Positions 1-32,000 of a DNA stretch of 32,000 nucleotides are shown piece after piece. Made by a program: the position numbers and the translations under genes. The notes below the pieces were generated by a model. The model did no database searches. It had not been told where the DNA came from and saw nothing but the letters and a program-made list of their open reading frames with translations. Each line of letters begins with the position of its first letter. Within the stretch, counting starts at the first letter, position 1. The stretch comes from Acaryochloris marina MBIC11017 (GTDB lineage: Bacteria; Cyanobacteriota; Cyanobacteriia; Thermosynechococcales; Thermosynechococcaceae): the NCBI RefSeq assembly GCF_000018105.1, contig NC_009925.1, positions 4,410,001-4,442,000 of the forward strand. The letters are read 5' to 3'.

Positions 1-1058
1 TAGTTAAAGACGCTTATCCTCAACTCCAGCATGCAGATTGGCATGGCTGGACCCTTGCAGATTTGGTGTTTCCATTTTTCTTATTTGTTCTGGGGGCGTC
101 GATGGCCTTTTCCATGGCCCGACATACAGCTTCCTTGACTCAACCCAAACGAAGAGTTTATCTCAAAATCCTTCGTCGTAGTGTGGTTCTATTCGGTTTG
201 GGGCTGTTTCTCAATGGGTTTTGGTCCTATAACTTGAGTACGCTGCGGGTGATGGGGATTTTACAGCGAATTAGTTTGACCTATTTAGTCTCGGCATTGG
301 TGATCTTAAAGCTGCCCCGCAAGAGCCAATGGGGAATGACAGGGCTGTTGTTGGTGGGGTATTGGTTGGCCCTCTCGTTTATCCCAGTGCCAGAATTTGG
401 GGCTGGCAACCTGACTCGTACGGGTAACTTTGGGGCTTATGTGGATCGCCTGATTATTGGTTCGTCCCACTTATATGTGGGGGATCAGTTTAATTCCATG
501 GGTGATCCAGAAGGCTTGTTTAGTACTTTGCCTGCGATCGCAACCGTGCTACTGGGCTATTTTGCGGGAGACTGGATTCGGAAACGAGGCAGCGGTCTCA
601 AGATTAAAACCAGCCGTCAAAGTCTGGCTCTGGCCTCCTATGGTTTGATCAGTACTGGCTTAGGATTGTTATGGAGCATTTGGTTCCCCATTAATAAAAA
701 GCTATGGACGAGTTCCTATGTGCTTTTTACCGTCGGCATTGCGCTGATTCTGCTAGCGGTTTGCTATGAGTTGATCGAAGTCCGACGCATTCGCCTTTGG
801 AGTAAACCTTTTGAGGTTCTAGGTCTCAATTCCATTGTGGTGTTTATGGCATCGGTGTTGGTGATTAAAGTCTTAGTCCTCACCAAACTGGGGTCTGGAG
901 AGGATGCTATAAACGCCTTTACGTGGTTATTTCAAAATCTATTCTTAACGTGGACCAGTCCAGATGTTGGGTCTTTCCTCTTTGCGTTTCTCACCCTCTG
1001 CTTCTGGTGGATTGTGGCCTATGTCCTGTACCGACAACAGTGGTTTTTTAAGATCTAA
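1..1058 (+). CDS. Polytopic membrane acyltransferase-like protein, heparan-alpha-glucosaminide N-acetyltransferase (HGSNAT)/DUF1624-DUF5009-like; 5' end lies outside the window
   Basis: Frame 3 is open from nt 3 (VKDAYPQLQHADWHGWTLADLVFPFFLF...), so the TTG at 63 in the ORF track is not the true start. The HADWHGWTLADLVFPFF motif and many hydrophobic helices fit this family. Stop TAA at 1056-1058. Confidence 0.7.
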   Translation, partial: VKDAYPQLQHADWHGWTLADLVFPFFLFVLGASMAFSMARHTASLTQPKRRVYLKILRRSVVLFGLGLFLNGFWSYNLSTLRVMGILQRISLTYLVSALVILKLPRKSQWGMTGLLLVGYWLALSFIPVPEFGAGNLTRTGNFGAYVDRLIIGSSHLYVGDQFNSMGDPEGLFSTLPAIATVLLGYFAGDWIRKRGSGLKIKTSRQSLALASYGLISTGLGLLWSIWFPINKKLWTSSYVLFTVGIALILLAVCYELIEVRRIRLWSKPFEVLGLNSIVVFMASVLVIKVLVLTKLGSGEDAINAFTWLFQNLFLTWTSPDVGSFLFAFLTLCFWWIVAYVLYRQQWFFKI

Positions 1059-1349
1059 ACCAAGAATCCCATGGTCTAAAAATTCAAATCACTTAGAGCT
1101 TTTCCAGCTGCCCCCTTCTCTTGAAAACTAAGGGGTAGCGGCGGAATTGAGCCGTCAAATCCTTAAATTGTTTCCCCTTGTAAAGTCCTTCTAGGCGCAT
1201 TGTCAGATTTGCTCATAGACATGGGTACGCTTTGTCAGAACTCTGACTCGGATCACCGTTAACACTAGACAAACGGTGCATGGTCGGGGCAAGCAGCGTT
1301 CGCTAGCTTGAAAAAGATTTCTATATACTGACAAATTCTTCTGATATTT

Positions 1350-2717
1350 ATGACCGGATTCAATCCATCTCATTCCGTCGACAGTGCGCCTGTCGTGGCT
1401 CCAGAGACATCCAGGCAGGTCACCCTGTTTACGGCGACTTGCTTGGTGATTGCCAACATGATTGGGATTGGGGTTTTCACCAGTCTCGGATTTCAAGTCG
1501 CAGGTATTCAATCGGGATTTTCCTTGCTTTTTCTGTGGCTGGCAGGAGGCGTCTATGCTCTTTGTGGTGCTCTCGCCTATGGAGAACTCGGTGCATCCAT
1601 GCCTCGCTCTGGCGGTGAATACCATTTTCTCTCCCAGATTTACCATCCGGTCATTGGGTTTTTGTCCGGTTGGGTCTCCGTCACCGTCGGATTTGCCGCT
1701 CCCATAGCTCTGATGGCCATAGCCCTGGGTACTTATTTTGCCAAAGTGTTCCCTACGGCAGATCCCACCATCATTGGCTTAGCTGTGGTTCTTCTCGTGA
1801 CCTTGATTCACTCCCAAAACCTCAAACTAGGTAGTTCGTTTCAGCAGATCTTTACCCTGCTCAAAGTTCTGCTGATCGTGTTTCTAGTTTTAGCTGGCTT
1901 TGCGTTGGGTACTGGCCAAGAGATCAATTTCGCACCCACCCATGCGGACATTTCTCAAATTATGAGTGCCCCCTTTGCCATTTCTTTGGTGTATGTCACC
2001 TACTCTTATTCAGGATGGAACTCCGCAGTTTACCTGGCCAGTGAAGTTAAATCCCCGGAGAAGAACCTACCCCGTTCCCTATTGTTGGGGACTGCCATTG
2101 TCATGGTTTTATATCTGCTGATTAACTTCATTTTCCTCTACACCACCCCCATCGACTTAATGGCCGGGAAGCTAGAAGTCGGCTATATTGCTGCCGATCA
2201 AATCTTTAAGGGCAATCCCATCTTGGGTTTCCCAGGAGCTGAGCTGATGGCTCTATTTATCTCCTTGGGATTAATCTCTTCCATTAGCTCGATGGTATGG
2301 GCCGGCCCGAGGGTAACCCAATCCATTGGAGAGGATATTCCTTTCTTCAAAATTTTGGCCAAAAAGAATCGCAGTGGCGTTCCCTACTATGCGCTCTTAC
2401 TTCAGCTCGCTATTGTGATTGCCTTAGTGATTATGAAGCAATTTGAAACAGTGTTGACCTACTTGGAATTTACGCTGATCCTGTCTTCTTTTTTGACCGT
2501 GTTAGGTGTATTTGTGTCTCGCTTTCGGTTCCCAGACCTACCCCGCCCTTACAAAACCTGGGGCTATCCCATTACCCCTTTAATCTTCCTCGCCATGAGT
2601 GTATGGGTTCTAGTGTTTTTACTCCAGCAAAAACCGATGGAATCCTTGGCAGGCTTAGGGACGATTCTTTTAGGCCTCCCGCTCTATTTCATTGCCTCTA
2701 AGCAGAAACTTGCATAG
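1350..2717 (+). CDS. APC-superfamily amino acid/polyamine permease
   Basis: 455-aa ORF with an ATG start and about 12 predicted TM helices. N-terminal pattern TATCLVIANMIGIGVFTSLGF...GGVYALCGALAYGELGASMPRSGGEYHF is typical of APC amino-acid transporters. Confidence 0.8.
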   Translation: MTGFNPSHSVDSAPVVAPETSRQVTLFTATCLVIANMIGIGVFTSLGFQVAGIQSGFSLLFLWLAGGVYALCGALAYGELGASMPRSGGEYHFLSQIYHPVIGFLSGWVSVTVGFAAPIALMAIALGTYFAKVFPTADPTIIGLAVVLLVTLIHSQNLKLGSSFQQIFTLLKVLLIVFLVLAGFALGTGQEINFAPTHADISQIMSAPFAISLVYVTYSYSGWNSAVYLASEVKSPEKNLPRSLLLGTAIVMVLYLLINFIFLYTTPIDLMAGKLEVGYIAADQIFKGNPILGFPGAELMALFISLGLISSISSMVWAGPRVTQSIGEDIPFFKILAKKNRSGVPYYALLLQLAIVIALVIMKQFETVLTYLEFTLILSSFLTVLGVFVSRFRFPDLPRPYKTWGYPITPLIFLAMSVWVLVFLLQQKPMESLAGLGTILLGLPLYFIASKQKLA

Positions 2718-2730
2718 ACATCTAAACATT

Positions 2731-3945
2731 ATGAAAAATATGCGCTTATCTCTAATCTTAACGGCAGCCCTACTATTGGGCGGAGGACTCCAGTCCTGTG
2801 ATTCCGCTAATCAGTCCACCACCGCGGCGAAAACAGAAACCGCTTCGGCCCCTTCAACCTCTCCAGAAGGCTCACCAGGGGAAACACCGACTACGCCCCA
2901 AATTGATGAAGTCAAAGCAGCGCGTTGGACGGATATCTCCAAGCTATTGGCAGGGATGAAAGTCGGTGATGATAGTGAGTTTAGTGAGGTGCAAAACCGG
3001 CCCACCTGGGTAAGTCACCACAACTTTTTAGAAGATGCCTTTAACAAGCTAGAAGATCAACAGCTGTCCAAGGTTCGGCAATGGGCTGCTACTGAGATTG
3101 CTGATTTGCATAACTCCACCCAACCGTTGTTTTATCCCTTTAGCGGTCCCGATATTCTGTACGCCAACACCTTTTTCCCTAAGGCTGAAGAATATGTGTT
3201 GATTGCTCTAGAACCTGTAGGGCCGCTGCCTGATTTTTCTCAGCTTTCTCCAGATCAGCAAAATTTGAAACTTTTAGAAGCCAAGAATTCGTTATTTGCC
3301 ATCCTGCAATATAGCTTCTTTCGCACCAACGATATGAAGGTGGATTTGCAGAAACAAGGGGTGTTGCCGGTGCTATTGGTATTTCTGGCTCGGACCAAGA
3401 ATCGAGTGCTGGATGTGGAATACATTGGCATTGATAGCAGTGGGATGGTGCAACCCACCAATGAGAAAGCTAAGGGGATGGTCCCTGGAGTGAAGGTGAC
3501 GTTCACCGCTGCGAATGAGGAGAAGCCTCGGACCCTTTACTATTTCTCGACCGATCTCTCGGATGATGGTCTCAAGAAAACCCCTCAGTTGACCCAGTTT
3601 GTCAAAAATCTAGATCAGCCCAATACTTACCTGAAAGCCGCGTCTTATTTGATGCACTATGACTCAACCTTCAAACAGATTCGAGAGTTAACTTTGTCGA
3701 AGGCCACGAATTTATTACAGGATGATTCGGGCATGCCAGTGCGAGTGTTTGAGGATAACAAGTGGAATTTAACGTTTTACGGGAATTACACCGCACCTCG
3801 AGCGCCCTTTACAGCGGAAGAATACCAGACGGATCTCAATCAGATTTATCAGAAGAATGCCAATATTCAGCGGCTTAATTTTGGTATTGGCTATAACTTT
3901 GGGCCGAATGAGTCCAACTTGATGTTAGCTAAGGCCAAAAGCTGA
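2731..3945 (+). CDS. Predicted lipoprotein of unknown function
   Basis: Start moved to the in-frame ATG at 2731 because the track start at 2692 overlaps the permease. MKNMRLSLILTAALLLGGGLQSC is a signal peptide plus lipobox (LQS-C), followed by a Ser/Thr/Pro-rich linker and a roughly 330-aa domain I do not recognise. Confidence 0.6.
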   Translation: MKNMRLSLILTAALLLGGGLQSCDSANQSTTAAKTETASAPSTSPEGSPGETPTTPQIDEVKAARWTDISKLLAGMKVGDDSEFSEVQNRPTWVSHHNFLEDAFNKLEDQQLSKVRQWAATEIADLHNSTQPLFYPFSGPDILYANTFFPKAEEYVLIALEPVGPLPDFSQLSPDQQNLKLLEAKNSLFAILQYSFFRTNDMKVDLQKQGVLPVLLVFLARTKNRVLDVEYIGIDSSGMVQPTNEKAKGMVPGVKVTFTAANEEKPRTLYYFSTDLSDDGLKKTPQLTQFVKNLDQPNTYLKAASYLMHYDSTFKQIRELTLSKATNLLQDDSGMPVRVFEDNKWNLTFYGNYTAPRAPFTAEEYQTDLNQIYQKNANIQRLNFGIGYNFGPNESNLMLAKAKS

Positions 3946-3971
3946 TCCAGTTTCAATCGCTTTCGTTGACC

Positions 3972-4016
3972 GTTATCCCTGATGCTTGGCTGGAATACTA
4001 GGTACTCAGGGATAAC
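3972..4016 (+). terminator. Inverted repeat/hairpin downstream of the lipoprotein gene
   Basis: GTTATCCCTGA (3972-3982) pairs perfectly with TCAGGGATAAC (4006-4016), giving an 11-bp stem and 23-nt loop. There is no clear T-tract, so terminator function is uncertain. Confidence 0.35.
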
Positions 4017-4474
4017 CTGTTTAACGGGACAGGGACAGTAGTACCAATCTCTTAGTGGAGCTATAGGATCTTGTCCTCTTTAGGTGATCCAGAAAAATGT
4101 ATTGTAATTCTGCTCATAGATAAAAACTAAATTAGGCTGAAACCCTTGATCTACCGTTATAATTCTCAGTCAATTTGGCACGTATCGAGGCTTTAAATTG
4201 TATTTCTTATTCCGCATCACCAAAAGTGGACTAGATCCGGGCTATAGCACTATTCTCAAGCTATCCCATAAGGATAGGCAGAGAGCCGATTCTAGTTCCC
4301 AAGGATGAGGGTGTCATCTACGGATGTACGTCAACACCATCCTTTAGGCTTTGCAATCTTCTTCCTTTGAGGATCAACGGCTGAGGTGTAGCTGCAGTCC
4401 CCAAGGACAAAGACTGATTGAGTTGTCAATAAAATTGCTATCGTAGATATTCACCACATTTCATTCCTGCACCT

Positions 4475-5656
4475 ATGAGCCTTAACTTTGCATACCTTGC
4501 AGGTGGTAAATTACACCTCAAATTAGGCGATGACCCTGTTCGAACGATTGATAGCCAATTTGGGCAAGAGGTACAGGACCGGACCCTAAAACGTCAGCAG
4601 CGAAATGCTTGGAAGGATAAAAATCCTATGGCAGGCATGATCCCCCAAGCTTTCTTACAACAAATGGAAGCGATGGGAGAGGCCAAACTCCCCGTTGCCA
4701 TCCGATCCGTCAGTCCTTGTAGCCCAGGTCAATTGCTTTATACTCTGGCCGTGGGGGATGTGACTGGTGTGTTTACCTTAGATGCTACGCAAGACCAAGA
4801 ACAGCGTCTATTTCATAATTCCGATTTTGCGGTTCAGCATTTGAATGTTCATCCCCAAAAAGATGAGTTTGCCTGTACCGTTATGCACAAAGATGGTTCC
4901 GCAAATATTGCGGTGATGCCGATTGATGGGGCCAGACCCAAAGAGATCACTGCTGGAGACTCTATTGATTTGGCACCCCAATGGCTGTCCGGGGCTCAAA
5001 AAGCGTTAGTCTTTCAGTCTGCCGGTATTGCCCGCAACTCAGAAGGGTTCGTCCTAGAGCAAAGTCCTTTTTCGATTGAAAAATTGGATTTTCAGTCAGG
5101 AGAAATGACTACGGTAGCAGAGAGTGACCAATTTGATTTGCTCGCTCCCAAGATGGTAGCGGATGGCTCGCTGTATTACATTCGACGCCCCTATCAAGCT
5201 CGTCAAAAGCGGTTGAATATCTTGACCCTGCTCAAAGATATTCTTCTGATGCCGTTTCGACTCATTCAGGCGATTTATGAATGGCTCAATGTCTTTACCC
5301 AGACCTATACGGGTAAGCCATTGGTAAAACCCGGTCAGCCCAAAATACAAGCAAAACAAGACTTGCTGATTTGGGGCAATATCATCAACACTGAAGCCGA
5401 AGCAGAGAAAAATCGACGGTTTGGAGATCAAGATTCACCTGCCCTCGTGCCTCGATCTTGGCAACTGATCTGTCAACGCTCAGATGGTGAGGTTCAGGTA
5501 ATCGGAGATGGAGTCATCTCCTATGATGTTGATGCTAATGGCGGTGTGGTTTATACCAATGGCAGCGCTATTTATGCGACCCATCCAGGCGGGGTGCCCA
5601 AGCGACTATTACGAGATCGTCCCATTGAACAAGTGGTATTGATTGCAGATCAGTAG
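4475..5656 (+). CDS. Hypothetical protein (393 aa), probably beta-rich with one internal hydrophobic helix
   Basis: Long ORF with an ATG start in a clean 1.2-kb coding frame. No motif recognised. Internal hydrophobic segment LNILTLLKDILLMPFRLIQAIYEWLNVF. Confidence 0.55.
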   Translation: MSLNFAYLAGGKLHLKLGDDPVRTIDSQFGQEVQDRTLKRQQRNAWKDKNPMAGMIPQAFLQQMEAMGEAKLPVAIRSVSPCSPGQLLYTLAVGDVTGVFTLDATQDQEQRLFHNSDFAVQHLNVHPQKDEFACTVMHKDGSANIAVMPIDGARPKEITAGDSIDLAPQWLSGAQKALVFQSAGIARNSEGFVLEQSPFSIEKLDFQSGEMTTVAESDQFDLLAPKMVADGSLYYIRRPYQARQKRLNILTLLKDILLMPFRLIQAIYEWLNVFTQTYTGKPLVKPGQPKIQAKQDLLIWGNIINTEAEAEKNRRFGDQDSPALVPRSWQLICQRSDGEVQVIGDGVISYDVDANGGVVYTNGSAIYATHPGGVPKRLLRDRPIEQVVLIADQ

Positions 5657-5660
5657 GGGG

Positions 5661-6143
5661 CTAGGCCAATTGGAATTCCTTTAAAGCTGGCTCGAAGTTT
5701 TTGTTCTCATGGCTGGGGCGACTGAGCTTGATTAAAGCAAATCGCTGTAGGGGGCTGAGGCCTTTCCACTGTTTGAGGCTAATGGCGGTCTTGCATGATT
5801 TGGCTTTGGCAACTAGATCAGATGGGATCTTGGTTTCATCGAGCCAGGGTGGATTGTCATCCACCGGGACTTCAGCAGCTTCTGTTTCTGAATACATAAA
5901 GATCAAATCTTGGAGAAATTCCCGATAGTCATCAATCTCATCTTCAGAGGAACAGGGCTGAAAGGTAAATTGTTCTCGCTCATCTTCGCTAAATTGATTC
6001 CACTGGGCAAGCTTGAGTTTGATGCCACAGGTGTCAAGCTTGAAGCGAACAACCATAGGGATACAGCGTAAATCATCGATAAACTCTTGCTCAAACTGAA
6101 AAAAGAGACAATCTTCGGCTGGAAAGTCTGGTGACGTAGACAT
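5661..6143 (-). CDS. narM: Nitrate reductase-associated protein (NarM-like)
   Basis: 160 aa. FFQFEQEFIDDLRCIPMVVRFKLDTCGIKLKL and LSPLQRFALIKLSRPSHENKNFEPALKEF resemble, from memory, the cyanobacterial nitrate-reductase-associated protein family. The gene starts 4 nt after the mobA stop. Confidence 0.6.
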   Translation of the reverse strand: MSTSPDFPAEDCLFFQFEQEFIDDLRCIPMVVRFKLDTCGIKLKLAQWNQFSEDEREQFTFQPCSSEDEIDDYREFLQDLIFMYSETEAAEVPVDDNPPWLDETKIPSDLVAKAKSCKTAISLKQWKGLSPLQRFALIKLSRPSHENKNFEPALKEFQLA

Positions 6144-6147
6144 GGTA

Positions 6148-6753
6148 CTAAACCTCAGGTGGGATTAAATCGTGGGGAGTGTTGCAATTCCATAACATGG
6201 CTTGGGATTGGGTATCTATGGCAATCTTCTGGGCTGGAAGACGGGATAGCCAATCCTGGAAAGATTGCCCGCCTTGTTGGATAAAGGACTGCAAAGATGA
6301 ACGGCTTTGATAATGGTAGAACCCACACAGGGGCTGCCATTGCTCAGGCTGATGGGGGACTAGAGCTAAAGCTTGGGTATTTGGTAATAAGGCTAACCAT
6401 TCCCTGAGAATATCTGGACGGAGCAGGGGTAAATCACATGCTAGCAGAAGTACCCATGTTGTTTGGAGTTGATTCAAGCCTGCTAAGAGTGCCACTAAGG
6501 GGCCTTGATCAGGTGGGTGTTCCCGTAAAACAATGCAGGAAGATGGTATCACGGGTTGATAGCGTTCAGGCCAAGGGGTGAGTACATGAACGAGATCGCA
6601 GCACTGCAGGGCAGCGCGACAAACTCGCTGGAGCATGGGGACGCCCTGCCAACAGAGCAACGCTTTATCCGATCCCATGCGTCGACTTCGTCCCCCTGCT
6701 AAGACTAGACCAACAATATAATTCTGTTGCGTGAGGGATGTTGGCTGGTTCAT
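6148..6753 (-). CDS. mobA: Molybdenum cofactor guanylyltransferase
   Basis: 201 aa. The N-terminal GLVLAGGRSRRMGSDKALL nucleotide-binding motif and LLACDLP motif are characteristic of MobA. Confidence 0.85.
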   Translation of the reverse strand: MNQPTSLTQQNYIVGLVLAGGRSRRMGSDKALLCWQGVPMLQRVCRAALQCCDLVHVLTPWPERYQPVIPSSCIVLREHPPDQGPLVALLAGLNQLQTTWVLLLACDLPLLRPDILREWLALLPNTQALALVPHQPEQWQPLCGFYHYQSRSSLQSFIQQGGQSFQDWLSRLPAQKIAIDTQSQAMLWNCNTPHDLIPPEV

Positions 6754-6812
6754 AGCGTTTTGAATGGCGCAAAACCGATGATGATGGAGGGGATCAAAAT
6801 TTCTCCATGCTT

Positions 6813-7865
6813 TTACAGGTCTGCTAGGAATGCCTGGACTTGGGTAAGGGTTTGTTTGGCTGTCCCATTGGTTAATAGATTTTCTGCTGCTTGCAGTCCG
6901 TCATTCAAGCTGGAGCTAATCCCCACATGCCAAAGATAGAAGCCTGCATTCCATAAGACGGCAGGCATCAATTCGCAGGTTTGGCCGTTTAAGACGGCAT
7001 GAAGTTGCTCTAGCAGTGTTTTGGTGGAAGTGTAGGGGATTTCAGGTCCTCCGAGATCATAATCTCGAGCCGAGAGGATTAAGCGCTGCCAGGTTTGTTC
7101 GGATGAGGGGTGATTGAGACCGAGTATTGCTTTGCGATCGCGGGGCAAATCACAACTCCCTTCCAATCCCTTGATCGTGGTGAAATGGTCTGTCCCTCGC
7201 AGGGCTAAAGCCTCCCGCATCATATTTTCCGTGGGGGGATGGACAAACCCTGCAATCAAATGATGTTCCCCTAGGTAGGGCTGCCAGAGCAGCTCCGTGG
7301 TCGCTAGAGGCGGACGCTTCCCCACTTGATCCCTAAACTCCACCATTCCTTGGGCCAAAGGAAACTGCTCCGGTAGATAGATAAACCCGAGGCCATATTT
7401 GGATAGAACTTGATGGATTTGAGCCAGAGATCGATGGGACCAATCCACCCCTAATCCCTGCCAAAGATCCACCAAGGGTACGCCATACTTGGTGGGCATC
7501 CGATCGCCACCATGAAGCAACACCGGACAGCCCGAGGCGGCTAAAATCAGGGCAGTTACAGGTAAGACAGGAGCCGTACGTGAGCGCCCATCATAGGGAA
7601 CACTAAACACGATTACGGGAGAGGACGCAGACACAGCGGGTAAGGCCGGGCCTAGATGTTCATAAGCATCCAAAAAACCAGCCAACTCGATTCCAGTGGG
7701 TCGTTTAATGCGGTGCGCAATTAAAAAAGCCCCAATTTGAGCGGGGGTGGCTTCTTGCTGCAACATCATTTCCAGGGCGGATTGGGCCTCGACTCTGCTT
7801 AAATCTTTACTGGTATGCCTCCCACTGCCGACTTTCTTTAAAAATTCTCTAAAAATCTGACTCAT
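6813..7865 (-). CDS. Anthranilate phosphoribosyltransferase-family (glycosyltransferase family 3) paralogue, probably not a catalytic TrpD
   Basis: 350 aa. The N-terminal helical region (LSRVEAQSALEMMLQQEATPAQIGAFLIAHRIKRPTGIELAGFLDA) looks TrpD-like. I see no GTGGD PRPP loop or KHGNR motif; the apparently equivalent positions read SVPYDGRSR and LHGGDRMPTKYG. Confidence 0.7.
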   Translation of the reverse strand: MSQIFREFLKKVGSGRHTSKDLSRVEAQSALEMMLQQEATPAQIGAFLIAHRIKRPTGIELAGFLDAYEHLGPALPAVSASSPVIVFSVPYDGRSRTAPVLPVTALILAASGCPVLLHGGDRMPTKYGVPLVDLWQGLGVDWSHRSLAQIHQVLSKYGLGFIYLPEQFPLAQGMVEFRDQVGKRPPLATTELLWQPYLGEHHLIAGFVHPPTENMMREALALRGTDHFTTIKGLEGSCDLPRDRKAILGLNHPSSEQTWQRLILSARDYDLGGPEIPYTSTKTLLEQLHAVLNGQTCELMPAVLWNAGFYLWHVGISSSLNDGLQAAENLLTNGTAKQTLTQVQAFLADL

Positions 7866-7948
7866 GGCTGTTTACTTTGCCAACTCTAGAATCAAGGGTC
7901 ACCTTGATACTTGTGTAGCAATTTACCCACATCTCCTCTTAATGGGCT

Positions 7949-8878
7949 TTATGGAATATTGGAGATGAATGAATCATGAACTAAACGTCGAAAATTAGCA
8001 ATAGGTGGAATTAACAAGCGGTCCTGAGTGGTCACCATCACAACTTCGCGAGTCAGGTTTAATTGTGGATCCATATCCTTGGCTTCAGGTGCAGCCAAGT
8101 CTCGAATCGCCAGGGAGGGATCGTTAAGAGAATCGACTAAAGCCCCCCTGGGTAATAGAGAAATCATTTCTCCTTGGCGAATGACGCCTCGAAAGGCATC
8201 TAGGGTATTGAGTTCAAGGACCGCTTTCAGATCTAGACCTTGGCTTTTGAACTGATCCTGTACCAACCGCTGCATCCCATACCCGTCTTTGAACATCACT
8301 TGTGGGAATTTGGCTAACTCAGGCCAAGGCACAACGCCGTGGGACGCCAAAGGATGTTCTGAAGACATCAGAACTTGAATGGGTTCGTTGTACAGCCAGT
8401 CAACAACATTTTCTGAGCGACTTGTTAGTAACGGATTGTTCATCACAATGGCTAAGTCAACCAAACCATCTTGGAGGACTTTCAAAGAACGGTCGCTCCC
8501 CAAGGATGTGACCCTCAATTGGACTTCTGGGTAGAGCTGGCAAAATTTCTGGAGCACTGGCGGTAAGTAATGGGCACAGACGGAATGAATTGCCGCAACG
8601 CAGAGTTCAGGCTGTTTACCGGCCCGGAGATCATTGATTTCCTGGGTGGCATCTTGCCATTCGGTCAAAATTTTACGCACATGAGGGAGGAGCTGATCCC
8701 CTGCCAAGGTGAGTTTGCTTTGAGCACCGCGATGTAAGAGGGGGAGCCCCAGTTCAGATTCCAGTCCTTGAATTTGCCGACTTACGGTTGATTGGGTCAC
8801 CCCACATTTCTTGGCCGCTTGTTGGAAACTCCCTGTTTGGGCTACCGATAAAAATGCTTGCAGTTGCTCGAGCCGCAT
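7949..8878 (-). CDS. ntcB: LysR-family transcriptional regulator, likely nitrogen-assimilation activator NtcB
   Basis: 309 aa. N-terminal wHTH MRLEQLQAFLSVAQTGSFQQAAKKCGVTQSTVSRQIQGLE plus a LysR substrate-binding domain. The NtcB call rests on the length, the NtcA-type promoter upstream and the downstream mobA/narM-like genes. The LysR call itself is about 0.9. Confidence 0.6.
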   Translation of the reverse strand: MRLEQLQAFLSVAQTGSFQQAAKKCGVTQSTVSRQIQGLESELGLPLLHRGAQSKLTLAGDQLLPHVRKILTEWQDATQEINDLRAGKQPELCVAAIHSVCAHYLPPVLQKFCQLYPEVQLRVTSLGSDRSLKVLQDGLVDLAIVMNNPLLTSRSENVVDWLYNEPIQVLMSSEHPLASHGVVPWPELAKFPQVMFKDGYGMQRLVQDQFKSQGLDLKAVLELNTLDAFRGVIRQGEMISLLPRGALVDSLNDPSLAIRDLAAPEAKDMDPQLNLTREVVMVTTQDRLLIPPIANFRRLVHDSFISNIP

Positions 8879-8909
8879 GAAGTGTAGTCTAGATTACAGT
8901 CATGAGAGC

Positions 8910-8951
8910 ACAGTAACGAATTTGGCCCGGCTATTCGGTAAGAAACGATAC
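8910..8951 (-). promoter_or_regulatory. NtcA-type activated promoter (GTA-N8-TAC, N22, TAN3T) for the ntcB-like gene
   Basis: The minus strand reads GTATCGTTTCTTAC (8951-8938), then exactly 22 nt, then TACTGT (8915-8910). That places a transcription start about 25 nt upstream of the ATG at 8878. Confidence 0.5.
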
Positions 8952-9270
8952 AACTTCGGTATTCTTTTTAGCGAAAGTGAATTCCCATATGGCTTTAGGC
9001 ATCGTTCGAAAGTGGACGGTTGGCTGAACGTTGAACGTCTTATTGGGGATGTTTGTCATAATGCTGGAGCCGATCTTGCTAACGGGAACAGCAGCATCGG
9101 TTGCCCAAGGCATAGGTAAATTGATCTGTAGCCTGCCCCGCAAATAATGGCTAAGGGCATTTATCAAGTGCAACGGACCAGTGTTCGATCCCTCGGTCCT
9201 AGTAATGCGTCACCCAAGCCCTTACACTTAATAGTGCATTAACTTTAATCGAAACTTAGATAAAACTACC

Positions 9271-9996
9271 GTGCGAAAAATTGCGATCGCAGGCAACTGG
9301 AAAATGCACAAAACTCAGGCAGAGGCCCTGGAGTTTTTGCAAACCTTTCTACCCCTGCTACAAGATACCCCTGAAGATCGAGATGTGATTCTCTGTGCAC
9401 CTTTCACCACATTGACGGCCCTCTCCAAGAACTTACATGGCAGTCGGGTGCAAGTCGGGGCGCAAAATATCCACTGGGAAGATACCGGCGCGTTTACGGG
9501 CGAAATCTCGGGGCCGATGCTGCTGGAAACTGGCGTCCGCTATGTCGTTGTTGGTCACAGTGAACGTCGCCAGTTTTTTGGTGAAACGGATGCTACCGTG
9601 AATCAGCGACTCAAGGCTGCTCAAAACCATCGCCTGACTCCAATTCTCTGTGTCGGTGAATCAAAGGCTCAGCGAGATGCCAATGAGACCGAAACGGTTA
9701 TCTTTGAGCAGCTTGAAAAAGGTCTGGTGGGTGTCGATCAAAAGAACTTAATCATTGCCTACGAACCTATTTGGGCCATCGGCACAGGGGATACCTGTGC
9801 GAGTAGTGAAGCCAATCGAGTCATTGGTTTAATCCGTTCTCGACTAACCAACCACGATGTCACCATTCAATATGGTGGGTCGGTTAAGCCAGATAATGTG
9901 GATGAAATTATGGCCCAGCCAGAAATAGATGGTGCTCTGGTCGGTGGCGCTAGTTTGGCTGGCGACGGTTTCGCGCGGGTTGTTAATTATCAGTAA
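9271..9996 (+). CDS. tpiA: Triosephosphate isomerase
   Basis: 241 aa with a GTG start. Contains GNWKMH, the VGHSERR catalytic region and the [11 protein letters not shown] signature. Confidence 0.95.
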
Positions 9997-10104
9997 GGAT
10001 CAGGTGTTGGTGAGCATTGTATTGCGTTCCCAATATCTGTAGCAATTGGCTATCTAGGCATCTAAGATACCGGCCATTTGAGTTTGAGTCGCTAGACTAA
10101 GAGT

Positions 10105-10677
10105 ATGGCTAAGAAAACCATCCGAGCGACTCTCCTCAAGCTGGTAGCAGGACTAGCGGTCATCACCGTGCTAACGACCATTGTTATGGGTCCTTCCTTA
10201 ACGGTTCAAGGGGTTCCCATTGGGATTATTTTCAAGTTCTTGCAAGATGGTCAGGCCCGAGAAGCTTATTTCTCTGACGACAAGCAGGGCTTACATACTC
10301 GCCTACAGGAACTGGATGTTGAAGAAGAAATTAAAGCGTTTTACCGACCGCAAATCCCAGATGAGGTCAAATTAGATCAACATATCCACCAGATCTTTTA
10401 TGATACTGCAGGGTATGTGGGCAAAGCCTATCAAGTCAATGCTCAAGGCACTTTAGTATTAATTGATCGCCAGTTTGAGCAATGGTATCCCTTGGCATAT
10501 CAAGCAGGCGTGGTGGTTGATAGTGTCTATAAAGACGATATCCATTATGTGGTGGGGCCAGATGGCATTACTGCCCCTTATAAACAAGTGGCCCAGCTAT
10601 TTCCCATTCCAACCCTCAAAGAATTAATCAAATTGAAATCAAAACAATCCCTTTCGTGGGGGGAAATACCAAGTTAG
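10105..10677 (+). CDS. Hypothetical membrane-anchored protein
   Basis: 190-aa ORF with an N-terminal TM/signal anchor (LLKLVAGLAVITVLTTIVMGP). No recognised motif. Confidence 0.5.
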   Translation: MAKKTIRATLLKLVAGLAVITVLTTIVMGPSLTVQGVPIGIIFKFLQDGQAREAYFSDDKQGLHTRLQELDVEEEIKAFYRPQIPDEVKLDQHIHQIFYDTAGYVGKAYQVNAQGTLVLIDRQFEQWYPLAYQAGVVVDSVYKDDIHYVVGPDGITAPYKQVAQLFPIPTLKELIKLKSKQSLSWGEIPS

Positions 10678-10705
10678 CCGGATGGGTTGGACTAACGGCT
10701 GAGAT

Positions 10706-12469
10706 CTATTGCAGTTGCTCTTCAAGCTTCTGCTTATTCCATAAAGTTTGGTAGAGGCCCGGCTCTTGGACGAGATGATTATGGGTGCCGATTTGGACAA
10801 TTTCGCCTTGATCCATCACTAGGATCTGATCTGCGATCGCAGCTGCTGACAATTGATGAGAAATAAACACCACTGTCTTGCGCTGAGTACCGCTTGATAG
10901 GTTATTCAGGATTTCTGTGGCCGTTTGATTGTCCACACTAGACAGGGCATCATCCAAAATCAGAATAGGAGCATCTACTAACAATGCTCGCGATAGGGCC
11001 GTTCGCTGGCGCTGTCCTCCAGATAACGTAATGCCCCGCTCCCCCACAATCGTCTTATACCGCTGGGGAAAGTTCAAAACCTCATCATGGATTTGTGCTT
11101 GTTTGGCCACATATTCCACCTCGGACGCATCACTGAGGGGATTGCCATAGCGAATGTTGTTTTTGAGACTTGTACTGAAAAGGAAACTATCTTGGGGCAC
11201 ATAGGCAATCGCATTTCGCAGGTCACGCAAATGGACTTGGGTGACATCATGACCATCGACAAAGAGTTGCCCCGCCGAAATATCTAATAGACGAGGTAAG
11301 GCGTTCGCCAGGGTTGATTTTCCTGAGCCCACGGGGCCGACAATGGCGACGGTCTCTCCAGGCTGAATTTGAAAGCTGACCTGTTTTAAAGAAGGAGCAG
11401 CCGCGCCGGGATAGGTAAAGGTTAGATTCTCTGCAGTTAATTTGCCTTGAACATGCTCTTGATCTAACCGTTGGGATTGGTCTGTATTTTGAATATGAGG
11501 TTCTACCCCCAGAATGGTTTCAATGCGGTCGATACTGACTTCTCCCCGTTGGTAAGCGGTAATGGTGAAGCCCAAAAGGGCTGTGGGGAAAATGAGCTGC
11601 TCAACATAGAGCAGCAGGGCGACAAAGTCACCGACGCTAATCCCACCAGATGGAATCGCCCGACTTCCAAACGCCAGAAGCACGAGCAAACTAATACTGG
11701 CCATGCCTCCTAAAACAGGAAATAGAATATTCCGGGTCTTGGCTAGCTTTAGATTGGCAGTTAATAATGCTTGATTCAGATGTTGAAACTCGGACTGTTC
11801 ATTGGTTTCTTGGGCATAAATTTTAATGAGAGAAATTCCACTCATATCTTCCTGAACCAGCTCACTCATATTGGAGAGTGCCTGTTGTACGGCTAATTGC
11901 TCACTGCGTAGACGATGGCTAAAGAATTGCACTAACAGCATGATTAGGGGATACACAGCGATGGCAGTCAGACTCAACACTGGGTCGATTGCCAGCATAA
12001 CTGGCAGCCGTAAGGCATAGGCAAATAAGGTGTTGGCCAAGCTTAGGACCGCGAAGCCCACTAGACGACGAATATTATCCACGTCGCTGGTGGCGCGGTT
12101 GATGAGGTCACCTGCAGTGTTTTCGGCGAAGTAAGATGGCTCCAAAGACAGGAGGTGTTCAAACATTCGCTGTTTGAGATCGAATTCAACTTGCCGACCT
12201 GTCCCAAATAACAAAATCCGGGAGGCCATGCGGAAACACCACATAATTGAGGCTAGCCCGGCAATGACTAAAATGTTGCGAAGGATGGGACCAAAGCTAA
12301 AGGCAATCTCTAAGTCATCAATGGCATTGCGGATCAGCAGGGGTAAGTAGGTCCCTAGGCCATTGACAATAAACAGGGCCAGAATGCCCAAGAAGACACT
12401 CTGCCAATGGGGTTGAAGATATTGAACTAACTTGTGGAGTCGAGAATACTTACCGGTTGTCTTAGCCAT
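10706..12469 (-). CDS. ABC exporter, fused permease/ATP-binding protein (ABCB/MsbA-like)
   Basis: 587 aa. N-terminal six-helix TMD, Walker A GPVGSGKST, signature LSGGQRQR and Walker B ILILDDALS. Confidence 0.9.
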   Translation of the reverse strand: MAKTTGKYSRLHKLVQYLQPHWQSVFLGILALFIVNGLGTYLPLLIRNAIDDLEIAFSFGPILRNILVIAGLASIMWCFRMASRILLFGTGRQVEFDLKQRMFEHLLSLEPSYFAENTAGDLINRATSDVDNIRRLVGFAVLSLANTLFAYALRLPVMLAIDPVLSLTAIAVYPLIMLLVQFFSHRLRSEQLAVQQALSNMSELVQEDMSGISLIKIYAQETNEQSEFQHLNQALLTANLKLAKTRNILFPVLGGMASISLLVLLAFGSRAIPSGGISVGDFVALLLYVEQLIFPTALLGFTITAYQRGEVSIDRIETILGVEPHIQNTDQSQRLDQEHVQGKLTAENLTFTYPGAAAPSLKQVSFQIQPGETVAIVGPVGSGKSTLANALPRLLDISAGQLFVDGHDVTQVHLRDLRNAIAYVPQDSFLFSTSLKNNIRYGNPLSDASEVEYVAKQAQIHDEVLNFPQRYKTIVGERGITLSGGQRQRTALSRALLVDAPILILDDALSSVDNQTATEILNNLSSGTQRKTVVFISHQLSAAAIADQILVMDQGEIVQIGTHNHLVQEPGLYQTLWNKQKLEEQLQ

Positions 12470-12833
12470 TGCTTCAGTCTAACCTTGCCGGTCTTTTACT
12501 TCACAAAAGACCGGCTATTTCCGAGTATGGAGGACGTCTCTGGGGATGGGATCCTTAGGATTGAATATTCCCTAAGAAGAAGTGCATACTGAATCAAGTT
12601 TGAGACAAGACGGAACTGGGTACTCATTAGAGTAGTCATTAAATCGAAGGTCTGGCTCAAAGTCATCCAAAAAAGGTTGTATTTGTGTTATTTGGTCAGC
12701 AATTGGGCTGACCAATATTGACAGATGCTAGGCATGACGCTATAAGAGAGTTCATGTTTTCTTTATTGTTATTGTTCGTTATTAGGCCATTGCCGGTTGG
12801 GCAAGTTGGGGTCATTTGCAAAGGAGTTCCGCA

Positions 12834-13436
12834 ATGAAACGCAACCGCTGGTTATTCGCCGTTGGTGCAAGTGTCGTTGGATTAAATGTATTAGCAGCCA
12901 TGGGGCCAAAAGCTGTAGGTAATCAGCCCCCTCAAGTTGCAGTGGGTACTTCTATCTGGCGCAATGGCTCTTTTCCGGTGGAAAATTTCCAGGGATATAC
13001 ATCTCCATTTGGCTATCGCTCATCGCCAACGGGCGGTTATTCAACAGAATTTCATACCGGCCTTGATTTTGCAGCGCCCAATGGTAGCTATATTCGTAAC
13101 TGGTGGTCTGGACGAGTGATCAGAGTGTCAGACAATACGGCTTGTGGCACTTCTGTTCGTGTGCAGTCTGGCTCTTGGGTCCATGTCTATTGCCATATGA
13201 AAGGCTATGTTGCCAGAGATAGCAGAGGCCCTTATGTCGTTGATGGTGGATTGCGGATTCGCCAAGGACAAACGGTAAAAGCTGGCCAACGCATTGGTCG
13301 GGTTGGTATGACCGGACGGACGACGGGTCCCCACCTTCACTGGACGCTCAAATACCAAGGCAAGCTTGTGGATCCAGCTGCCGTACTTCGAGCGATGCAT
13401 CGTGCTCAGCGAGGCTCTATTAGTCAAAAGCTGTAG
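12834..13436 (+). CDS. Secreted M23-family metallopeptidase
   Basis: Start moved to the ATG at 12834, which is preceded by AAGGAG. Signal peptide MKRNRWLFAVGASVVGLNVLAA. Zinc-ligand motifs HTGLDFAAP (HxxxD) and GPHLHW (HxH). Confidence 0.85.
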   Translation: MKRNRWLFAVGASVVGLNVLAAMGPKAVGNQPPQVAVGTSIWRNGSFPVENFQGYTSPFGYRSSPTGGYSTEFHTGLDFAAPNGSYIRNWWSGRVIRVSDNTACGTSVRVQSGSWVHVYCHMKGYVARDSRGPYVVDGGLRIRQGQTVKAGQRIGRVGMTGRTTGPHLHWTLKYQGKLVDPAAVLRAMHRAQRGSISQKL

Positions 13437-13481
13437 TAAGCAGCCCGCTTAGCATAAGCGAGGTTCTAAACCGACTGAATC

Positions 13482-13514
13482 AATAACCCAGCAGAACCAC
13501 TCTGCTGGGTTATT
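13482..13514. terminator. Bidirectional rho-independent terminator between convergent genes
   Basis: AATAACCCAGCAGA (13482-13495) and TCTGCTGGGTTATT (13501-13514) form a perfect 14-bp stem with a 5-nt loop. A T-rich run (TGTCTATTTTTCT) follows on the + strand. The element sits between the M23 gene (+) and the 13518-13778 gene (-). Confidence 0.65.
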
Positions 13515-13517
13515 TGT

Positions 13518-13778
13518 CTATTTTTCTAAACGAACAACATACCACTGCAGAAATTCACCTGGCCCTAAATCAAGCTCACATCCAGTCGAAGCCAGATGCT
13601 TTGCTTGTTCAGGAACGCCTGAAATGTTTTGCAGATCTTGAGGAAGGTCCGCTTGCTGAGTGGACAAAACGGACTCTAGTTTGGCGAGTAATTCTGCCGC
13701 TGTTAAAAACTGTTCTGGCTGATTGGTTTCCAGAACGACGTACATATCATCATCGCCATACATGATGGGATCAGGCAT
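13518..13778 (-). CDS. Small conserved cyanobacterial protein, CRR7-like (chlororespiratory reduction 7/DUF3571-like)
   Basis: 86 aa. MYGDDDMYVVLETNQPEQFLTAAELLAKL ... CELDLGPGEFLQWYVVRLEK resembles, from memory, the CRR7 family. It lies 5 nt downstream of the ycf37-like gene on the same strand. Confidence 0.5.
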   Translation of the reverse strand: MPDPIMYGDDDMYVVLETNQPEQFLTAAELLAKLESVLSTQQADLPQDLQNISGVPEQAKHLASTGCELDLGPGEFLQWYVVRLEK

Positions 13779-13783
13779 TAGGC

Positions 13784-14368
13784 TTATCCCGAAACCGCAA
13801 CTTGCTTGCGAAGCGATCGAGAACGGCGCTTGGCTGTATCGTTCTTCGGATCTTGGGACAATACCTCATCATAAGTATCTAGGGCTTGGCGCATCAGCTT
13901 TTTGCGCTCATAGGCATGGGCTAGATTATTCATGGCCACTAGATAATCCGCTTTACACTTCAGCGCTTCTTTATAGTTCCGAATGGCTAAATCAAACTGT
14001 TCTTGGCCGAAGTAGGCATAGCCCAGAGCGTTATATAACGGAGCTAAGGGTTCTATGATAGGGGAGTTGTCTGTTGTCTCAGCATCGTCTTCCTCTGAAG
14101 GAATAGCGCCAAGCTCATCTTCAGCTGCCTTCAGTGCCTTTTTGAGTTGAGTAACCGCTTGGACGAAAAGTTTTTTCTGTAAATAGATACTGCCTAGCTC
14201 GAAATATTCTTCGACTGTACCAATATCTTTTTTAAATTTGGTTTCGAGCTTGGAAATGGTGAGTTCATTCTTGCGTGTTCTGAGGACTTGGCGGAACACA
14301 AACCACCCTGCGAAGCAGAGTAAGACCAAGAAAAGTGTCAAATAGAGGGTTGCTAAAGAATTATCCAT
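13784..14368 (-). CDS. ycf37: TPR-repeat membrane-anchored protein, Ycf37-like (photosystem I assembly/stability factor)
   Basis: 194 aa. N-terminal TM (LYLTLFLVLLCFAGWFVF) followed by TPR units. YFELGSIYLQKKLFVQAVTQLKKALK and LYNALGYAYFGQEQFDLAIRNYKEALK match the Ycf37 architecture. Confidence 0.65.
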   Translation of the reverse strand: MDNSLATLYLTLFLVLLCFAGWFVFRQVLRTRKNELTISKLETKFKKDIGTVEEYFELGSIYLQKKLFVQAVTQLKKALKAAEDELGAIPSEEDDAETTDNSPIIEPLAPLYNALGYAYFGQEQFDLAIRNYKEALKCKADYLVAMNNLAHAYERKKLMRQALDTYDEVLSQDPKNDTAKRRSRSLRKQVAVSG

Positions 14369-14630
14369 TGTCGTTTGATTTCAACAGTTCCTTGATACAG
14401 TCTTGATATCTTTCCAGACTATCAAACTCATCAATTATCTTGTACCTGTGGAGGGAGTGAGGTAGATAGGGATAGGTGAGTGGAGCTATGGTGCCTCAAA
14501 ATAATGCCAGGTCTGTATTTTTACAAGGTTACATCAGCTCTGTGAAGTGTAGATGTGAGCATCATGAGAGCCACATTTTGTAACATCGACGAAGGAGTGA
14601 GGCTGTAATGGCCCCAAGATTCATTCGAGG

Positions 14631-14924
14631 CTATAAACCTAGTTCTGTTAAGTGCGTCAGAAAGTCTTCCCAAGACAGATCCTGCTGTAAATATTGTGGG
14701 TTAGCTGGATCGTAGGGACCTTGTAGTCGGTCAATCGAGAGAATATTGGCATCCTCAGGCAAGATAGGGATATCAATATCAAATGCAGTGGGTCGCATCA
14801 GTGAACTGGAAAAGCCCCTAAAAATGGCAATCTCATCGGGTTCACCGGCAACTTCAGCTTTGACAATCAATACTTCTTGAGGATATTGAAGGGTATATTG
14901 TTCTAACCTATCCCCGATAGTCAT
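14631..14924 (-). CDS. Conserved hypothetical protein (97 aa)
   Basis: Clean ORF with an ATG start and an acidic soluble sequence. Family not recognised with confidence. Confidence 0.5.
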   Translation of the reverse strand: MTIGDRLEQYTLQYPQEVLIVKAEVAGEPDEIAIFRGFSSSLMRPTAFDIDIPILPEDANILSIDRLQGPYDPANPQYLQQDLSWEDFLTHLTELGL

Positions 14925-14944
14925 AGCTTCGCTTCAGAATGCAA

Positions 14945-15535
14945 TTAATAACCTGTAGCGGAACGACCCTGTTTGGACAGGCGGAAGAGCAAAAAATAGC
15001 CGAAATAAAAACTGTATAGAATTAACGCGAGGGTCGCTAAGATATTAATCCGGCTGACACCAGAGCTAGCATGGACAATCGATGAGAATCCATAGGCAGG
15101 CTCTAGCCAAACTTGGCATTGTTCGGTTTCGATCGCAGTTTTGGAACCTGCACAGCCTAGAGATGGCGATAATGCTGCTGCAGAGATCAGGCAAAATAGG
15201 GTGGTTGCCCAGCGCCATGAGGTCAGGGCTAGCTTTAACTTGCCTCGACGGTCATCAATTTCTTCATTCAGATCTACCCAAAACCAGAGACTGGCTGGAA
15301 CCAACAGCAAGGCTAGAAAAAGCGTCACAAAACTGAGAGGGACTTGGGCCATCATTAAATACATGGTGATGAGTAATAAACTGGCAACTCGCCAGTAGAT
15401 GACCAAAAGCCGGCTAATGGGTTGGGCATTTTCAATAATGGCCCACACCAGTAAACCAAAAGGGAAAAACACTAAAAAGACGAGCGCCAGCCGGCAATCT
15501 GTCCATACTAGCGTTCGTAACATTTCAATGGACAT
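14945..15535 (-). CDS. Integral membrane protein of unknown function (possibly DUF3177-like)
   Basis: 196 aa with about 5-6 hydrophobic helices. It lies 20 nt upstream of the 14631-14924 gene on the same strand. Confidence 0.55.
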   Translation of the reverse strand: MSIEMLRTLVWTDCRLALVFLVFFPFGLLVWAIIENAQPISRLLVIYWRVASLLLITMYLMMAQVPLSFVTLFLALLLVPASLWFWVDLNEEIDDRRGKLKLALTSWRWATTLFCLISAAALSPSLGCAGSKTAIETEQCQVWLEPAYGFSSIVHASSGVSRINILATLALILYSFYFGYFLLFRLSKQGRSATGY

Positions 15536-15613
15536 AAATTTCTCAAACGTTGGTTCAGCATATCTACTCTACCCAGAATTGGCCCCTTAAAAGTCAATCT
15601 GCAGTGGGGACTT

Positions 15614-16039
15614 CTAGGATGAGGCGGCGGGTTGGTAGGTCCACAGTTCTTCGATTTGCTCTTCGATTTCAGTGGTGAGGGAGGTGAAAAATACACCTTC
15701 CTCGGCATCAGGATGGTGGGTCAACCAAACACCTCGCATAATGACTTCGATATCATGGCTGATGAAATCTGAAGGTGCTATTGATTCTAAAGATAAATCT
15801 GAGAGGGACTCTTGGGTGCTTAGAGAAACTGCATCACAATTCCCTTGAGTCAGTTCAAAAGCCAACGCTCGAACCTCGGGAATCTCAGAAGGCACAATCA
15901 AAGAGACAAAGCTAGGTTCCATATGGATGGGCTGAGCAGATCGCATGGCTAGGACAACGCGTCGATTGATCACGTCTTCAATTGGATCAGCAACGGACTC
16001 TAAAACAGTGCCTTGCTTGCCATAGTTAAATTTCAACAT
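15614..16039 (-). CDS. Hypothetical acidic protein (141 aa)
   Basis: ORF with an ATG start. No recognisable motif. Confidence 0.45.
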   Translation of the reverse strand: MLKFNYGKQGTVLESVADPIEDVINRRVVLAMRSAQPIHMEPSFVSLIVPSEIPEVRALAFELTQGNCDAVSLSTQESLSDLSLESIAPSDFISHDIEVIMRGVWLTHHPDAEEGVFFTSLTTEIEEQIEELWTYQPAASS

Positions 16040-16254
16040 GCCCTATAGCCCCCGCTAAATGGATAATCCAACTCCCTGAAACTGATCGAAAACTGACTAT
16101 TATTAGGGCTGACCCTAAACTTTTAACTTTATTAAACTCAGCATATAGATGCTTTTGACATTCACTTGTAGCCTAATGCGGTAATCAGGTCAAATATACT
16201 ACAATCGTAGTACAATTTGTCTACGTTGTTTAGCTTTATTTTGAGGAACTGTAA

Positions 16255-16590
16255 ATGTCTGTCACTCATTCCGTCCCTACCACTGAGATGCAAGTCACCA
16301 GTATTCGGTTGGAGCGAGAATTGAAGGATAAACTAAAGAACCTCTCTGGCCATCAGGGCTATCAGGCACTGATTCGCGACATTCTTTGGAACTATGTTCA
16401 GCAAAAGTCGGGGGACTTTACCCCGACCGTTGAGCGATCGCAAATTTCTGCATCATTTCCTGCTACAGCTCAAGCAGACACCCGTTGCGCCTTAACGGGT
16501 AAAGCGATTCGCTCTCAAGAGCCGATTCAACTGGGATTAACAACAGAAGGAGTACTGATTCCCCTCAGCTCAGGGAGTTTGTCGGCATAA
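16255..16590 (+). CDS. Ribbon-helix-helix (CopG/BrnA-antitoxin-like) domain protein with a C-terminal extension
   Basis: 111 aa. TSIRLERELKDKLKNLSGHQGYQALIRDILWNYV resembles BrnA/CopG-type RHH antitoxin domains. No partner toxin ORF is adjacent. Confidence 0.45.
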   Translation: MSVTHSVPTTEMQVTSIRLERELKDKLKNLSGHQGYQALIRDILWNYVQQKSGDFTPTVERSQISASFPATAQADTRCALTGKAIRSQEPIQLGLTTEGVLIPLSSGSLSA

Positions 16591-16798
16591 GTTGGGATTA
16601 AAGAATTGAGGTCGCAATGGGCCTGAGTTCGATTGCGGTCACTCTAAATAAACTCTGGATATTCTGACGATTTATAAACTAAACGCACAGAATAGGGGGA
16701 CTATCTGGGCATGCTGGGGATATAAAGCAACTTTTCCAAAGTGTGCACGTCTACCCAACTCAAATGACGCCCTAGACGTGGGCGTTGAGGTGCAAGTT

Positions 16799-17299
16799 AT
16801 GAAGAATCCTAGAAAAGGGTGGCAATGGGGGCGGTGGCAGATTCCTATGACCGCTTTATTGCTGATGGTAGGACTGTTTGGCAGAGGGCCTGATGTGAAA
16901 GCTAATCCTGCTAATTTTGCTAGTCTCAGCTTATCGCCTGGATTCAGTTCTAAAACTGTAAAAGGTTATGCCAAAGGGGCAATCGCGCTTCATCGAGTTG
17001 TGGGAGAGCGAGATATGCAGAGAAATATGTGCTTAGGGTATGGTTCTCCGAGTCCAGATCATGTGTTGGTATTGAAGAAAAACGTCAACAAGCTGCGTTT
17101 GCAGGTCAATAGCAGCCGGGATACCACCCTACTGATCAAAGGACCCCGAAATCGTCTTTATTGCTTGGATGACTCAGCTAAAGGGAAAGATGCAGGTTGG
17201 CTTGCGAACCAACTTCCAGCTGGTAGGTATTCCATTTGGGTGGGGACATTTGAAAGAGGGCAACAATTTCGCTATACCGTCACCGTTGATGAACTTTAA
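16799..17299 (+). CDS. Secreted protein of unknown function (cyanobacterial pre-peptidase-C-terminal-like beta domain)
   Basis: Start moved to the in-frame ATG at 16799. Signal peptide MKNPRKGWQWGRWQIPMTALLLMVGLFG. The pattern FASLSLSPGF...CLGYGSPSPDHVLVL...DTTLLIKGP...YCLDDS...AGRYSIWVGTFE recurs in cyanobacterial secreted domains. Confidence 0.55.
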   Translation: MKNPRKGWQWGRWQIPMTALLLMVGLFGRGPDVKANPANFASLSLSPGFSSKTVKGYAKGAIALHRVVGERDMQRNMCLGYGSPSPDHVLVLKKNVNKLRLQVNSSRDTTLLIKGPRNRLYCLDDSAKGKDAGWLANQLPAGRYSIWVGTFERGQQFRYTVTVDEL

Positions 17300-17310
17300 G
17301 GGAGCGTGAA

Positions 17311-17835
17311 TTAAGGCTTGCCCCCGTAATTTTGAAATGCTTTAAGAAACTCTTCTGACCCATGGGCTGGGTGAAAATACAGTGCACCTTTATACCGTTC
17401 GTTTTTGTATCGGTATTTTTTGATGCGGATAATGACCGCAGGAGAAATCTTGTCTAATTTGGCACCGATTACATATGCCCAAGGAATCAATAGTTCAATG
17501 GATTCACCTTGATGATCGCTGCCCTGACCCTGTAAATAGGGGAAAATGAATATACCAAAGGGTGACAGAGTGAGCCAGTTAGGGATCTCAGGCCAGACCG
17601 CTTTTAGCAGCATTGCCCCGAAAATAGCCACAAAGAGCAGAATGAATAATAGAGAACTGCTAACCTGTGGTGTATGTTTGAATCCCCGAATGTTGAGACC
17701 ATCGGATGTGAATTCACATTTTCCCGATCCAGTGATTTTGATTGGTATTTCGTCGGTCCCAATCACAGGGGGGGAAAGGTTCCTGCAAATACAGTCATTG
17801 ATGCTCCTCAGATATTTTAGATGGCAGCGTCTCAA
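17311..17835 (-). CDS. Hypothetical membrane protein (two central TM helices)
   Basis: 174-aa ORF with a hydrophobic core (LLFILLFVAIFGAMLLKAVW, WLTLSPFGIFIFPYL). The start codon is uncertain. Confidence 0.4.
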   Translation of the reverse strand: MRRCHLKYLRSINDCICRNLSPPVIGTDEIPIKITGSGKCEFTSDGLNIRGFKHTPQVSSSLLFILLFVAIFGAMLLKAVWPEIPNWLTLSPFGIFIFPYLQGQGSDHQGESIELLIPWAYVIGAKLDKISPAVIIRIKKYRYKNERYKGALYFHPAHGSEEFLKAFQNYGGKP

Positions 17836-17859
17836 TACAAAGATGCTGGGGGAATCGAT

Positions 17860-18102
17860 TCATTCCGTGATGACATCTGTGAAGTAGTAATCACCGTCCT
17901 GTTGGTGCTGACATTGGTTGCTGCCATCCTTAGAATCGTTGCGGCCAGGGATAGATATGCATGACCTCAAGCATGAATCACCGTAGATCTTGAACTTTGG
18001 ATTTGCTAAGAGCTTTACTGAAGGCGGTTGGGGGAGAAGTTGGGCCAAATCTATGAGGTAAGTAATATTCTTTTTTTGCATGAAATCTATGTAGTTACTC
18101 AA
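17860..18102 (-). CDS. Possible small hypothetical protein (80 aa)
   Basis: ORF only. No motif and no obvious RBS assessed. Confidence 0.2.
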   Translation of the reverse strand: MSNYIDFMQKKNITYLIDLAQLLPQPPSVKLLANPKFKIYGDSCLRSCISIPGRNDSKDGSNQCQHQQDGDYYFTDVITE

Positions 18103-18203
18103 TAACCTATGCGTTTACCCTGCCTAATTTGATACATCCACTACATTTTCTACAGACCGATTCAGACTAAATGGGGACAGGTTCTCGATGATTTGAGGTC
18201 TGA

Positions 18204-19949
18204 ATGCTCACCAAACTTGTCCGCTTCTTGGGCTCAATTAAGCTGGCCGTCCCAGTACTGGGTGCGATCGCAAGTATCTTAATTTGGGCGACGTTCTATG
18301 AGAGCAAGGTAGGGTCCCTTGTCGTCCAGCAGCAAATCTATAAGAGTCCCTGGTTTGGGGCCTTGATGTTTCTGCTAGCGGTCAATTTGGGGGTTTCCAC
18401 CCTCTCCCGTTATCCCTGGCGAGGGGCGCGGAAAGTGGGCTTTGCCCTCACCCATTTGGGATTAATCGTGCTGATTGCAGGGTCTGCAGCGGTGATTCAC
18501 CTCGGTGTGGAAGGACTTTTACTAGTCCGTACCGATCAACCAGCGAACCATTTGGTTCGGGTTGAGGGGGAATTATTAGAAGTGATGGATGACCAAGGCC
18601 AAGTACAACAGGCAGCGGTGATGGTAACGCCTGAGCGAATTATTTCTCCCACTCAATTCGCTGGGTTAAGGTTGTTGGACTATATCGAGAATTCCGTCGA
18701 AACGGTTGAATATCGTGACGGTGATGCCCAGGATGATCCAGCAATACGGTTGGTATTGAGTAGCGATCGCATGGGTCAAACCTTTGATCAGTGGTTATCG
18801 CCCGCTGCTGAAACGGTAGATTTGGGGCCAGCCCAACTGGAACTGTGGCAAGCTGCCAATCAGACCGATCTCCAACAGCTCTTGACCGATCCAACCCAAC
18901 AGCAAGCCCGCCAATCTGGAACCCTGATGTTCAAGATGGGAGACGTAGATACCCCGTTGGCCATTGATGACTTACGCCGTCAGGATGCCGTCATTAATGA
19001 TATCCAGGTTCACTTACTGAACGTGTGGCCTGATTTTCGCTTGGATGACCAGAATCAGCCGATCACAGCGTCTCAGGATTGGCGAAATCCAGCCTTAGAA
19101 GTAGAAGTGACCCAGGCCGATCTGCAAGAACGCTGGTTTGTCTTTGCTCAAGCTGGGCCGATCTTGGCGGGGGATGAGTCTTTACTGGATTTGGATTGGG
19201 AGTATCAAATCCCACCGCCCCCGACTAGCGACTACTTCCGAGTCGTGGTTGCCAATCAAAAGCTCTATTATGCAGCCCGCTCCTCTAAGTCTTTTACATC
19301 AGGGCCTTTGGTGATGGATCAAATGATTCAGCCGGGCTGGGCAGATTTTAAAATCACCCTGGCAGACTGGCTTCCCCATGGGAAGCGGATCCAAGAGCGC
19401 CTTCCCGCTCCATCTGGTGTTGAAGGAGTTCCGGCGTTGCAGGTGGCCTCAGCGGATGGGCAGCAATGGCTGACCTGGGGGGACTCAGCACTGATTGCCG
19501 ATGGTGCGCACCCTAAAATGGCGGCCTTTGGCCCTCGCATGCTGGCCTTACCCTTTCGGGTGGGTCTGGATGATTTTGTCGTTGAACGGAATGAAGGTAG
19601 CGACTCGGTGGCCATGTGGACGAGCCAAATTCGCATCGAAGATCTTCAGGGAGAATCTGCTCAAAAACGGTCGGTCTGGATGAATCATCCCACCTGGTAC
19701 CAGGGATGGAAAATTGCCCAAGCCTCTTGGAATCCTGGCGATTTGAACCAGTCCACCCTGCAAGTTAAACGGGAACCCCTATGGGTGACCGCTTTGACCT
19801 GGAGTGGCGCTTTACTGACCGTATTAGGGGTTGGCGTTATGTTTTATGGCCCGACCCTATTCAAAAAACGGTCAGCGGTGTTGGAGCAACCCACTGAGCC
19901 GATCACGGCTGAACCCACCCCTCTGCCCCTTGCACCTCAGGATGGATAA
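18204..19949 (+). CDS. ResB/Ccs1-like cytochrome c biogenesis protein (System II), long form
   Basis: 581 aa. The N-terminus LVRFLGSIKLAVPVLGAIASILIWATFYES, a second TM, a His-containing TM (LTHLGLIVLIAGSAAVIH), a large soluble loop and a C-terminal TM match ResB/CcsB topology. Its stop overlaps the next gene's start (TAATG). Confidence 0.75.
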   Translation: MLTKLVRFLGSIKLAVPVLGAIASILIWATFYESKVGSLVVQQQIYKSPWFGALMFLLAVNLGVSTLSRYPWRGARKVGFALTHLGLIVLIAGSAAVIHLGVEGLLLVRTDQPANHLVRVEGELLEVMDDQGQVQQAAVMVTPERIISPTQFAGLRLLDYIENSVETVEYRDGDAQDDPAIRLVLSSDRMGQTFDQWLSPAAETVDLGPAQLELWQAANQTDLQQLLTDPTQQQARQSGTLMFKMGDVDTPLAIDDLRRQDAVINDIQVHLLNVWPDFRLDDQNQPITASQDWRNPALEVEVTQADLQERWFVFAQAGPILAGDESLLDLDWEYQIPPPPTSDYFRVVVANQKLYYAARSSKSFTSGPLVMDQMIQPGWADFKITLADWLPHGKRIQERLPAPSGVEGVPALQVASADGQQWLTWGDSALIADGAHPKMAAFGPRMLALPFRVGLDDFVVERNEGSDSVAMWTSQIRIEDLQGESAQKRSVWMNHPTWYQGWKIAQASWNPGDLNQSTLQVKREPLWVTALTWSGALLTVLGVGVMFYGPTLFKKRSAVLEQPTEPITAEPTPLPLAPQDG

Positions 19950-21649
19950 TGAATCAACTGCAATTTTTATGGGGACTCTGTCTGGCGTTGGCCTTGGCGG
20001 TCACCCCTATCAGTCAATGGCAACCCCCAACCCAAACAGCGATTGATACCCTGGCTGTTCAGCTGGATGGTCGCAAAAAGCCCTTAGATACAGTGGCCCG
20101 GGAAACCGTCACCACGATTCATGGGTCATCGCGATATCAACTGGCTAGTGGTGAGGTTTTAGATGCGCCACAAATCTATTGGTCTTTGTGGCTAAACAGC
20201 CGGAATTGGAATGACGAGCCCTTTGTGCTGGTCAATTATCGCCCCCTCAAGGCCCAATTGGGACTGCCCTTGGAGCAAAAGCACTTTAGCTTTTCTACCC
20301 TGATCAATTCTAATTTGGGTCTAATCTTGCAACAAGCCCATACCAAACAGCTGCAAGAGCAACCCCTGACACGAGATGAACGAGAAGCTCTGACGCTTGA
20401 AGATCGCCTTAATTTGATGTTGGATACGGTTGGCAGCCAAAGCCTGCCTCTGGTGCCCCATCCCATGGATATCAAAGGAACTTGGGTCGGGATTACGGAT
20501 ACTGAACAGCTTTATCCGCCTGAGATGGCAGCCAAGATTCAAACCCAGTTTGAGCAGCTCAACCAGCAGTATCAAGCTCAGAGAGATGATTTAGACTCTT
20601 TGGCGGAGCCTGCGGCTCTATTGCAGCAGTCCCTAGCAGACTTAAGTCCTGAGATTTATCCAGCAATGGCCACGTTGCAACGGGAAGCCTTTTTCAATCA
20701 CTTCCATCCTTTTGGTAAAGCATGGAAACTGTATGGGATAGCATTCCTGGTCCTCCTCACTAGCCAACCCATTTCTAGCTTTAACTTGTATTGGACTGGC
20801 ATGGGAACCTTCCTCGGAGGCATCTTGATCCAAGCCTTTGGCTTTGGCCTGCGCATGCAAATTGCAGGCCGTCCTCCCGTTACCAATATGTATGAATCCG
20901 TGGTTTGGGTTGGCTTTGGGATTGCCGCCTTAGCCTTTTGCTTCGAGCTTCAGACCCGAGCCCGTTCCTATCTGTATGCGGCGGCTCCCCTTGCCGTCGT
21001 GTGCCTGCTGCTGGCCGATAGTTTACCTGCAGTTTTGGACCCCAGTATTGAGCCCTTAGTGCCCGTATTGCGAGATAACTTTTGGCTCAGTATCCACGTC
21101 CCCACGATCACCCTTAGCTATGCCAGCTTTGCTTTGGCCATGGGATTAGGGCATTTGGCATTGGTGCAATATTGGCGACACCCCCAGGGAGGGTCAACCG
21201 CCAGCGCCCTGTCCCGGCTTAATACTCGCGTCATTCAAGTGGGAATATTGCTGCTAACGACAGGCATTATTTTGGGCGGCATCTGGGCGCATTTTTCCTG
21301 GGGGCGATTTTGGGGTTGGGATCCAAAAGAGACCTGGGCTTTAATTGCCTTGCTTTGCTATTTAGCGCCTGTTCATGGTCGTTTAGCGGGTTGGTTAGGA
21401 CAATTTGGTATGAATGTGGCCAGTGTCTTAGGGTTTAATGCCGTACTGATGGCTTGGTATGGCGTTAATTTTGTGTTGGGAACAGGATTACATAGTTATG
21501 GATTCGGTACGGGCGGTTCTGCAGTGCTGATCACCGGTTTAGTCGGTATGGATAGCTTATTTGTGTTGGCAACCATTCTCCGCTATCGTTCTCAGCAGCA
21601 TCGTAGTGCTTCTCCCTCGGTGCCTGAAGTGCAAACTGCTGATGCTTAA
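19949..21649 (+). CDS. CcsA/ResC-like cytochrome c assembly (heme-handling) protein with a roughly 250-aa N-terminal extension
   Basis: 566 aa. Trp-rich heme-handling motif WGRFWGWDPKETWALI. Conserved TM histidines (SIHVPTITLSY, YLAPVHGRLAGW). N-terminal signal/TM followed by a soluble domain ahead of the 8-TM core. Confidence 0.85.
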   Translation: MNQLQFLWGLCLALALAVTPISQWQPPTQTAIDTLAVQLDGRKKPLDTVARETVTTIHGSSRYQLASGEVLDAPQIYWSLWLNSRNWNDEPFVLVNYRPLKAQLGLPLEQKHFSFSTLINSNLGLILQQAHTKQLQEQPLTRDEREALTLEDRLNLMLDTVGSQSLPLVPHPMDIKGTWVGITDTEQLYPPEMAAKIQTQFEQLNQQYQAQRDDLDSLAEPAALLQQSLADLSPEIYPAMATLQREAFFNHFHPFGKAWKLYGIAFLVLLTSQPISSFNLYWTGMGTFLGGILIQAFGFGLRMQIAGRPPVTNMYESVVWVGFGIAALAFCFELQTRARSYLYAAAPLAVVCLLLADSLPAVLDPSIEPLVPVLRDNFWLSIHVPTITLSYASFALAMGLGHLALVQYWRHPQGGSTASALSRLNTRVIQVGILLLTTGIILGGIWAHFSWGRFWGWDPKETWALIALLCYLAPVHGRLAGWLGQFGMNVASVLGFNAVLMAWYGVNFVLGTGLHSYGFGTGGSAVLITGLVGMDSLFVLATILRYRSQQHRSASPSVPEVQTADA

Positions 21650-21699
21650 TGTCAGGATTGTGTCGTCCCATTCATACACACCAATTGGAAAACTAAGCG

Positions 21700-22626
21700 A
21701 TGGCCGTTCTCACACCGGAAGAGGTGCAAACGAAAGTTCAACAGGGCATTTCTTTACAAGGAGCAGAACTCAGCAATATCAATTTGCAGGGATTCTCCCT
21801 GGATGATGGTCATTTCCCACAAGCCTATTTACGGGTGGCGAATTTATCCCAAGCCTCCTGTAATCGAGCCGATTTTACGGAAGCGATCTTGATCTTTGCA
21901 ACCCTCACGGGAATTAGCTTGCAGGATGCATTACTAACGGAAGCTCAATTTACCTCTGCCCGCCTTGACTCGGCTAATTTGATGGGGATTCATGGCGTGA
22001 AGCTCAAACTGCATGGTGCCCATTTGGATCAAGCGAATGCGGCCACAGCCATTTTGGAGTCGGTGGATTTAGCAGAAGCCACTGGCCAGTATGCCTCCTT
22101 CAGAGATGCCATTTTAATCAGAGCTGATCTGTCTCAGGGCGATTTCAAGGGGGCTAACTTTAGCCGAGCGAAGCTCAATGATGCCAATTTGAGTCAGGGA
22201 CAATTCTCAGAGGCCATTTTTGCCCATGCCCGCTTGGAACGGTCTCGCTTTGTACAGTCCAATTTACAAAAAGCAGATTTTACTGGGGCTGATTTAATCG
22301 GCAGTAACTTAGAGCAGGTCAATTTACAGGAAGCACAGCTACAGCAGGCCAGTTTTGATCATGTGCTCTTAGGGCAAACTTGTATGCGCGACGCTCGGTT
22401 GAACCATGCCTCTTTCTATAGTGCTCATTTAGAGCAGGCTGACTTAACGGGTGCTCAAGTAGAGCAGACAGATTTTCGGGATGCCAATTTGGAAAACACT
22501 CAACTTCACAACGTTGATTTTTTTAACACCATTGTGTCTGGCGCAATCTTTACCGATGCTAAAGGATTATCCAGTGAGCAGAAAGTACTACTGCGAAAAC
22601 AGGGCGCTCTAAATGTCCCTAAATAA
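21700..22626 (+). CDS. Pentapeptide-repeat protein
   Basis: 308 aa made almost entirely of A(D/N)LxX-type pentapeptides (ANLSQ ASCNR ADFTE AILIF ATLTG ...). Confidence 0.9.
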   Translation: MAVLTPEEVQTKVQQGISLQGAELSNINLQGFSLDDGHFPQAYLRVANLSQASCNRADFTEAILIFATLTGISLQDALLTEAQFTSARLDSANLMGIHGVKLKLHGAHLDQANAATAILESVDLAEATGQYASFRDAILIRADLSQGDFKGANFSRAKLNDANLSQGQFSEAIFAHARLERSRFVQSNLQKADFTGADLIGSNLEQVNLQEAQLQQASFDHVLLGQTCMRDARLNHASFYSAHLEQADLTGAQVEQTDFRDANLENTQLHNVDFFNTIVSGAIFTDAKGLSSEQKVLLRKQGALNVPK

Positions 22627-22988
22627 TGTATCTTTTTATACTTTTTTATTGGGCGTATTCTTTGCTAGAGAAACCGTAATTACTGATGTAATTTTTGCAT
22701 TGAAGTTATGCAATCGACGACTTTTATATAGTGTTAATTGTATTAATTGATACGACTCGACTGGTAATTATTTTTTACCTTTGAAGGCATATTTTGAATC
22801 TGCAGCTTAATGCTGTTTATGAATGTCAAAATTTCGACGATGCAACGCTTTGGGTGAAAGCATTTTGATGCTCGTTGAACGGTTGATGGTGCTTCGAGAA
22901 TGCTGTGAATCGGTGTTGCGATCGCACTCATCTCACTCTACTTTCTATTTCTCTTCTGAGGAATACCAAGATGACCTAACCTAAATAA

Positions 22989-23039
22989 ATTTCAAGATCT
23001 TAAAAGAGGTACTTGATTGCTCTTTTAAGATCTTGAAAT
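22989..23039. repeat. Perfect 20-bp inverted repeat (11-nt spacer) in the AT-rich leader upstream of the globin gene; candidate operator or RNA hairpin
   Basis: ATTTCAAGATCTTAAAAGAG (22989-23008) and CTCTTTTAAGATCTTGAAAT (23020-23039) are exact reverse complements. Each arm contains the internal palindrome AAGATCTT. The centre lies about 177 nt upstream of the ATG at 23191. Confidence 0.8.
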
Positions 23040-23190
23040 AGAAAGAGGAATTTCCCCTTAAGGAAGAGATGCTTGATCTGAATTTATCCCACTGAACAGC
23101 TATTAATCCCACCTTTGAAAAAAGATTAGACTCGGTTCAATTAATCTTTTGAATTAGCCCTTGAGCCCCATATCTTCAATAGGTAAATCT

Positions 23191-24207
23191 ATGACCTTAC
23201 AAGTTGAAATCCTTGAAAGTAGCTTTGAGAAAGTAAAACCTCAAGCTAATGAATTTGTTTCAAGTTTTTATAATCACTTATTCACGGATTACCCAGAGGC
23301 TCAACCTCTTTTTGAGGGAACAGACATGGAGAAGCAAGGTGGCAAGCTCTTGCAATCTCTGGTATTGGTGATTGAGAATTTGCGCAAACCTGATGCGTTG
23401 GGTAATGCTCTCAAAGGTCTGGGAGCCCGACATGTGAAATATGGGGCCTTACCGGAGCATTACCCCTTGGTGGGAGCGACCTTACTGAAGACGTTTGAAC
23501 AATACCTAGGGGATGCATGGACTGAAGAGGTTCAAACAGCCTGGGTGGATGCCTACGGAGCCATTACCACCATCATGTTGGACGGTGCAGATTATTCAGA
23601 GGCAGATGTCCAGCTCAAACCAGAAGCGCCACCGACTGAATCCGGCTTGCAAGTTGAGCTATTGGAAACGAGCTTTGCCCAAGTGAAGCCTGTCGCTAAT
23701 GAGTTTGCGGATCGCTTTTACGAGAACCTGTTCACTGATTATCCCGCTGCCCAACCCTTATTTGCGAATACAGATATCAAACAACAAAGCAAAAAATTGC
23801 TGCAATCCCTCGTGTTGGTTGTTGAAAATCTGCGTAAGCCAGATGCACTAGGAGACGCCCTCACGGGACTGGGGGCTCGGCATGTGAAATATGGCGCTTT
23901 ACCGGAGCATTACCCCTTGGTGGGTAATACCCTGCTCAAAACCTTTGAGGAATTTTTAGGGACTGCCTGGACTGATGATGTCAAACAGGCTTGGGTCGAT
24001 GCCTATGGGGCTATCAGCACCATCATGTTAGACGGTGCTGATTATTCCACAGCAGATTTAGATTTGAATTCAGCCTCCCCCGCTGCAGCCGCCTCACCTA
24101 GCAGCTTCTCCAGTGAGGCTTCAGAGCCTGAGCGACCAACAGGATTGTTATTAGGGCTGGCAGGTGGCGGCATTATTGCGGTCATTATTGCCATTCTGTT
24201 GGTCTAA
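23191..24207 (+). CDS. Tandem two-domain globin (Vitreoscilla Hb/flavohemoglobin-type globin fold x2) with a C-terminal transmembrane anchor and no reductase domain
   Basis: Start moved to the ATG at 23191. Each domain has FY(N/E)xLFTDYPxAQPLF (B10 Tyr, CD1 Phe), KLLQSLVLV(I/V)ENL (E helix with Gln), LGARHVKYGALPEHYPLVG (proximal His) and AWVDAYGAI(T/S)TIMLDGADY. The domains are offset by exactly 150 aa. A Ser/Pro/Ala linker follows, then GLLLGLAGGGIIAVIIAILLV. Confidence 0.85.
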   Translation: MTLQVEILESSFEKVKPQANEFVSSFYNHLFTDYPEAQPLFEGTDMEKQGGKLLQSLVLVIENLRKPDALGNALKGLGARHVKYGALPEHYPLVGATLLKTFEQYLGDAWTEEVQTAWVDAYGAITTIMLDGADYSEADVQLKPEAPPTESGLQVELLETSFAQVKPVANEFADRFYENLFTDYPAAQPLFANTDIKQQSKKLLQSLVLVVENLRKPDALGDALTGLGARHVKYGALPEHYPLVGNTLLKTFEEFLGTAWTDDVKQAWVDAYGAISTIMLDGADYSTADLDLNSASPAAAASPSSFSSEASEPERPTGLLLGLAGGGIIAVIIAILLV

Positions 24208-24226
24208 ATTTTCTAGGGCAATTGTA

Positions 24227-24874
24227 GTGGCCAAAACGAAAAAATCTTTTTTGAGCTTATCGGCTCTATTTAATGTCAGAAATACTGTGATTGTGCTGTG
24301 TTTAATTTTGATGGGTTGGTTGGGGGCCGCCTTTGCTTTAGACCACAAAACGATCTTTCTACCGGGCGTAACGTCTAATGGACATCTCTTATTTGAGGCG
24401 TCATGTGCCTCTTGTCATGAGGGGTTTAAGCCTGTGAGTAATGACACGTGCATGCGCTGCCATGAGGCAGAAATGGCAACGGATGCCCATGGACCCAAGA
24501 AGTTTCGAGATCTGCGCTGGGCTGCTGAACTAGAGAAATTGGAGGTATTAACGTGCACCACTTGCCACAACGAACATGTGCATATGTTTGATCGCGGGGT
24601 GCATCTAAAACCAGATCTCTGCATGATTTGCCATGAAGGCATTATTCAAGGGGAATTGGCCAGTCATAAAGGGTTGTCACCGGATGGATGTTGGACCGCT
24701 GGTTGCCACAATTACCACGACCATCGCAGTATTTCAACGGGCTTTTTACGTCAGAGTATGGGCCAAGCAGATATGTTGCCGAAGCCCGCATTACCGGCTC
24801 GCACGATTAAGCCTGAACTGGCGGCACCCCCTCAGCCTGACTTGGATAAAGAGCTTCTCGGAGGGCGGGCATGA
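24227..24874 (+). CDS. Membrane-anchored multiheme cytochrome c with five heme-attachment sites (4 CXXCH + 1 CX4CH)
   Basis: CASCH (24404-24418), CMRCH (24449-24463), CTTCH (24554-24568), CMICH (24620-24634) and CWTAGCH (24689-24709). N-terminal signal anchor TVIVLCLILMGWLGAAFA. The start is uncertain: GTG at 24227 is preferred over ATG at 24164, which would overlap the globin TM by 44 nt. Confidence 0.8.
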   Translation: MAKTKKSFLSLSALFNVRNTVIVLCLILMGWLGAAFALDHKTIFLPGVTSNGHLLFEASCASCHEGFKPVSNDTCMRCHEAEMATDAHGPKKFRDLRWAAELEKLEVLTCTTCHNEHVHMFDRGVHLKPDLCMICHEGIIQGELASHKGLSPDGCWTAGCHNYHDHRSISTGFLRQSMGQADMLPKPALPARTIKPELAAPPQPDLDKELLGGRA

Positions 24875-25653
24875 GGAGCTGGCTTCTAAGAGGGGTGTTG
24901 TTATTGCTGCTCTGGAATGGGTTGACGGTTTCTGTCTTGGCGGTTGATCAGGCTCAGCTCCAGTCTATCAATCAAAGCTGGTCCCAAAGTGCTCATGCCT
25001 TAGCTGACGTGAACTGTTCGAGCTGTCACCAGAATAAATCCACGAAACAGGTGCTGAAGCGGCCCAATCATGAAAGCTGTCAATCTTGCCATAAAGCGCA
25101 AGTGGATACCTTTTTACTCGGTAAGCATGGTATCCGCCTCTTGGAAGGACAAACGGCACTCACCCCTGCCTTGGCCCATCTGCCGATGCAAGCAGCTGCC
25201 CATGACAAACAGATGAACTGTAATGCTTGTCATGACGTTCATTCAGTGAAAACGTTACCCGCCTCGGTTGACTCTTGTCTGACCTGCCACAAGGACACCC
25301 ATTCACTGAACTACAAGAACTCCCGACATGGGCAATTGCTGCAAGAAGAAGGGGCACTTCCCCGGCCTTCGACTGTTTCAACGACTTGTGCGACTTGCCA
25401 CCTGCCCCGCCAAACATCGGCATCGGGGACGGTGACGGTCAACCACAACAATACCTTCACGTTACTGCCACGCGATCGCATGGTGAAAGAGGTCTGTATG
25501 AATTGCCACGGCATGGAATTTGCCTACAACAGCATTTTTGATGATGACTTAGTGGAATCGAATTTTGCCCGACCCCCTACCTTATCGATGGACACTCTGA
25601 AAATGGTGCGTGCGCTAGAACAACAACGGTCGGGCAATTCCAAATCAGAGTAA
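24871..25653 (+). CDS. Secreted hexaheme cytochrome c (paired-CXXCH type)
   Basis: 260 aa. Signal peptide MRSWLLRGVLLLLLWNGLTVSVLA. Six CXXCH motifs: CSSCH, CQSCH, CNACH, CLTCH, CATCH, CMNCH. Its ATG overlaps the upstream stop (ATGA, 24871-24874). Confidence 0.85.
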   Translation: MRSWLLRGVLLLLLWNGLTVSVLAVDQAQLQSINQSWSQSAHALADVNCSSCHQNKSTKQVLKRPNHESCQSCHKAQVDTFLLGKHGIRLLEGQTALTPALAHLPMQAAAHDKQMNCNACHDVHSVKTLPASVDSCLTCHKDTHSLNYKNSRHGQLLQEEGALPRPSTVSTTCATCHLPRQTSASGTVTVNHNNTFTLLPRDRMVKEVCMNCHGMEFAYNSIFDDDLVESNFARPPTLSMDTLKMVRALEQQRSGNSKSE

Positions 25654-25703
25654 TCCATCCCATCGAAACGAATCAGATGCATCTCATTGAGAGGAGACAC
25701 AAG

Positions 25704-26357
25704 ATGACTTTGACACGAAATTGGTTTAGAACGTTGCGTTCCAGAACCCTCGGCTTTTTTGCCCTAGCTGCAGCCATTTGTTTCACCGCTGTGGCCTGTA
25801 GTGGGGGTGCCGAATCCCAGGCTACTGGGGGGGTAAAACCCGAATTAGTGGCTGATTATATCCATACTGCTTTAGCTTCCGATCGAACGGCCTATACCAA
25901 GCATGTGGTTAACCGAGCCAAAAAACTAGAGGGTAAGCCCAAGAAAGATGGTGTGCTGGCCATTGAAGCCACCGAAGGCTGGGAAAGCAATGATGGTATT
26001 CCTTTGCCTGCTCAAATGTTTCGGCTCGGATCTGAGATTGCCTCCGAAGCAGACACGGCTTTTACCTATAACCTGATCTCAACTTGGTACATTAACGACG
26101 CTCAAGGTCCTAAAAATGATTTTGAGAAAAAAGCCATCCAACAGGTTGAGAAAACGGGTGAACCTTTCAAGGAGTACCAGGAAGTAGGAGGTAAGAAGTA
26201 TTTTTCGGCCCTCTATCCCGATAAGGCAGTAGCAGAAGCCTGTATTACTTGTCATAACACCCACCCTGTACACAAAGAACGCTATCCCGATAAGGTCTTC
26301 AAAATGGATGATGTGATGGGCGGCATCATGATCAATATTCCTTTGGAAGGTGCTTAG
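25704..26357 (+). CDS. DUF3365-type c-type heme lipoprotein (Tll0287-like PAS-like heme domain)
   Basis: Start placed at the ATG at 25704, preceded by GAGGAG. Signal peptide with lipobox (FTAVA-C). Single C-terminal CITCH followed by GGIMINIPL, plus the LPAQMFR pattern typical of DUF3365. Confidence 0.7.
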   Translation: MTLTRNWFRTLRSRTLGFFALAAAICFTAVACSGGAESQATGGVKPELVADYIHTALASDRTAYTKHVVNRAKKLEGKPKKDGVLAIEATEGWESNDGIPLPAQMFRLGSEIASEADTAFTYNLISTWYINDAQGPKNDFEKKAIQQVEKTGEPFKEYQEVGGKKYFSALYPDKAVAEACITCHNTHPVHKERYPDKVFKMDDVMGGIMINIPLEGA

Positions 26358-26386
26358 GTCGCAATAGCACTACCCAAAGGTAAGTG

Positions 26387-26442
26387 ATGCTCTATGGGGG
26401 AAAGGGATCGCGCCACCAGTCGATCCCTATAGAGCATTTTGT
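26387..26442 (+). terminator. Bulged hairpin with T-tail after the DUF3365 gene (terminator or attenuator)
   Basis: ATGCTCTAT/ATAGAGCAT (9 bp) and AGGGATCG/CGATCCCT (8 bp) are separated by a 7-nt bulge, with a 10-nt loop, followed by TTTGT. Confidence 0.45.
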
Positions 26443-26496
26443 CCGACTTCGAGGGGGTGAACCGATGCTCCAAAGTCCTATCACCCTAGTTAAGCT

Positions 26497-27105
26497 ATGA
26501 AGCCTAGGTTTTCAACTCTTATTATTCTGACGTTAGTGGTCGCAGCTATTTTGACCCCCTTTGCATTAAGTGGGGTTTATATTCCGTTGCTGCGCGATCG
26601 CAACTTCAATGCCTTGATCGTTCTACAAACGGATCTGTACAAGTTGATTACGGGGTTTGTCGTTCTGGCCCTTGTCTTTTTTGAACTGGCCCTCGCACTG
26701 CGTAAACGAGGGCGCCGGTGGAAAATTGCAGTGCCGGGTTCTATTTTGTTGTGGCGCAGCTTGCATATTTTTGTCGGTGTCGCTTTAGTGGCCACCGTTT
26801 TGCTCCATACCGGTGGTGCGGTTGGCGATAACTTTAATGCTCTCTTTCTCTGGGTGTTCTTTGGCGTCGCCCTATCAGCCCTAATGGGCGTGGTTGCAGA
26901 AACGGGCATTTTAGAATCTTCCCAGAAATACTTTGGGTTGGTGCCTCAAAGCTGGCAGGGTTTAGCGAAACGGTTCCCCAAGGTTTCGAAAGGGCCTCTC
27001 ATTCGCAAACTGCGTGCGATTTGGTTATCAACCCACATTATCTTGGTCAGTATGTTTTCCGTCATGCTTGGGTTTCACATTTTTGTGGCCTTTTATTTCC
27101 AATAA
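26497..27105 (+). CDS. Five-TM membrane protein, putative diheme b-type cytochrome (DUF4405-like)
   Basis: 202 aa. His90/His104 in TM3 (H-IFVGVALVATVLL-H) and His180/His194 in TM5 (H-IILVSMFSVMLGF-H) are two H-X13-H pairs, the spacing used for bis-His heme b ligation in cytochrome b of bc1 complexes. Confidence 0.5.
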   Translation: MKPRFSTLIILTLVVAAILTPFALSGVYIPLLRDRNFNALIVLQTDLYKLITGFVVLALVFFELALALRKRGRRWKIAVPGSILLWRSLHIFVGVALVATVLLHTGGAVGDNFNALFLWVFFGVALSALMGVVAETGILESSQKYFGLVPQSWQGLAKRFPKVSKGPLIRKLRAIWLSTHIILVSMFSVMLGFHIFVAFYFQ

Positions 27106-27129
27106 CTGAATCTGAGGCAAGAACAAAAA

Positions 27130-27153
27130 AGAGGGCGGTAAACACCGCCCTCT
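27130..27153 (-). terminator. Rho-independent terminator of groEL
   Basis: AGAGGGCGGT/ACCGCCCTCT forms a 10-bp GC-rich stem with a 4-nt loop. On the minus strand it is followed by TTTTTTGTTC. It lies 27 nt past the groEL stop. Confidence 0.75.
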
Positions 27154-27179
27154 GGGTCTAATCAATTAGGCTTGGGACT

Positions 27180-28811
27180 CTAGTAATCGAAGTCTCCACC
27201 CATGCCAGCACCGGTAGGAGCATTTTCCTTCGGCTCAGGCTTATCAGAAATAATGCACTCAGTGGTGAGGACCATACCAGCAATAGAAGCGGCATTTTGC
27301 AGCGCAGAACGAGTCACCTTTGCAGGATCGACAATGCCAGCGGCAAACATATCCGTGAACTCATTCACTGACGCATCAAAACCGACATTGAACTCTTTTT
27401 CACGAACGCGTTCAGCGATAACGGCACCATTTTGGCCAGCATTCTCAGCAATGCGCTTTAGAGGTGCAGTTAAGGCCCGTTCAACGATAGTGGCACCAAT
27501 CAGCTCTTCGCCAGTTAAGTTATCCGCAGCCCAACTTGCAAGTTGAGGACCAAGATGAGCCAAGGTGGTTCCACCACCGGGAACAATCCCTTCTTCAACA
27601 GCCGCTTTAGTGGAGTTGATGGCATCTTCTAGGCGGAGCTTTCGATCCTTCATCTCAGTTTCAGTGGCAGCACCGACTTTGATCACCGCAACACCACCGG
27701 CCAATTTAGCCAAGCGCTCTTGCAACTTCTCTTTATCGTAGGAAGACTCGGTCTCATCCATTTGACGACGAATTTGCTCGCAGCGAGCTTGGACGTCGGC
27801 CTCATTGCCTTCGGCAACAAGGGTAGTGGTGTCTTTCGTGATGGTGATGCGACGAGCTTGTCCCATCATTTCTAGCTTGGCAGTCTCTAGTTTGAGACCT
27901 GCATCTTCAGTAATCACCTGACCACCAGTCAAGACTGCAATATCTTCCAGCATGGCTTTACGACGATCGCCGAAGCCAGGTGCTTTCACGGCAGCTACAT
28001 TCAACACACCCCGTAAACGGTTGACGACGAGGGTGGCTAAGGCTTCTTTCTCAATATCCTCAGCAATCACCAACAAGGGCTTACCTGCCCGTGCAGCCTG
28101 CTCGAGTACAGGCACTAAATCTTGCACGAGGGTAATTTTCTTGTCGGTCAGTAGGATGTAGGGCTCGTCTAGCACAGCTTCCATCCGCTCTGTGTCAGTC
28201 GCGAAATAAGGAGAAATATAGCCTTTCTCAAAGCGCATCCCTTCAGTGACCTCCAATTCGGTGGTCATGGACTTGCCTTCTTCAAGGGAAATAACGCCTT
28301 CTTTGCCAACCTTATCCATCGCATTGGCAATCATTTGGCCGACTTCATCGTCATTACCTGCAGAAATCGTTCCCACTTGAGCAATGGCGGTGGAATCTTC
28401 AACAGAGCGAGCATTCTCAGCGATTTTCTCTACAAGAAAGCCAGCAGCTTTCTCAATGCCACGCTTGAGGGAAATTGCATTCGCACCCGCAACTACGTTG
28501 CGCATCCCTTCTTTGACCATGGCATGGGCAAGGACGGTAGCTGTTGTGGTGCCATCTCCTGCGGCATCATTCGTTTTGGAAGCCGCTTGACGAATCAGGG
28601 CAACCCCTGTGTTCTCAATGTTGTCTTCTAGTTCAATTTCCTTAGCAATGGTGACACCATCATTGACAATCTGAGGGGCACCAAATTTCTTTTCTAGAAC
28701 AACATTGCGACCTTTAGGGCCTAATGTCACCGCAACAGATTCACATAGAATATCCATCCCTTTCTCAAGGGCGCGACGAGCATTCTCGTTATAAATAATG
28801 CGTTTAGCCAT
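27180..28811 (-). CDS. groEL: Chaperonin GroEL (Cpn60)
   Basis: 543 aa. [40 protein letters not shown] and a Gly/Met-rich C-terminus. Located downstream of groES. Confidence 0.97.
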
Positions 28812-28913
28812 GGAAGCTCAACCTCAAACTTAAAGGAGTAACAGCGAAGTTAGACAAAATAAAATTGCCCAGTTGAATGGGCAGAACGAATCGAAGGATG
28901 ATATTACGCTTGT

Positions 28914-29225
28914 CTAGTTGACGATCGCCAAAATATCTTTTTCAGAAAGCAGTACATACTCTTCACCGCCGAGCTTGACATCTGTACCGGCGTACTTGGA
29001 ATACAGAACTTTGTCGCCTTCTTTGACATCTAAGGCTTGGCGAGATCCATCGTCGCCCCGCTTACCTGGGCCAACAGCAGTAATTTCACCCACCTGAGGC
29101 TTCTCTTTGGCCGCATCGGGCAAAATAATGCCACCTGCAGTTTGCTCTTCTGCAGCACTGACTTTGACGAATACGCGATCACCTAAAGGCTTGACTGTAG
29201 AGACGCTTAAGGAAATAGCTGCCAT
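28914..29225 (-). CDS. groES: Co-chaperonin GroES (Cpn10)
   Basis: 103 aa. [12 protein letters not shown]...GGIILPD...GEITAVGPG...[11 protein letters not shown] is the canonical Cpn10 pattern. Confidence 0.97.
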
Positions 29226-29261
29226 ACCGGCTCCTCCAAACTAGATAGTGGTTACTGGGAT

Positions 29262-29288
29262 TTAGCACTCTCGACTCCCGAGTGCTAA
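29262..29288 (-). promoter_or_regulatory. CIRCE operator (HrcA binding site) of the groESL operon
   Basis: TTAGCACTC-N9-GAGTGCTAA is a perfect match to the CIRCE consensus, 37 nt upstream of the groES start. Confidence 0.9.
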
Positions 29289-29316
29289 TCTATCTGAGGT
29301 AATTGACCAAATTCAA
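29287..29316 (-). promoter_or_regulatory. Possible sigma70-type groESL promoter overlapping CIRCE
   Basis: The minus strand reads TTGAAT (29316-29311), an 18-nt spacer, then TAGATT (29292-29287). The -10 element abuts or overlaps the CIRCE arm. Confidence 0.3.
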
Positions 29317-29397
29317 TCTTTTGACTGTACGGGTTCCCGAACTCAAGTGCTTAAGTTTCTGTAGAACCCATGCTGAGAGGCGTTCAATGCTTGGTTG

Positions 29398-29940
29398 CTA
29401 ATGATCTCGGGTGACTAATTCCACTCCATCCCGCTGATCGGTCGCATCAAGATAGACGTTGACCAGTTCTTCCCGTGCCGTTGGCAATGCCTTGCCCGTA
29501 AAGTCAGGGTGAATCGGCAGCTCTCGATGGCCCCGGTCGATCAGGACCAGTAATTGAGTCAGCGTTGGCCGCCCATAATCATGGACGGCATTGAGGGCGG
29601 CTCGTATCGTGCGACCACTGTAAATGACATCATCAACCAGGAGAACAGTTTTCTGGGAGAGATCCGTCGGTAAGTCAGTTTTTCCAGGTGTCCTGACGGT
29701 AATTCGGTCTAAATCATCGCGGTAAAACGTAATGTCTAGGCTACCCACCGGGACTTTGATCTGCTCTAATAACTCTATCTGCTGGGCTAAGGCATAGGCT
29801 AGAGGAACGCCCCGTGTCGGGATGCCTAACAGTACCAGCTGATCTAGGGTGCCGACTCGTTCAATCACTTCTGACGCTAACCGTGTGATCGTCCGGCGTA
29901 GGTCTTGAGCTGACAGAATTTCAACAATATTAGAGGACAT
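29398..29940 (-). CDS. pyrR: Bifunctional pyrimidine regulatory protein PyrR/uracil phosphoribosyltransferase
   Basis: 180 aa. [30 protein letters not shown] and the PRPP motif [18 protein letters not shown]. Confidence 0.9.
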
Positions 29941-30105
29941 GGATATAGAATCCGCGCAGTATCATCACGTTGAGGGCCTCATTGTGATGGAGAATAGTAT
30001 AGTACTGCGTTGATTTTACGCATTTTTGCGGAAGCGAACATGCCTAAAACTTGATATTCCTAGATTAAGTGCACAAACTTGTTGTCCTTTACCCTTTGAG
30101 TTGCT

Positions 30106-30414
30106 ATGGTACCCAGCTATGACATAGCCAATAGCTACAAAAACATTATGGAAATTCTGGTTGACGAAGAAATCGATCAGCAAACTTGTGCTTGGTCCTT
30201 AGAGGAGGCTCAACGGATTAACCGTATTGAGGTGGCCGCCCATGCCCTCAATCACTTGCCTCCCCTTTATGCGTCTAGTCAAGAAGGAGTGGCGCTCCAG
30301 TATGAACGTGCTCAACGGGAGCATCAGGGTGATATTACAACAGCCGTCACTGATGCCTTAACAGCGGTTAAGCGCATTCCTTGGAAAGGGTCTACCCCTT
30401 TTGATGTGCGCTAA
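30106..30414 (+). CDS. ComFB-domain (late competence development protein ComFB-like) protein
   Basis: 102 aa. YKNIMEILVDEEIDQQ ... INRIEVAAHALNHLPPLY resembles the ComFB family pattern. Confidence 0.55.
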   Translation: MVPSYDIANSYKNIMEILVDEEIDQQTCAWSLEEAQRINRIEVAAHALNHLPPLYASSQEGVALQYERAQREHQGDITTAVTDALTAVKRIPWKGSTPFDVR

Positions 30415-30462
30415 AGAGAGAGCTTTGAACGCTGCTACTCAATTTTGCCCTGTGATAAGGGC

Positions 30463-31893
30463 CTACTTTGATTGTGATAGAAGAGTTTTGGCCTGTTCTA
30501 GTGCGTTTTGCACTTGAGTGAATCCTGTTCCACCAAAGCTATTGCGGACGGCAACGACTTGTCGGGGTGAAATGGCTGAATAGATATCGTCAGCGAACTG
30601 GGGATGAAACTGCTGCCATTCCTCTAGCGTTAAGTCTTTGAGTAGCTTGTTTTGGGAGAGACATGTTTTCACCACAGCACCAACGATATTGTAGGCTTCC
30701 CGAAAGGGCACTCCTTGCTTGGATAAATAGTCTGCGACATCCGTGGCATTGGAAAAATCTTCGCCCACTGCAGATTCAAGACGTGGGGTTTGGAATTCTA
30801 AGCCCTCTGCCACCAAAATAGTCATGGCCTCTAAACAAGCCTTAATCGTTGTCACACCATCAAAAATGGCTTCTTTATCTTCTTGTAGATCCTTGTTATA
30901 GGCTAAGGGCAACCCTTTCATTACAACCAGTAAGCTTTGCAAATGCCCAAAAACCCGCCCTGATTTGCCCCGTACCAATTCGGGAACATCAGGATTTTTC
31001 TTTTGGGGCATGATGCTGGAGCCTGTCGCACAGCTATCCTTCAGTTTGATGAATCCAAACTCTTCCGAGGCCCAAAGGATGACTTCTTCTGAAAAGCGGC
31101 TGAGATGCACCATGATTAGACTGGCTGCACAGAGAAACTCAATCGCAAAATCGCGATCGCTGACGCCATCCAAACTATTGCGATACAGATCGGCAAACCC
31201 TAGCTTGTCGGCGGTGTATTGGCGGTCGATAGGGAAAGGCGTTCCGGCTAAGGCTCCTAAACCTAGAGGAGAAACATTGACGCGCCGATCAATTTCCCTC
31301 AGACGCTGCCAGTCTCGTTCAGCCATTTCAAAGTAGGCCAACAGGTGATGGGCTAAGCTGATCGGCTGAGCCCGCTGTAAATGGGTATATCCAGGAATAA
31401 GTGTCTGTACATGATCGCTGGCTAAGATGACGAGTGCTTGTTGCCAGTTCCGAATCAGTGTTTGAACTTGCAGAATTTGATCATGTAGATAGAGACGAAG
31501 ATCGGTACCTACTTGGTCATTCCGCGAACGCCCCGTATGCAGTTTTTTGCCTGTGTCGCCGATCAGTTCAATTAAGCGGTTTTCGACGGCAAAATGGATG
31601 TCTTCCGCTTCAATGCCAGGCTGAAATTGACCTTGGCGATATTCTTGCCGAATGGCCTCTAGCCCTTGATCAATGGCATCGGCTTCTGCTTGAGAAATAA
31701 TGCCACTGTGGGCCAACATCTGCACATGAGCTTGTGAACCCGTTAGATCATATTCAATCAAGGCGATGTCGAAATGAATGCTGGCATTAAAAGCAGCAAT
31801 CACAGGATTTAAGGCAGATTCAAATCTTTGACTCCAAACTTTGGAGTCAGAAGAGTCAGAGCTGTTTGTAGGAGGTACGGGAGAAGATGTCAA
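30463..31893 (-). CDS. argH: Argininosuccinate lyase
   Basis: 476 aa. WSQRFE N-terminus, [19 protein letters not shown] and the fumarate-lyase signature [12 protein letters not shown]. Confidence 0.95.
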
Positions 31894-31929
31894 TATATCA
31901 GGTCCGAAATAATAGAGATTCAGTCGCTG

Positions 31930-32000
31930 CTAATAGGATGTAATGCTGCGGAACACATAGCCAACAATAAAACCGATGATCAGGGCCCATACCTGTCCCG
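31930..32000 (-). CDS. 3' end of a gene continuing beyond the window (hydrophobic C-terminus)
   Basis: The minus-strand frame reads ...GQVWALIIGFIVGYVFRSITSY-stop (TAG = 31932-31930). Only 22 codons are visible. Confidence 0.25.
   Translation of the reverse strand, partial: GQVWALIIGFIVGYVFRSITSY

What the first reader, a model, noticed from the sequence alone, without database searches (positions are those of the whole stretch)
18204..27105. Nine-gene co-directional heme island: dedicated cytochrome c synthase, anchored tandem globin, 12 c-type heme sites and a putative diheme b membrane subunit
Seen in sequence:
- All nine ORFs are on the + strand, flanked by minus-strand genes on both sides.
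- Couplings are tight: TAATG at 19947-19951 and ATGA at 24871-24874, with gaps of 20-50 nt inside the globin-to-DUF3365 run.
- Eight of the nine products bind or handle heme: ResB-like, CcsA-like (WGRFWGWD), a 2x globin, a 5-site cytochrome c, a 6-site cytochrome c, a 1-site DUF3365 lipoprotein and a 5-TM protein with two H-X13-H pairs.

Established knowledge: cyanobacterial c-type cytochromes are, to my knowledge, almost all monoheme (f, c6, c550, cM). VHb/FHb-type globins normally get electrons from a fused or separate flavin reductase, and none is encoded in this window.

Inference: the globin has no signal peptide and a C-terminal anchor, so it should sit on the cytoplasmic face. The three c-type cytochromes carry export signals, so they should sit in the periplasm or lumen. 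The diheme-b candidate could be the trans-membrane wire between them. This would be an undescribed module coupling a membrane-tethered globin to a multiheme chain, perhaps for NO/N-oxide or O2 chemistry or sensing. I know of no characterised system with this composition.
Basis: partly seen in the sequence, partly recalled or inferred. Interest (0 to 1): 0.88.

Follow-up and report, generated by a model that had tools for sequence, protein, structure and literature searches.

The report
Membrane-tethered globin wired to multihaem cytochromes
A gene cluster conserved across many cyanobacteria appears to build a chain of about sixteen haems linking a haemoglobin anchored on the inner face of a membrane to cytochromes on the outer face; I found no description of this combination, and it may serve to detoxify nitric oxide.

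Summary
There are eight credible genes rather than nine, and seven handle haem. The window is Acaryochloris DNA.

The core order is tail-anchored tandem FHb-type globin, 5-haem cytochrome c, 6-haem cytochrome c, Tll0287-like haem-c lipoprotein, then a 5-TM protein with four invariant His. This order and strand are kept in about 70-77 of 80 cyanobacterial species loci examined. A dedicated ResB/CcsA pair is usually adjacent.

The 5-TM protein has no direct Pfam or PDB match. A profile search links it to DUF4405, a family shown experimentally to bind haem b.

It also matches hundreds of apparently non-cyanobacterial proteins in which the same membrane domain is fused to a NirB-like NADH/FAD/[2Fe-2S] reductase. 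Those genes are followed by a fused 11-haem cytochrome (C5+C6), a Tll0287-like protein, and then a globin, a truncated haemoglobin or a haem-copper oxidase (52 of 54 complete loci). They often sit beside nitrate-assimilation genes.

The cyanobacterial form therefore looks like a derived, reductase-less version in which the globin became membrane-tethered.

Best reading: a transmembrane haem relay serving globin O2/NO chemistry. Direction of electron flow, substrate and physical coupling are all untested. I found no published description.

The parts
18204..19949 (+). ResB/CcsB-like cytochrome c biogenesis protein (581 aa). It is a divergent paralogue with 4 hydrophobic segments and a large extracytoplasmic loop.
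   Evidence: Pfam ResB scores 56.6 bits against a cut-off of 24.6. There is no NCBIfam hit. The gene is adjacent to the module in 55 of 80 cyanobacterial loci.
19949..21649 (+). CcsA-like haem-handling protein (566 aa) with the WWD motif WGRFWGWD and a ~290-aa N-terminal extension. Its start overlaps the ResB stop (TAATG).
   Evidence: Pfam Cytochrom_C_asm scores 110 bits. TIGR03144 scores 157 bits, below its cut-off of 187.6. The motif is seen. The gene is present in 52 of 80 loci.
21700..22626 (+). Pentapeptide-repeat protein (308 aa) with no export signal; a possible accessory component.
   Evidence: Pfam Pentapeptide scores 160 bits. An end-to-end orthologue (41% identity over 307 aa) lies near the module in 44 of 80 loci, usually convergent downstream.
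23191..24207 (+). Tandem FHb/VHb-type globin (338 aa). It has two globin domains, a Pro/Ser/Ala-rich linker and a C-terminal transmembrane tail anchor (aa 320-338, about nt 24148-24204).
   Evidence: Two Globin stretches total 132 bits. The best PDB relatives are Methylacidiphilum HGb, VHb and flavohaemoglobins. In both domains the Tyr of the SFY/RFY motif, the Gln at 49/199, His81/231 and the HYP Tyr are invariant. The tail is universal among orthologues.
24227..24874 (+). C5: membrane-anchored pentahaem cytochrome c (215 aa) with 4 CXXCH and 1 CX4CH. It corresponds to the N-terminal half of a fused undecahaem in other bacteria.
   Evidence: The motifs and six further conserved His are. Pfam Cytochrom_c3_2 scores 27.8 bits. 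It is 36-39% identical to the N-terminal halves of the L087 and L090 multihaem proteins. The gap from the globin stop has a median of 18 nt over 76 loci.
24871..25653 (+). C6: soluble hexahaem cytochrome c (260 aa) with a signal peptide. It has six CXXCH and exactly six further invariant His, so all haems are probably bis-His. It corresponds to the C-terminal half of the fused undecahaem.
   Evidence: Invariant residues are from alignment A3. Pfam Cytochrom_c3_2, MtrC/MtrF_II-IV and Paired_CXXCH_1 hit. It is 38-40% identical to the C-terminal halves of the fused proteins. The ATGA overlap with C5 occurs in 70 of 77 loci.
25704..26357 (+). Tll0287-like (DUF3365 / 'sCache_heme') monohaem c lipoprotein (217 aa; an alternative ATG lies at 25677). 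It has a lipobox Cys32 and the CXXCH at 180-184, and no other conserved Cys.
   Evidence: Pfam PF11845 scores 76.3 bits. Family properties are from bioRxiv 10.64898/2026.02.01.703092. The gene is present in 73 of 80 loci.
26497..27105 (+). Mb: 202-aa, 5-TM putative dihaem cytochrome b. His90/His104 lie on TM3 and His180/His194 on TM5. It is distantly related to DUF4405.
   Evidence: All four His are invariant in 28 homologues. Topology is from charge counts. The AF2 model has pLDDT 79.6. A2 profile hits carry DUF4405 or fused NirB-like reductases. The gene is present in 69 of 80 loci.

Best explanation
**What it is.** The cluster encodes the parts of one membrane complex plus a dedicated maturation system.
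- ResB/CcsA (System II; other cyanobacteria add a thioredoxin-like protein) attach haem to three exported proteins:
  - a membrane-anchored pentahaem C5;
  - a soluble all-bis-His hexahaem C6;
  - a Tll0287-like haem-c lipoprotein.
- C5 and C6 together are a split version of an 11-haem cytochrome found fused in other bacteria.
- A small 5-TM cytochrome b of the DUF4405 kind holds two haems, one near each membrane face.
- It connects this outer haem chain to a tandem FHb-type globin held at the cytoplasmic face by a C-terminal tail anchor.

**How it probably works.**
- Electrons pass between the c-haems and the globin haems through the two b-haems. This relay takes the place of the flavin reductase that flavohaemoglobins carry, and that is fused to the b subunit in the non-cyanobacterial relatives.
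- The globin uses these electrons for O2/NO chemistry, most likely NO dioxygenation. The haem-c Cache-type lipoprotein is the most likely ligand-reactive site on the outer side.

**Shown.**
- Domain identities.
- Conservation of every haem ligand.
- The topology signals.
- The strict gene linkage.
- The existence of reductase-fused relatives.

**Inferred.**
- Complex formation.
- Electron transfer to the globin and its direction.
- The electron source: an unknown periplasmic or lumenal donor, the linked Rieske lipoprotein of other genomes, or plastoquinol at the b subunit.
- NO as the substrate.
For: **Linkage in cyanobacteria**
- Globin-C5-C6-Tll-Mb keep the same order and strand in 69-77 of 80 species loci.
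- The globin-to-C5 gap has a median of 18 nt. C5 and C6 overlap by 4 nt in 70 of 77 loci.

**Haem ligands**
- All 12 c-haem motifs are conserved.
- C6 has six extra invariant His and C5 has six extra conserved His.
- The four His of Mb are invariant.

**Topology**
- Mb has N-in topology, with His90/His180 near the cytoplasmic face and His104/His194 near the outer face.
- 78 of 81 globins have a tail anchor and none has an N-terminal signal.

**Mb family**
- The A2 profile finds 268 representatives. They include a DUF4405 member above Pfam threshold, and 640-700-aa fusions of a NirB/NorW-like FAD-[2Fe-2S] reductase with the same His pattern.
- DUF4405 binds haem b and is modelled as a transmembrane electron carrier (PMC11334425).

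**Orthologous module elsewhere**
- The order is reductase-b fusion, fused C5+C6 undecahaem (including the CX4CH site), Tll0287-like protein, then a terminal protein.
- In 54 complete loci the terminal protein is an FHb-type globin (38), a truncated Hb (7) or a divergent haem-copper oxidase (7).
- The tail anchor was seen only in the cyanobacterial form, which lacks the reductase. None of the three non-cyanobacterial globins translated has a hydrophobic tail.

**NO link**
- An Rrf2 regulator whose best match is NsrR.
- NasT-like ANTAR regulators and NrtA-like ABC transporters flank 12-17 loci.
- NirA and a nitrate-reductase-like gene flank one variant.
- There is precedent in Bradyrhizobium, where the single-domain Hb Bjgb and the flavoprotein Flp sit in a nitrate-assimilation operon (PMC4724949).
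- Tll0287-family members lacking the axial Cys behave as NO binders.
Against: - There is no experimental or structural evidence that the globin contacts Mb. A multimer model could not be run.
- In the reductase-fused relatives the globin is soluble, sits at variable positions, and is absent or replaced in 16 of 54 loci. The b/c/Cache trio can therefore work without an FHb-type globin.
- In those relatives NADH implies outward electron flow, the opposite of what the cyanobacterial globin would need.
- No electron donor for the outer chain is identified in the window.
- Cyanobacterial loci show no recurrent NO or nitrate regulator or enzyme nearby.
- Mb has no direct Pfam, PDB-sequence or Foldseek match, so haem binding rests on motif conservation and remote homology.
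- The compartment, periplasm or thylakoid lumen, is unknown.
Confidence: 0.5

Rival explanations
1. **Outward electron export.** As in the NADH-reductase-fused relatives, the b subunit carries electrons from the cytoplasm to the c-haem chain and the haem-Cache protein. These then do reductive chemistry outside the cytoplasm, for example on NO, peroxide, superoxide or an external acceptor. The tethered globin is an O2/NO-sensing gate or the docking site for a soluble reductant, not the terminal enzyme.
For: - Relatives carry a cytoplasmic NirB/NorW-like reductase on the same membrane domain, which implies NADH-to-outside flow.
- In 7 loci the terminal slot holds a haem-copper oxidase, which would be fed from the c-haem side.
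- All six C6 haems appear to be bis-His, as expected for a wire.
Against: - The cyanobacterial form has no cytoplasmic reductase in the window or in the conserved neighbourhood.
- Globins are poor electron donors.
- No catalytic open-site haem is evident in C5 or C6.
- No outer-membrane conduit is linked to the cluster.
Confidence: 0.2
2. **Co-regulated but not wired.** The globin is reduced by ordinary soluble donors (ferredoxin, FNR) and detoxifies NO on its own. The cytochromes form a separate quinol-linked or periplasmic redox system. The genes travel together only because both answer the same stress.
For: - In the relatives examined the globin is soluble (three sequences translated).
- There it can be divergent, downstream or 2.7 kb away.
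- It is replaceable by a truncated Hb that brings its own Fd-FAD-NAD reductase.
- Single-domain globins elsewhere work with separate reductases (PMC4724949).
Against: - The tail anchor is universal, with invariant Gly325/Gly326 in the tail.
- The globin is always the first gene, 18 nt (median) before C5, in cyanobacteria.
- The anchor was seen only in the form where the fused reductase is missing.
- The linkage holds in roughly 70 or more diverse cyanobacterial species.
Confidence: 0.2
3. **Signalling device.** The haem-Cache lipoprotein and/or the globin sense NO, O2 or redox state, and the cytochromes only tune that signal.
For: - The Tll0287/sCache_heme family includes NO-sensing receptor domains.
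- Globin-coupled sensors are a known class (own knowledge).
Against: - No kinase, MCP, cyclase or DNA-binding output is fused or conserved nearby.
- Twelve c-haems, two b-haems and a dedicated synthase are excessive for a sensor.
- The preprint assigns redox roles to stand-alone family members.
Confidence: 0.05

Closest known systems
Flavohaemoglobin (Hmp/FHb) and VHb-type single-domain globins acting as NO dioxygenases
   Same: The globin domains belong to the same F family. The NCBIfam flavohaemoprotein model hits at 153 bits, and the PDB matches are HGb, VHb and FHb. The distal Tyr and Gln, the proximal His and the HYP Tyr are conserved in both domains. Both need an electron supply to recycle ferric haem.
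   Different: There is no FAD/NAD domain. The protein has two (elsewhere three to five) globin domains in tandem and a C-terminal membrane anchor. It is encoded as the first gene of a cytochrome operon.
Bradyrhizobium Bjgb-Flp system (narK-bjgb-flp-nasC operon under NasS-NasT; PMC4724949)
   Same: It pairs a single-domain FHb-type globin with a separately encoded NAD(P)H flavoprotein, in a nitrate-assimilation context, for NO detoxification. This matches the context of the non-cyanobacterial relatives, which have NasT-like and NrtA-like neighbours.
   Different: It has no membrane cytochrome b, no multihaem cytochrome c and no Tll0287-like protein. I did not test homology between Flp and the fused reductase. 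The cyanobacterial form has no flavoprotein at all.
DUF4405 / MsrQ-like / PepSY-like transmembrane cytochromes b (PMC11334425)
   Same: These are small membrane proteins with four central His on two helices. Haem b binding has been shown for one DUF4405 member. They are proposed to carry electrons across the cytoplasmic membrane. A relative of Mb scores above the DUF4405 threshold.
   Different: The window protein is not recognised by the Pfam model. It has five rather than six predicted TM helices. Its partners are c-type cytochromes and a globin, not flavinylated proteins or ApbE.
Tll0287 of Thermosynechococcus / sCache_heme family (PDB 5B82; bioRxiv 10.64898/2026.02.01.703092)
   Same: It belongs to the same Pfam family (76 bits) with the defining CXXCH. 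It is a stand-alone extracytoplasmic protein.
   Different: It lacks the axial Cys of Tll0287; the only conserved Cys are the lipobox and the CXXCH. It is lipid-anchored. Its profile only weakly matches 5B82 (E = 0.046). The preprint does not mention any globin, operon or multihaem context.
Inner-membrane cytochrome b plus multihaem c modules (Geobacter CbcL / Cbc complexes, NrfH/CymA-type quinol dehydrogenases) - comparison from own knowledge
   Same: They combine a membrane b-type or anchored subunit with a bis-His multihaem chain on the outer face.
   Different: I found no sequence membership. C5 has no NapC/NirT Pfam hit, and Mb has no Ni_hydr_CYTB hit. None of these systems contains a globin or a Tll0287-like protein.
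Dedicated System II haem lyases (e.g. Wolinella NrfI and CcsA1 for non-standard haem motifs) - comparison from own knowledge
   Same: There is an extra, divergent ResB/CcsA pair next to its likely substrates, one of which carries a non-standard CX4CH site.
   Different: Specificity is untested. The non-cyanobacterial relatives have no linked synthase; only 1 of 83 loci has a CcsA hit.

Membership tests
F-family (FHb/VHb-like) globin | Globin fold recognised by the family model | tested here: met
   Pfam Globin scores 132 bits over two stretches. PDB matches to HGb, VHb and FHb reach E = 1e-25 to 1e-14.
F-family (FHb/VHb-like) globin | Proximal His F8 with the distal Tyr B10 / Gln E7 pair | tested here: met
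   His81/231, Tyr27/177, Gln49/199 and Tyr91/241 are invariant in 20 sequences. I assigned helix positions from the alignments to HGb and VHb.
Flavohaemoglobin proper | Fused FAD- and NAD(P)H-binding reductase domain | tested here: not met
   No FAD or NAD domain is present in the protein, nor in any window ORF of 120 aa or more.
System II cytochrome c synthase (ResB/CcsB + CcsA) | ResB domain, plus a CcsA with the WWD haem-handling motif | tested here: met
   ResB scores 56.6 bits and Cytochrom_C_asm 110 bits. The WGRFWGWD motif is present.
System II cytochrome c synthase (housekeeping equivalog) | Score above the NCBIfam equivalog cut-off | tested here: not met
   TIGR03144 scores 157 bits against a cut-off of 187.6. 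No NCBIfam model hits the ResB-like protein. These are divergent paralogues.
Multihaem cytochrome c (c3 / MtrA-like class) | Multiple conserved CXXCH motifs with matching distal His, and an export signal | tested here: met
   C5 has 4 CXXCH, 1 CX4CH and six further conserved His. C6 has 6 CXXCH and six further invariant His. N-terminal hydrophobic segments are present. Haem attachment itself was not tested.
NapC/NirT/NrfH quinol dehydrogenase | Match to the family model (Cytochrom_NNT) | tested here: not met
   No such Pfam hit at E <= 0.1. The NrfH NCBIfam model scores 18 bits against a cut-off of 134.
Tll0287-like / sCache_heme | Family model match plus the conserved CXXCH | tested here: met
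   PF11845 scores 76.3 bits. C180, C183 and H184 are invariant.
Tll0287 type (His/Cys-ligated) | Axial Cys ligand | tested here: not met
   The only conserved Cys are the lipobox Cys32 and the CXXCH.
DUF4405 membrane cytochrome b | Direct match to PF14358 | tested here: not met
   The window protein has no Pfam family at E <= 0.1.
DUF4405 membrane cytochrome b | Homology through intermediates, and four conserved His on two helices | tested here: met
   The A2 profile hits P0368 at E = 2e-25. P0368 scores 39.3 bits on DUF4405 against a cut-off of 26.7. The same H-x13-H pairs occur in all relatives read.
DUF4405 membrane cytochrome b | Binds haem b | not testable with these tools
   This needs expression and a pyridine haemochrome assay, as was done for another DUF4405 member (PMC11334425).
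Cytochrome b of bc1/b6f | Sequence or fold match to cytochrome b | tested here: not met
   There is no Pfam hit, no PDB sequence or profile hit at E <= 10, and no Foldseek hit below E = 3. Only the H-x13-H spacing is shared.

The most novel reading that the evidence does not exclude
This may be a previously unrecognised type of respiratory or detoxifying complex. In it a haemoglobin is the cytoplasmic terminal of a membrane-spanning wire of about 16 haems (12 c, 2 b, 2 globin). Electrons taken up outside the cytoplasm would then drive globin O2/NO chemistry inside, with no flavin involved. It would belong to a wider, unnamed bacterial module: a DUF4405-like cytochrome b, an undecahaem c and a haem-Cache protein, with a globin, a truncated haemoglobin or a haem-copper oxidase as interchangeable end stations.
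Probability: 0.4. Interest if true: 0.9.

Novelty: new variant of a known kind. Interest (0 to 1): 0.8.

Why it matters
**Two gaps it would fill**
- It would identify how reductase-less bacterial globins get their electrons, through a route no characterised globin system is known to use.
- It would be the first multihaem cytochrome c system I know of in cyanobacteria, whose c-type cytochromes are otherwise, to my knowledge, almost all monohaem.

**Functional context for orphan parts**
- It gives a context to the stand-alone Tll0287/sCache_heme proteins.
- It does the same for a DUF4405-like cytochrome b family that no current model recognises.

**Scale**
- The module is not a curiosity. The scan found relatives of the globin in 242 genome stretches of the one-genome-per-species collection, and 69-77 of the 80 best loci carry the full core.
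- These are mostly marine or benthic filamentous and pleurocapsalean cyanobacteria.
- A reductase-fused sister form has more than 400 metagenomic relatives, often beside nitrate-assimilation genes.

**What becomes testable**
- If the NO reading is right, it bears on how phototrophic mats and nitrate-assimilating bacteria cope with NO.
- It turns a concrete question into an experiment: can a haem wire replace a flavoprotein as a globin reductase?

Tried and rejected
**Searches that led nowhere**
- The exact look-up of the 348-aa TTG-start globin found nothing, because the start was wrong. The 338-aa ATG form is the one called in the genome.
- For Mb, the PDB sequence search, the PDB profile search and Foldseek on the AF2 model (pLDDT 79.6) gave no usable match.
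- The AF2 model of the hexahaem C6 was unusable (pLDDT 47.6), so I ran no fold search on it.
- Model coordinates are not exposed, so I could not measure His-His distances in the Mb model.
- The profile of the Tll0287-like family matched 5B82 only weakly and only in its C-terminal half. The axial-ligand position could not be aligned residue by residue.
- Two papers found by keyword were irrelevant: the Acinetobacter haemoglobin paper and the black band disease paper.

**Ideas considered and rejected**
- Membership of bc1/b6f cytochrome b. I considered it because of the H-x13-H pairs and the similar numbering, and rejected it for lack of any sequence or fold signal.
- C5 as a NapC/NrfH-type quinol dehydrogenase. 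Rejected, because there is no family hit.
- A catalytic HAO/NrfA-like role for C6. Its best PDB hits are an HAO-like protein and nitrite reductases, but they are weak (E = 9e-6 and poorer). Six invariant distal His argue for a pure wire.
- A nitrate-assimilation link in cyanobacteria. The window has nitrate-reductase accessory genes 10-12 kb upstream, but this linkage does not recur in the other 80 loci.
- The 20-nt palindrome upstream of the globin as a conserved operator. It is found only in same-species contigs.
- Promoter and terminator consensus scans were no better than shuffled sequence.

Full report
**Source and gene map**

The hexahaem protein encoded at 24871-25653 is found exactly on a 6.4-Mb chromosome record (GCA_024347835.1, AP026075.1) and on several sequencing-run assemblies. 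Close homologues are annotated as Acaryochloris.

The gene calls on that record agree with my ORF reading:

| Gene | Coordinates | Length |
|---|---|---|
| ResB-like | 18204-19949 | 581 aa |
| CcsA-like | 19949-21649 | 566 aa |
| Pentapeptide-repeat protein | 21700-22626 | 308 aa |
| Tandem globin | 23191-24207 | 338 aa, ATG start |
| Pentahaem cytochrome c (C5) | 24227-24874 | 215 aa, GTG start |
| Hexahaem cytochrome c (C6) | 24871-25653 | 260 aa |
| Tll0287-like protein | 25704-26357 | 217 aa |
| Membrane protein (Mb) | 26497-27105 | 202 aa |

- A 53-aa ORF at 22823-22984 is also called there.
- groEL, groES and pyrR follow on the minus strand.

**Checking the observation**

- Pfam and NCBIfam confirm the ResB, Cytochrom_C_asm, Pentapeptide, Globin (two stretches), cytochrome c3-type and Tll0287-like assignments. 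Mb has no hit.
- The overlaps TAATG (19947-19951) and ATGA (24871-24874) follow from the coordinates.
- The CcsA-like protein carries WGRFWGWD.
- C5 has four CXXCH and one CX4CH (CWTAGCH). C6 has six CXXCH and the Tll0287-like protein has one, giving twelve c-haem sites.
- Mb has five hydrophobic segments and two H-x13-H pairs.
- No window ORF of 120 aa or more has a flavin- or NAD-binding domain.

**Conservation in cyanobacteria**

- A search with the globin found 689 relatives. Most are 330-350-aa tandem globins from cyanobacteria, and some are about 490-520-aa forms that appear to carry three domains.
- An alignment of 20 shows both domains keeping the distal Tyr and Gln, the proximal His and the HYP Tyr. 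All end in a hydrophobic tail that contains two invariant Gly.
- A scan of one genome per species found 242 stretches encoding relatives. I examined the best 80 with 10 kb on each side.
- By tblastn, globin-C5-C6-Tll-Mb lie in the same order and strand in essentially every locus where the contig reaches far enough.
- ORF clustering gives the following counts out of 80 loci:
  - globin 80;
  - C5 77 and C6 77;
  - Tll 73;
  - Mb 69.
- The globin stop to C5 start gap has a median of 18 nt. C5 and C6 overlap by 4 nt in 70 of 77 loci.
- 78 of 81 globin ORFs end in a hydrophobic tail. The exceptions are two cut by contig ends and one in a rearranged locus. None has a hydrophobic N-terminus.
- The ResB/CcsA pair is adjacent in 52-55 loci, usually divergent upstream.

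Further linked genes, absent from this window, are these:
- a membrane-anchored thioredoxin-like protein just after Mb (53 loci);
- a 72-aa membrane ORF (35 loci);
- a Tat-signal Rieske lipoprotein after CcsA (38 loci);
- a ChaN-type haem-binding protein (19 loci);
- an extra single globin (11 loci).

An end-to-end orthologue of the window's pentapeptide protein lies near the module in 44 loci.

**Haem ligands and topology**

- In C6 the six CXXCH motifs are invariant. Exactly six further His are also invariant (H42, H86, H124, H144, H153, H192). This fits six bis-His haems and so an electron wire rather than a catalytic site.
- C5 keeps its five sites and six further His.
- The Tll0287-like protein keeps a lipobox Cys, the CXXCH and no other Cys. 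It therefore cannot share the His/Cys ligation of Tll0287 itself. Met105, Met205 and His187 are invariant and are candidate ligands.
- In Mb all four His are invariant in 28 homologues.
- Charge counts put the N-terminus and the Lys/Arg-rich loops 58-82 and 134-174 in the cytoplasm. This places His90/His180 near the inner face and His104/His194 near the outer face, on two parallel helices.
- That is the geometry of a dihaem transmembrane relay, by inference.
- C5 has a long N-terminal hydrophobic segment that is probably an anchor. C6 has a typical signal peptide.

**What Mb is related to**

- Mb has no PDB sequence or profile match.
- Its AF2 model (pLDDT 79.6) has no Foldseek match below E = 3.
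- A profile of 28 homologues, searched against 1.84 billion representatives, found 268 proteins.
- Among them are stand-alone 200-240-aa proteins. One scores above threshold on DUF4405 and weakly on prokaryotic cytochrome b561.
- Many 640-700-aa proteins have the Mb-like domain at the C-terminus of a Pyr_redox_2 / Rubredoxin_C / BFD-[2Fe-2S] reductase. One carries cNMP-binding, BFD and FNR-like domains instead.
- The reductase part resembles the N-terminal half of NirB (360 bits) and NorW.
- All relatives I read keep W-R-x-x-H-x13-H-T-G and H-x13-H-...-Y-Y-F.
- DUF4405 has been expressed and shown to bind haem b. It has been modelled as a four-His transmembrane electron carrier akin to MsrQ and PepSY-like proteins (PMC11334425).

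**A wider module**

Gene contexts of these relatives repeat the cyanobacterial set.
- One metagenome contig reads multihaem c, Tll0287-like, Mb-like, with a globin 2.7 kb downstream.
- A 6-Mb genome contig (L087) has a divergent globin, then the reductase-b fusion, a 487-aa multihaem c, a Tll0287-like protein and an NtrC-type regulator.
- L090 has an Rrf2 regulator whose best match is NsrR (111 bits, below its cut-off). It is followed by the fusion, a multihaem c, a Tll0287-like protein, a monohaem c and a globin.
- Another contig reads NirA-type reductase, globin, multihaem c, Tll0287-like, Mb-like, cytochrome c, ferredoxin, molybdopterin oxidoreductase.
- L093 ends in a tandem di-globin without an anchor.

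The 455-487-aa multihaem proteins are C5 and C6 fused.
- The N-terminal half is 36-39% identical to C5 and includes the CX4CH site.
- The C-terminal half is 38-40% identical to C6.
- The globins are 39-47% identical to the window's domains and the Tll0287-like proteins about 40%.

A metagenome scan with the fused undecahaem found at least 409 relatives. I examined 80 of them.
- The order fusion, undecahaem, Tll0287-like is constant.
- Among 54 loci with enough downstream sequence, the next slot holds:
  - an FHb-type globin in 38;
  - a truncated haemoglobin in 7, with a Fd-FAD-NAD reductase;
  - a divergent COX2/COX1 haem-copper oxidase in 7;
  - none of these in 2.
- NasT-like ANTAR regulators lie upstream in 17 loci. 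NrtA-like ABC transporter genes lie downstream in 12-14 loci.
- Only one of these 83 loci (the 80 plus L087, L090 and L093) has a CcsA-like gene. The dedicated System II pair is therefore a cyanobacterial addition.

**Interpretation**

- The cyanobacterial cluster is best read as a derived form of this wider module.
  - The reductase is lost.
  - The undecahaem is split in two.
  - The globin is duplicated and tail-anchored.
  - A private haem-attachment system has been added.
- The anchor was seen only where the fused reductase is missing. The globin is also invariably the first gene, a few bases before C5. Together these are the strongest arguments that the globin sits on the cytoplasmic face of Mb and exchanges electrons with it.
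- I commit to a transmembrane haem relay serving globin O2/NO chemistry at a confidence of 0.5.
- The NO reading rests on four things:
  - the FHb-type pocket;
  - the regulatory and nitrate-assimilation context of relatives;
  - the Bjgb-Flp precedent (PMC4724949);
  - the NO-binding behaviour of Tll0287-family members that lack the axial Cys.

Weak points:
- Direction of flow is unknown. NADH in the relatives implies outward flow.
- No donor for the outer chain is identified.
- The globin is dispensable or replaceable in relatives.
- There is no recurrent N-oxide gene near the cyanobacterial loci.
- The compartment is unknown.

**Comparison with the literature**

- Nine full-text searches combined cyanobacteria, globin, multihaem, Tll0287, DUF3365, DUF4405 and nitrate-assimilation terms. 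None found a paper describing this module.
- No paper in the library holds both 'DUF3365' and 'globin'.
- The 2026 preprint on the Tll0287 family never mentions a globin, an operon or multihaem proteins.
- The library lacks most subscription journals, so an existing description cannot be excluded.

**Verdict**

- The feature is real and strongly conserved. Its parts come from known families, but no characterised system has this composition.
- I rate it a new variant of known kinds (globin plus redox partner; DUF4405-type transmembrane relay).
- There is a substantial chance that it is a new type of complex.

Noticed in passing
window 5661-8878 (minus strand): This is a run of nitrate-reductase accessory genes: PF09655 'nitrate reductase-associated protein', a MobA-like molybdenum-cofactor transferase, a family-3 glycosyl transferase and a LysR regulator. 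It lies 10-12 kb upstream of the haem cluster. The linkage does not recur in the other 80 cyanobacterial loci.
   Followed up: partly
window 22989-23008 / 23020-23039: A perfect 20-nt inverted repeat (ATTTCAAGATCTTAAAAGAG) with an 11-nt spacer lies about 150 nt upstream of the globin ATG, in the 564-nt AT-rich gap. It is found only in same-species contigs, not in the other Acaryochloris loci. Its role is unknown.
   Followed up: partly
loci L007-L086 (e.g. L025:14449-14931, L068:285-761, L046:18754-19644): Other cyanobacteria add genes to the module: a membrane-anchored thioredoxin-like protein (53 loci), a Tat-signal Rieske [2Fe-2S] lipoprotein next to CcsA (38 loci) and a ChaN-type haem-binding protein (19 loci). 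None is in this window. From memory, the Rieske protein resembles the periplasmic PetC3 type.
   Followed up: partly
P0001-P0004; L007, L016, L033, L045: Some cyanobacteria appear to have three to five globin domains in one tail-anchored chain (about 490-780 aa) instead of two. The longest counts come from longest-ORF calls and may include upstream extension.
   Followed up: no
loci L094-L173: In the reductase-fused relatives the gene after the Tll0287-like protein alternates between three options: an FHb-type globin, a truncated haemoglobin with its own Fd-FAD-NAD reductase, or a very divergent COX2/COX1 haem-copper oxidase. The oxidase scores far below the cytochrome oxidase cut-offs and could be an NO reductase-like enzyme.
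   Followed up: partly
window 24871-24874; L087:7923-9386; L090:3476-4843: The pentahaem and hexahaem genes are the two halves of a single undecahaem gene in other bacteria. The 4-nt ATGA overlap is kept in 70 of 77 cyanobacterial loci, which points to one old gene fission.
   Followed up: yes
window 27130-27153: A GC-rich 10-bp-stem hairpin followed by a T run (read on the minus strand) lies in the 74-nt convergent gap between the Mb gene and groEL. It is a likely terminator for groEL and perhaps for both genes.
   Followed up: no
window 16255-17299 and 63-1058, 2692-3945, 4475-5656, 10105-10677: Several sizeable ORFs have no Pfam family at E <= 1e-4. The 111-aa and 173-aa ORFs just upstream of the cluster are conserved only among the Acaryochloris loci.
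   Followed up: no

Follow-up and report, generated by a model that had tools for sequence, protein, structure and literature searches.

NO dioxygenase chemistry is the established function of the globin lineage that comprises Vitreoscilla haemoglobin (VHb) and the flavohaemoglobins, and the electron supply of the single-domain bacterial globins is a long-standing open point. The flavohaemoglobins have their own reductase, whereas single-domain globins such as VHb, HGbI and Cgb function without a fused one and the partners of the VHb type are debated. The gene analysed here, AM1_4406 of Acaryochloris marina MBIC11017, lies in a stretch of 32,000 nucleotides (the window) and occupies positions 4433191-4434207 of the chromosome (Table S3 of PMC5295598), the same coordinates as its reading frame in the window. 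It very probably encodes a tail-anchored di-globin belonging to a conserved multi-haem operon.

The top PDB sequence matches and single-domain fold matches of AM1_4406 are HGbI (Hell's Gate globin I) of Methylacidiphilum infernorum (3S1I/3UBC) and the globin domain of HGbRL (3WFW). HGbI shares with AM1_4406 the 3/3 single-domain F-family fold, with Tyr B10, Gln E7 and His F8 at aligned positions; it is, however, a soluble single domain, whereas AM1_4406 combines a pair of domains with a tether and a hydrophobic tail and heads a multi-haem operon. VHb, Hmp and FHP are of the same globin lineage, with the distal Tyr/Gln and the proximal His of AM1_4406. Hmp and FHP carry a FAD/NAD(P)H module that AM1_4406 lacks, and the electron source that we propose in its place would be a membrane haem chain. 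In syNOS of another cyanobacterium (Synechococcus PCC 7335; PDB 9Q05 and others), a 3/3 globin is likewise coupled to a redox enzyme; this globin gave weak sequence and fold matches, and a NOD-type role has been reported for it (PMC6104048). Unlike AM1_4406, it is single, fused with NOS oxygenase and reductase domains and free of a membrane anchor. Tandem globin units are also present in the actinobacterial multidomain truncated haemoglobins (Hade et al. 2017, cited in PMC7475203); these are 2/2 T-family proteins, in contrast with the 3/3 F-family domains and membrane tail of AM1_4406. Globin X and the N-acylated animal globins (references in PMC7475203) are held at membranes and have been proposed to serve a function different from O2 transport; they are eukaryotic, attached by N-terminal lipidation and without a cytochrome operon, whereas AM1_4406 has a predicted C-terminal transmembrane helix.

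Tandem globin domains and C-terminal tail of AM1_4406

Profile searches placed both domains in the globin superfamily, with PF00042 (Pfam Globin) matching in two stretches (E 1.8e-38, 132 bits against a curated cut-off of 22), and the profile, PDB sequence and fold searches all assigned both of them to the single-domain/flavohaemoglobin lineage; by sequence they classify as 3/3 F-family globins. The title claim of an earlier note on this DNA, that of a tandem globin of the VHb/FHb class with a C-terminal hydrophobic tail, was borne out, as was its layout of two domains of 133 residues each, followed by a Ser/Pro/Ala-rich linker and 21 hydrophobic residues at the C-terminus (Table 1). The best PDB sequence matches were to HGbI (2e-25, domain 2 against 3s1i/3ubc), VHb (2e-17) and FHP (1e-15), and the order of solved relatives by closeness was HGbI, neuroglobin, VHb and the flavohaemoglobins. 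A 3-on-3 helical fold is predicted by the AF2 model (pLDDT 82.5), which Foldseek matched to HGbI, neuroglobin and VHb at TM 0.74-0.89, its single domains fitting HGbI with TM 0.89 and rmsd 1.5 Å at 38% identity.

Table 1. Features of the AM1_4406 locus, with positions counted from the first nucleotide of the window
Feature	Position	Strand	Basis
Di-globin ORF AM1_4406, predicted tail-anchored (338 aa counted from ATG)	23191-24207	+	ORF list, translation; Pfam Globin in two stretches
Globin domain 1, residues 3-135	23197-23595	+	AF2 pLDDT ~80-97; Tyr27, Phe41, Gln49, His81 invariant
Inter-domain linker, 17 aa	23596-23646	+	Length and sequence variable in alignment; AF2 pLDDT <50 at residues 145-150
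Globin domain 2, residues 153-285	23647-24045	+	Best PDB sequence matches; Tyr177, Phe191, Gln199, His231 invariant
Ser/Pro/Ala-rich flexible tether, residues 286-317	24046-24141	+	AF2 pLDDT <50 at residues 299-327
C-terminal hydrophobic tail (predicted tail anchor), residues 318-338, Gly-rich, GLLLGLAGGGIIAVIIAILLV	24142-24204	+	Kyte-Doolittle mean 2.83
26-nt stretch, probable short gene-conversion tract, TTACCGGAGCATTACCCCTTGGTGGG	23449-23474	+	Identical to 23899-23924
Second copy of the 26-nt stretch, TTACCGGAGCATTACCCCTTGGTGGG	23899-23924	+	Identical to 23449-23474
ResB/CcsB-like cytochrome c biogenesis protein (dedicated paralogue)	18204-19949	+	Pfam ResB, E 2.6e-15; near globin in 55/80 loci
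CcsA-like haem lyase/exporter (566 aa, long N-terminal extension)	19949-21649	+	Pfam Cytochrom_C_asm; in 51/80 loci
Pentapeptide-repeat protein, possible globin partner	21700-22626	+	Pfam Pentapeptide
Penta-haem cytochrome c (mhc1, 215 aa), N-terminal hydrophobic segment, 4 CxxCH + 1 Cx4CH	24227-24874	+	Pfam Cytochrom_c3_2
Hexa-haem cytochrome c (mhc2, 260 aa), signal peptide-like N-terminus	24871-25653	+	Pfam Cytochrom_c3_2, MtrC/MtrF-like, Paired_CXXCH, c554
AM1_4409, Tll0287-like (sCache_haem) c-type haem protein, lipoprotein-like signal (…AVAC|SGG)	25677-26357	+	Pfam PF11845, E 4e-21
Putative di-haem b transmembrane relay: membrane protein of 202 aa with five helices, two of them bearing H-x13-H	26497-27105	+	Four invariant His

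Tyr B10 (Y27/Y177, in FY), Phe CD1 (F41/F191, in PLF), Gln E7 (Q49/Q199) and His F8 (H81/H231, in RHVKYG) show no variation among 30 aligned homologues and include the Tyr, Phe and proximal His that had been named before as kept in both domains. The phmmer alignment pairs Y27/Y177 and Q49/Q199 with HGbI positions 29 and 50, and domain length is constant (133 aa, no indels) in all 261 domains examined. We propose on this sequence evidence that AM1_4406 is a haem-b protein of two tandem HGbI/VHb-like globin domains. Other identities were considered and rejected. That of a flavohaemoglobin failed because the match to NF009805 is confined to the globin part (21-135 of 399) and its 153 bits fall short of the cut-off of 432, and Pfam found no FAD/NAD reductase domain in the protein; that of a globin-coupled sensor failed on the Protoglobin score (17.3 bits, where 25 is the cut-off) and on what follows the globins, namely a linker and a hydrophobic tail with no transmitter domain; and that of a truncated (2/2) globin on a Bac_globin match under its cut-off. 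Protoglobin and RsbRD_N were weak sub-threshold matches. An alternative start, the TTG at 23161, finds no support in the N-termini of homologues.

Residues 318-338 contain the most hydrophobic 19-residue span of the protein (the last 19 residues, Kyte-Doolittle mean 2.83), with zero residues beyond them. An uncharged tail of 19-30 residues stands at the extreme C-terminus in 118 of 121 homologues, with GG in 107 and a K/R at most 8 residues upstream of the tail in 80, and none of the homologues shows an N-terminal hydrophobic segment (maximum 15-residue N-terminal hydropathy 1.05). This single C-terminal helix without an N-terminal signal is the arrangement of tail-anchored membrane proteins; the helix announced in the earlier note is predicted (hydropathy 2.83) and conserved, and its insertion in the membrane is likewise a prediction. 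The missing export signal, together with the K/R before the helix, suggests that the N-terminal globin part is cytoplasmic. A C-terminal sorting signal (PEP-CTERM, GlyGly-CTERM) was rejected, there being no signal peptide, no residues after the helix and no NCBIfam sorting-domain match. The tether is hypervariable among homologues, differing in sequence and ranging between 14 and 208 aa in length.

A repeat search detected a single direct repeat, whose two copies start exactly 450 nt apart. The two domains align without indels and are identical at 103 of 133 amino acids (77.4%, 30 differences) and at 283 of 399 nucleotides (70.9%), identity by codon position being 79/89/45%. The figures given previously (about 30 differences in 133 positions, approximately 77% identity, a 450-nt offset without indels) were all reproduced, and the DNA-level identity of 26 nt between the copies is exact. 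This identity had been taken to mean either a fairly recent duplication or gene conversion, and only the latter stands. A recent duplication is ruled out by the divergence at synonymous sites (pS 0.79) and by the orthology of each domain, D1 and D2, across Acaryochloris; because the synonymous sites are saturated the duplication is old, and pN being 0.146 against that saturated pS, both copies have therefore been under strong purifying selection. Shuffling copy 2 among its synonymous codons produced a run of at least 26 nt in 0.4% of 20,000 trials (P ~0.004), and the observed run hence exceeds chance. Moreover, in one other locus (L002) both copies share CCA/GTC at the codons where both copies of the window have CCG/GTG. 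A universal nucleotide constraint on the stretch was rejected because of synonymous variation in other genera, and the 26-nt identity is probably a short gene-conversion tract. Family-wide, the globin domains evolve in concert and number one, two or three per gene, a single gene thus combining concerted evolution of domains with copy-number change.

About 310 species-level cyanobacterial genomes encode a relative of the anchored globin, and tandem copies of the AM1_4406 type are common among the nearest relatives. The opinion that a membrane-tethered di-globin is unusual hence holds for the literature but not for sequence space. Full-text searches on tandem or membrane cyanobacterial globins, and on globins with Tll0287, multi-haem cytochromes or pentapeptide repeats, yielded no published description of the AM1_4406 family.

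The cytochrome operon and its neighbourhood

Downstream of the globin, the gene order mhc1, mhc2, Tll0287-like protein and four-His membrane protein is conserved, these four genes being present in 78, 77, 73 and 69 of 80 loci, respectively. The operon genes share a strand in all loci but one (L067), and missing members fall at contig ends; of the 78 loci with mhc1, 77 have it downstream of the globin in the same orientation, and in the window the gap between the two is 19 nt. The same operon occurs with a mono-globin in Moorena and PCC 7367 and with tri-globins elsewhere, and because it persists with one, two or three globin domains the link between globin and cytochromes is the constant feature. 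The mono-globin of the PCC 7367 operon is soluble and has no anchor, so that tethering is not indispensable. The multi-haem operon was absent from the earlier note, and we rate it the most informative feature of this DNA.

The motif set of mhc1 is kept in 77 of 78 loci, and we infer its start at GTG 24227 because the homologues are 215 aa long. Six CxxCH motifs are present in mhc2 in 74 of 77 loci, and weak PDB sequence matches relate this protein to a HAO-like protein and to octahaem nitrite reductase. The Tll0287-like protein has one CxxCH in 71 of 73 loci and no useful match among PDB sequences; the biology of its family is drawn from bioRxiv 10.64898/2026.02.01.703092. The annotated start of AM1_4409 is at 25734.

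All 413 homologues of the four-His membrane protein are annotated as hypothetical and have no Pfam domains. H90, H104, H180 and H194 are invariant in 68 of 68 and 33 of 33 sequences and form two H-x13-H pairs on two helices, within the spacing of 13-14 residues of transmembrane di-haem cytochromes b; the K/R-rich loops, taken with the sequence and the AF2 helices, would place H90 and H180 near the cytoplasmic face and H104 and H194 near the outer face. In the known di-haem b families, His residues so spaced on two helices are the ligands of two stacked haems. The protein resembles the cytochrome b of bc1/b6f, cytochrome b561 and the NOX/MsrQ ferric-reductase domain in this H-x13-H arrangement on two transmembrane helices, but has no significant sequence or fold similarity to them. 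Homology to any described cytochrome b family was not detected with Pfam (E up to 5), where Ni_hydr_CYTB and DUF4405 appeared only at E 0.2-0.4, nor with a profile search of PDB sequences (no match at E up to 10) or Foldseek on the AF2 model (best E 1.2). From the spacing of its His residues alone, the protein would bind two stacked b haems and may act as a relay.

Recurrent genes near the globin loci are those for ResB/CcsA, thioredoxin (50 loci), a Tat-signal Rieske protein and a ChaN-type haem-binding protein (18 loci). The CcsA-like protein matches TIGR03144 under the cut-off of that model. A copy of the pentapeptide-repeat protein (~40% identical) lies at most 10 kb from the globin in 48 of 80 loci. 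AM1_4405 was rejected as a conserved small protein, its frame not being kept in relatives and just ~130 nt of DNA being conserved, and a horizontal-transfer island was rejected as well, the GC and GC3 of the cluster resembling those of the flanks. An Rfam scan of the entire window gave zero matches, and a promoter and terminator scan found sites no more numerous than in shuffled sequence.

Possible roles of the anchored globin

The conserved cytochrome neighbourhood in the 80 loci examined suggests an unstudied route of electrons to a bacterial globin. In the explanation that we favour as a whole, to which we give a probability of roughly 0.45, AM1_4406 is an anchored cytoplasmic di-globin forming the ligand-reactive end of a membrane-spanning haem chain. 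The tether and the tail anchor would hold the two globin domains on the cytoplasmic face of the membrane, and the globin gene stands first in a conserved cyanobacterial operon whose penta-haem, hexa-haem and Tll0287-like mono-haem products may constitute an extracytoplasmic c-type haem chain. Since the invariant His of the four-His protein look like ligands of two stacked b haems, the operon products together could make up one membrane-spanning haem wire with the globin as its cytoplasmic, ligand-reactive end. The globin haems would be reduced via the membrane cytochrome, which would replace the FAD/NAD(P)H module of flavohaemoglobins, and the Tyr-B10/Gln-E7 pocket would turn over O2 and NO, as a NO dioxygenase or as an O2-reducing valve. 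For this explanation we infer the topology, haem binding by the four-His protein, the physical association of the components, the direction of electron flow and the substrate. The electron-wire mechanism taken by itself is tentative, with odds some way below even.

Co-occurrence in an operon is alone no proof that electrons pass between its products, and the operon might reflect co-regulation or a shared demand for haem, AM1_4406 being an autonomous membrane-proximal NO dioxygenase or O2 scavenger, similar to VHb or HGbI, that generic cytoplasmic reductases re-reduce. It is established that VHb, HGbI and Cgb operate without a fused reductase, and the conserved distal Tyr/Gln pocket and the soluble mono-globin encoded in the PCC 7367 operon are in keeping with such an enzyme. 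We nevertheless regard it as decidedly unlikely: the globin heads the cytochrome operon in 78 of 80 loci, across many cyanobacterial orders and with very short gaps, and the tail is almost universal and has a Gly-rich motif resembling those of helix packing, which points to a specific membrane partner. Distinctly improbable, too, is a ligand-gated regulator, itself non-catalytic, in which the di-globin would sense O2 or NO and switch the cytochrome complex or the pentapeptide-repeat partner. Close di-globin relatives in other organisms are fused to PAS/diguanylate-cyclase-sensor regions or to pentapeptide-repeat domains, so that a sensory or regulatory role fits these fusions equally with a catalytic one; the pentapeptide protein is a recurrent neighbour, and the sub-threshold Protoglobin and RsbRD_N matches are of the same tenor. 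The domains score, however, as F-family Globin (Protoglobin reaching 17 bits against a cut-off of 25), AM1_4406 has no transmitter domain, and a copy number of 1 to 3 would be odd for an allosteric switch.

The recurrence of dedicated ResB/CcsA nearby, with thioredoxin and the ChaN-type haem-binding protein in 50 and 18 loci, would agree with a role in haem handling, the tethered globins buffering haem b or passing it to the ResB/CcsA that mature the twelve c-type haems. This is very improbable: the pocket is invariant throughout, Tyr B10 and Gln E7 included, which would be unnecessary in a mere carrier, and we know of no globin acting as a haem chaperone for system II. Hardly credible at all is an exported globin, whose C-terminal segment would be a sorting signal of the PEP-CTERM/GlyGly-CTERM type or an N-out anchor and which would work extracytoplasmically, alongside the c-type cytochromes. 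The operon partners are extracytoplasmic, and the Gly-rich tail with a low-complexity region before it recalls some sorting signals, but a signal peptide or twin-arginine motif is found in 0 of 118 tail-bearing homologues (N-terminal hydropathy at most 1.05), the helix lacks a basic cluster after it and the NCBIfam sorting-domain models give no match.

Returning to the membrane-spanning haem chain, its most extended form is doubtful and can be put forward only as a speculation, in which many cyanobacteria, mostly marine or mat-forming, would possess an undescribed wire of ~16 haems composed of a Tat-exported Rieske protein (in many loci), the 5-, 6- and 1-haem cytochromes on the outer or lumenal side, a di-haem b membrane protein of a new type and the cytoplasmic, tail-anchored tandem globin as terminal O2/NO-reducing site. 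If this were true, high O2 would switch on an electron valve, respiratory or photoprotective, whose catalytic end is the globin. With this conserved cluster, one globin family gains a concrete set of proposed partners, a membrane cytochrome chain with its own maturation machinery, which makes the question of electron supply testable. The cluster would also add rare cyanobacterial multi-haem c-type cytochromes, an unannotated membrane protein family and an O2-responsive system in the chlorophyll-d-containing Acaryochloris. In one RNA-seq study with two replicates (PMC5295598, Table S3) the transcript levels of the operon rise with O2, reads under control, microoxic and hyperoxic conditions being 109, 42 and 215 for AM1_4406 and 416, 70 and 1567 for AM1_4409, respectively.

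Globin class, pocket residues and C-terminal tail

The reading frame of AM1_4406 encodes 338 residues from its ATG; a TTG further upstream, at 23161, would lengthen it, an extension supported by no homologue N-terminus, many homologues starting at the residue aligned with the ATG. The protein matches the Pfam Globin model (PF00042) over two stretches, with 132 bits against a cut-off of 22, and scores under the cut-offs of both the Bac_globin and Protoglobin models. The best PDB sequence match is Hell's Gate globin I (HGbI) of Methylacidiphilum (3s1i/3ubc; E = 2e-25), followed by the globin of HGbRL (3wfw) and, further, by Vitreoscilla haemoglobin (VHb), Ralstonia flavohaemoglobin, thermoglobin and Campylobacter Cgb. 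Modelling with AlphaFold2 on 30 homologues (mean pLDDT 82.5) gives two globin folds and a terminal helix, with the inter-domain linker (residues 145-150) and the tether (299-327) disordered, and Foldseek superposes a single domain on HGbI (TM 0.89, rmsd 1.5 Å) and on neuroglobin and VHb (TM 0.74-0.89). Across 30 aligned homologues, neither domain departs from Tyr B10 (Y27/Y177), Phe CD1 (F41/F191), Gln E7 (Q49/Q199) or His F8 (H81/H231). Unlike flavohaemoglobins, AM1_4406 has no reductase module, and the NCBIfam flavohaemoprotein model matches its globin part alone, far under the cut-off. Because profile, PDB, fold and pocket-residue evidence agree and a reductase is absent, the earlier note was right in assigning the protein to the VHb/FHb-type class with its Tyr, Phe and proximal His kept. 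'Globin domain protein' is the existing annotation, and the globin call itself is thus not new.

The hydrophobic C-terminus of 21 residues described in the same note was also recovered: it includes the 19 consecutive residues with the highest hydropathy in the protein (Kyte-Doolittle mean 2.83) and runs to the stop codon. Among 121 family members (the window protein and its best 120 database matches), 118 end in an uncharged tail of 19-30 residues (median 23) that reaches the C-terminus itself; GG occurs in 107 of these tails and GGG in 72, and K or R occurs at most eight residues before the tail in 80 members. Two exceptions (P0023 and P0030) lack the hydrophobic end altogether, and in P0040 a short charged extension follows it. 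Across the family a tether of 14-208 residues separates the last globin from the tail, and a hydrophobic N-terminal segment is found in 0/121 members. These features are typical of a tail-anchored protein whose globins lie in the cytoplasm, and membrane insertion is predicted. That the tail acts as a sorting signal is unlikely, because a signal peptide, a basic cluster after the helix and an NCBIfam sorting-domain match are all absent.

Age of the duplication and concerted evolution

A repeat search revealed one direct repeat, whose copies start exactly 450 nt apart, and the two domains (D1 and D2) share 103/133 residues (77.4%) and 283/399 bases (70.9%; 79/89/45% at codon positions 1/2/3), in agreement with the gap-free alignment and the approximately 77% identity first reported. 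The 26-nt run TTACCGGAGCATTACCCCTTGGTGGG is likewise present at 23449 and again at 23899, and had been taken to suggest a fairly recent duplication or gene conversion. Recent duplication does not hold: pS between D1 and D2 is 0.79 (saturated) with pN of 0.146 (Nei-Gojobori), and comparison with the homologue from A. marina NIES-2412 gives identities of 0.95 for D1-D1, 0.92 for D2-D2 and 0.74-0.79 across positions. Judged from these sequence comparisons, the D1 and D2 positions are each orthologous within Acaryochloris and the duplication, or its last full homogenisation, is old in this lineage. Gene conversion fares better. Identity over 26 nt was reached in 0.4% of 20,000 synonymous-shuffling trials, and a related Acaryochloris locus (L002) has CCA and GTC in both copies where both window copies have CCG and GTG. 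Because the L002 copies co-vary while other genera vary freely at these sites, the identity fits a short conversion tract and not nucleotide-level constraint.

Family-wide, the D1-D2 identity inside one protein has a median of 0.85 and a maximum of 0.985, and between proteins the mean same-position identity (0.764) is scarcely above the cross-position identity (0.752). D1 and D2 of 19/102 di-globins resemble each other more than either resembles a domain from any homologue less than 90% identical. The domain profile detects three globin domains in 19/121 proteins. In the tri-globin of Acaryochloris CCMEE 5410, D2 and D3 (0.96 identical) stem from a recent D2 duplication. As read from domain identities, the family-wide pattern is one of concerted evolution together with copy-number change.

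When 1.84 billion cluster representatives were searched exhaustively and the 149 nearest relatives read, 44 proved to have two globin domains without the tail, some of them fused to PAS regions or pentapeptide-repeat domains, and a few proteins have 5-14 globin domains. Tandem arrangements are frequent in sequence databases for globins of the HGbI-like type, and are known for truncated haemoglobins according to work cited in PMC7475203. Giant poly-globins with 9-14 HGbI-like domains include P0241 (2461 aa), P0390 (3326 aa), P0245 (1842 aa) and P0242 (2352 aa); one is a predicted eukaryotic protein (XP_011670837-like), others coming from JGI metagenomes under the names 'hemoglobin-like flavoprotein' or 'methyl-accepting chemotaxis protein'.

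The multi-haem operon and its maturation genes

Among 185,579 species-representative genomes, 310 stretches encode a relative, and the best 80 of these 310 loci come without exception from cyanobacteria or from MAGs without a name. Marine benthic or filamentous forms predominate, such as Leptolyngbya, Symploca, Spirulina, Xenococcus, Hyella, Geitlerinema BBD and Acaryochloris. Neighbouring genes were located there by tblastn with the window's adjoining proteins.

Features of the globin region and of related loci (counts refer to the best 80 of 310 loci)
Feature	Position	Strand	Basis or occurrence
Di-globin ORF	23191-24207	+	ORF list, translation
Globin domain copy 1	23197-23595	+	gap-free alignment to copy 2
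Globin domain copy 2	23647-24045	+	gap-free alignment to copy 1
Hydrophobic tail GLLLGLAGGGIIAVIIAILLV	24142-24204	+	Kyte-Doolittle
mhc1	24227-24874	+	78 loci
mhc2	24871-25653	+	77 loci
Tll0287-like protein	25677-26357	+	73 loci
4-His membrane protein	26497-27105	+	69 loci
ResB-like and CcsA-like pair	18204-21649	+	second, dedicated set
Pentapeptide-repeat gene	21700-22626	+	directly upstream of globin
AM1_4405 region	22802-23039	+	just upstream of globin
groESL operon	27180-29225	-	immediately downstream
Moorena SIO4G3 mono-globin	L083 4777-5340	+	tail-anchored, 187 aa
Thalassoporum PCC 7367 mono-globin	L081 5044-5487	+	soluble, 147 aa
Extra cluster ORFs, other genera	L006 5183-5692, 14366-14896, 14914-15393	-, +, +	Rieske/thioredoxin-like/ChaN-type/extra-globin set
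Extra cluster ORF, other genus	L003 15722-16603	+	same set

The order mhc1, mhc2, Tll0287-like and membrane protein is fixed downstream of the globin and on its strand, with L067, where the operon genes are inverted relative to the globin, as the exception; operon genes missed at some of the 80 loci fall where the contig ends. The same operon accompanies the mono-globins of Moorena and PCC 7367, so that its link to the globin is the constant feature while domain number and, rarely, the anchor vary, and these natural variants are useful for assessing the contribution of the anchor and the second domain.

Haem motifs are conserved: mhc1 has four CxxCH plus one Cx4CH at 77/78 loci, mhc2 six CxxCH at 74/77 and the Tll0287-like protein a single CxxCH at 71/73. 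Proteins with c-type haem must be extracytoplasmic, and the N-termini of all three are hydrophobic and signal-like, with a lipobox in the Tll0287-like protein, which therefore places them outside the cytoplasm. Tll0287/DUF3365 has been reclassified as a haem-bearing Cache domain whose stand-alone members behave like redox proteins, according to a recent preprint (bioRxiv 10.64898/2026.02.01.703092). For the membrane protein, databases contain 413 homologues, all labelled 'hypothetical' and, where named, all cyanobacterial, and no Pfam domain was found in it or in them. H90, H104, H180 and H194 are invariant, forming H-x13-H on two of five helices. K/R-rich loops and the AlphaFold2 helices put H90 and H180 close to the cytoplasmic side of the membrane, and H104 and H194 close to its outer side. 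We infer from this arrangement the geometry of a two-haem transmembrane relay; haem binding is putative, because neither sequence nor fold comparison, PDB included, found homology to a known cytochrome b. The family is a candidate for a new type of transmembrane di-haem protein.

ResB-like and CcsA-like genes lie nearby in 55 and 51 of the best 80 loci, usually divergent from the operon and co-directional in Acaryochloris, and the window CcsA carries a 300-residue N-terminal extension. The pair accompanies the operon in most genomes. Wolinella has dedicated lyases and, by analogy, this pair may be needed for the unusual Cx4CH site of the penta-haem mhc1. Other genes recur at the best 80 loci: one for a thioredoxin-like protein after the membrane-protein gene (50 loci), one for a Tat-signal Rieske [2Fe-2S] lipoprotein after CcsA (36) and one for a ChaN-type haem-binding protein (18). 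About 13 loci have an extra ORF clustering with globins; that of L006, the single one read, encodes a divergent soluble globin in which His replaces Tyr at B10. None of these four genes is adjacent in the Acaryochloris window.

In 48 of the best 80 loci a pentapeptide-repeat copy of approximately 40% identity is present no more than 10 kb away. Di-globins of the same type (P0259, P0395, P0251, P0249 and P0266) are fused to C-terminal pentapeptide-repeat domains; one such fusion comes from a Bacteroidota-like TARA contig, where its neighbours are of SusC/TonB type and GH65 and cytochromes are absent, and others are in Spirulinaceae. Fusions and recurrent neighbour connect two families of unclear function.

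A proposed haem chain, its rivals and the flanking transcripts

The RNA-seq of Hernandez-Prieto et al. 2016 (PMC5295598), a single study in duplicate, gives control/microoxic/hyperoxic reads of 109/42/215 for AM1_4406 (log2 -1.36/+0.97) and of 416/70/1567 for AM1_4409 (log2 -2.55/+1.91), the latter annotated at 4435734-4436357 (Table S3). Positions in that table are those of the window shifted by 4,410,000, which identifies the window as A. marina MBIC11017. As both follow O2, there is a hint that the operon transcripts rise with it. For the two haem-competent pockets of O2/NO type, the tail, the adjoining c-type haems, the 4-His protein, the missing reductase and these O2-dependent transcripts, the most economical reading, with a probability of roughly 0.35-0.4, is that extracytoplasmic c-type haems, 4-His protein and tethered globin form one membrane-spanning haem chain. 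Such a chain would take the place of the FAD/NAD(P)H module that flavohaemoglobins carry, and the globin at its cytoplasmic end would turn over NO (by dioxygenation) or O2.

An autonomous VHb-like globin, merely co-regulated with the operon, seems about half as probable. We give the same weight to a ligand-gated regulator of the complex, a role favoured by the PAS and pentapeptide-repeat fusions of tail-less relatives. It is improbable that the globin donates haem to the dedicated maturation system, and an exported globin is the least credible of these readings. In the literature covered (full text, mostly outside subscription journals) we found no description of the tail-anchored globin form, of its being conserved in the genomes of some 300 cyanobacterial species, or of a fixed globin link to a multi-haem operon and dedicated maturation system.

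AM1_4405 is annotated as a 38-aa hypothetical protein (22868-22984), and its transcript (TSS 22802, end 22996) is among the most abundant in A. marina, with 10120/1755/8134 reads (PMC5295598). Its reading frame is not kept in other Acaryochloris, where approximately 130 nt (22738-22866) are kept at 72-83%; a perfect 20-bp hairpin follows it (22989-23039; region folding z = -5.5), and Rfam gave no match in the region. It is probably a non-coding RNA, from which transcription possibly reads through into the globin operon. On the other side, GroES (AM1_4412; annotated at 4438914-4439225) is induced in microoxia (log2 +2.4), opposite to the globin operon (PMC5295598, Table S3).

Follow-up and report, generated by a model that had tools for sequence, protein, structure and literature searches.

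A split undecaheme cytochrome c in a conserved, putatively nitrogen-regulated redox operon of cyanobacteria

Sequence comparison shows that two neighbouring multi-heme cytochrome c genes of Acaryochloris marina MBIC11017, MHC5 (ORF1) and MHC6 (ORF2), together correspond to a single undecaheme protein that is found fused outside cyanobacteria: MHC5 encodes its N-terminal half and MHC6 its C-terminal half. The original prediction had taken them for two separate cytochromes. Both genes lie in a five-gene operon within the 32,000-nucleotide stretch of DNA that we analysed (the window). We lean towards reading this operon as a nitrogen-regulated transmembrane redox chain, in which the split undecaheme would be the wire and whose role would probably be the handling of NO or other N-oxides. 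In the literature searched, no description of this cluster was found.

Results

Two halves of one undecaheme cytochrome

The features of the locus are collected in Table 1. For MHC5, starting at GTG 24227 yields a protein of 215 aa, as long as almost all its homologues; the alternative longer start (GTG 24164), which overlaps the globin gene, is unlikely. The N-in anchor of MHC5 is a transmembrane (TM) helix at about residues 11-38, and the protein carries the heme motifs CASCH (C60), CMRCH (C75), CTTCH (C110), CMICH (C132) and CWTAGCH (C155-H161). MHC6 has six CXXCH motifs (CSSCH, CQSCH, CNACH, CLTCH, CATCH and CMNCH). The anchor, signal peptide and motifs had been read from the DNA beforehand and are all present, as is the stop/start overlap (ATGA, 24871-24874). 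The accompanying statement that motifs form doublets 15-25 residues apart is roughly right: spacings of 15, 22 and 23 in ORF1 and of 21 and 19 in ORF2 agree with it, and one of 36 in ORF2 does not.

Table 1. Position and description of the features discussed, in order along the window
Feature	Position	Strand	Description
ResB/CcsB-like System II biogenesis protein	18204..19949	+	PF05140, E 2.6e-15; putative paralogue dedicated to the cluster
CcsA/ResC-like heme-handling subunit	19949..21649	+	PF01578, E 1e-31; extra ~300-aa N-terminal domain
Pentapeptide-repeat protein	21700..22626	+	Pfam Pentapeptide, E 1e-47
NtcA-type promoter	22740..22781	+	GTATTAATTGATAC, then 22 nt, then TACCTT
Tandem flavohemoglobin-type globin	23191..24207	+	Two domains, C-terminal TM tail, without signal peptide
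MHC5 (ORF1)	24227..24874	+	N-terminal half of split undecaheme cytochrome c, 215 aa
CX4CH heme-binding site CWTAGCH	24689..24709	+	Invariant in 79/79 cyanobacterial homologues
MHC6 (ORF2)	24871..25653	+	C-terminal half of split undecaheme, 260 aa; Sec-type signal peptide-like N-terminus
Heme-Cache (Tll0287-like / DUF3365) c-type monoheme protein	25677..26357	+	PF11845, E 4e-21
Five-TM four-His membrane protein	26497..27105	+	202 aa; four His and RKR loop invariant

Six-frame translation of the whole window (~64,000 residues) contains 19 CX2CH or CX4CH strings, 12 of which fall in three consecutive genes (24404-26255), a clustering far above chance. In alignments of cyanobacterial homologues, all 15 Cys/His motif positions of ORF1 are kept in 79/79 sequences and all 18 of ORF2 in 80/80. 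This invariance, in about 80 homologues for each protein, bears out the view that both are genuine exported multi-heme c-type cytochromes. The CX4CH site is likewise conserved; its cyanobacterial consensus is C-W-T-[AGS]-G-C-H. In cyanobacterial and fused forms, the 11 heme motifs are matched by exactly 11 (5 + 6) further invariant His: H53, H88, H117, H147 and H164 in MHC5 and H42, H86, H124, H144, H153 and H192 in MHC6. From these patterns we infer heme occupancy and bis-His ligation. AlphaFold2 models of both cytochromes, built from 21-sequence alignments, were unusable (pLDDT 44, pTM 0.24).

Outside cyanobacteria, the fused form is a membrane-anchored undecaheme cytochrome of ~450 aa. For example, MHC5 is collinear with residues 44-206 of a 478-aa Burkholderiales undecaheme (40% identity, E 6e-32) and MHC6 with residues 241-476 of the same protein (39% identity, E 3e-59). 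Among 108 representative clusters with E<=1e-30, most of the long ones combine an ORF1-like module with a following ORF2 module at residues ~200-450. The position of the CX4CH site reads C-x-x-[AGSV]-G-C-H-N-[YF]-H-D-N in 77/80 fused relatives. Clustered at 90% identity, the fused form makes up more than 2,500 clusters; a tblastn search of a plasmid collection with the fused undecaheme gave no matches.

We define a globin-linked undecaheme operon family by two features. One is the presence of ORF1-like and ORF2-like modules, split or fused, with 10 CXXCH motifs and a CxxxGCH site; the other is an adjacent heme-Cache gene together with a four-His TM module and a flavohemoglobin-type globin in one operon. 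The window locus has both.

Relation to named multi-heme families

By profile search, MHC5 and MHC6 appear to belong to none of the c3, NrfH, NrfA, HAO and MtrA families. Both pass the cut-off of PF14537 (Cytochrom_c3_2; ORF1 28.0 bits, ORF2 38.8 bits, cut-off 25), a match that says only 'multi-heme' and nothing more specific. The suggested kinship with cytochrome c3 and Geobacter-type proteins does not stand: the curated cut-offs were missed for class III cytochrome c3, for NrfH (standing for NapC/NrfH), for cytochrome c552 (standing for NrfA/ONR) and for DmsE and OmcA/MtrC (standing for MtrA). Class III cytochrome c3 was defined as a compact tetraheme protein of ~110-130 aa whose profile score passes the cut-off; ORF2 reaches 19.1 bits against a PF02085 cut-off of 22.9, and ORF1 has no match. 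The NapC/NrfH/CymA group was rejected with 18.1 bits for TIGR03153 (ORF2 only, cut-off 134.2) and no NapC/NrfH Pfam match for ORF1. MtrA/DmsE/OmcA was rejected with 44.8 bits for TIGR03508 (cut-off 192.2) and 21.4 for TIGR03507 (cut-off 209.3), and no beta-barrel porin partner occurs among the recurrent neighbours of 80 cyanobacterial loci. The cytochrome c554 profile PF13435 scores 25.1 bits with ORF2 (cut-off 20.8), over residues 69-122 only and 56/84 profile positions.

A conserved five-gene operon

In 80 cyanobacterial loci, the operon order is globin, MHC5, MHC6, heme-Cache protein and four-His protein, wherever the contig reaches far enough. The globin gene lies directly upstream of MHC5 in 76/80, the contig ending first in the other four. 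Its start is probably ATG 23191 and not TTG 23161 of the ORF list, judging from the start-codon footprint. Pfam Globin matches two stretches of the product (E 2e-38), and the TM segment spans residues 330-348. The PDB relatives are HGbI, Vitreoscilla Hb and flavohemoglobins, with Methylacidiphilum HGbI (3s1i, E 2e-25) as the best match. Both domains carry TyrB10/GlnE7/HisF8 (Y37/Q59/H91 and Y187/Q209/H241, at least 95% conserved), which gives each a predicted pocket of NO-dioxygenase type. The window globin and the proteobacterial operon globin are 38% identical.

The heme-Cache gene follows the cytochrome genes in 80/80 cyanobacterial loci and comes directly after the fused gene in 64/71 fused-form loci. 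Its product scores 76.3 bits with PF11845 (cut-off 24.1) and is probably a lipoprotein (lipobox Cys41). CITCH is invariant, and so are H63, H196, M114 and M214 across cyanobacterial and proteobacterial operon members; these His and Met residues could fill the sixth coordination position, which would make the protein a plain electron carrier. Across the operon-linked subfamily there is no conserved Cys outside CXXCH, and PDB searches with this subfamily returned no matches. Heme-Cache domains without an axial Cys bind NO tightly, and fused heme-Cache domains are NO sensors, with redox roles assigned to stand-alone ones (bioRxiv 10.64898/2026.02.01.703092). The words 'multiheme', 'operon' and 'neighborhood' are absent from that paper, which describes neither the gene neighbourhood nor a multi-heme partner.

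In the 202-aa membrane protein, the four His form two pairs 14 residues apart, H90/H104 on TM3 and H180/H194 on TM5. We predict it to be a di-heme b transmembrane electron-transfer module; it has no relative in Pfam, NCBIfam or PDB. The pentapeptide-repeat protein is a frequent neighbour of the cluster, with full-length homologues from 39/80 loci.

A putative System II synthase near the cluster

Upstream of the operon, the ResB-like and CcsA-like proteins together have the features of a System II cytochrome c synthase and are assigned as such from sequence. Two TM His of the ResB-like protein (His84 and His99) are conserved. In the CcsA-like protein, the WWD motif (WGRFWGWDPKE) and His383, 402, 448, 476 and 515 are conserved in 45 sequences. 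The housekeeping CcsB equivalog model (TIGR03144) stays below its cut-off (157 bits versus 187.6), and we therefore regard the CcsA-like protein as a paralogue. Both genes are found near the cluster in most cyanobacterial loci with enough fetched flank.

NtcA-type promoters in cyanobacteria

NtcA-activated promoters are defined by a TAN3T -10 box that is preceded, at a distance of about 22 nt, by GTA-N8-TAC, an arrangement that is present upstream of the window's globin gene and whose footprint is kept in three Acaryochloris genomes. GTAN8TAC occurs in 40/71 globin-upstream regions; eleven controls of changed spacing or sequence give 2-12, and shuffled sequences give 9.5+-2.8. The full GTAN8TAC-N20-24-TAN3T pattern is found in 30/71 regions, compared to 0/71 for the N7 or N9 spacing controls. 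The 71 regions come partly from related species and are not fully independent samples. In cyanobacteria it is this promoter motif that suggests NtcA control of the operon; the cyanobacterial loci hold neither nitrate-assimilation genes nor the flavoprotein described below.

Neither the window nor the long leader contains an RNA known to Rfam. A 20-bp inverted repeat in the leader was considered as a conserved regulatory hairpin and rejected, being missing from the closest relatives.

Fused-form loci outside cyanobacteria

Components of the orthologous operon were found in 86 non-cyanobacterial loci, and sequence comparison shows that four of the operon components are homologous across phyla. 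A flavoprotein gene stands directly upstream of the fused undecaheme gene in 47/56 loci, and the globin is present in 30/37. In proteobacteria the flavoprotein is of the NAD(P)H/FAD/[2Fe-2S] type with a C-terminal domain of 4-5 TM helices. The 202-aa protein matches this C-terminal domain (pairwise E 2e-12), with the four His and the RKR loop invariant. In 61/86 loci the undecaheme gene is preceded by the four-His signature, which in 46 of them lies in an ORF of at least 550 aa. In some proteobacterial loci, apparently stand-alone four-His proteins proved to be contig-end truncations of the flavoprotein fusion. A flavoprotein fused to a TM domain and encoded directly upstream of the undecaheme gene points to electron export from the cytoplasm. 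Nitrate-assimilation genes are found within 6-9 kb of only 16/28 proteobacterial fused-form loci.

Distribution and ancestry

At least 80 species-level cyanobacterial genomes, mostly of marine benthic or mat-forming cyanobacteria, carry the cluster as a fixed operon. The cytochromes are accordingly not the cyanobacterial rarity they had been taken for, while their place outside the textbook cyanobacterial electron-transfer inventory is supported. The closest locus, from an Acaryochloris sp., has 92% identity and the same gene order over ~12 kb. The base composition (GC) of the cluster is native to the host, so recent horizontal transfer is rejected. Of the proposed lateral acquisition, an old event followed by vertical descent stays plausible.

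Discussion

Proposed mechanism

In the redox chain that we favour, the 11 hemes of the split undecaheme, probably with bis-His ligation, would be lined up in a membrane-anchored chain on the outside, in the periplasm or lumen, and the tandem globin would be tethered on the cytoplasmic side of the membrane. The di-heme membrane module may link a cytoplasmic partner with the 11-heme wire by carrying electrons through the membrane. In proteobacteria, this partner would be the covalently fused NAD(P)H/FAD/[2Fe-2S] flavoprotein; in cyanobacteria, where the flavoprotein is absent, it would probably be ferredoxin and/or the tethered globin. From the wire, electrons would go to the heme-Cache protein, which would be the ligand-reactive end point of the chain.

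Expression may be under nitrogen control, through NtcA in cyanobacteria and as suggested by the nas/NasT context in proteobacteria. The likeliest job would be the removal or conversion of NO or a related N-oxide arising as a by-product of nitrate/nitrite assimilation, with the globin covering the cytoplasm and the heme chain the periplasm. For this scheme we infer cofactor occupancy, the direction of electron flow, the cyanobacterial cytoplasmic donor and the substrate.

A wider and distinctly more tentative proposal makes two claims jointly. The system would be an undescribed electron-export machine common to cyanobacteria and several phyla, running from reductant to b hemes, 11-heme wire and heme-Cache protein; and this machine would be a periplasmic NO or N-oxide reductase that NtcA or NasT turns on along with nitrate assimilation, possibly acting in cyanobacteria as a nitrogen-status electron valve.

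Alternative explanations

The original prediction linked the cytochromes to anaerobic respiration. They could be laterally acquired Geobacter- or Desulfovibrio-type wires, used for anaerobic respiration or extracellular electron transfer by a mat-dwelling cyanobacterium that would reduce metals, sulfur oxides or an electrode, and this would agree with the mainly marine benthic or mat-forming carriers, with the presence of an electron-export module (the di-heme TM protein) and with hemes that all look bis-His, as suits a wire. Generic Pfam cut-offs are also reached, by both proteins for Cytochrom_c3_2 and by ORF2 for MtrC/MtrF domain II/IV (35.9 versus 30), Cytochrome_C7 and Paired_CXXCH_1. We nonetheless consider this unlikely. 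The curated DmsE, OmcA/MtrC and GSU2203 models score far under their cut-offs, the recurrent neighbours at the 80 loci include neither an outer-membrane porin nor a surface cytochrome, and the GC content is native. Moreover, the context of a globin, an NO-related heme-Cache protein, NtcA-type promoters and proteobacterial orthologues in aerobic nitrate-assimilation (nas) operons favours NO/N-oxide chemistry over anaerobic respiration. A novel bc-type quinol oxidoreductase, in which the four-His protein, as a cytochrome b, would take electrons from plastoquinol and deliver them to the membrane-anchored c hemes together with a Tat-exported Rieske protein, seems to us decidedly unlikely. The TM domain is elsewhere fused to an NAD(P)H/FAD/[2Fe-2S] reductase, which argues for a cytoplasmic donor instead of quinol, and homology to cytochrome b families is undetectable. 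The two His pairs found here, with their 14-residue spacing on two helices, do resemble cytochrome b/b6, and the ActA subunit of Alternative Complex III is matched weakly and locally. In 38/80 cyanobacterial loci the cluster also comes with a gene for a Rieske protein with a Tat signal; this gene is missing from the window and from the two related Acaryochloris loci analysed.

Could ORF2, or the pair, be a catalytic N-oxide enzyme of the superfamily of NrfA, octaheme nitrite reductase (ONR) and hydroxylamine oxidoreductase (HAO)? Such enzymes are recognised by a CXXCK catalytic heme (NrfA, ONR) or a Tyr-crosslinked P460 heme (HAO), together with a collinear match. Among PDB sequences, ORF2 comes closest to the HAO-like protein of Kuenenia (6h5l, E 9e-6), the family profile matches NrfA and octaheme nitrite reductase (E ~3e-10), and some databases automatically name relatives 'nitrite reductase c552 subunit'. 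Yet PDB sequence and profile searches with the cytochromes gave only short di-heme matches in non-collinear order, CXXCK is absent from ORF1 and ORF2, and the NCBIfam c552 models reach 13-16 bits against cut-offs of 595-692. An open coordination site is not evident in the cytochromes, since every heme has a conserved spare His. We rejected membership and hold an enzyme of this type to be very improbable. Least probable of the readings weighed here is a sensor for NO, O2 or redox state, with the heme-Cache protein and the globin as its detecting parts and the multi-heme proteins only poising or relaying that state. Cache and globin are common sensor modules, and heme-Cache domains in fused form do work as NO sensors; against this, none of the core operons at 166 loci encodes a kinase, an MCP, a GGDEF or a DNA-binding output, a sensor would be a costly use of eleven hemes, two b hemes and dedicated heme-attachment machinery, and stand-alone heme-Cache proteins are given redox roles in the study cited above.

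Significance

Counting 11 + 1 c hemes, two predicted membrane b hemes and two globin hemes, the nitrogen-regulated chain would amount to a 16-heme system. Cyanobacteria are usually described without multi-heme wires, and yet this system is kept in at least 80 species-level genomes together with its own putative heme-attachment machinery; in proteobacteria and further phyla, orthologues make up thousands of protein clusters. If our reading is right, it would add a new route that sends cytoplasmic reducing power across the membrane and a new player in NO/N-oxide turnover tied to nitrate assimilation. It would then bear on N2O and NO emissions, on the nitrosative-stress tolerance of marine mats and on the wiring of cyanobacteria to electrodes. 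The heme-Cache (Tll0287) family, whose stand-alone members are without assigned function, gains a genomic context and a testable partner. Finally, the natural split/fused pair offers material for studying how multi-heme proteins are assembled.

Comparison with known systems

The undecahemes UetJ, OccP and UndA occur in different contexts, with porins or NHL repeats, and are set apart here by context. Class III cytochrome c3 of Desulfovibrio uses CX4CH alongside CXXCH and has in common with MHC5/MHC6 the dense heme motifs of bis-His type, whereas size, heme number, membrane anchoring and context differ. NapC/NrfH/CymA proteins likewise place tightly packed c hemes on the outer side of the membrane, behind a single N-terminal TM helix. 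In ammonia oxidisers, the cM552-c554 relay also pairs a membrane-anchored multi-heme protein with a soluble one. Compared to 4 + 4 hemes in these known systems, the window has 5 + 6, and its predicted membrane partner is a separate di-heme protein instead of the quinol site on the cytochrome in NapC/NrfH/CymA.

Wolinella has NrfI and CcsA1, System II heme lyases that are devoted to unusual heme motifs. The window resembles this case in having a second CcsA/ResB-type synthase beside a multi-heme client with a non-standard motif. However, the same CX4CH also occurs in proteobacterial relatives whose operons include no dedicated synthase, so the synthase pair may serve location or load and not motif chemistry. 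With Tll0287 (PDB 5B82), the heme-Cache protein shares PF11845, the invariant CXXCH and the stand-alone exported form, whereas the Cys axial ligand of Tll0287 and of the P. putida protein is not conserved in the operon-linked subfamily.

A close parallel for NO handling is the Bjgb-Flp unit of the Bradyrhizobium narK-bjgb-flp-nasC operon. Its single-domain globin of flavohemoglobin type and its NAD(P)H flavoprotein share this operon with genes for nitrate assimilation, are subject to the nitrogen/nitrate regulator and detoxify NO, their proposed role being to remove the NO that nitrate assimilation produces (PMC4724949). Proteobacterial relatives of the window's system show a similar globin, flavoprotein and NasT/NrtABC/NasA surroundings. 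Beyond Bjgb-Flp, the window's system has the undecaheme cytochrome and the heme-Cache protein. The putative di-heme TM domain on the flavoprotein of the proteobacterial relatives may be a further addition. Unlike Bjgb-Flp, the cyanobacterial version is without the flavoprotein, and its globin is duplicated and membrane-tethered.

In NADPH oxidases (NOX), electrons pass from NAD(P)H through flavin and two b hemes, held by His pairs of two TM helices, to an acceptor across the membrane. The flavoprotein-TM fusion would follow the same electron-path logic as the NOX/MsrQ type. Sequence similarity between the flavoprotein/TM domain and NADPH oxidase or ferric-reductase-domain proteins was not detected. 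The domain order of the fusion is reversed, with the flavoprotein N-terminal, and it has a [2Fe-2S] BFD domain in addition. The acceptor would be a 12-13-heme c-type chain instead of O2 or a small partner. The cyanobacterial TM module, by itself, is a separate protein.

A probable undecaheme cytochrome split over two genes

Two overlapping multiheme genes, ORF1 (MHC5) and ORF2 (MHC6), are found exactly where the original prediction placed them, together with the ATGA junction at which the ATG of ORF2 overlaps the stop codon of ORF1, and the CX4CH site of ORF1 (table below). From its GTG start, ORF1 has the length of almost all its homologues; a longer form starting at GTG 24164 would run into the upstream globin gene. 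The ORF1 protein has a positively charged N-terminus, one TM helix and the heme motifs CASCH, CMRCH, CTTCH, CMICH and CWTAGCH. A chance origin of the motif cluster is excluded because, of the 19 CX2CH or CX4CH strings present across all six reading frames of the 32 kb, 12 fall in three consecutive genes (24404-26255). Loss of the motifs in homologues had been named as grounds for abandoning the prediction; all motif Cys and His are kept in 79/79 cyanobacterial sequences for ORF1 and in 80/80 for ORF2.

Features of the cytochrome cluster and its surroundings (window coordinates)
Feature	Position	Strand	Description
ResB-like gene	18204-19949		upstream of cluster
CcsA-like gene	19949-21649		WWD motif and His intact; score under housekeeping equivalog cut-off
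CcsA-like N-terminal extension	19949-20850		conserved, ~300 aa, after signal/TM segment
Second GTAN8TAC, GTATCTTTTTATAC	22628-22641		starts 2 nt past pentapeptide-repeat gene stop
NtcA-type site, GTATTAATTGATAC	22740-22753		upstream of globin gene
-10-type TACCTT	22776-22781		exactly 22 nt after GTATTAATTGATAC
Inverted repeat, ATTTCAAGATCTTAAAAGAG	22989-23039		perfect, 20 bp; 11-nt gap, then complement
Globin gene	23191-24207		two flavohemoglobin-type domains; C-terminal TM tail; no signal peptide
ORF1 (MHC5)	24227 (GTG start)	+	215 aa; overlaps ORF2
CWTAGCH (CX4CH site)	24689-24709	+	in ORF1
ORF1 C-terminal tail	24814-24870		conserved in split form
ORF2 (MHC6)	24871-25653	+	260 aa; signal-peptide-like N-terminus; six CXXCH
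Terminator-like hairpin	27130-27153		strong; between cluster and groES-groEL
groES-groEL operon	27180-29225	-	directly downstream, convergent with cluster

Curated family models gave only generic answers for the two proteins. The Cytochrom_c3_2 model is above its cut-off for both, and ORF2 slightly exceeds the cut-offs of the MtrC/MtrF-domain, c7, paired-CXXCH and c554 models. The more specific models, for class III c3, NrfH, c552 (for NrfA), DmsE and OmcA/MtrC, are all far under threshold.

A profile search with ORF2 against 1.84 billion representative proteins was more informative. Its long relatives are mostly 400-480 aa, with the ORF2 module in the C-terminal half, and in them a TM helix at the N-terminus is followed by a module resembling ORF1 (with FLPGxTSxGH at its start and containing C-x-x-x-G-C-H-N-[YF]-H-D-N), then by a linker and a module resembling ORF2. 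In pairwise alignment with one Burkholderiales protein of this fused form, ORF1 is collinear with residues 44-206 (40% identity, E 6e-32) and ORF2 matches residues 241-476 (39% identity, E 3e-59). As the two genes align to successive parts of one fused protein, they are the two parts of one split undecaheme cytochrome. The fused form makes up >2,500 clusters at 90% identity and is seen in Gammaproteobacteria, Burkholderiales, Entotheonella and Methylomirabilota, among others; 77 of 80 full-length fused sequences have 10 CXXCH and one CX4CH.

Beside the 11 heme motifs there are exactly 11 additional invariant His (H53, H88, H117, H147 and H164 in ORF1; H42, H86, H124, H144, H153 and H192 in ORF2), at the same positions in the fused-form alignment. 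Such a pattern would be expected of an electron wire whose hemes are all bis-His ligated, and it argues against an open catalytic heme. A CXXCK motif is absent from both ORFs, and the AlphaFold2 models of the two cytochromes were too poor for use (pLDDT 44). We conclude that the pair is very probably a split undecaheme wire within this operon.

The C-terminal tail of ORF1 has a conserved P-x-x-D-L-x-x-E-F-L-G-G in the split form. Its position is that of the linker in the fused proteins, and it might be a docking peptide joining the two halves.

A conserved cyanobacterial operon with its own cytochrome c synthase

Scanning one genome per species gave 80 loci. Nearly all carry a cyanobacterial label, a few that of 'uncultured bacterium', and the nearest are from Acaryochloris. 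The order globin, MHC5, MHC6, Tll0287-like gene and 202-aa membrane protein gene holds in 80/80 loci as far as contigs reach: where a contig ends early, the outermost operon genes are cut off and the order is otherwise unbroken. Base composition of the cluster is native.

Both globin domains conserve TyrB10, GlnE7 and HisF8. Among their PDB matches is the globin domain within a nitric oxide synthase chain of 1468 aa (9q05/9q15, E 1.4e-7), a further example of this globin type coupled to NO chemistry. The Tll0287-like product is a heme-Cache c-type monoheme protein with a lipobox. Tll0287 has a reported axial Cys that the operon subfamily does not conserve; H63, H196, M114 and M214 are invariant in this subfamily. 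The 202-aa membrane protein, which has no relative in Pfam, NCBIfam or PDB, contains five TM helices, an invariant RKR loop and four invariant His. TM3 and TM5 each bear two of these His at a spacing of 14 residues. Such an arrangement is the classic hallmark of a transmembrane stack of two b hemes, which we accordingly predict for this protein.

The ResB-like and CcsA-like genes together encode a paralogous System II cytochrome c synthase dedicated to the cluster, and the pair lies inside the fetched flank in most of the 80 loci. The N-terminal extension of the CcsA-like protein, with motifs including GRKKPLDTVA.ET and YRPLK, has no Pfam match and is not present in ordinary CcsA proteins.

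Most other cyanobacteria have further genes just past the four-His membrane gene and past the CcsA-like gene (L003-L080 of the cyanobacterial loci). Of the 80 loci, 58 encode a membrane-anchored thioredoxin with a WCTTC motif, 38 a Rieske [2Fe-2S] protein exported by Tat and 14 a heme-binding lipoprotein of the ChaN type; no match to any of the three occurs within the 32-kb window. An extra single-domain globin follows the membrane gene in about a dozen cyanobacterial loci. Downstream of the cluster, groES-groEL is followed by pyrR and argH; these are ordinary housekeeping genes, unrelated to the cytochrome finding.

An NtcA-type promoter upstream of the globin gene

The NtcA-type site and the -10-type element upstream of the globin gene have the layout of a canonical NtcA-activated promoter of cyanobacterial nitrogen control. 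Among 71 globin-upstream regions, which as samples from related genomes are not fully independent, GTAN8TAC is found in 40, compared with 2-4 for five altered spacings, 5-12 for six other palindromic triplet pairs and 9.5±2.8 in shuffles. The full GTAN8TAC-N20-24-TAN3T arrangement is found in 30/71 regions and in 0 with N7 or N9. In three Acaryochloris genomes the element has stayed conserved within intergenic DNA that has otherwise diverged. This enrichment and conservation independently link the cyanobacterial operon, at the level of sequence, to nitrogen status.

The second perfect GTAN8TAC lies ~110 nt upstream of the main site and is kept in one Acaryochloris relative (L001) and not in another (L002). 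Transcription is predicted to start near 22788. The inverted repeat falls within the long 5' leader predicted for the globin operon and has no other copy in the window. The two closest Acaryochloris loci lack it and align here with an insertion/deletion; it might represent a strain-specific hairpin or a small palindromic insertion.

Related operons outside cyanobacteria

Neighbourhoods of the fused form were collected from six loci by exact protein look-up and from 80 metagenome loci, and all were searched with the neighbours' proteins. The typical operon consists of flavoprotein, undecaheme, heme-Cache protein, in some cases a monoheme cytochrome c (22/54 loci), and globin (present near the undecaheme gene in 30/37). 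The heme-Cache gene is directly downstream of the undecaheme gene in 64/71 loci and the flavoprotein gene directly upstream in 47/56. NasT, NrtABC, NasA, NarK or NirBD are found within 6-9 kb in 16/28 loci, a context that the NtcA-type promoters of cyanobacteria match.

The ~660-aa flavoprotein combines Pyr_redox_2, Rubredoxin_C and BFD [2Fe-2S] domains with a C-terminal domain of 4-5 TM helices, which is homologous to the 202-aa protein of the window (BLASTP E 2e-12) and has the four His and RKR loop in common with it. In 61/86 loci this four-His signature immediately precedes the undecaheme gene, and 46 of these loci have it inside an ORF of at least 550 aa; short four-His ORFs are mostly contig-end truncations. 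Some non-cyanobacterial loci have longer fusions of 874-1285 aa (5148-8990 in L162; also L136 and L146), with several hundred added residues between BFD [2Fe-2S] and the membrane domain; the added stretch of L162, the sole one scanned, matched nothing in Pfam.

The globins of the cyanobacterial and proteobacterial operons share 38% identity (E 7e-28) and the heme-Cache proteins 38-43%. Four of the five cyanobacterial operon genes thus have orthologues in the operon of proteobacteria. The flavoprotein, the monoheme cytochrome c and the nas genes are all missing from the cyanobacterial loci.

A possible transmembrane electron chain and its alternatives

The flavoprotein-TM fusion can be read as a wiring diagram, in which electrons would pass from NAD(P)H to FAD, [2Fe-2S], two membrane b hemes, 11 c hemes and the heme-Cache protein (with or without cytochrome c). 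In cyanobacteria, ferredoxin, the tethered globin or both would be the cytoplasmic donor; cyanobacterial nitrate and nitrite reductases depend on ferredoxin, the proteobacterial ones on NAD(P)H. The TM module would bind two b hemes and carry electrons across the membrane, the split undecaheme would conduct them along the outer face, and the heme-Cache protein would offer the terminal reactive site, with NO or a related N-oxide as the presumed substrate. The idea of NO follows from the NO-dioxygenase-type globin, the nitrogen-linked regulation and two precedents: a globin and a flavoprotein (Bjgb-Flp) in a nitrate-assimilation operon protect against NO from the assimilatory reductase (PMC4724949), and tight NO binding was recently found for heme-Cache domains lacking the axial Cys and not for those with Cys ligation (bioRxiv 10.64898/2026.02.01.703092). 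We regard a transmembrane electron chain as reasonably likely and put forward NO or N-oxide handling as a tentative role.

The original prediction saw in the two ORFs respiratory or extracellular electron transfer wires. The wires are indeed real, conserved and unusual for cyanobacteria; it missed that the two genes are one split undecaheme, and that they belong to a conserved, globin-linked, apparently nitrogen-regulated operon common to other phyla, with a predicted di-heme TM module and its own heme attachment. The respiratory or extracellular reading is weakened since no porin or surface partner was found, since the operon has globin and heme-Cache genes as well as an NtcA-type promoter, and since the proteobacterial operons occur in a setting of aerobic nitrate assimilation. 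A bc-like quinol oxidoreductase would account for the predicted di-heme protein and the Rieske gene in many loci, but this reading is likewise weakened by the fusion of the TM domain to a flavoprotein and by the absence of a Rieske gene from the window.

PDB profile matches to NrfA and octaheme nitrite reductase (E ~3e-10) might suggest a catalytic enzyme of the NrfA/HAO type; however, they are short di-heme segments in non-collinear order, and without CXXCK and with spare His throughout, the pair lacks the defining features of such enzymes, and we consider this candidate unlikely. A pure sensor would need an output domain, and none was found.

Comparison with known systems

The kinds of component are all known: multi-heme cytochrome c, globin, heme-Cache protein and System II synthase. 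No description of their assembly was found in the searched literature; there is a realistic, though less than even, chance that it represents a hitherto undescribed kind of machine that, under nitrogen control, exports electrons across the membrane and reduces NO. Bjgb-Flp shares the globin, flavoprotein and nitrate logic, but is without cytochromes, and no TM module could be verified in it. NapC/NrfH-type anchored cytochromes and the cM552-c554 relay have a similar layout but belong to a different family, while NOX-type oxidases resemble the operon in their flavin and two-b-heme transmembrane logic without homology to it. In Wolinella, dedicated CcsA paralogues serve unusual heme motifs; these are among the nearest described counterparts of the putative dedicated synthase found here.
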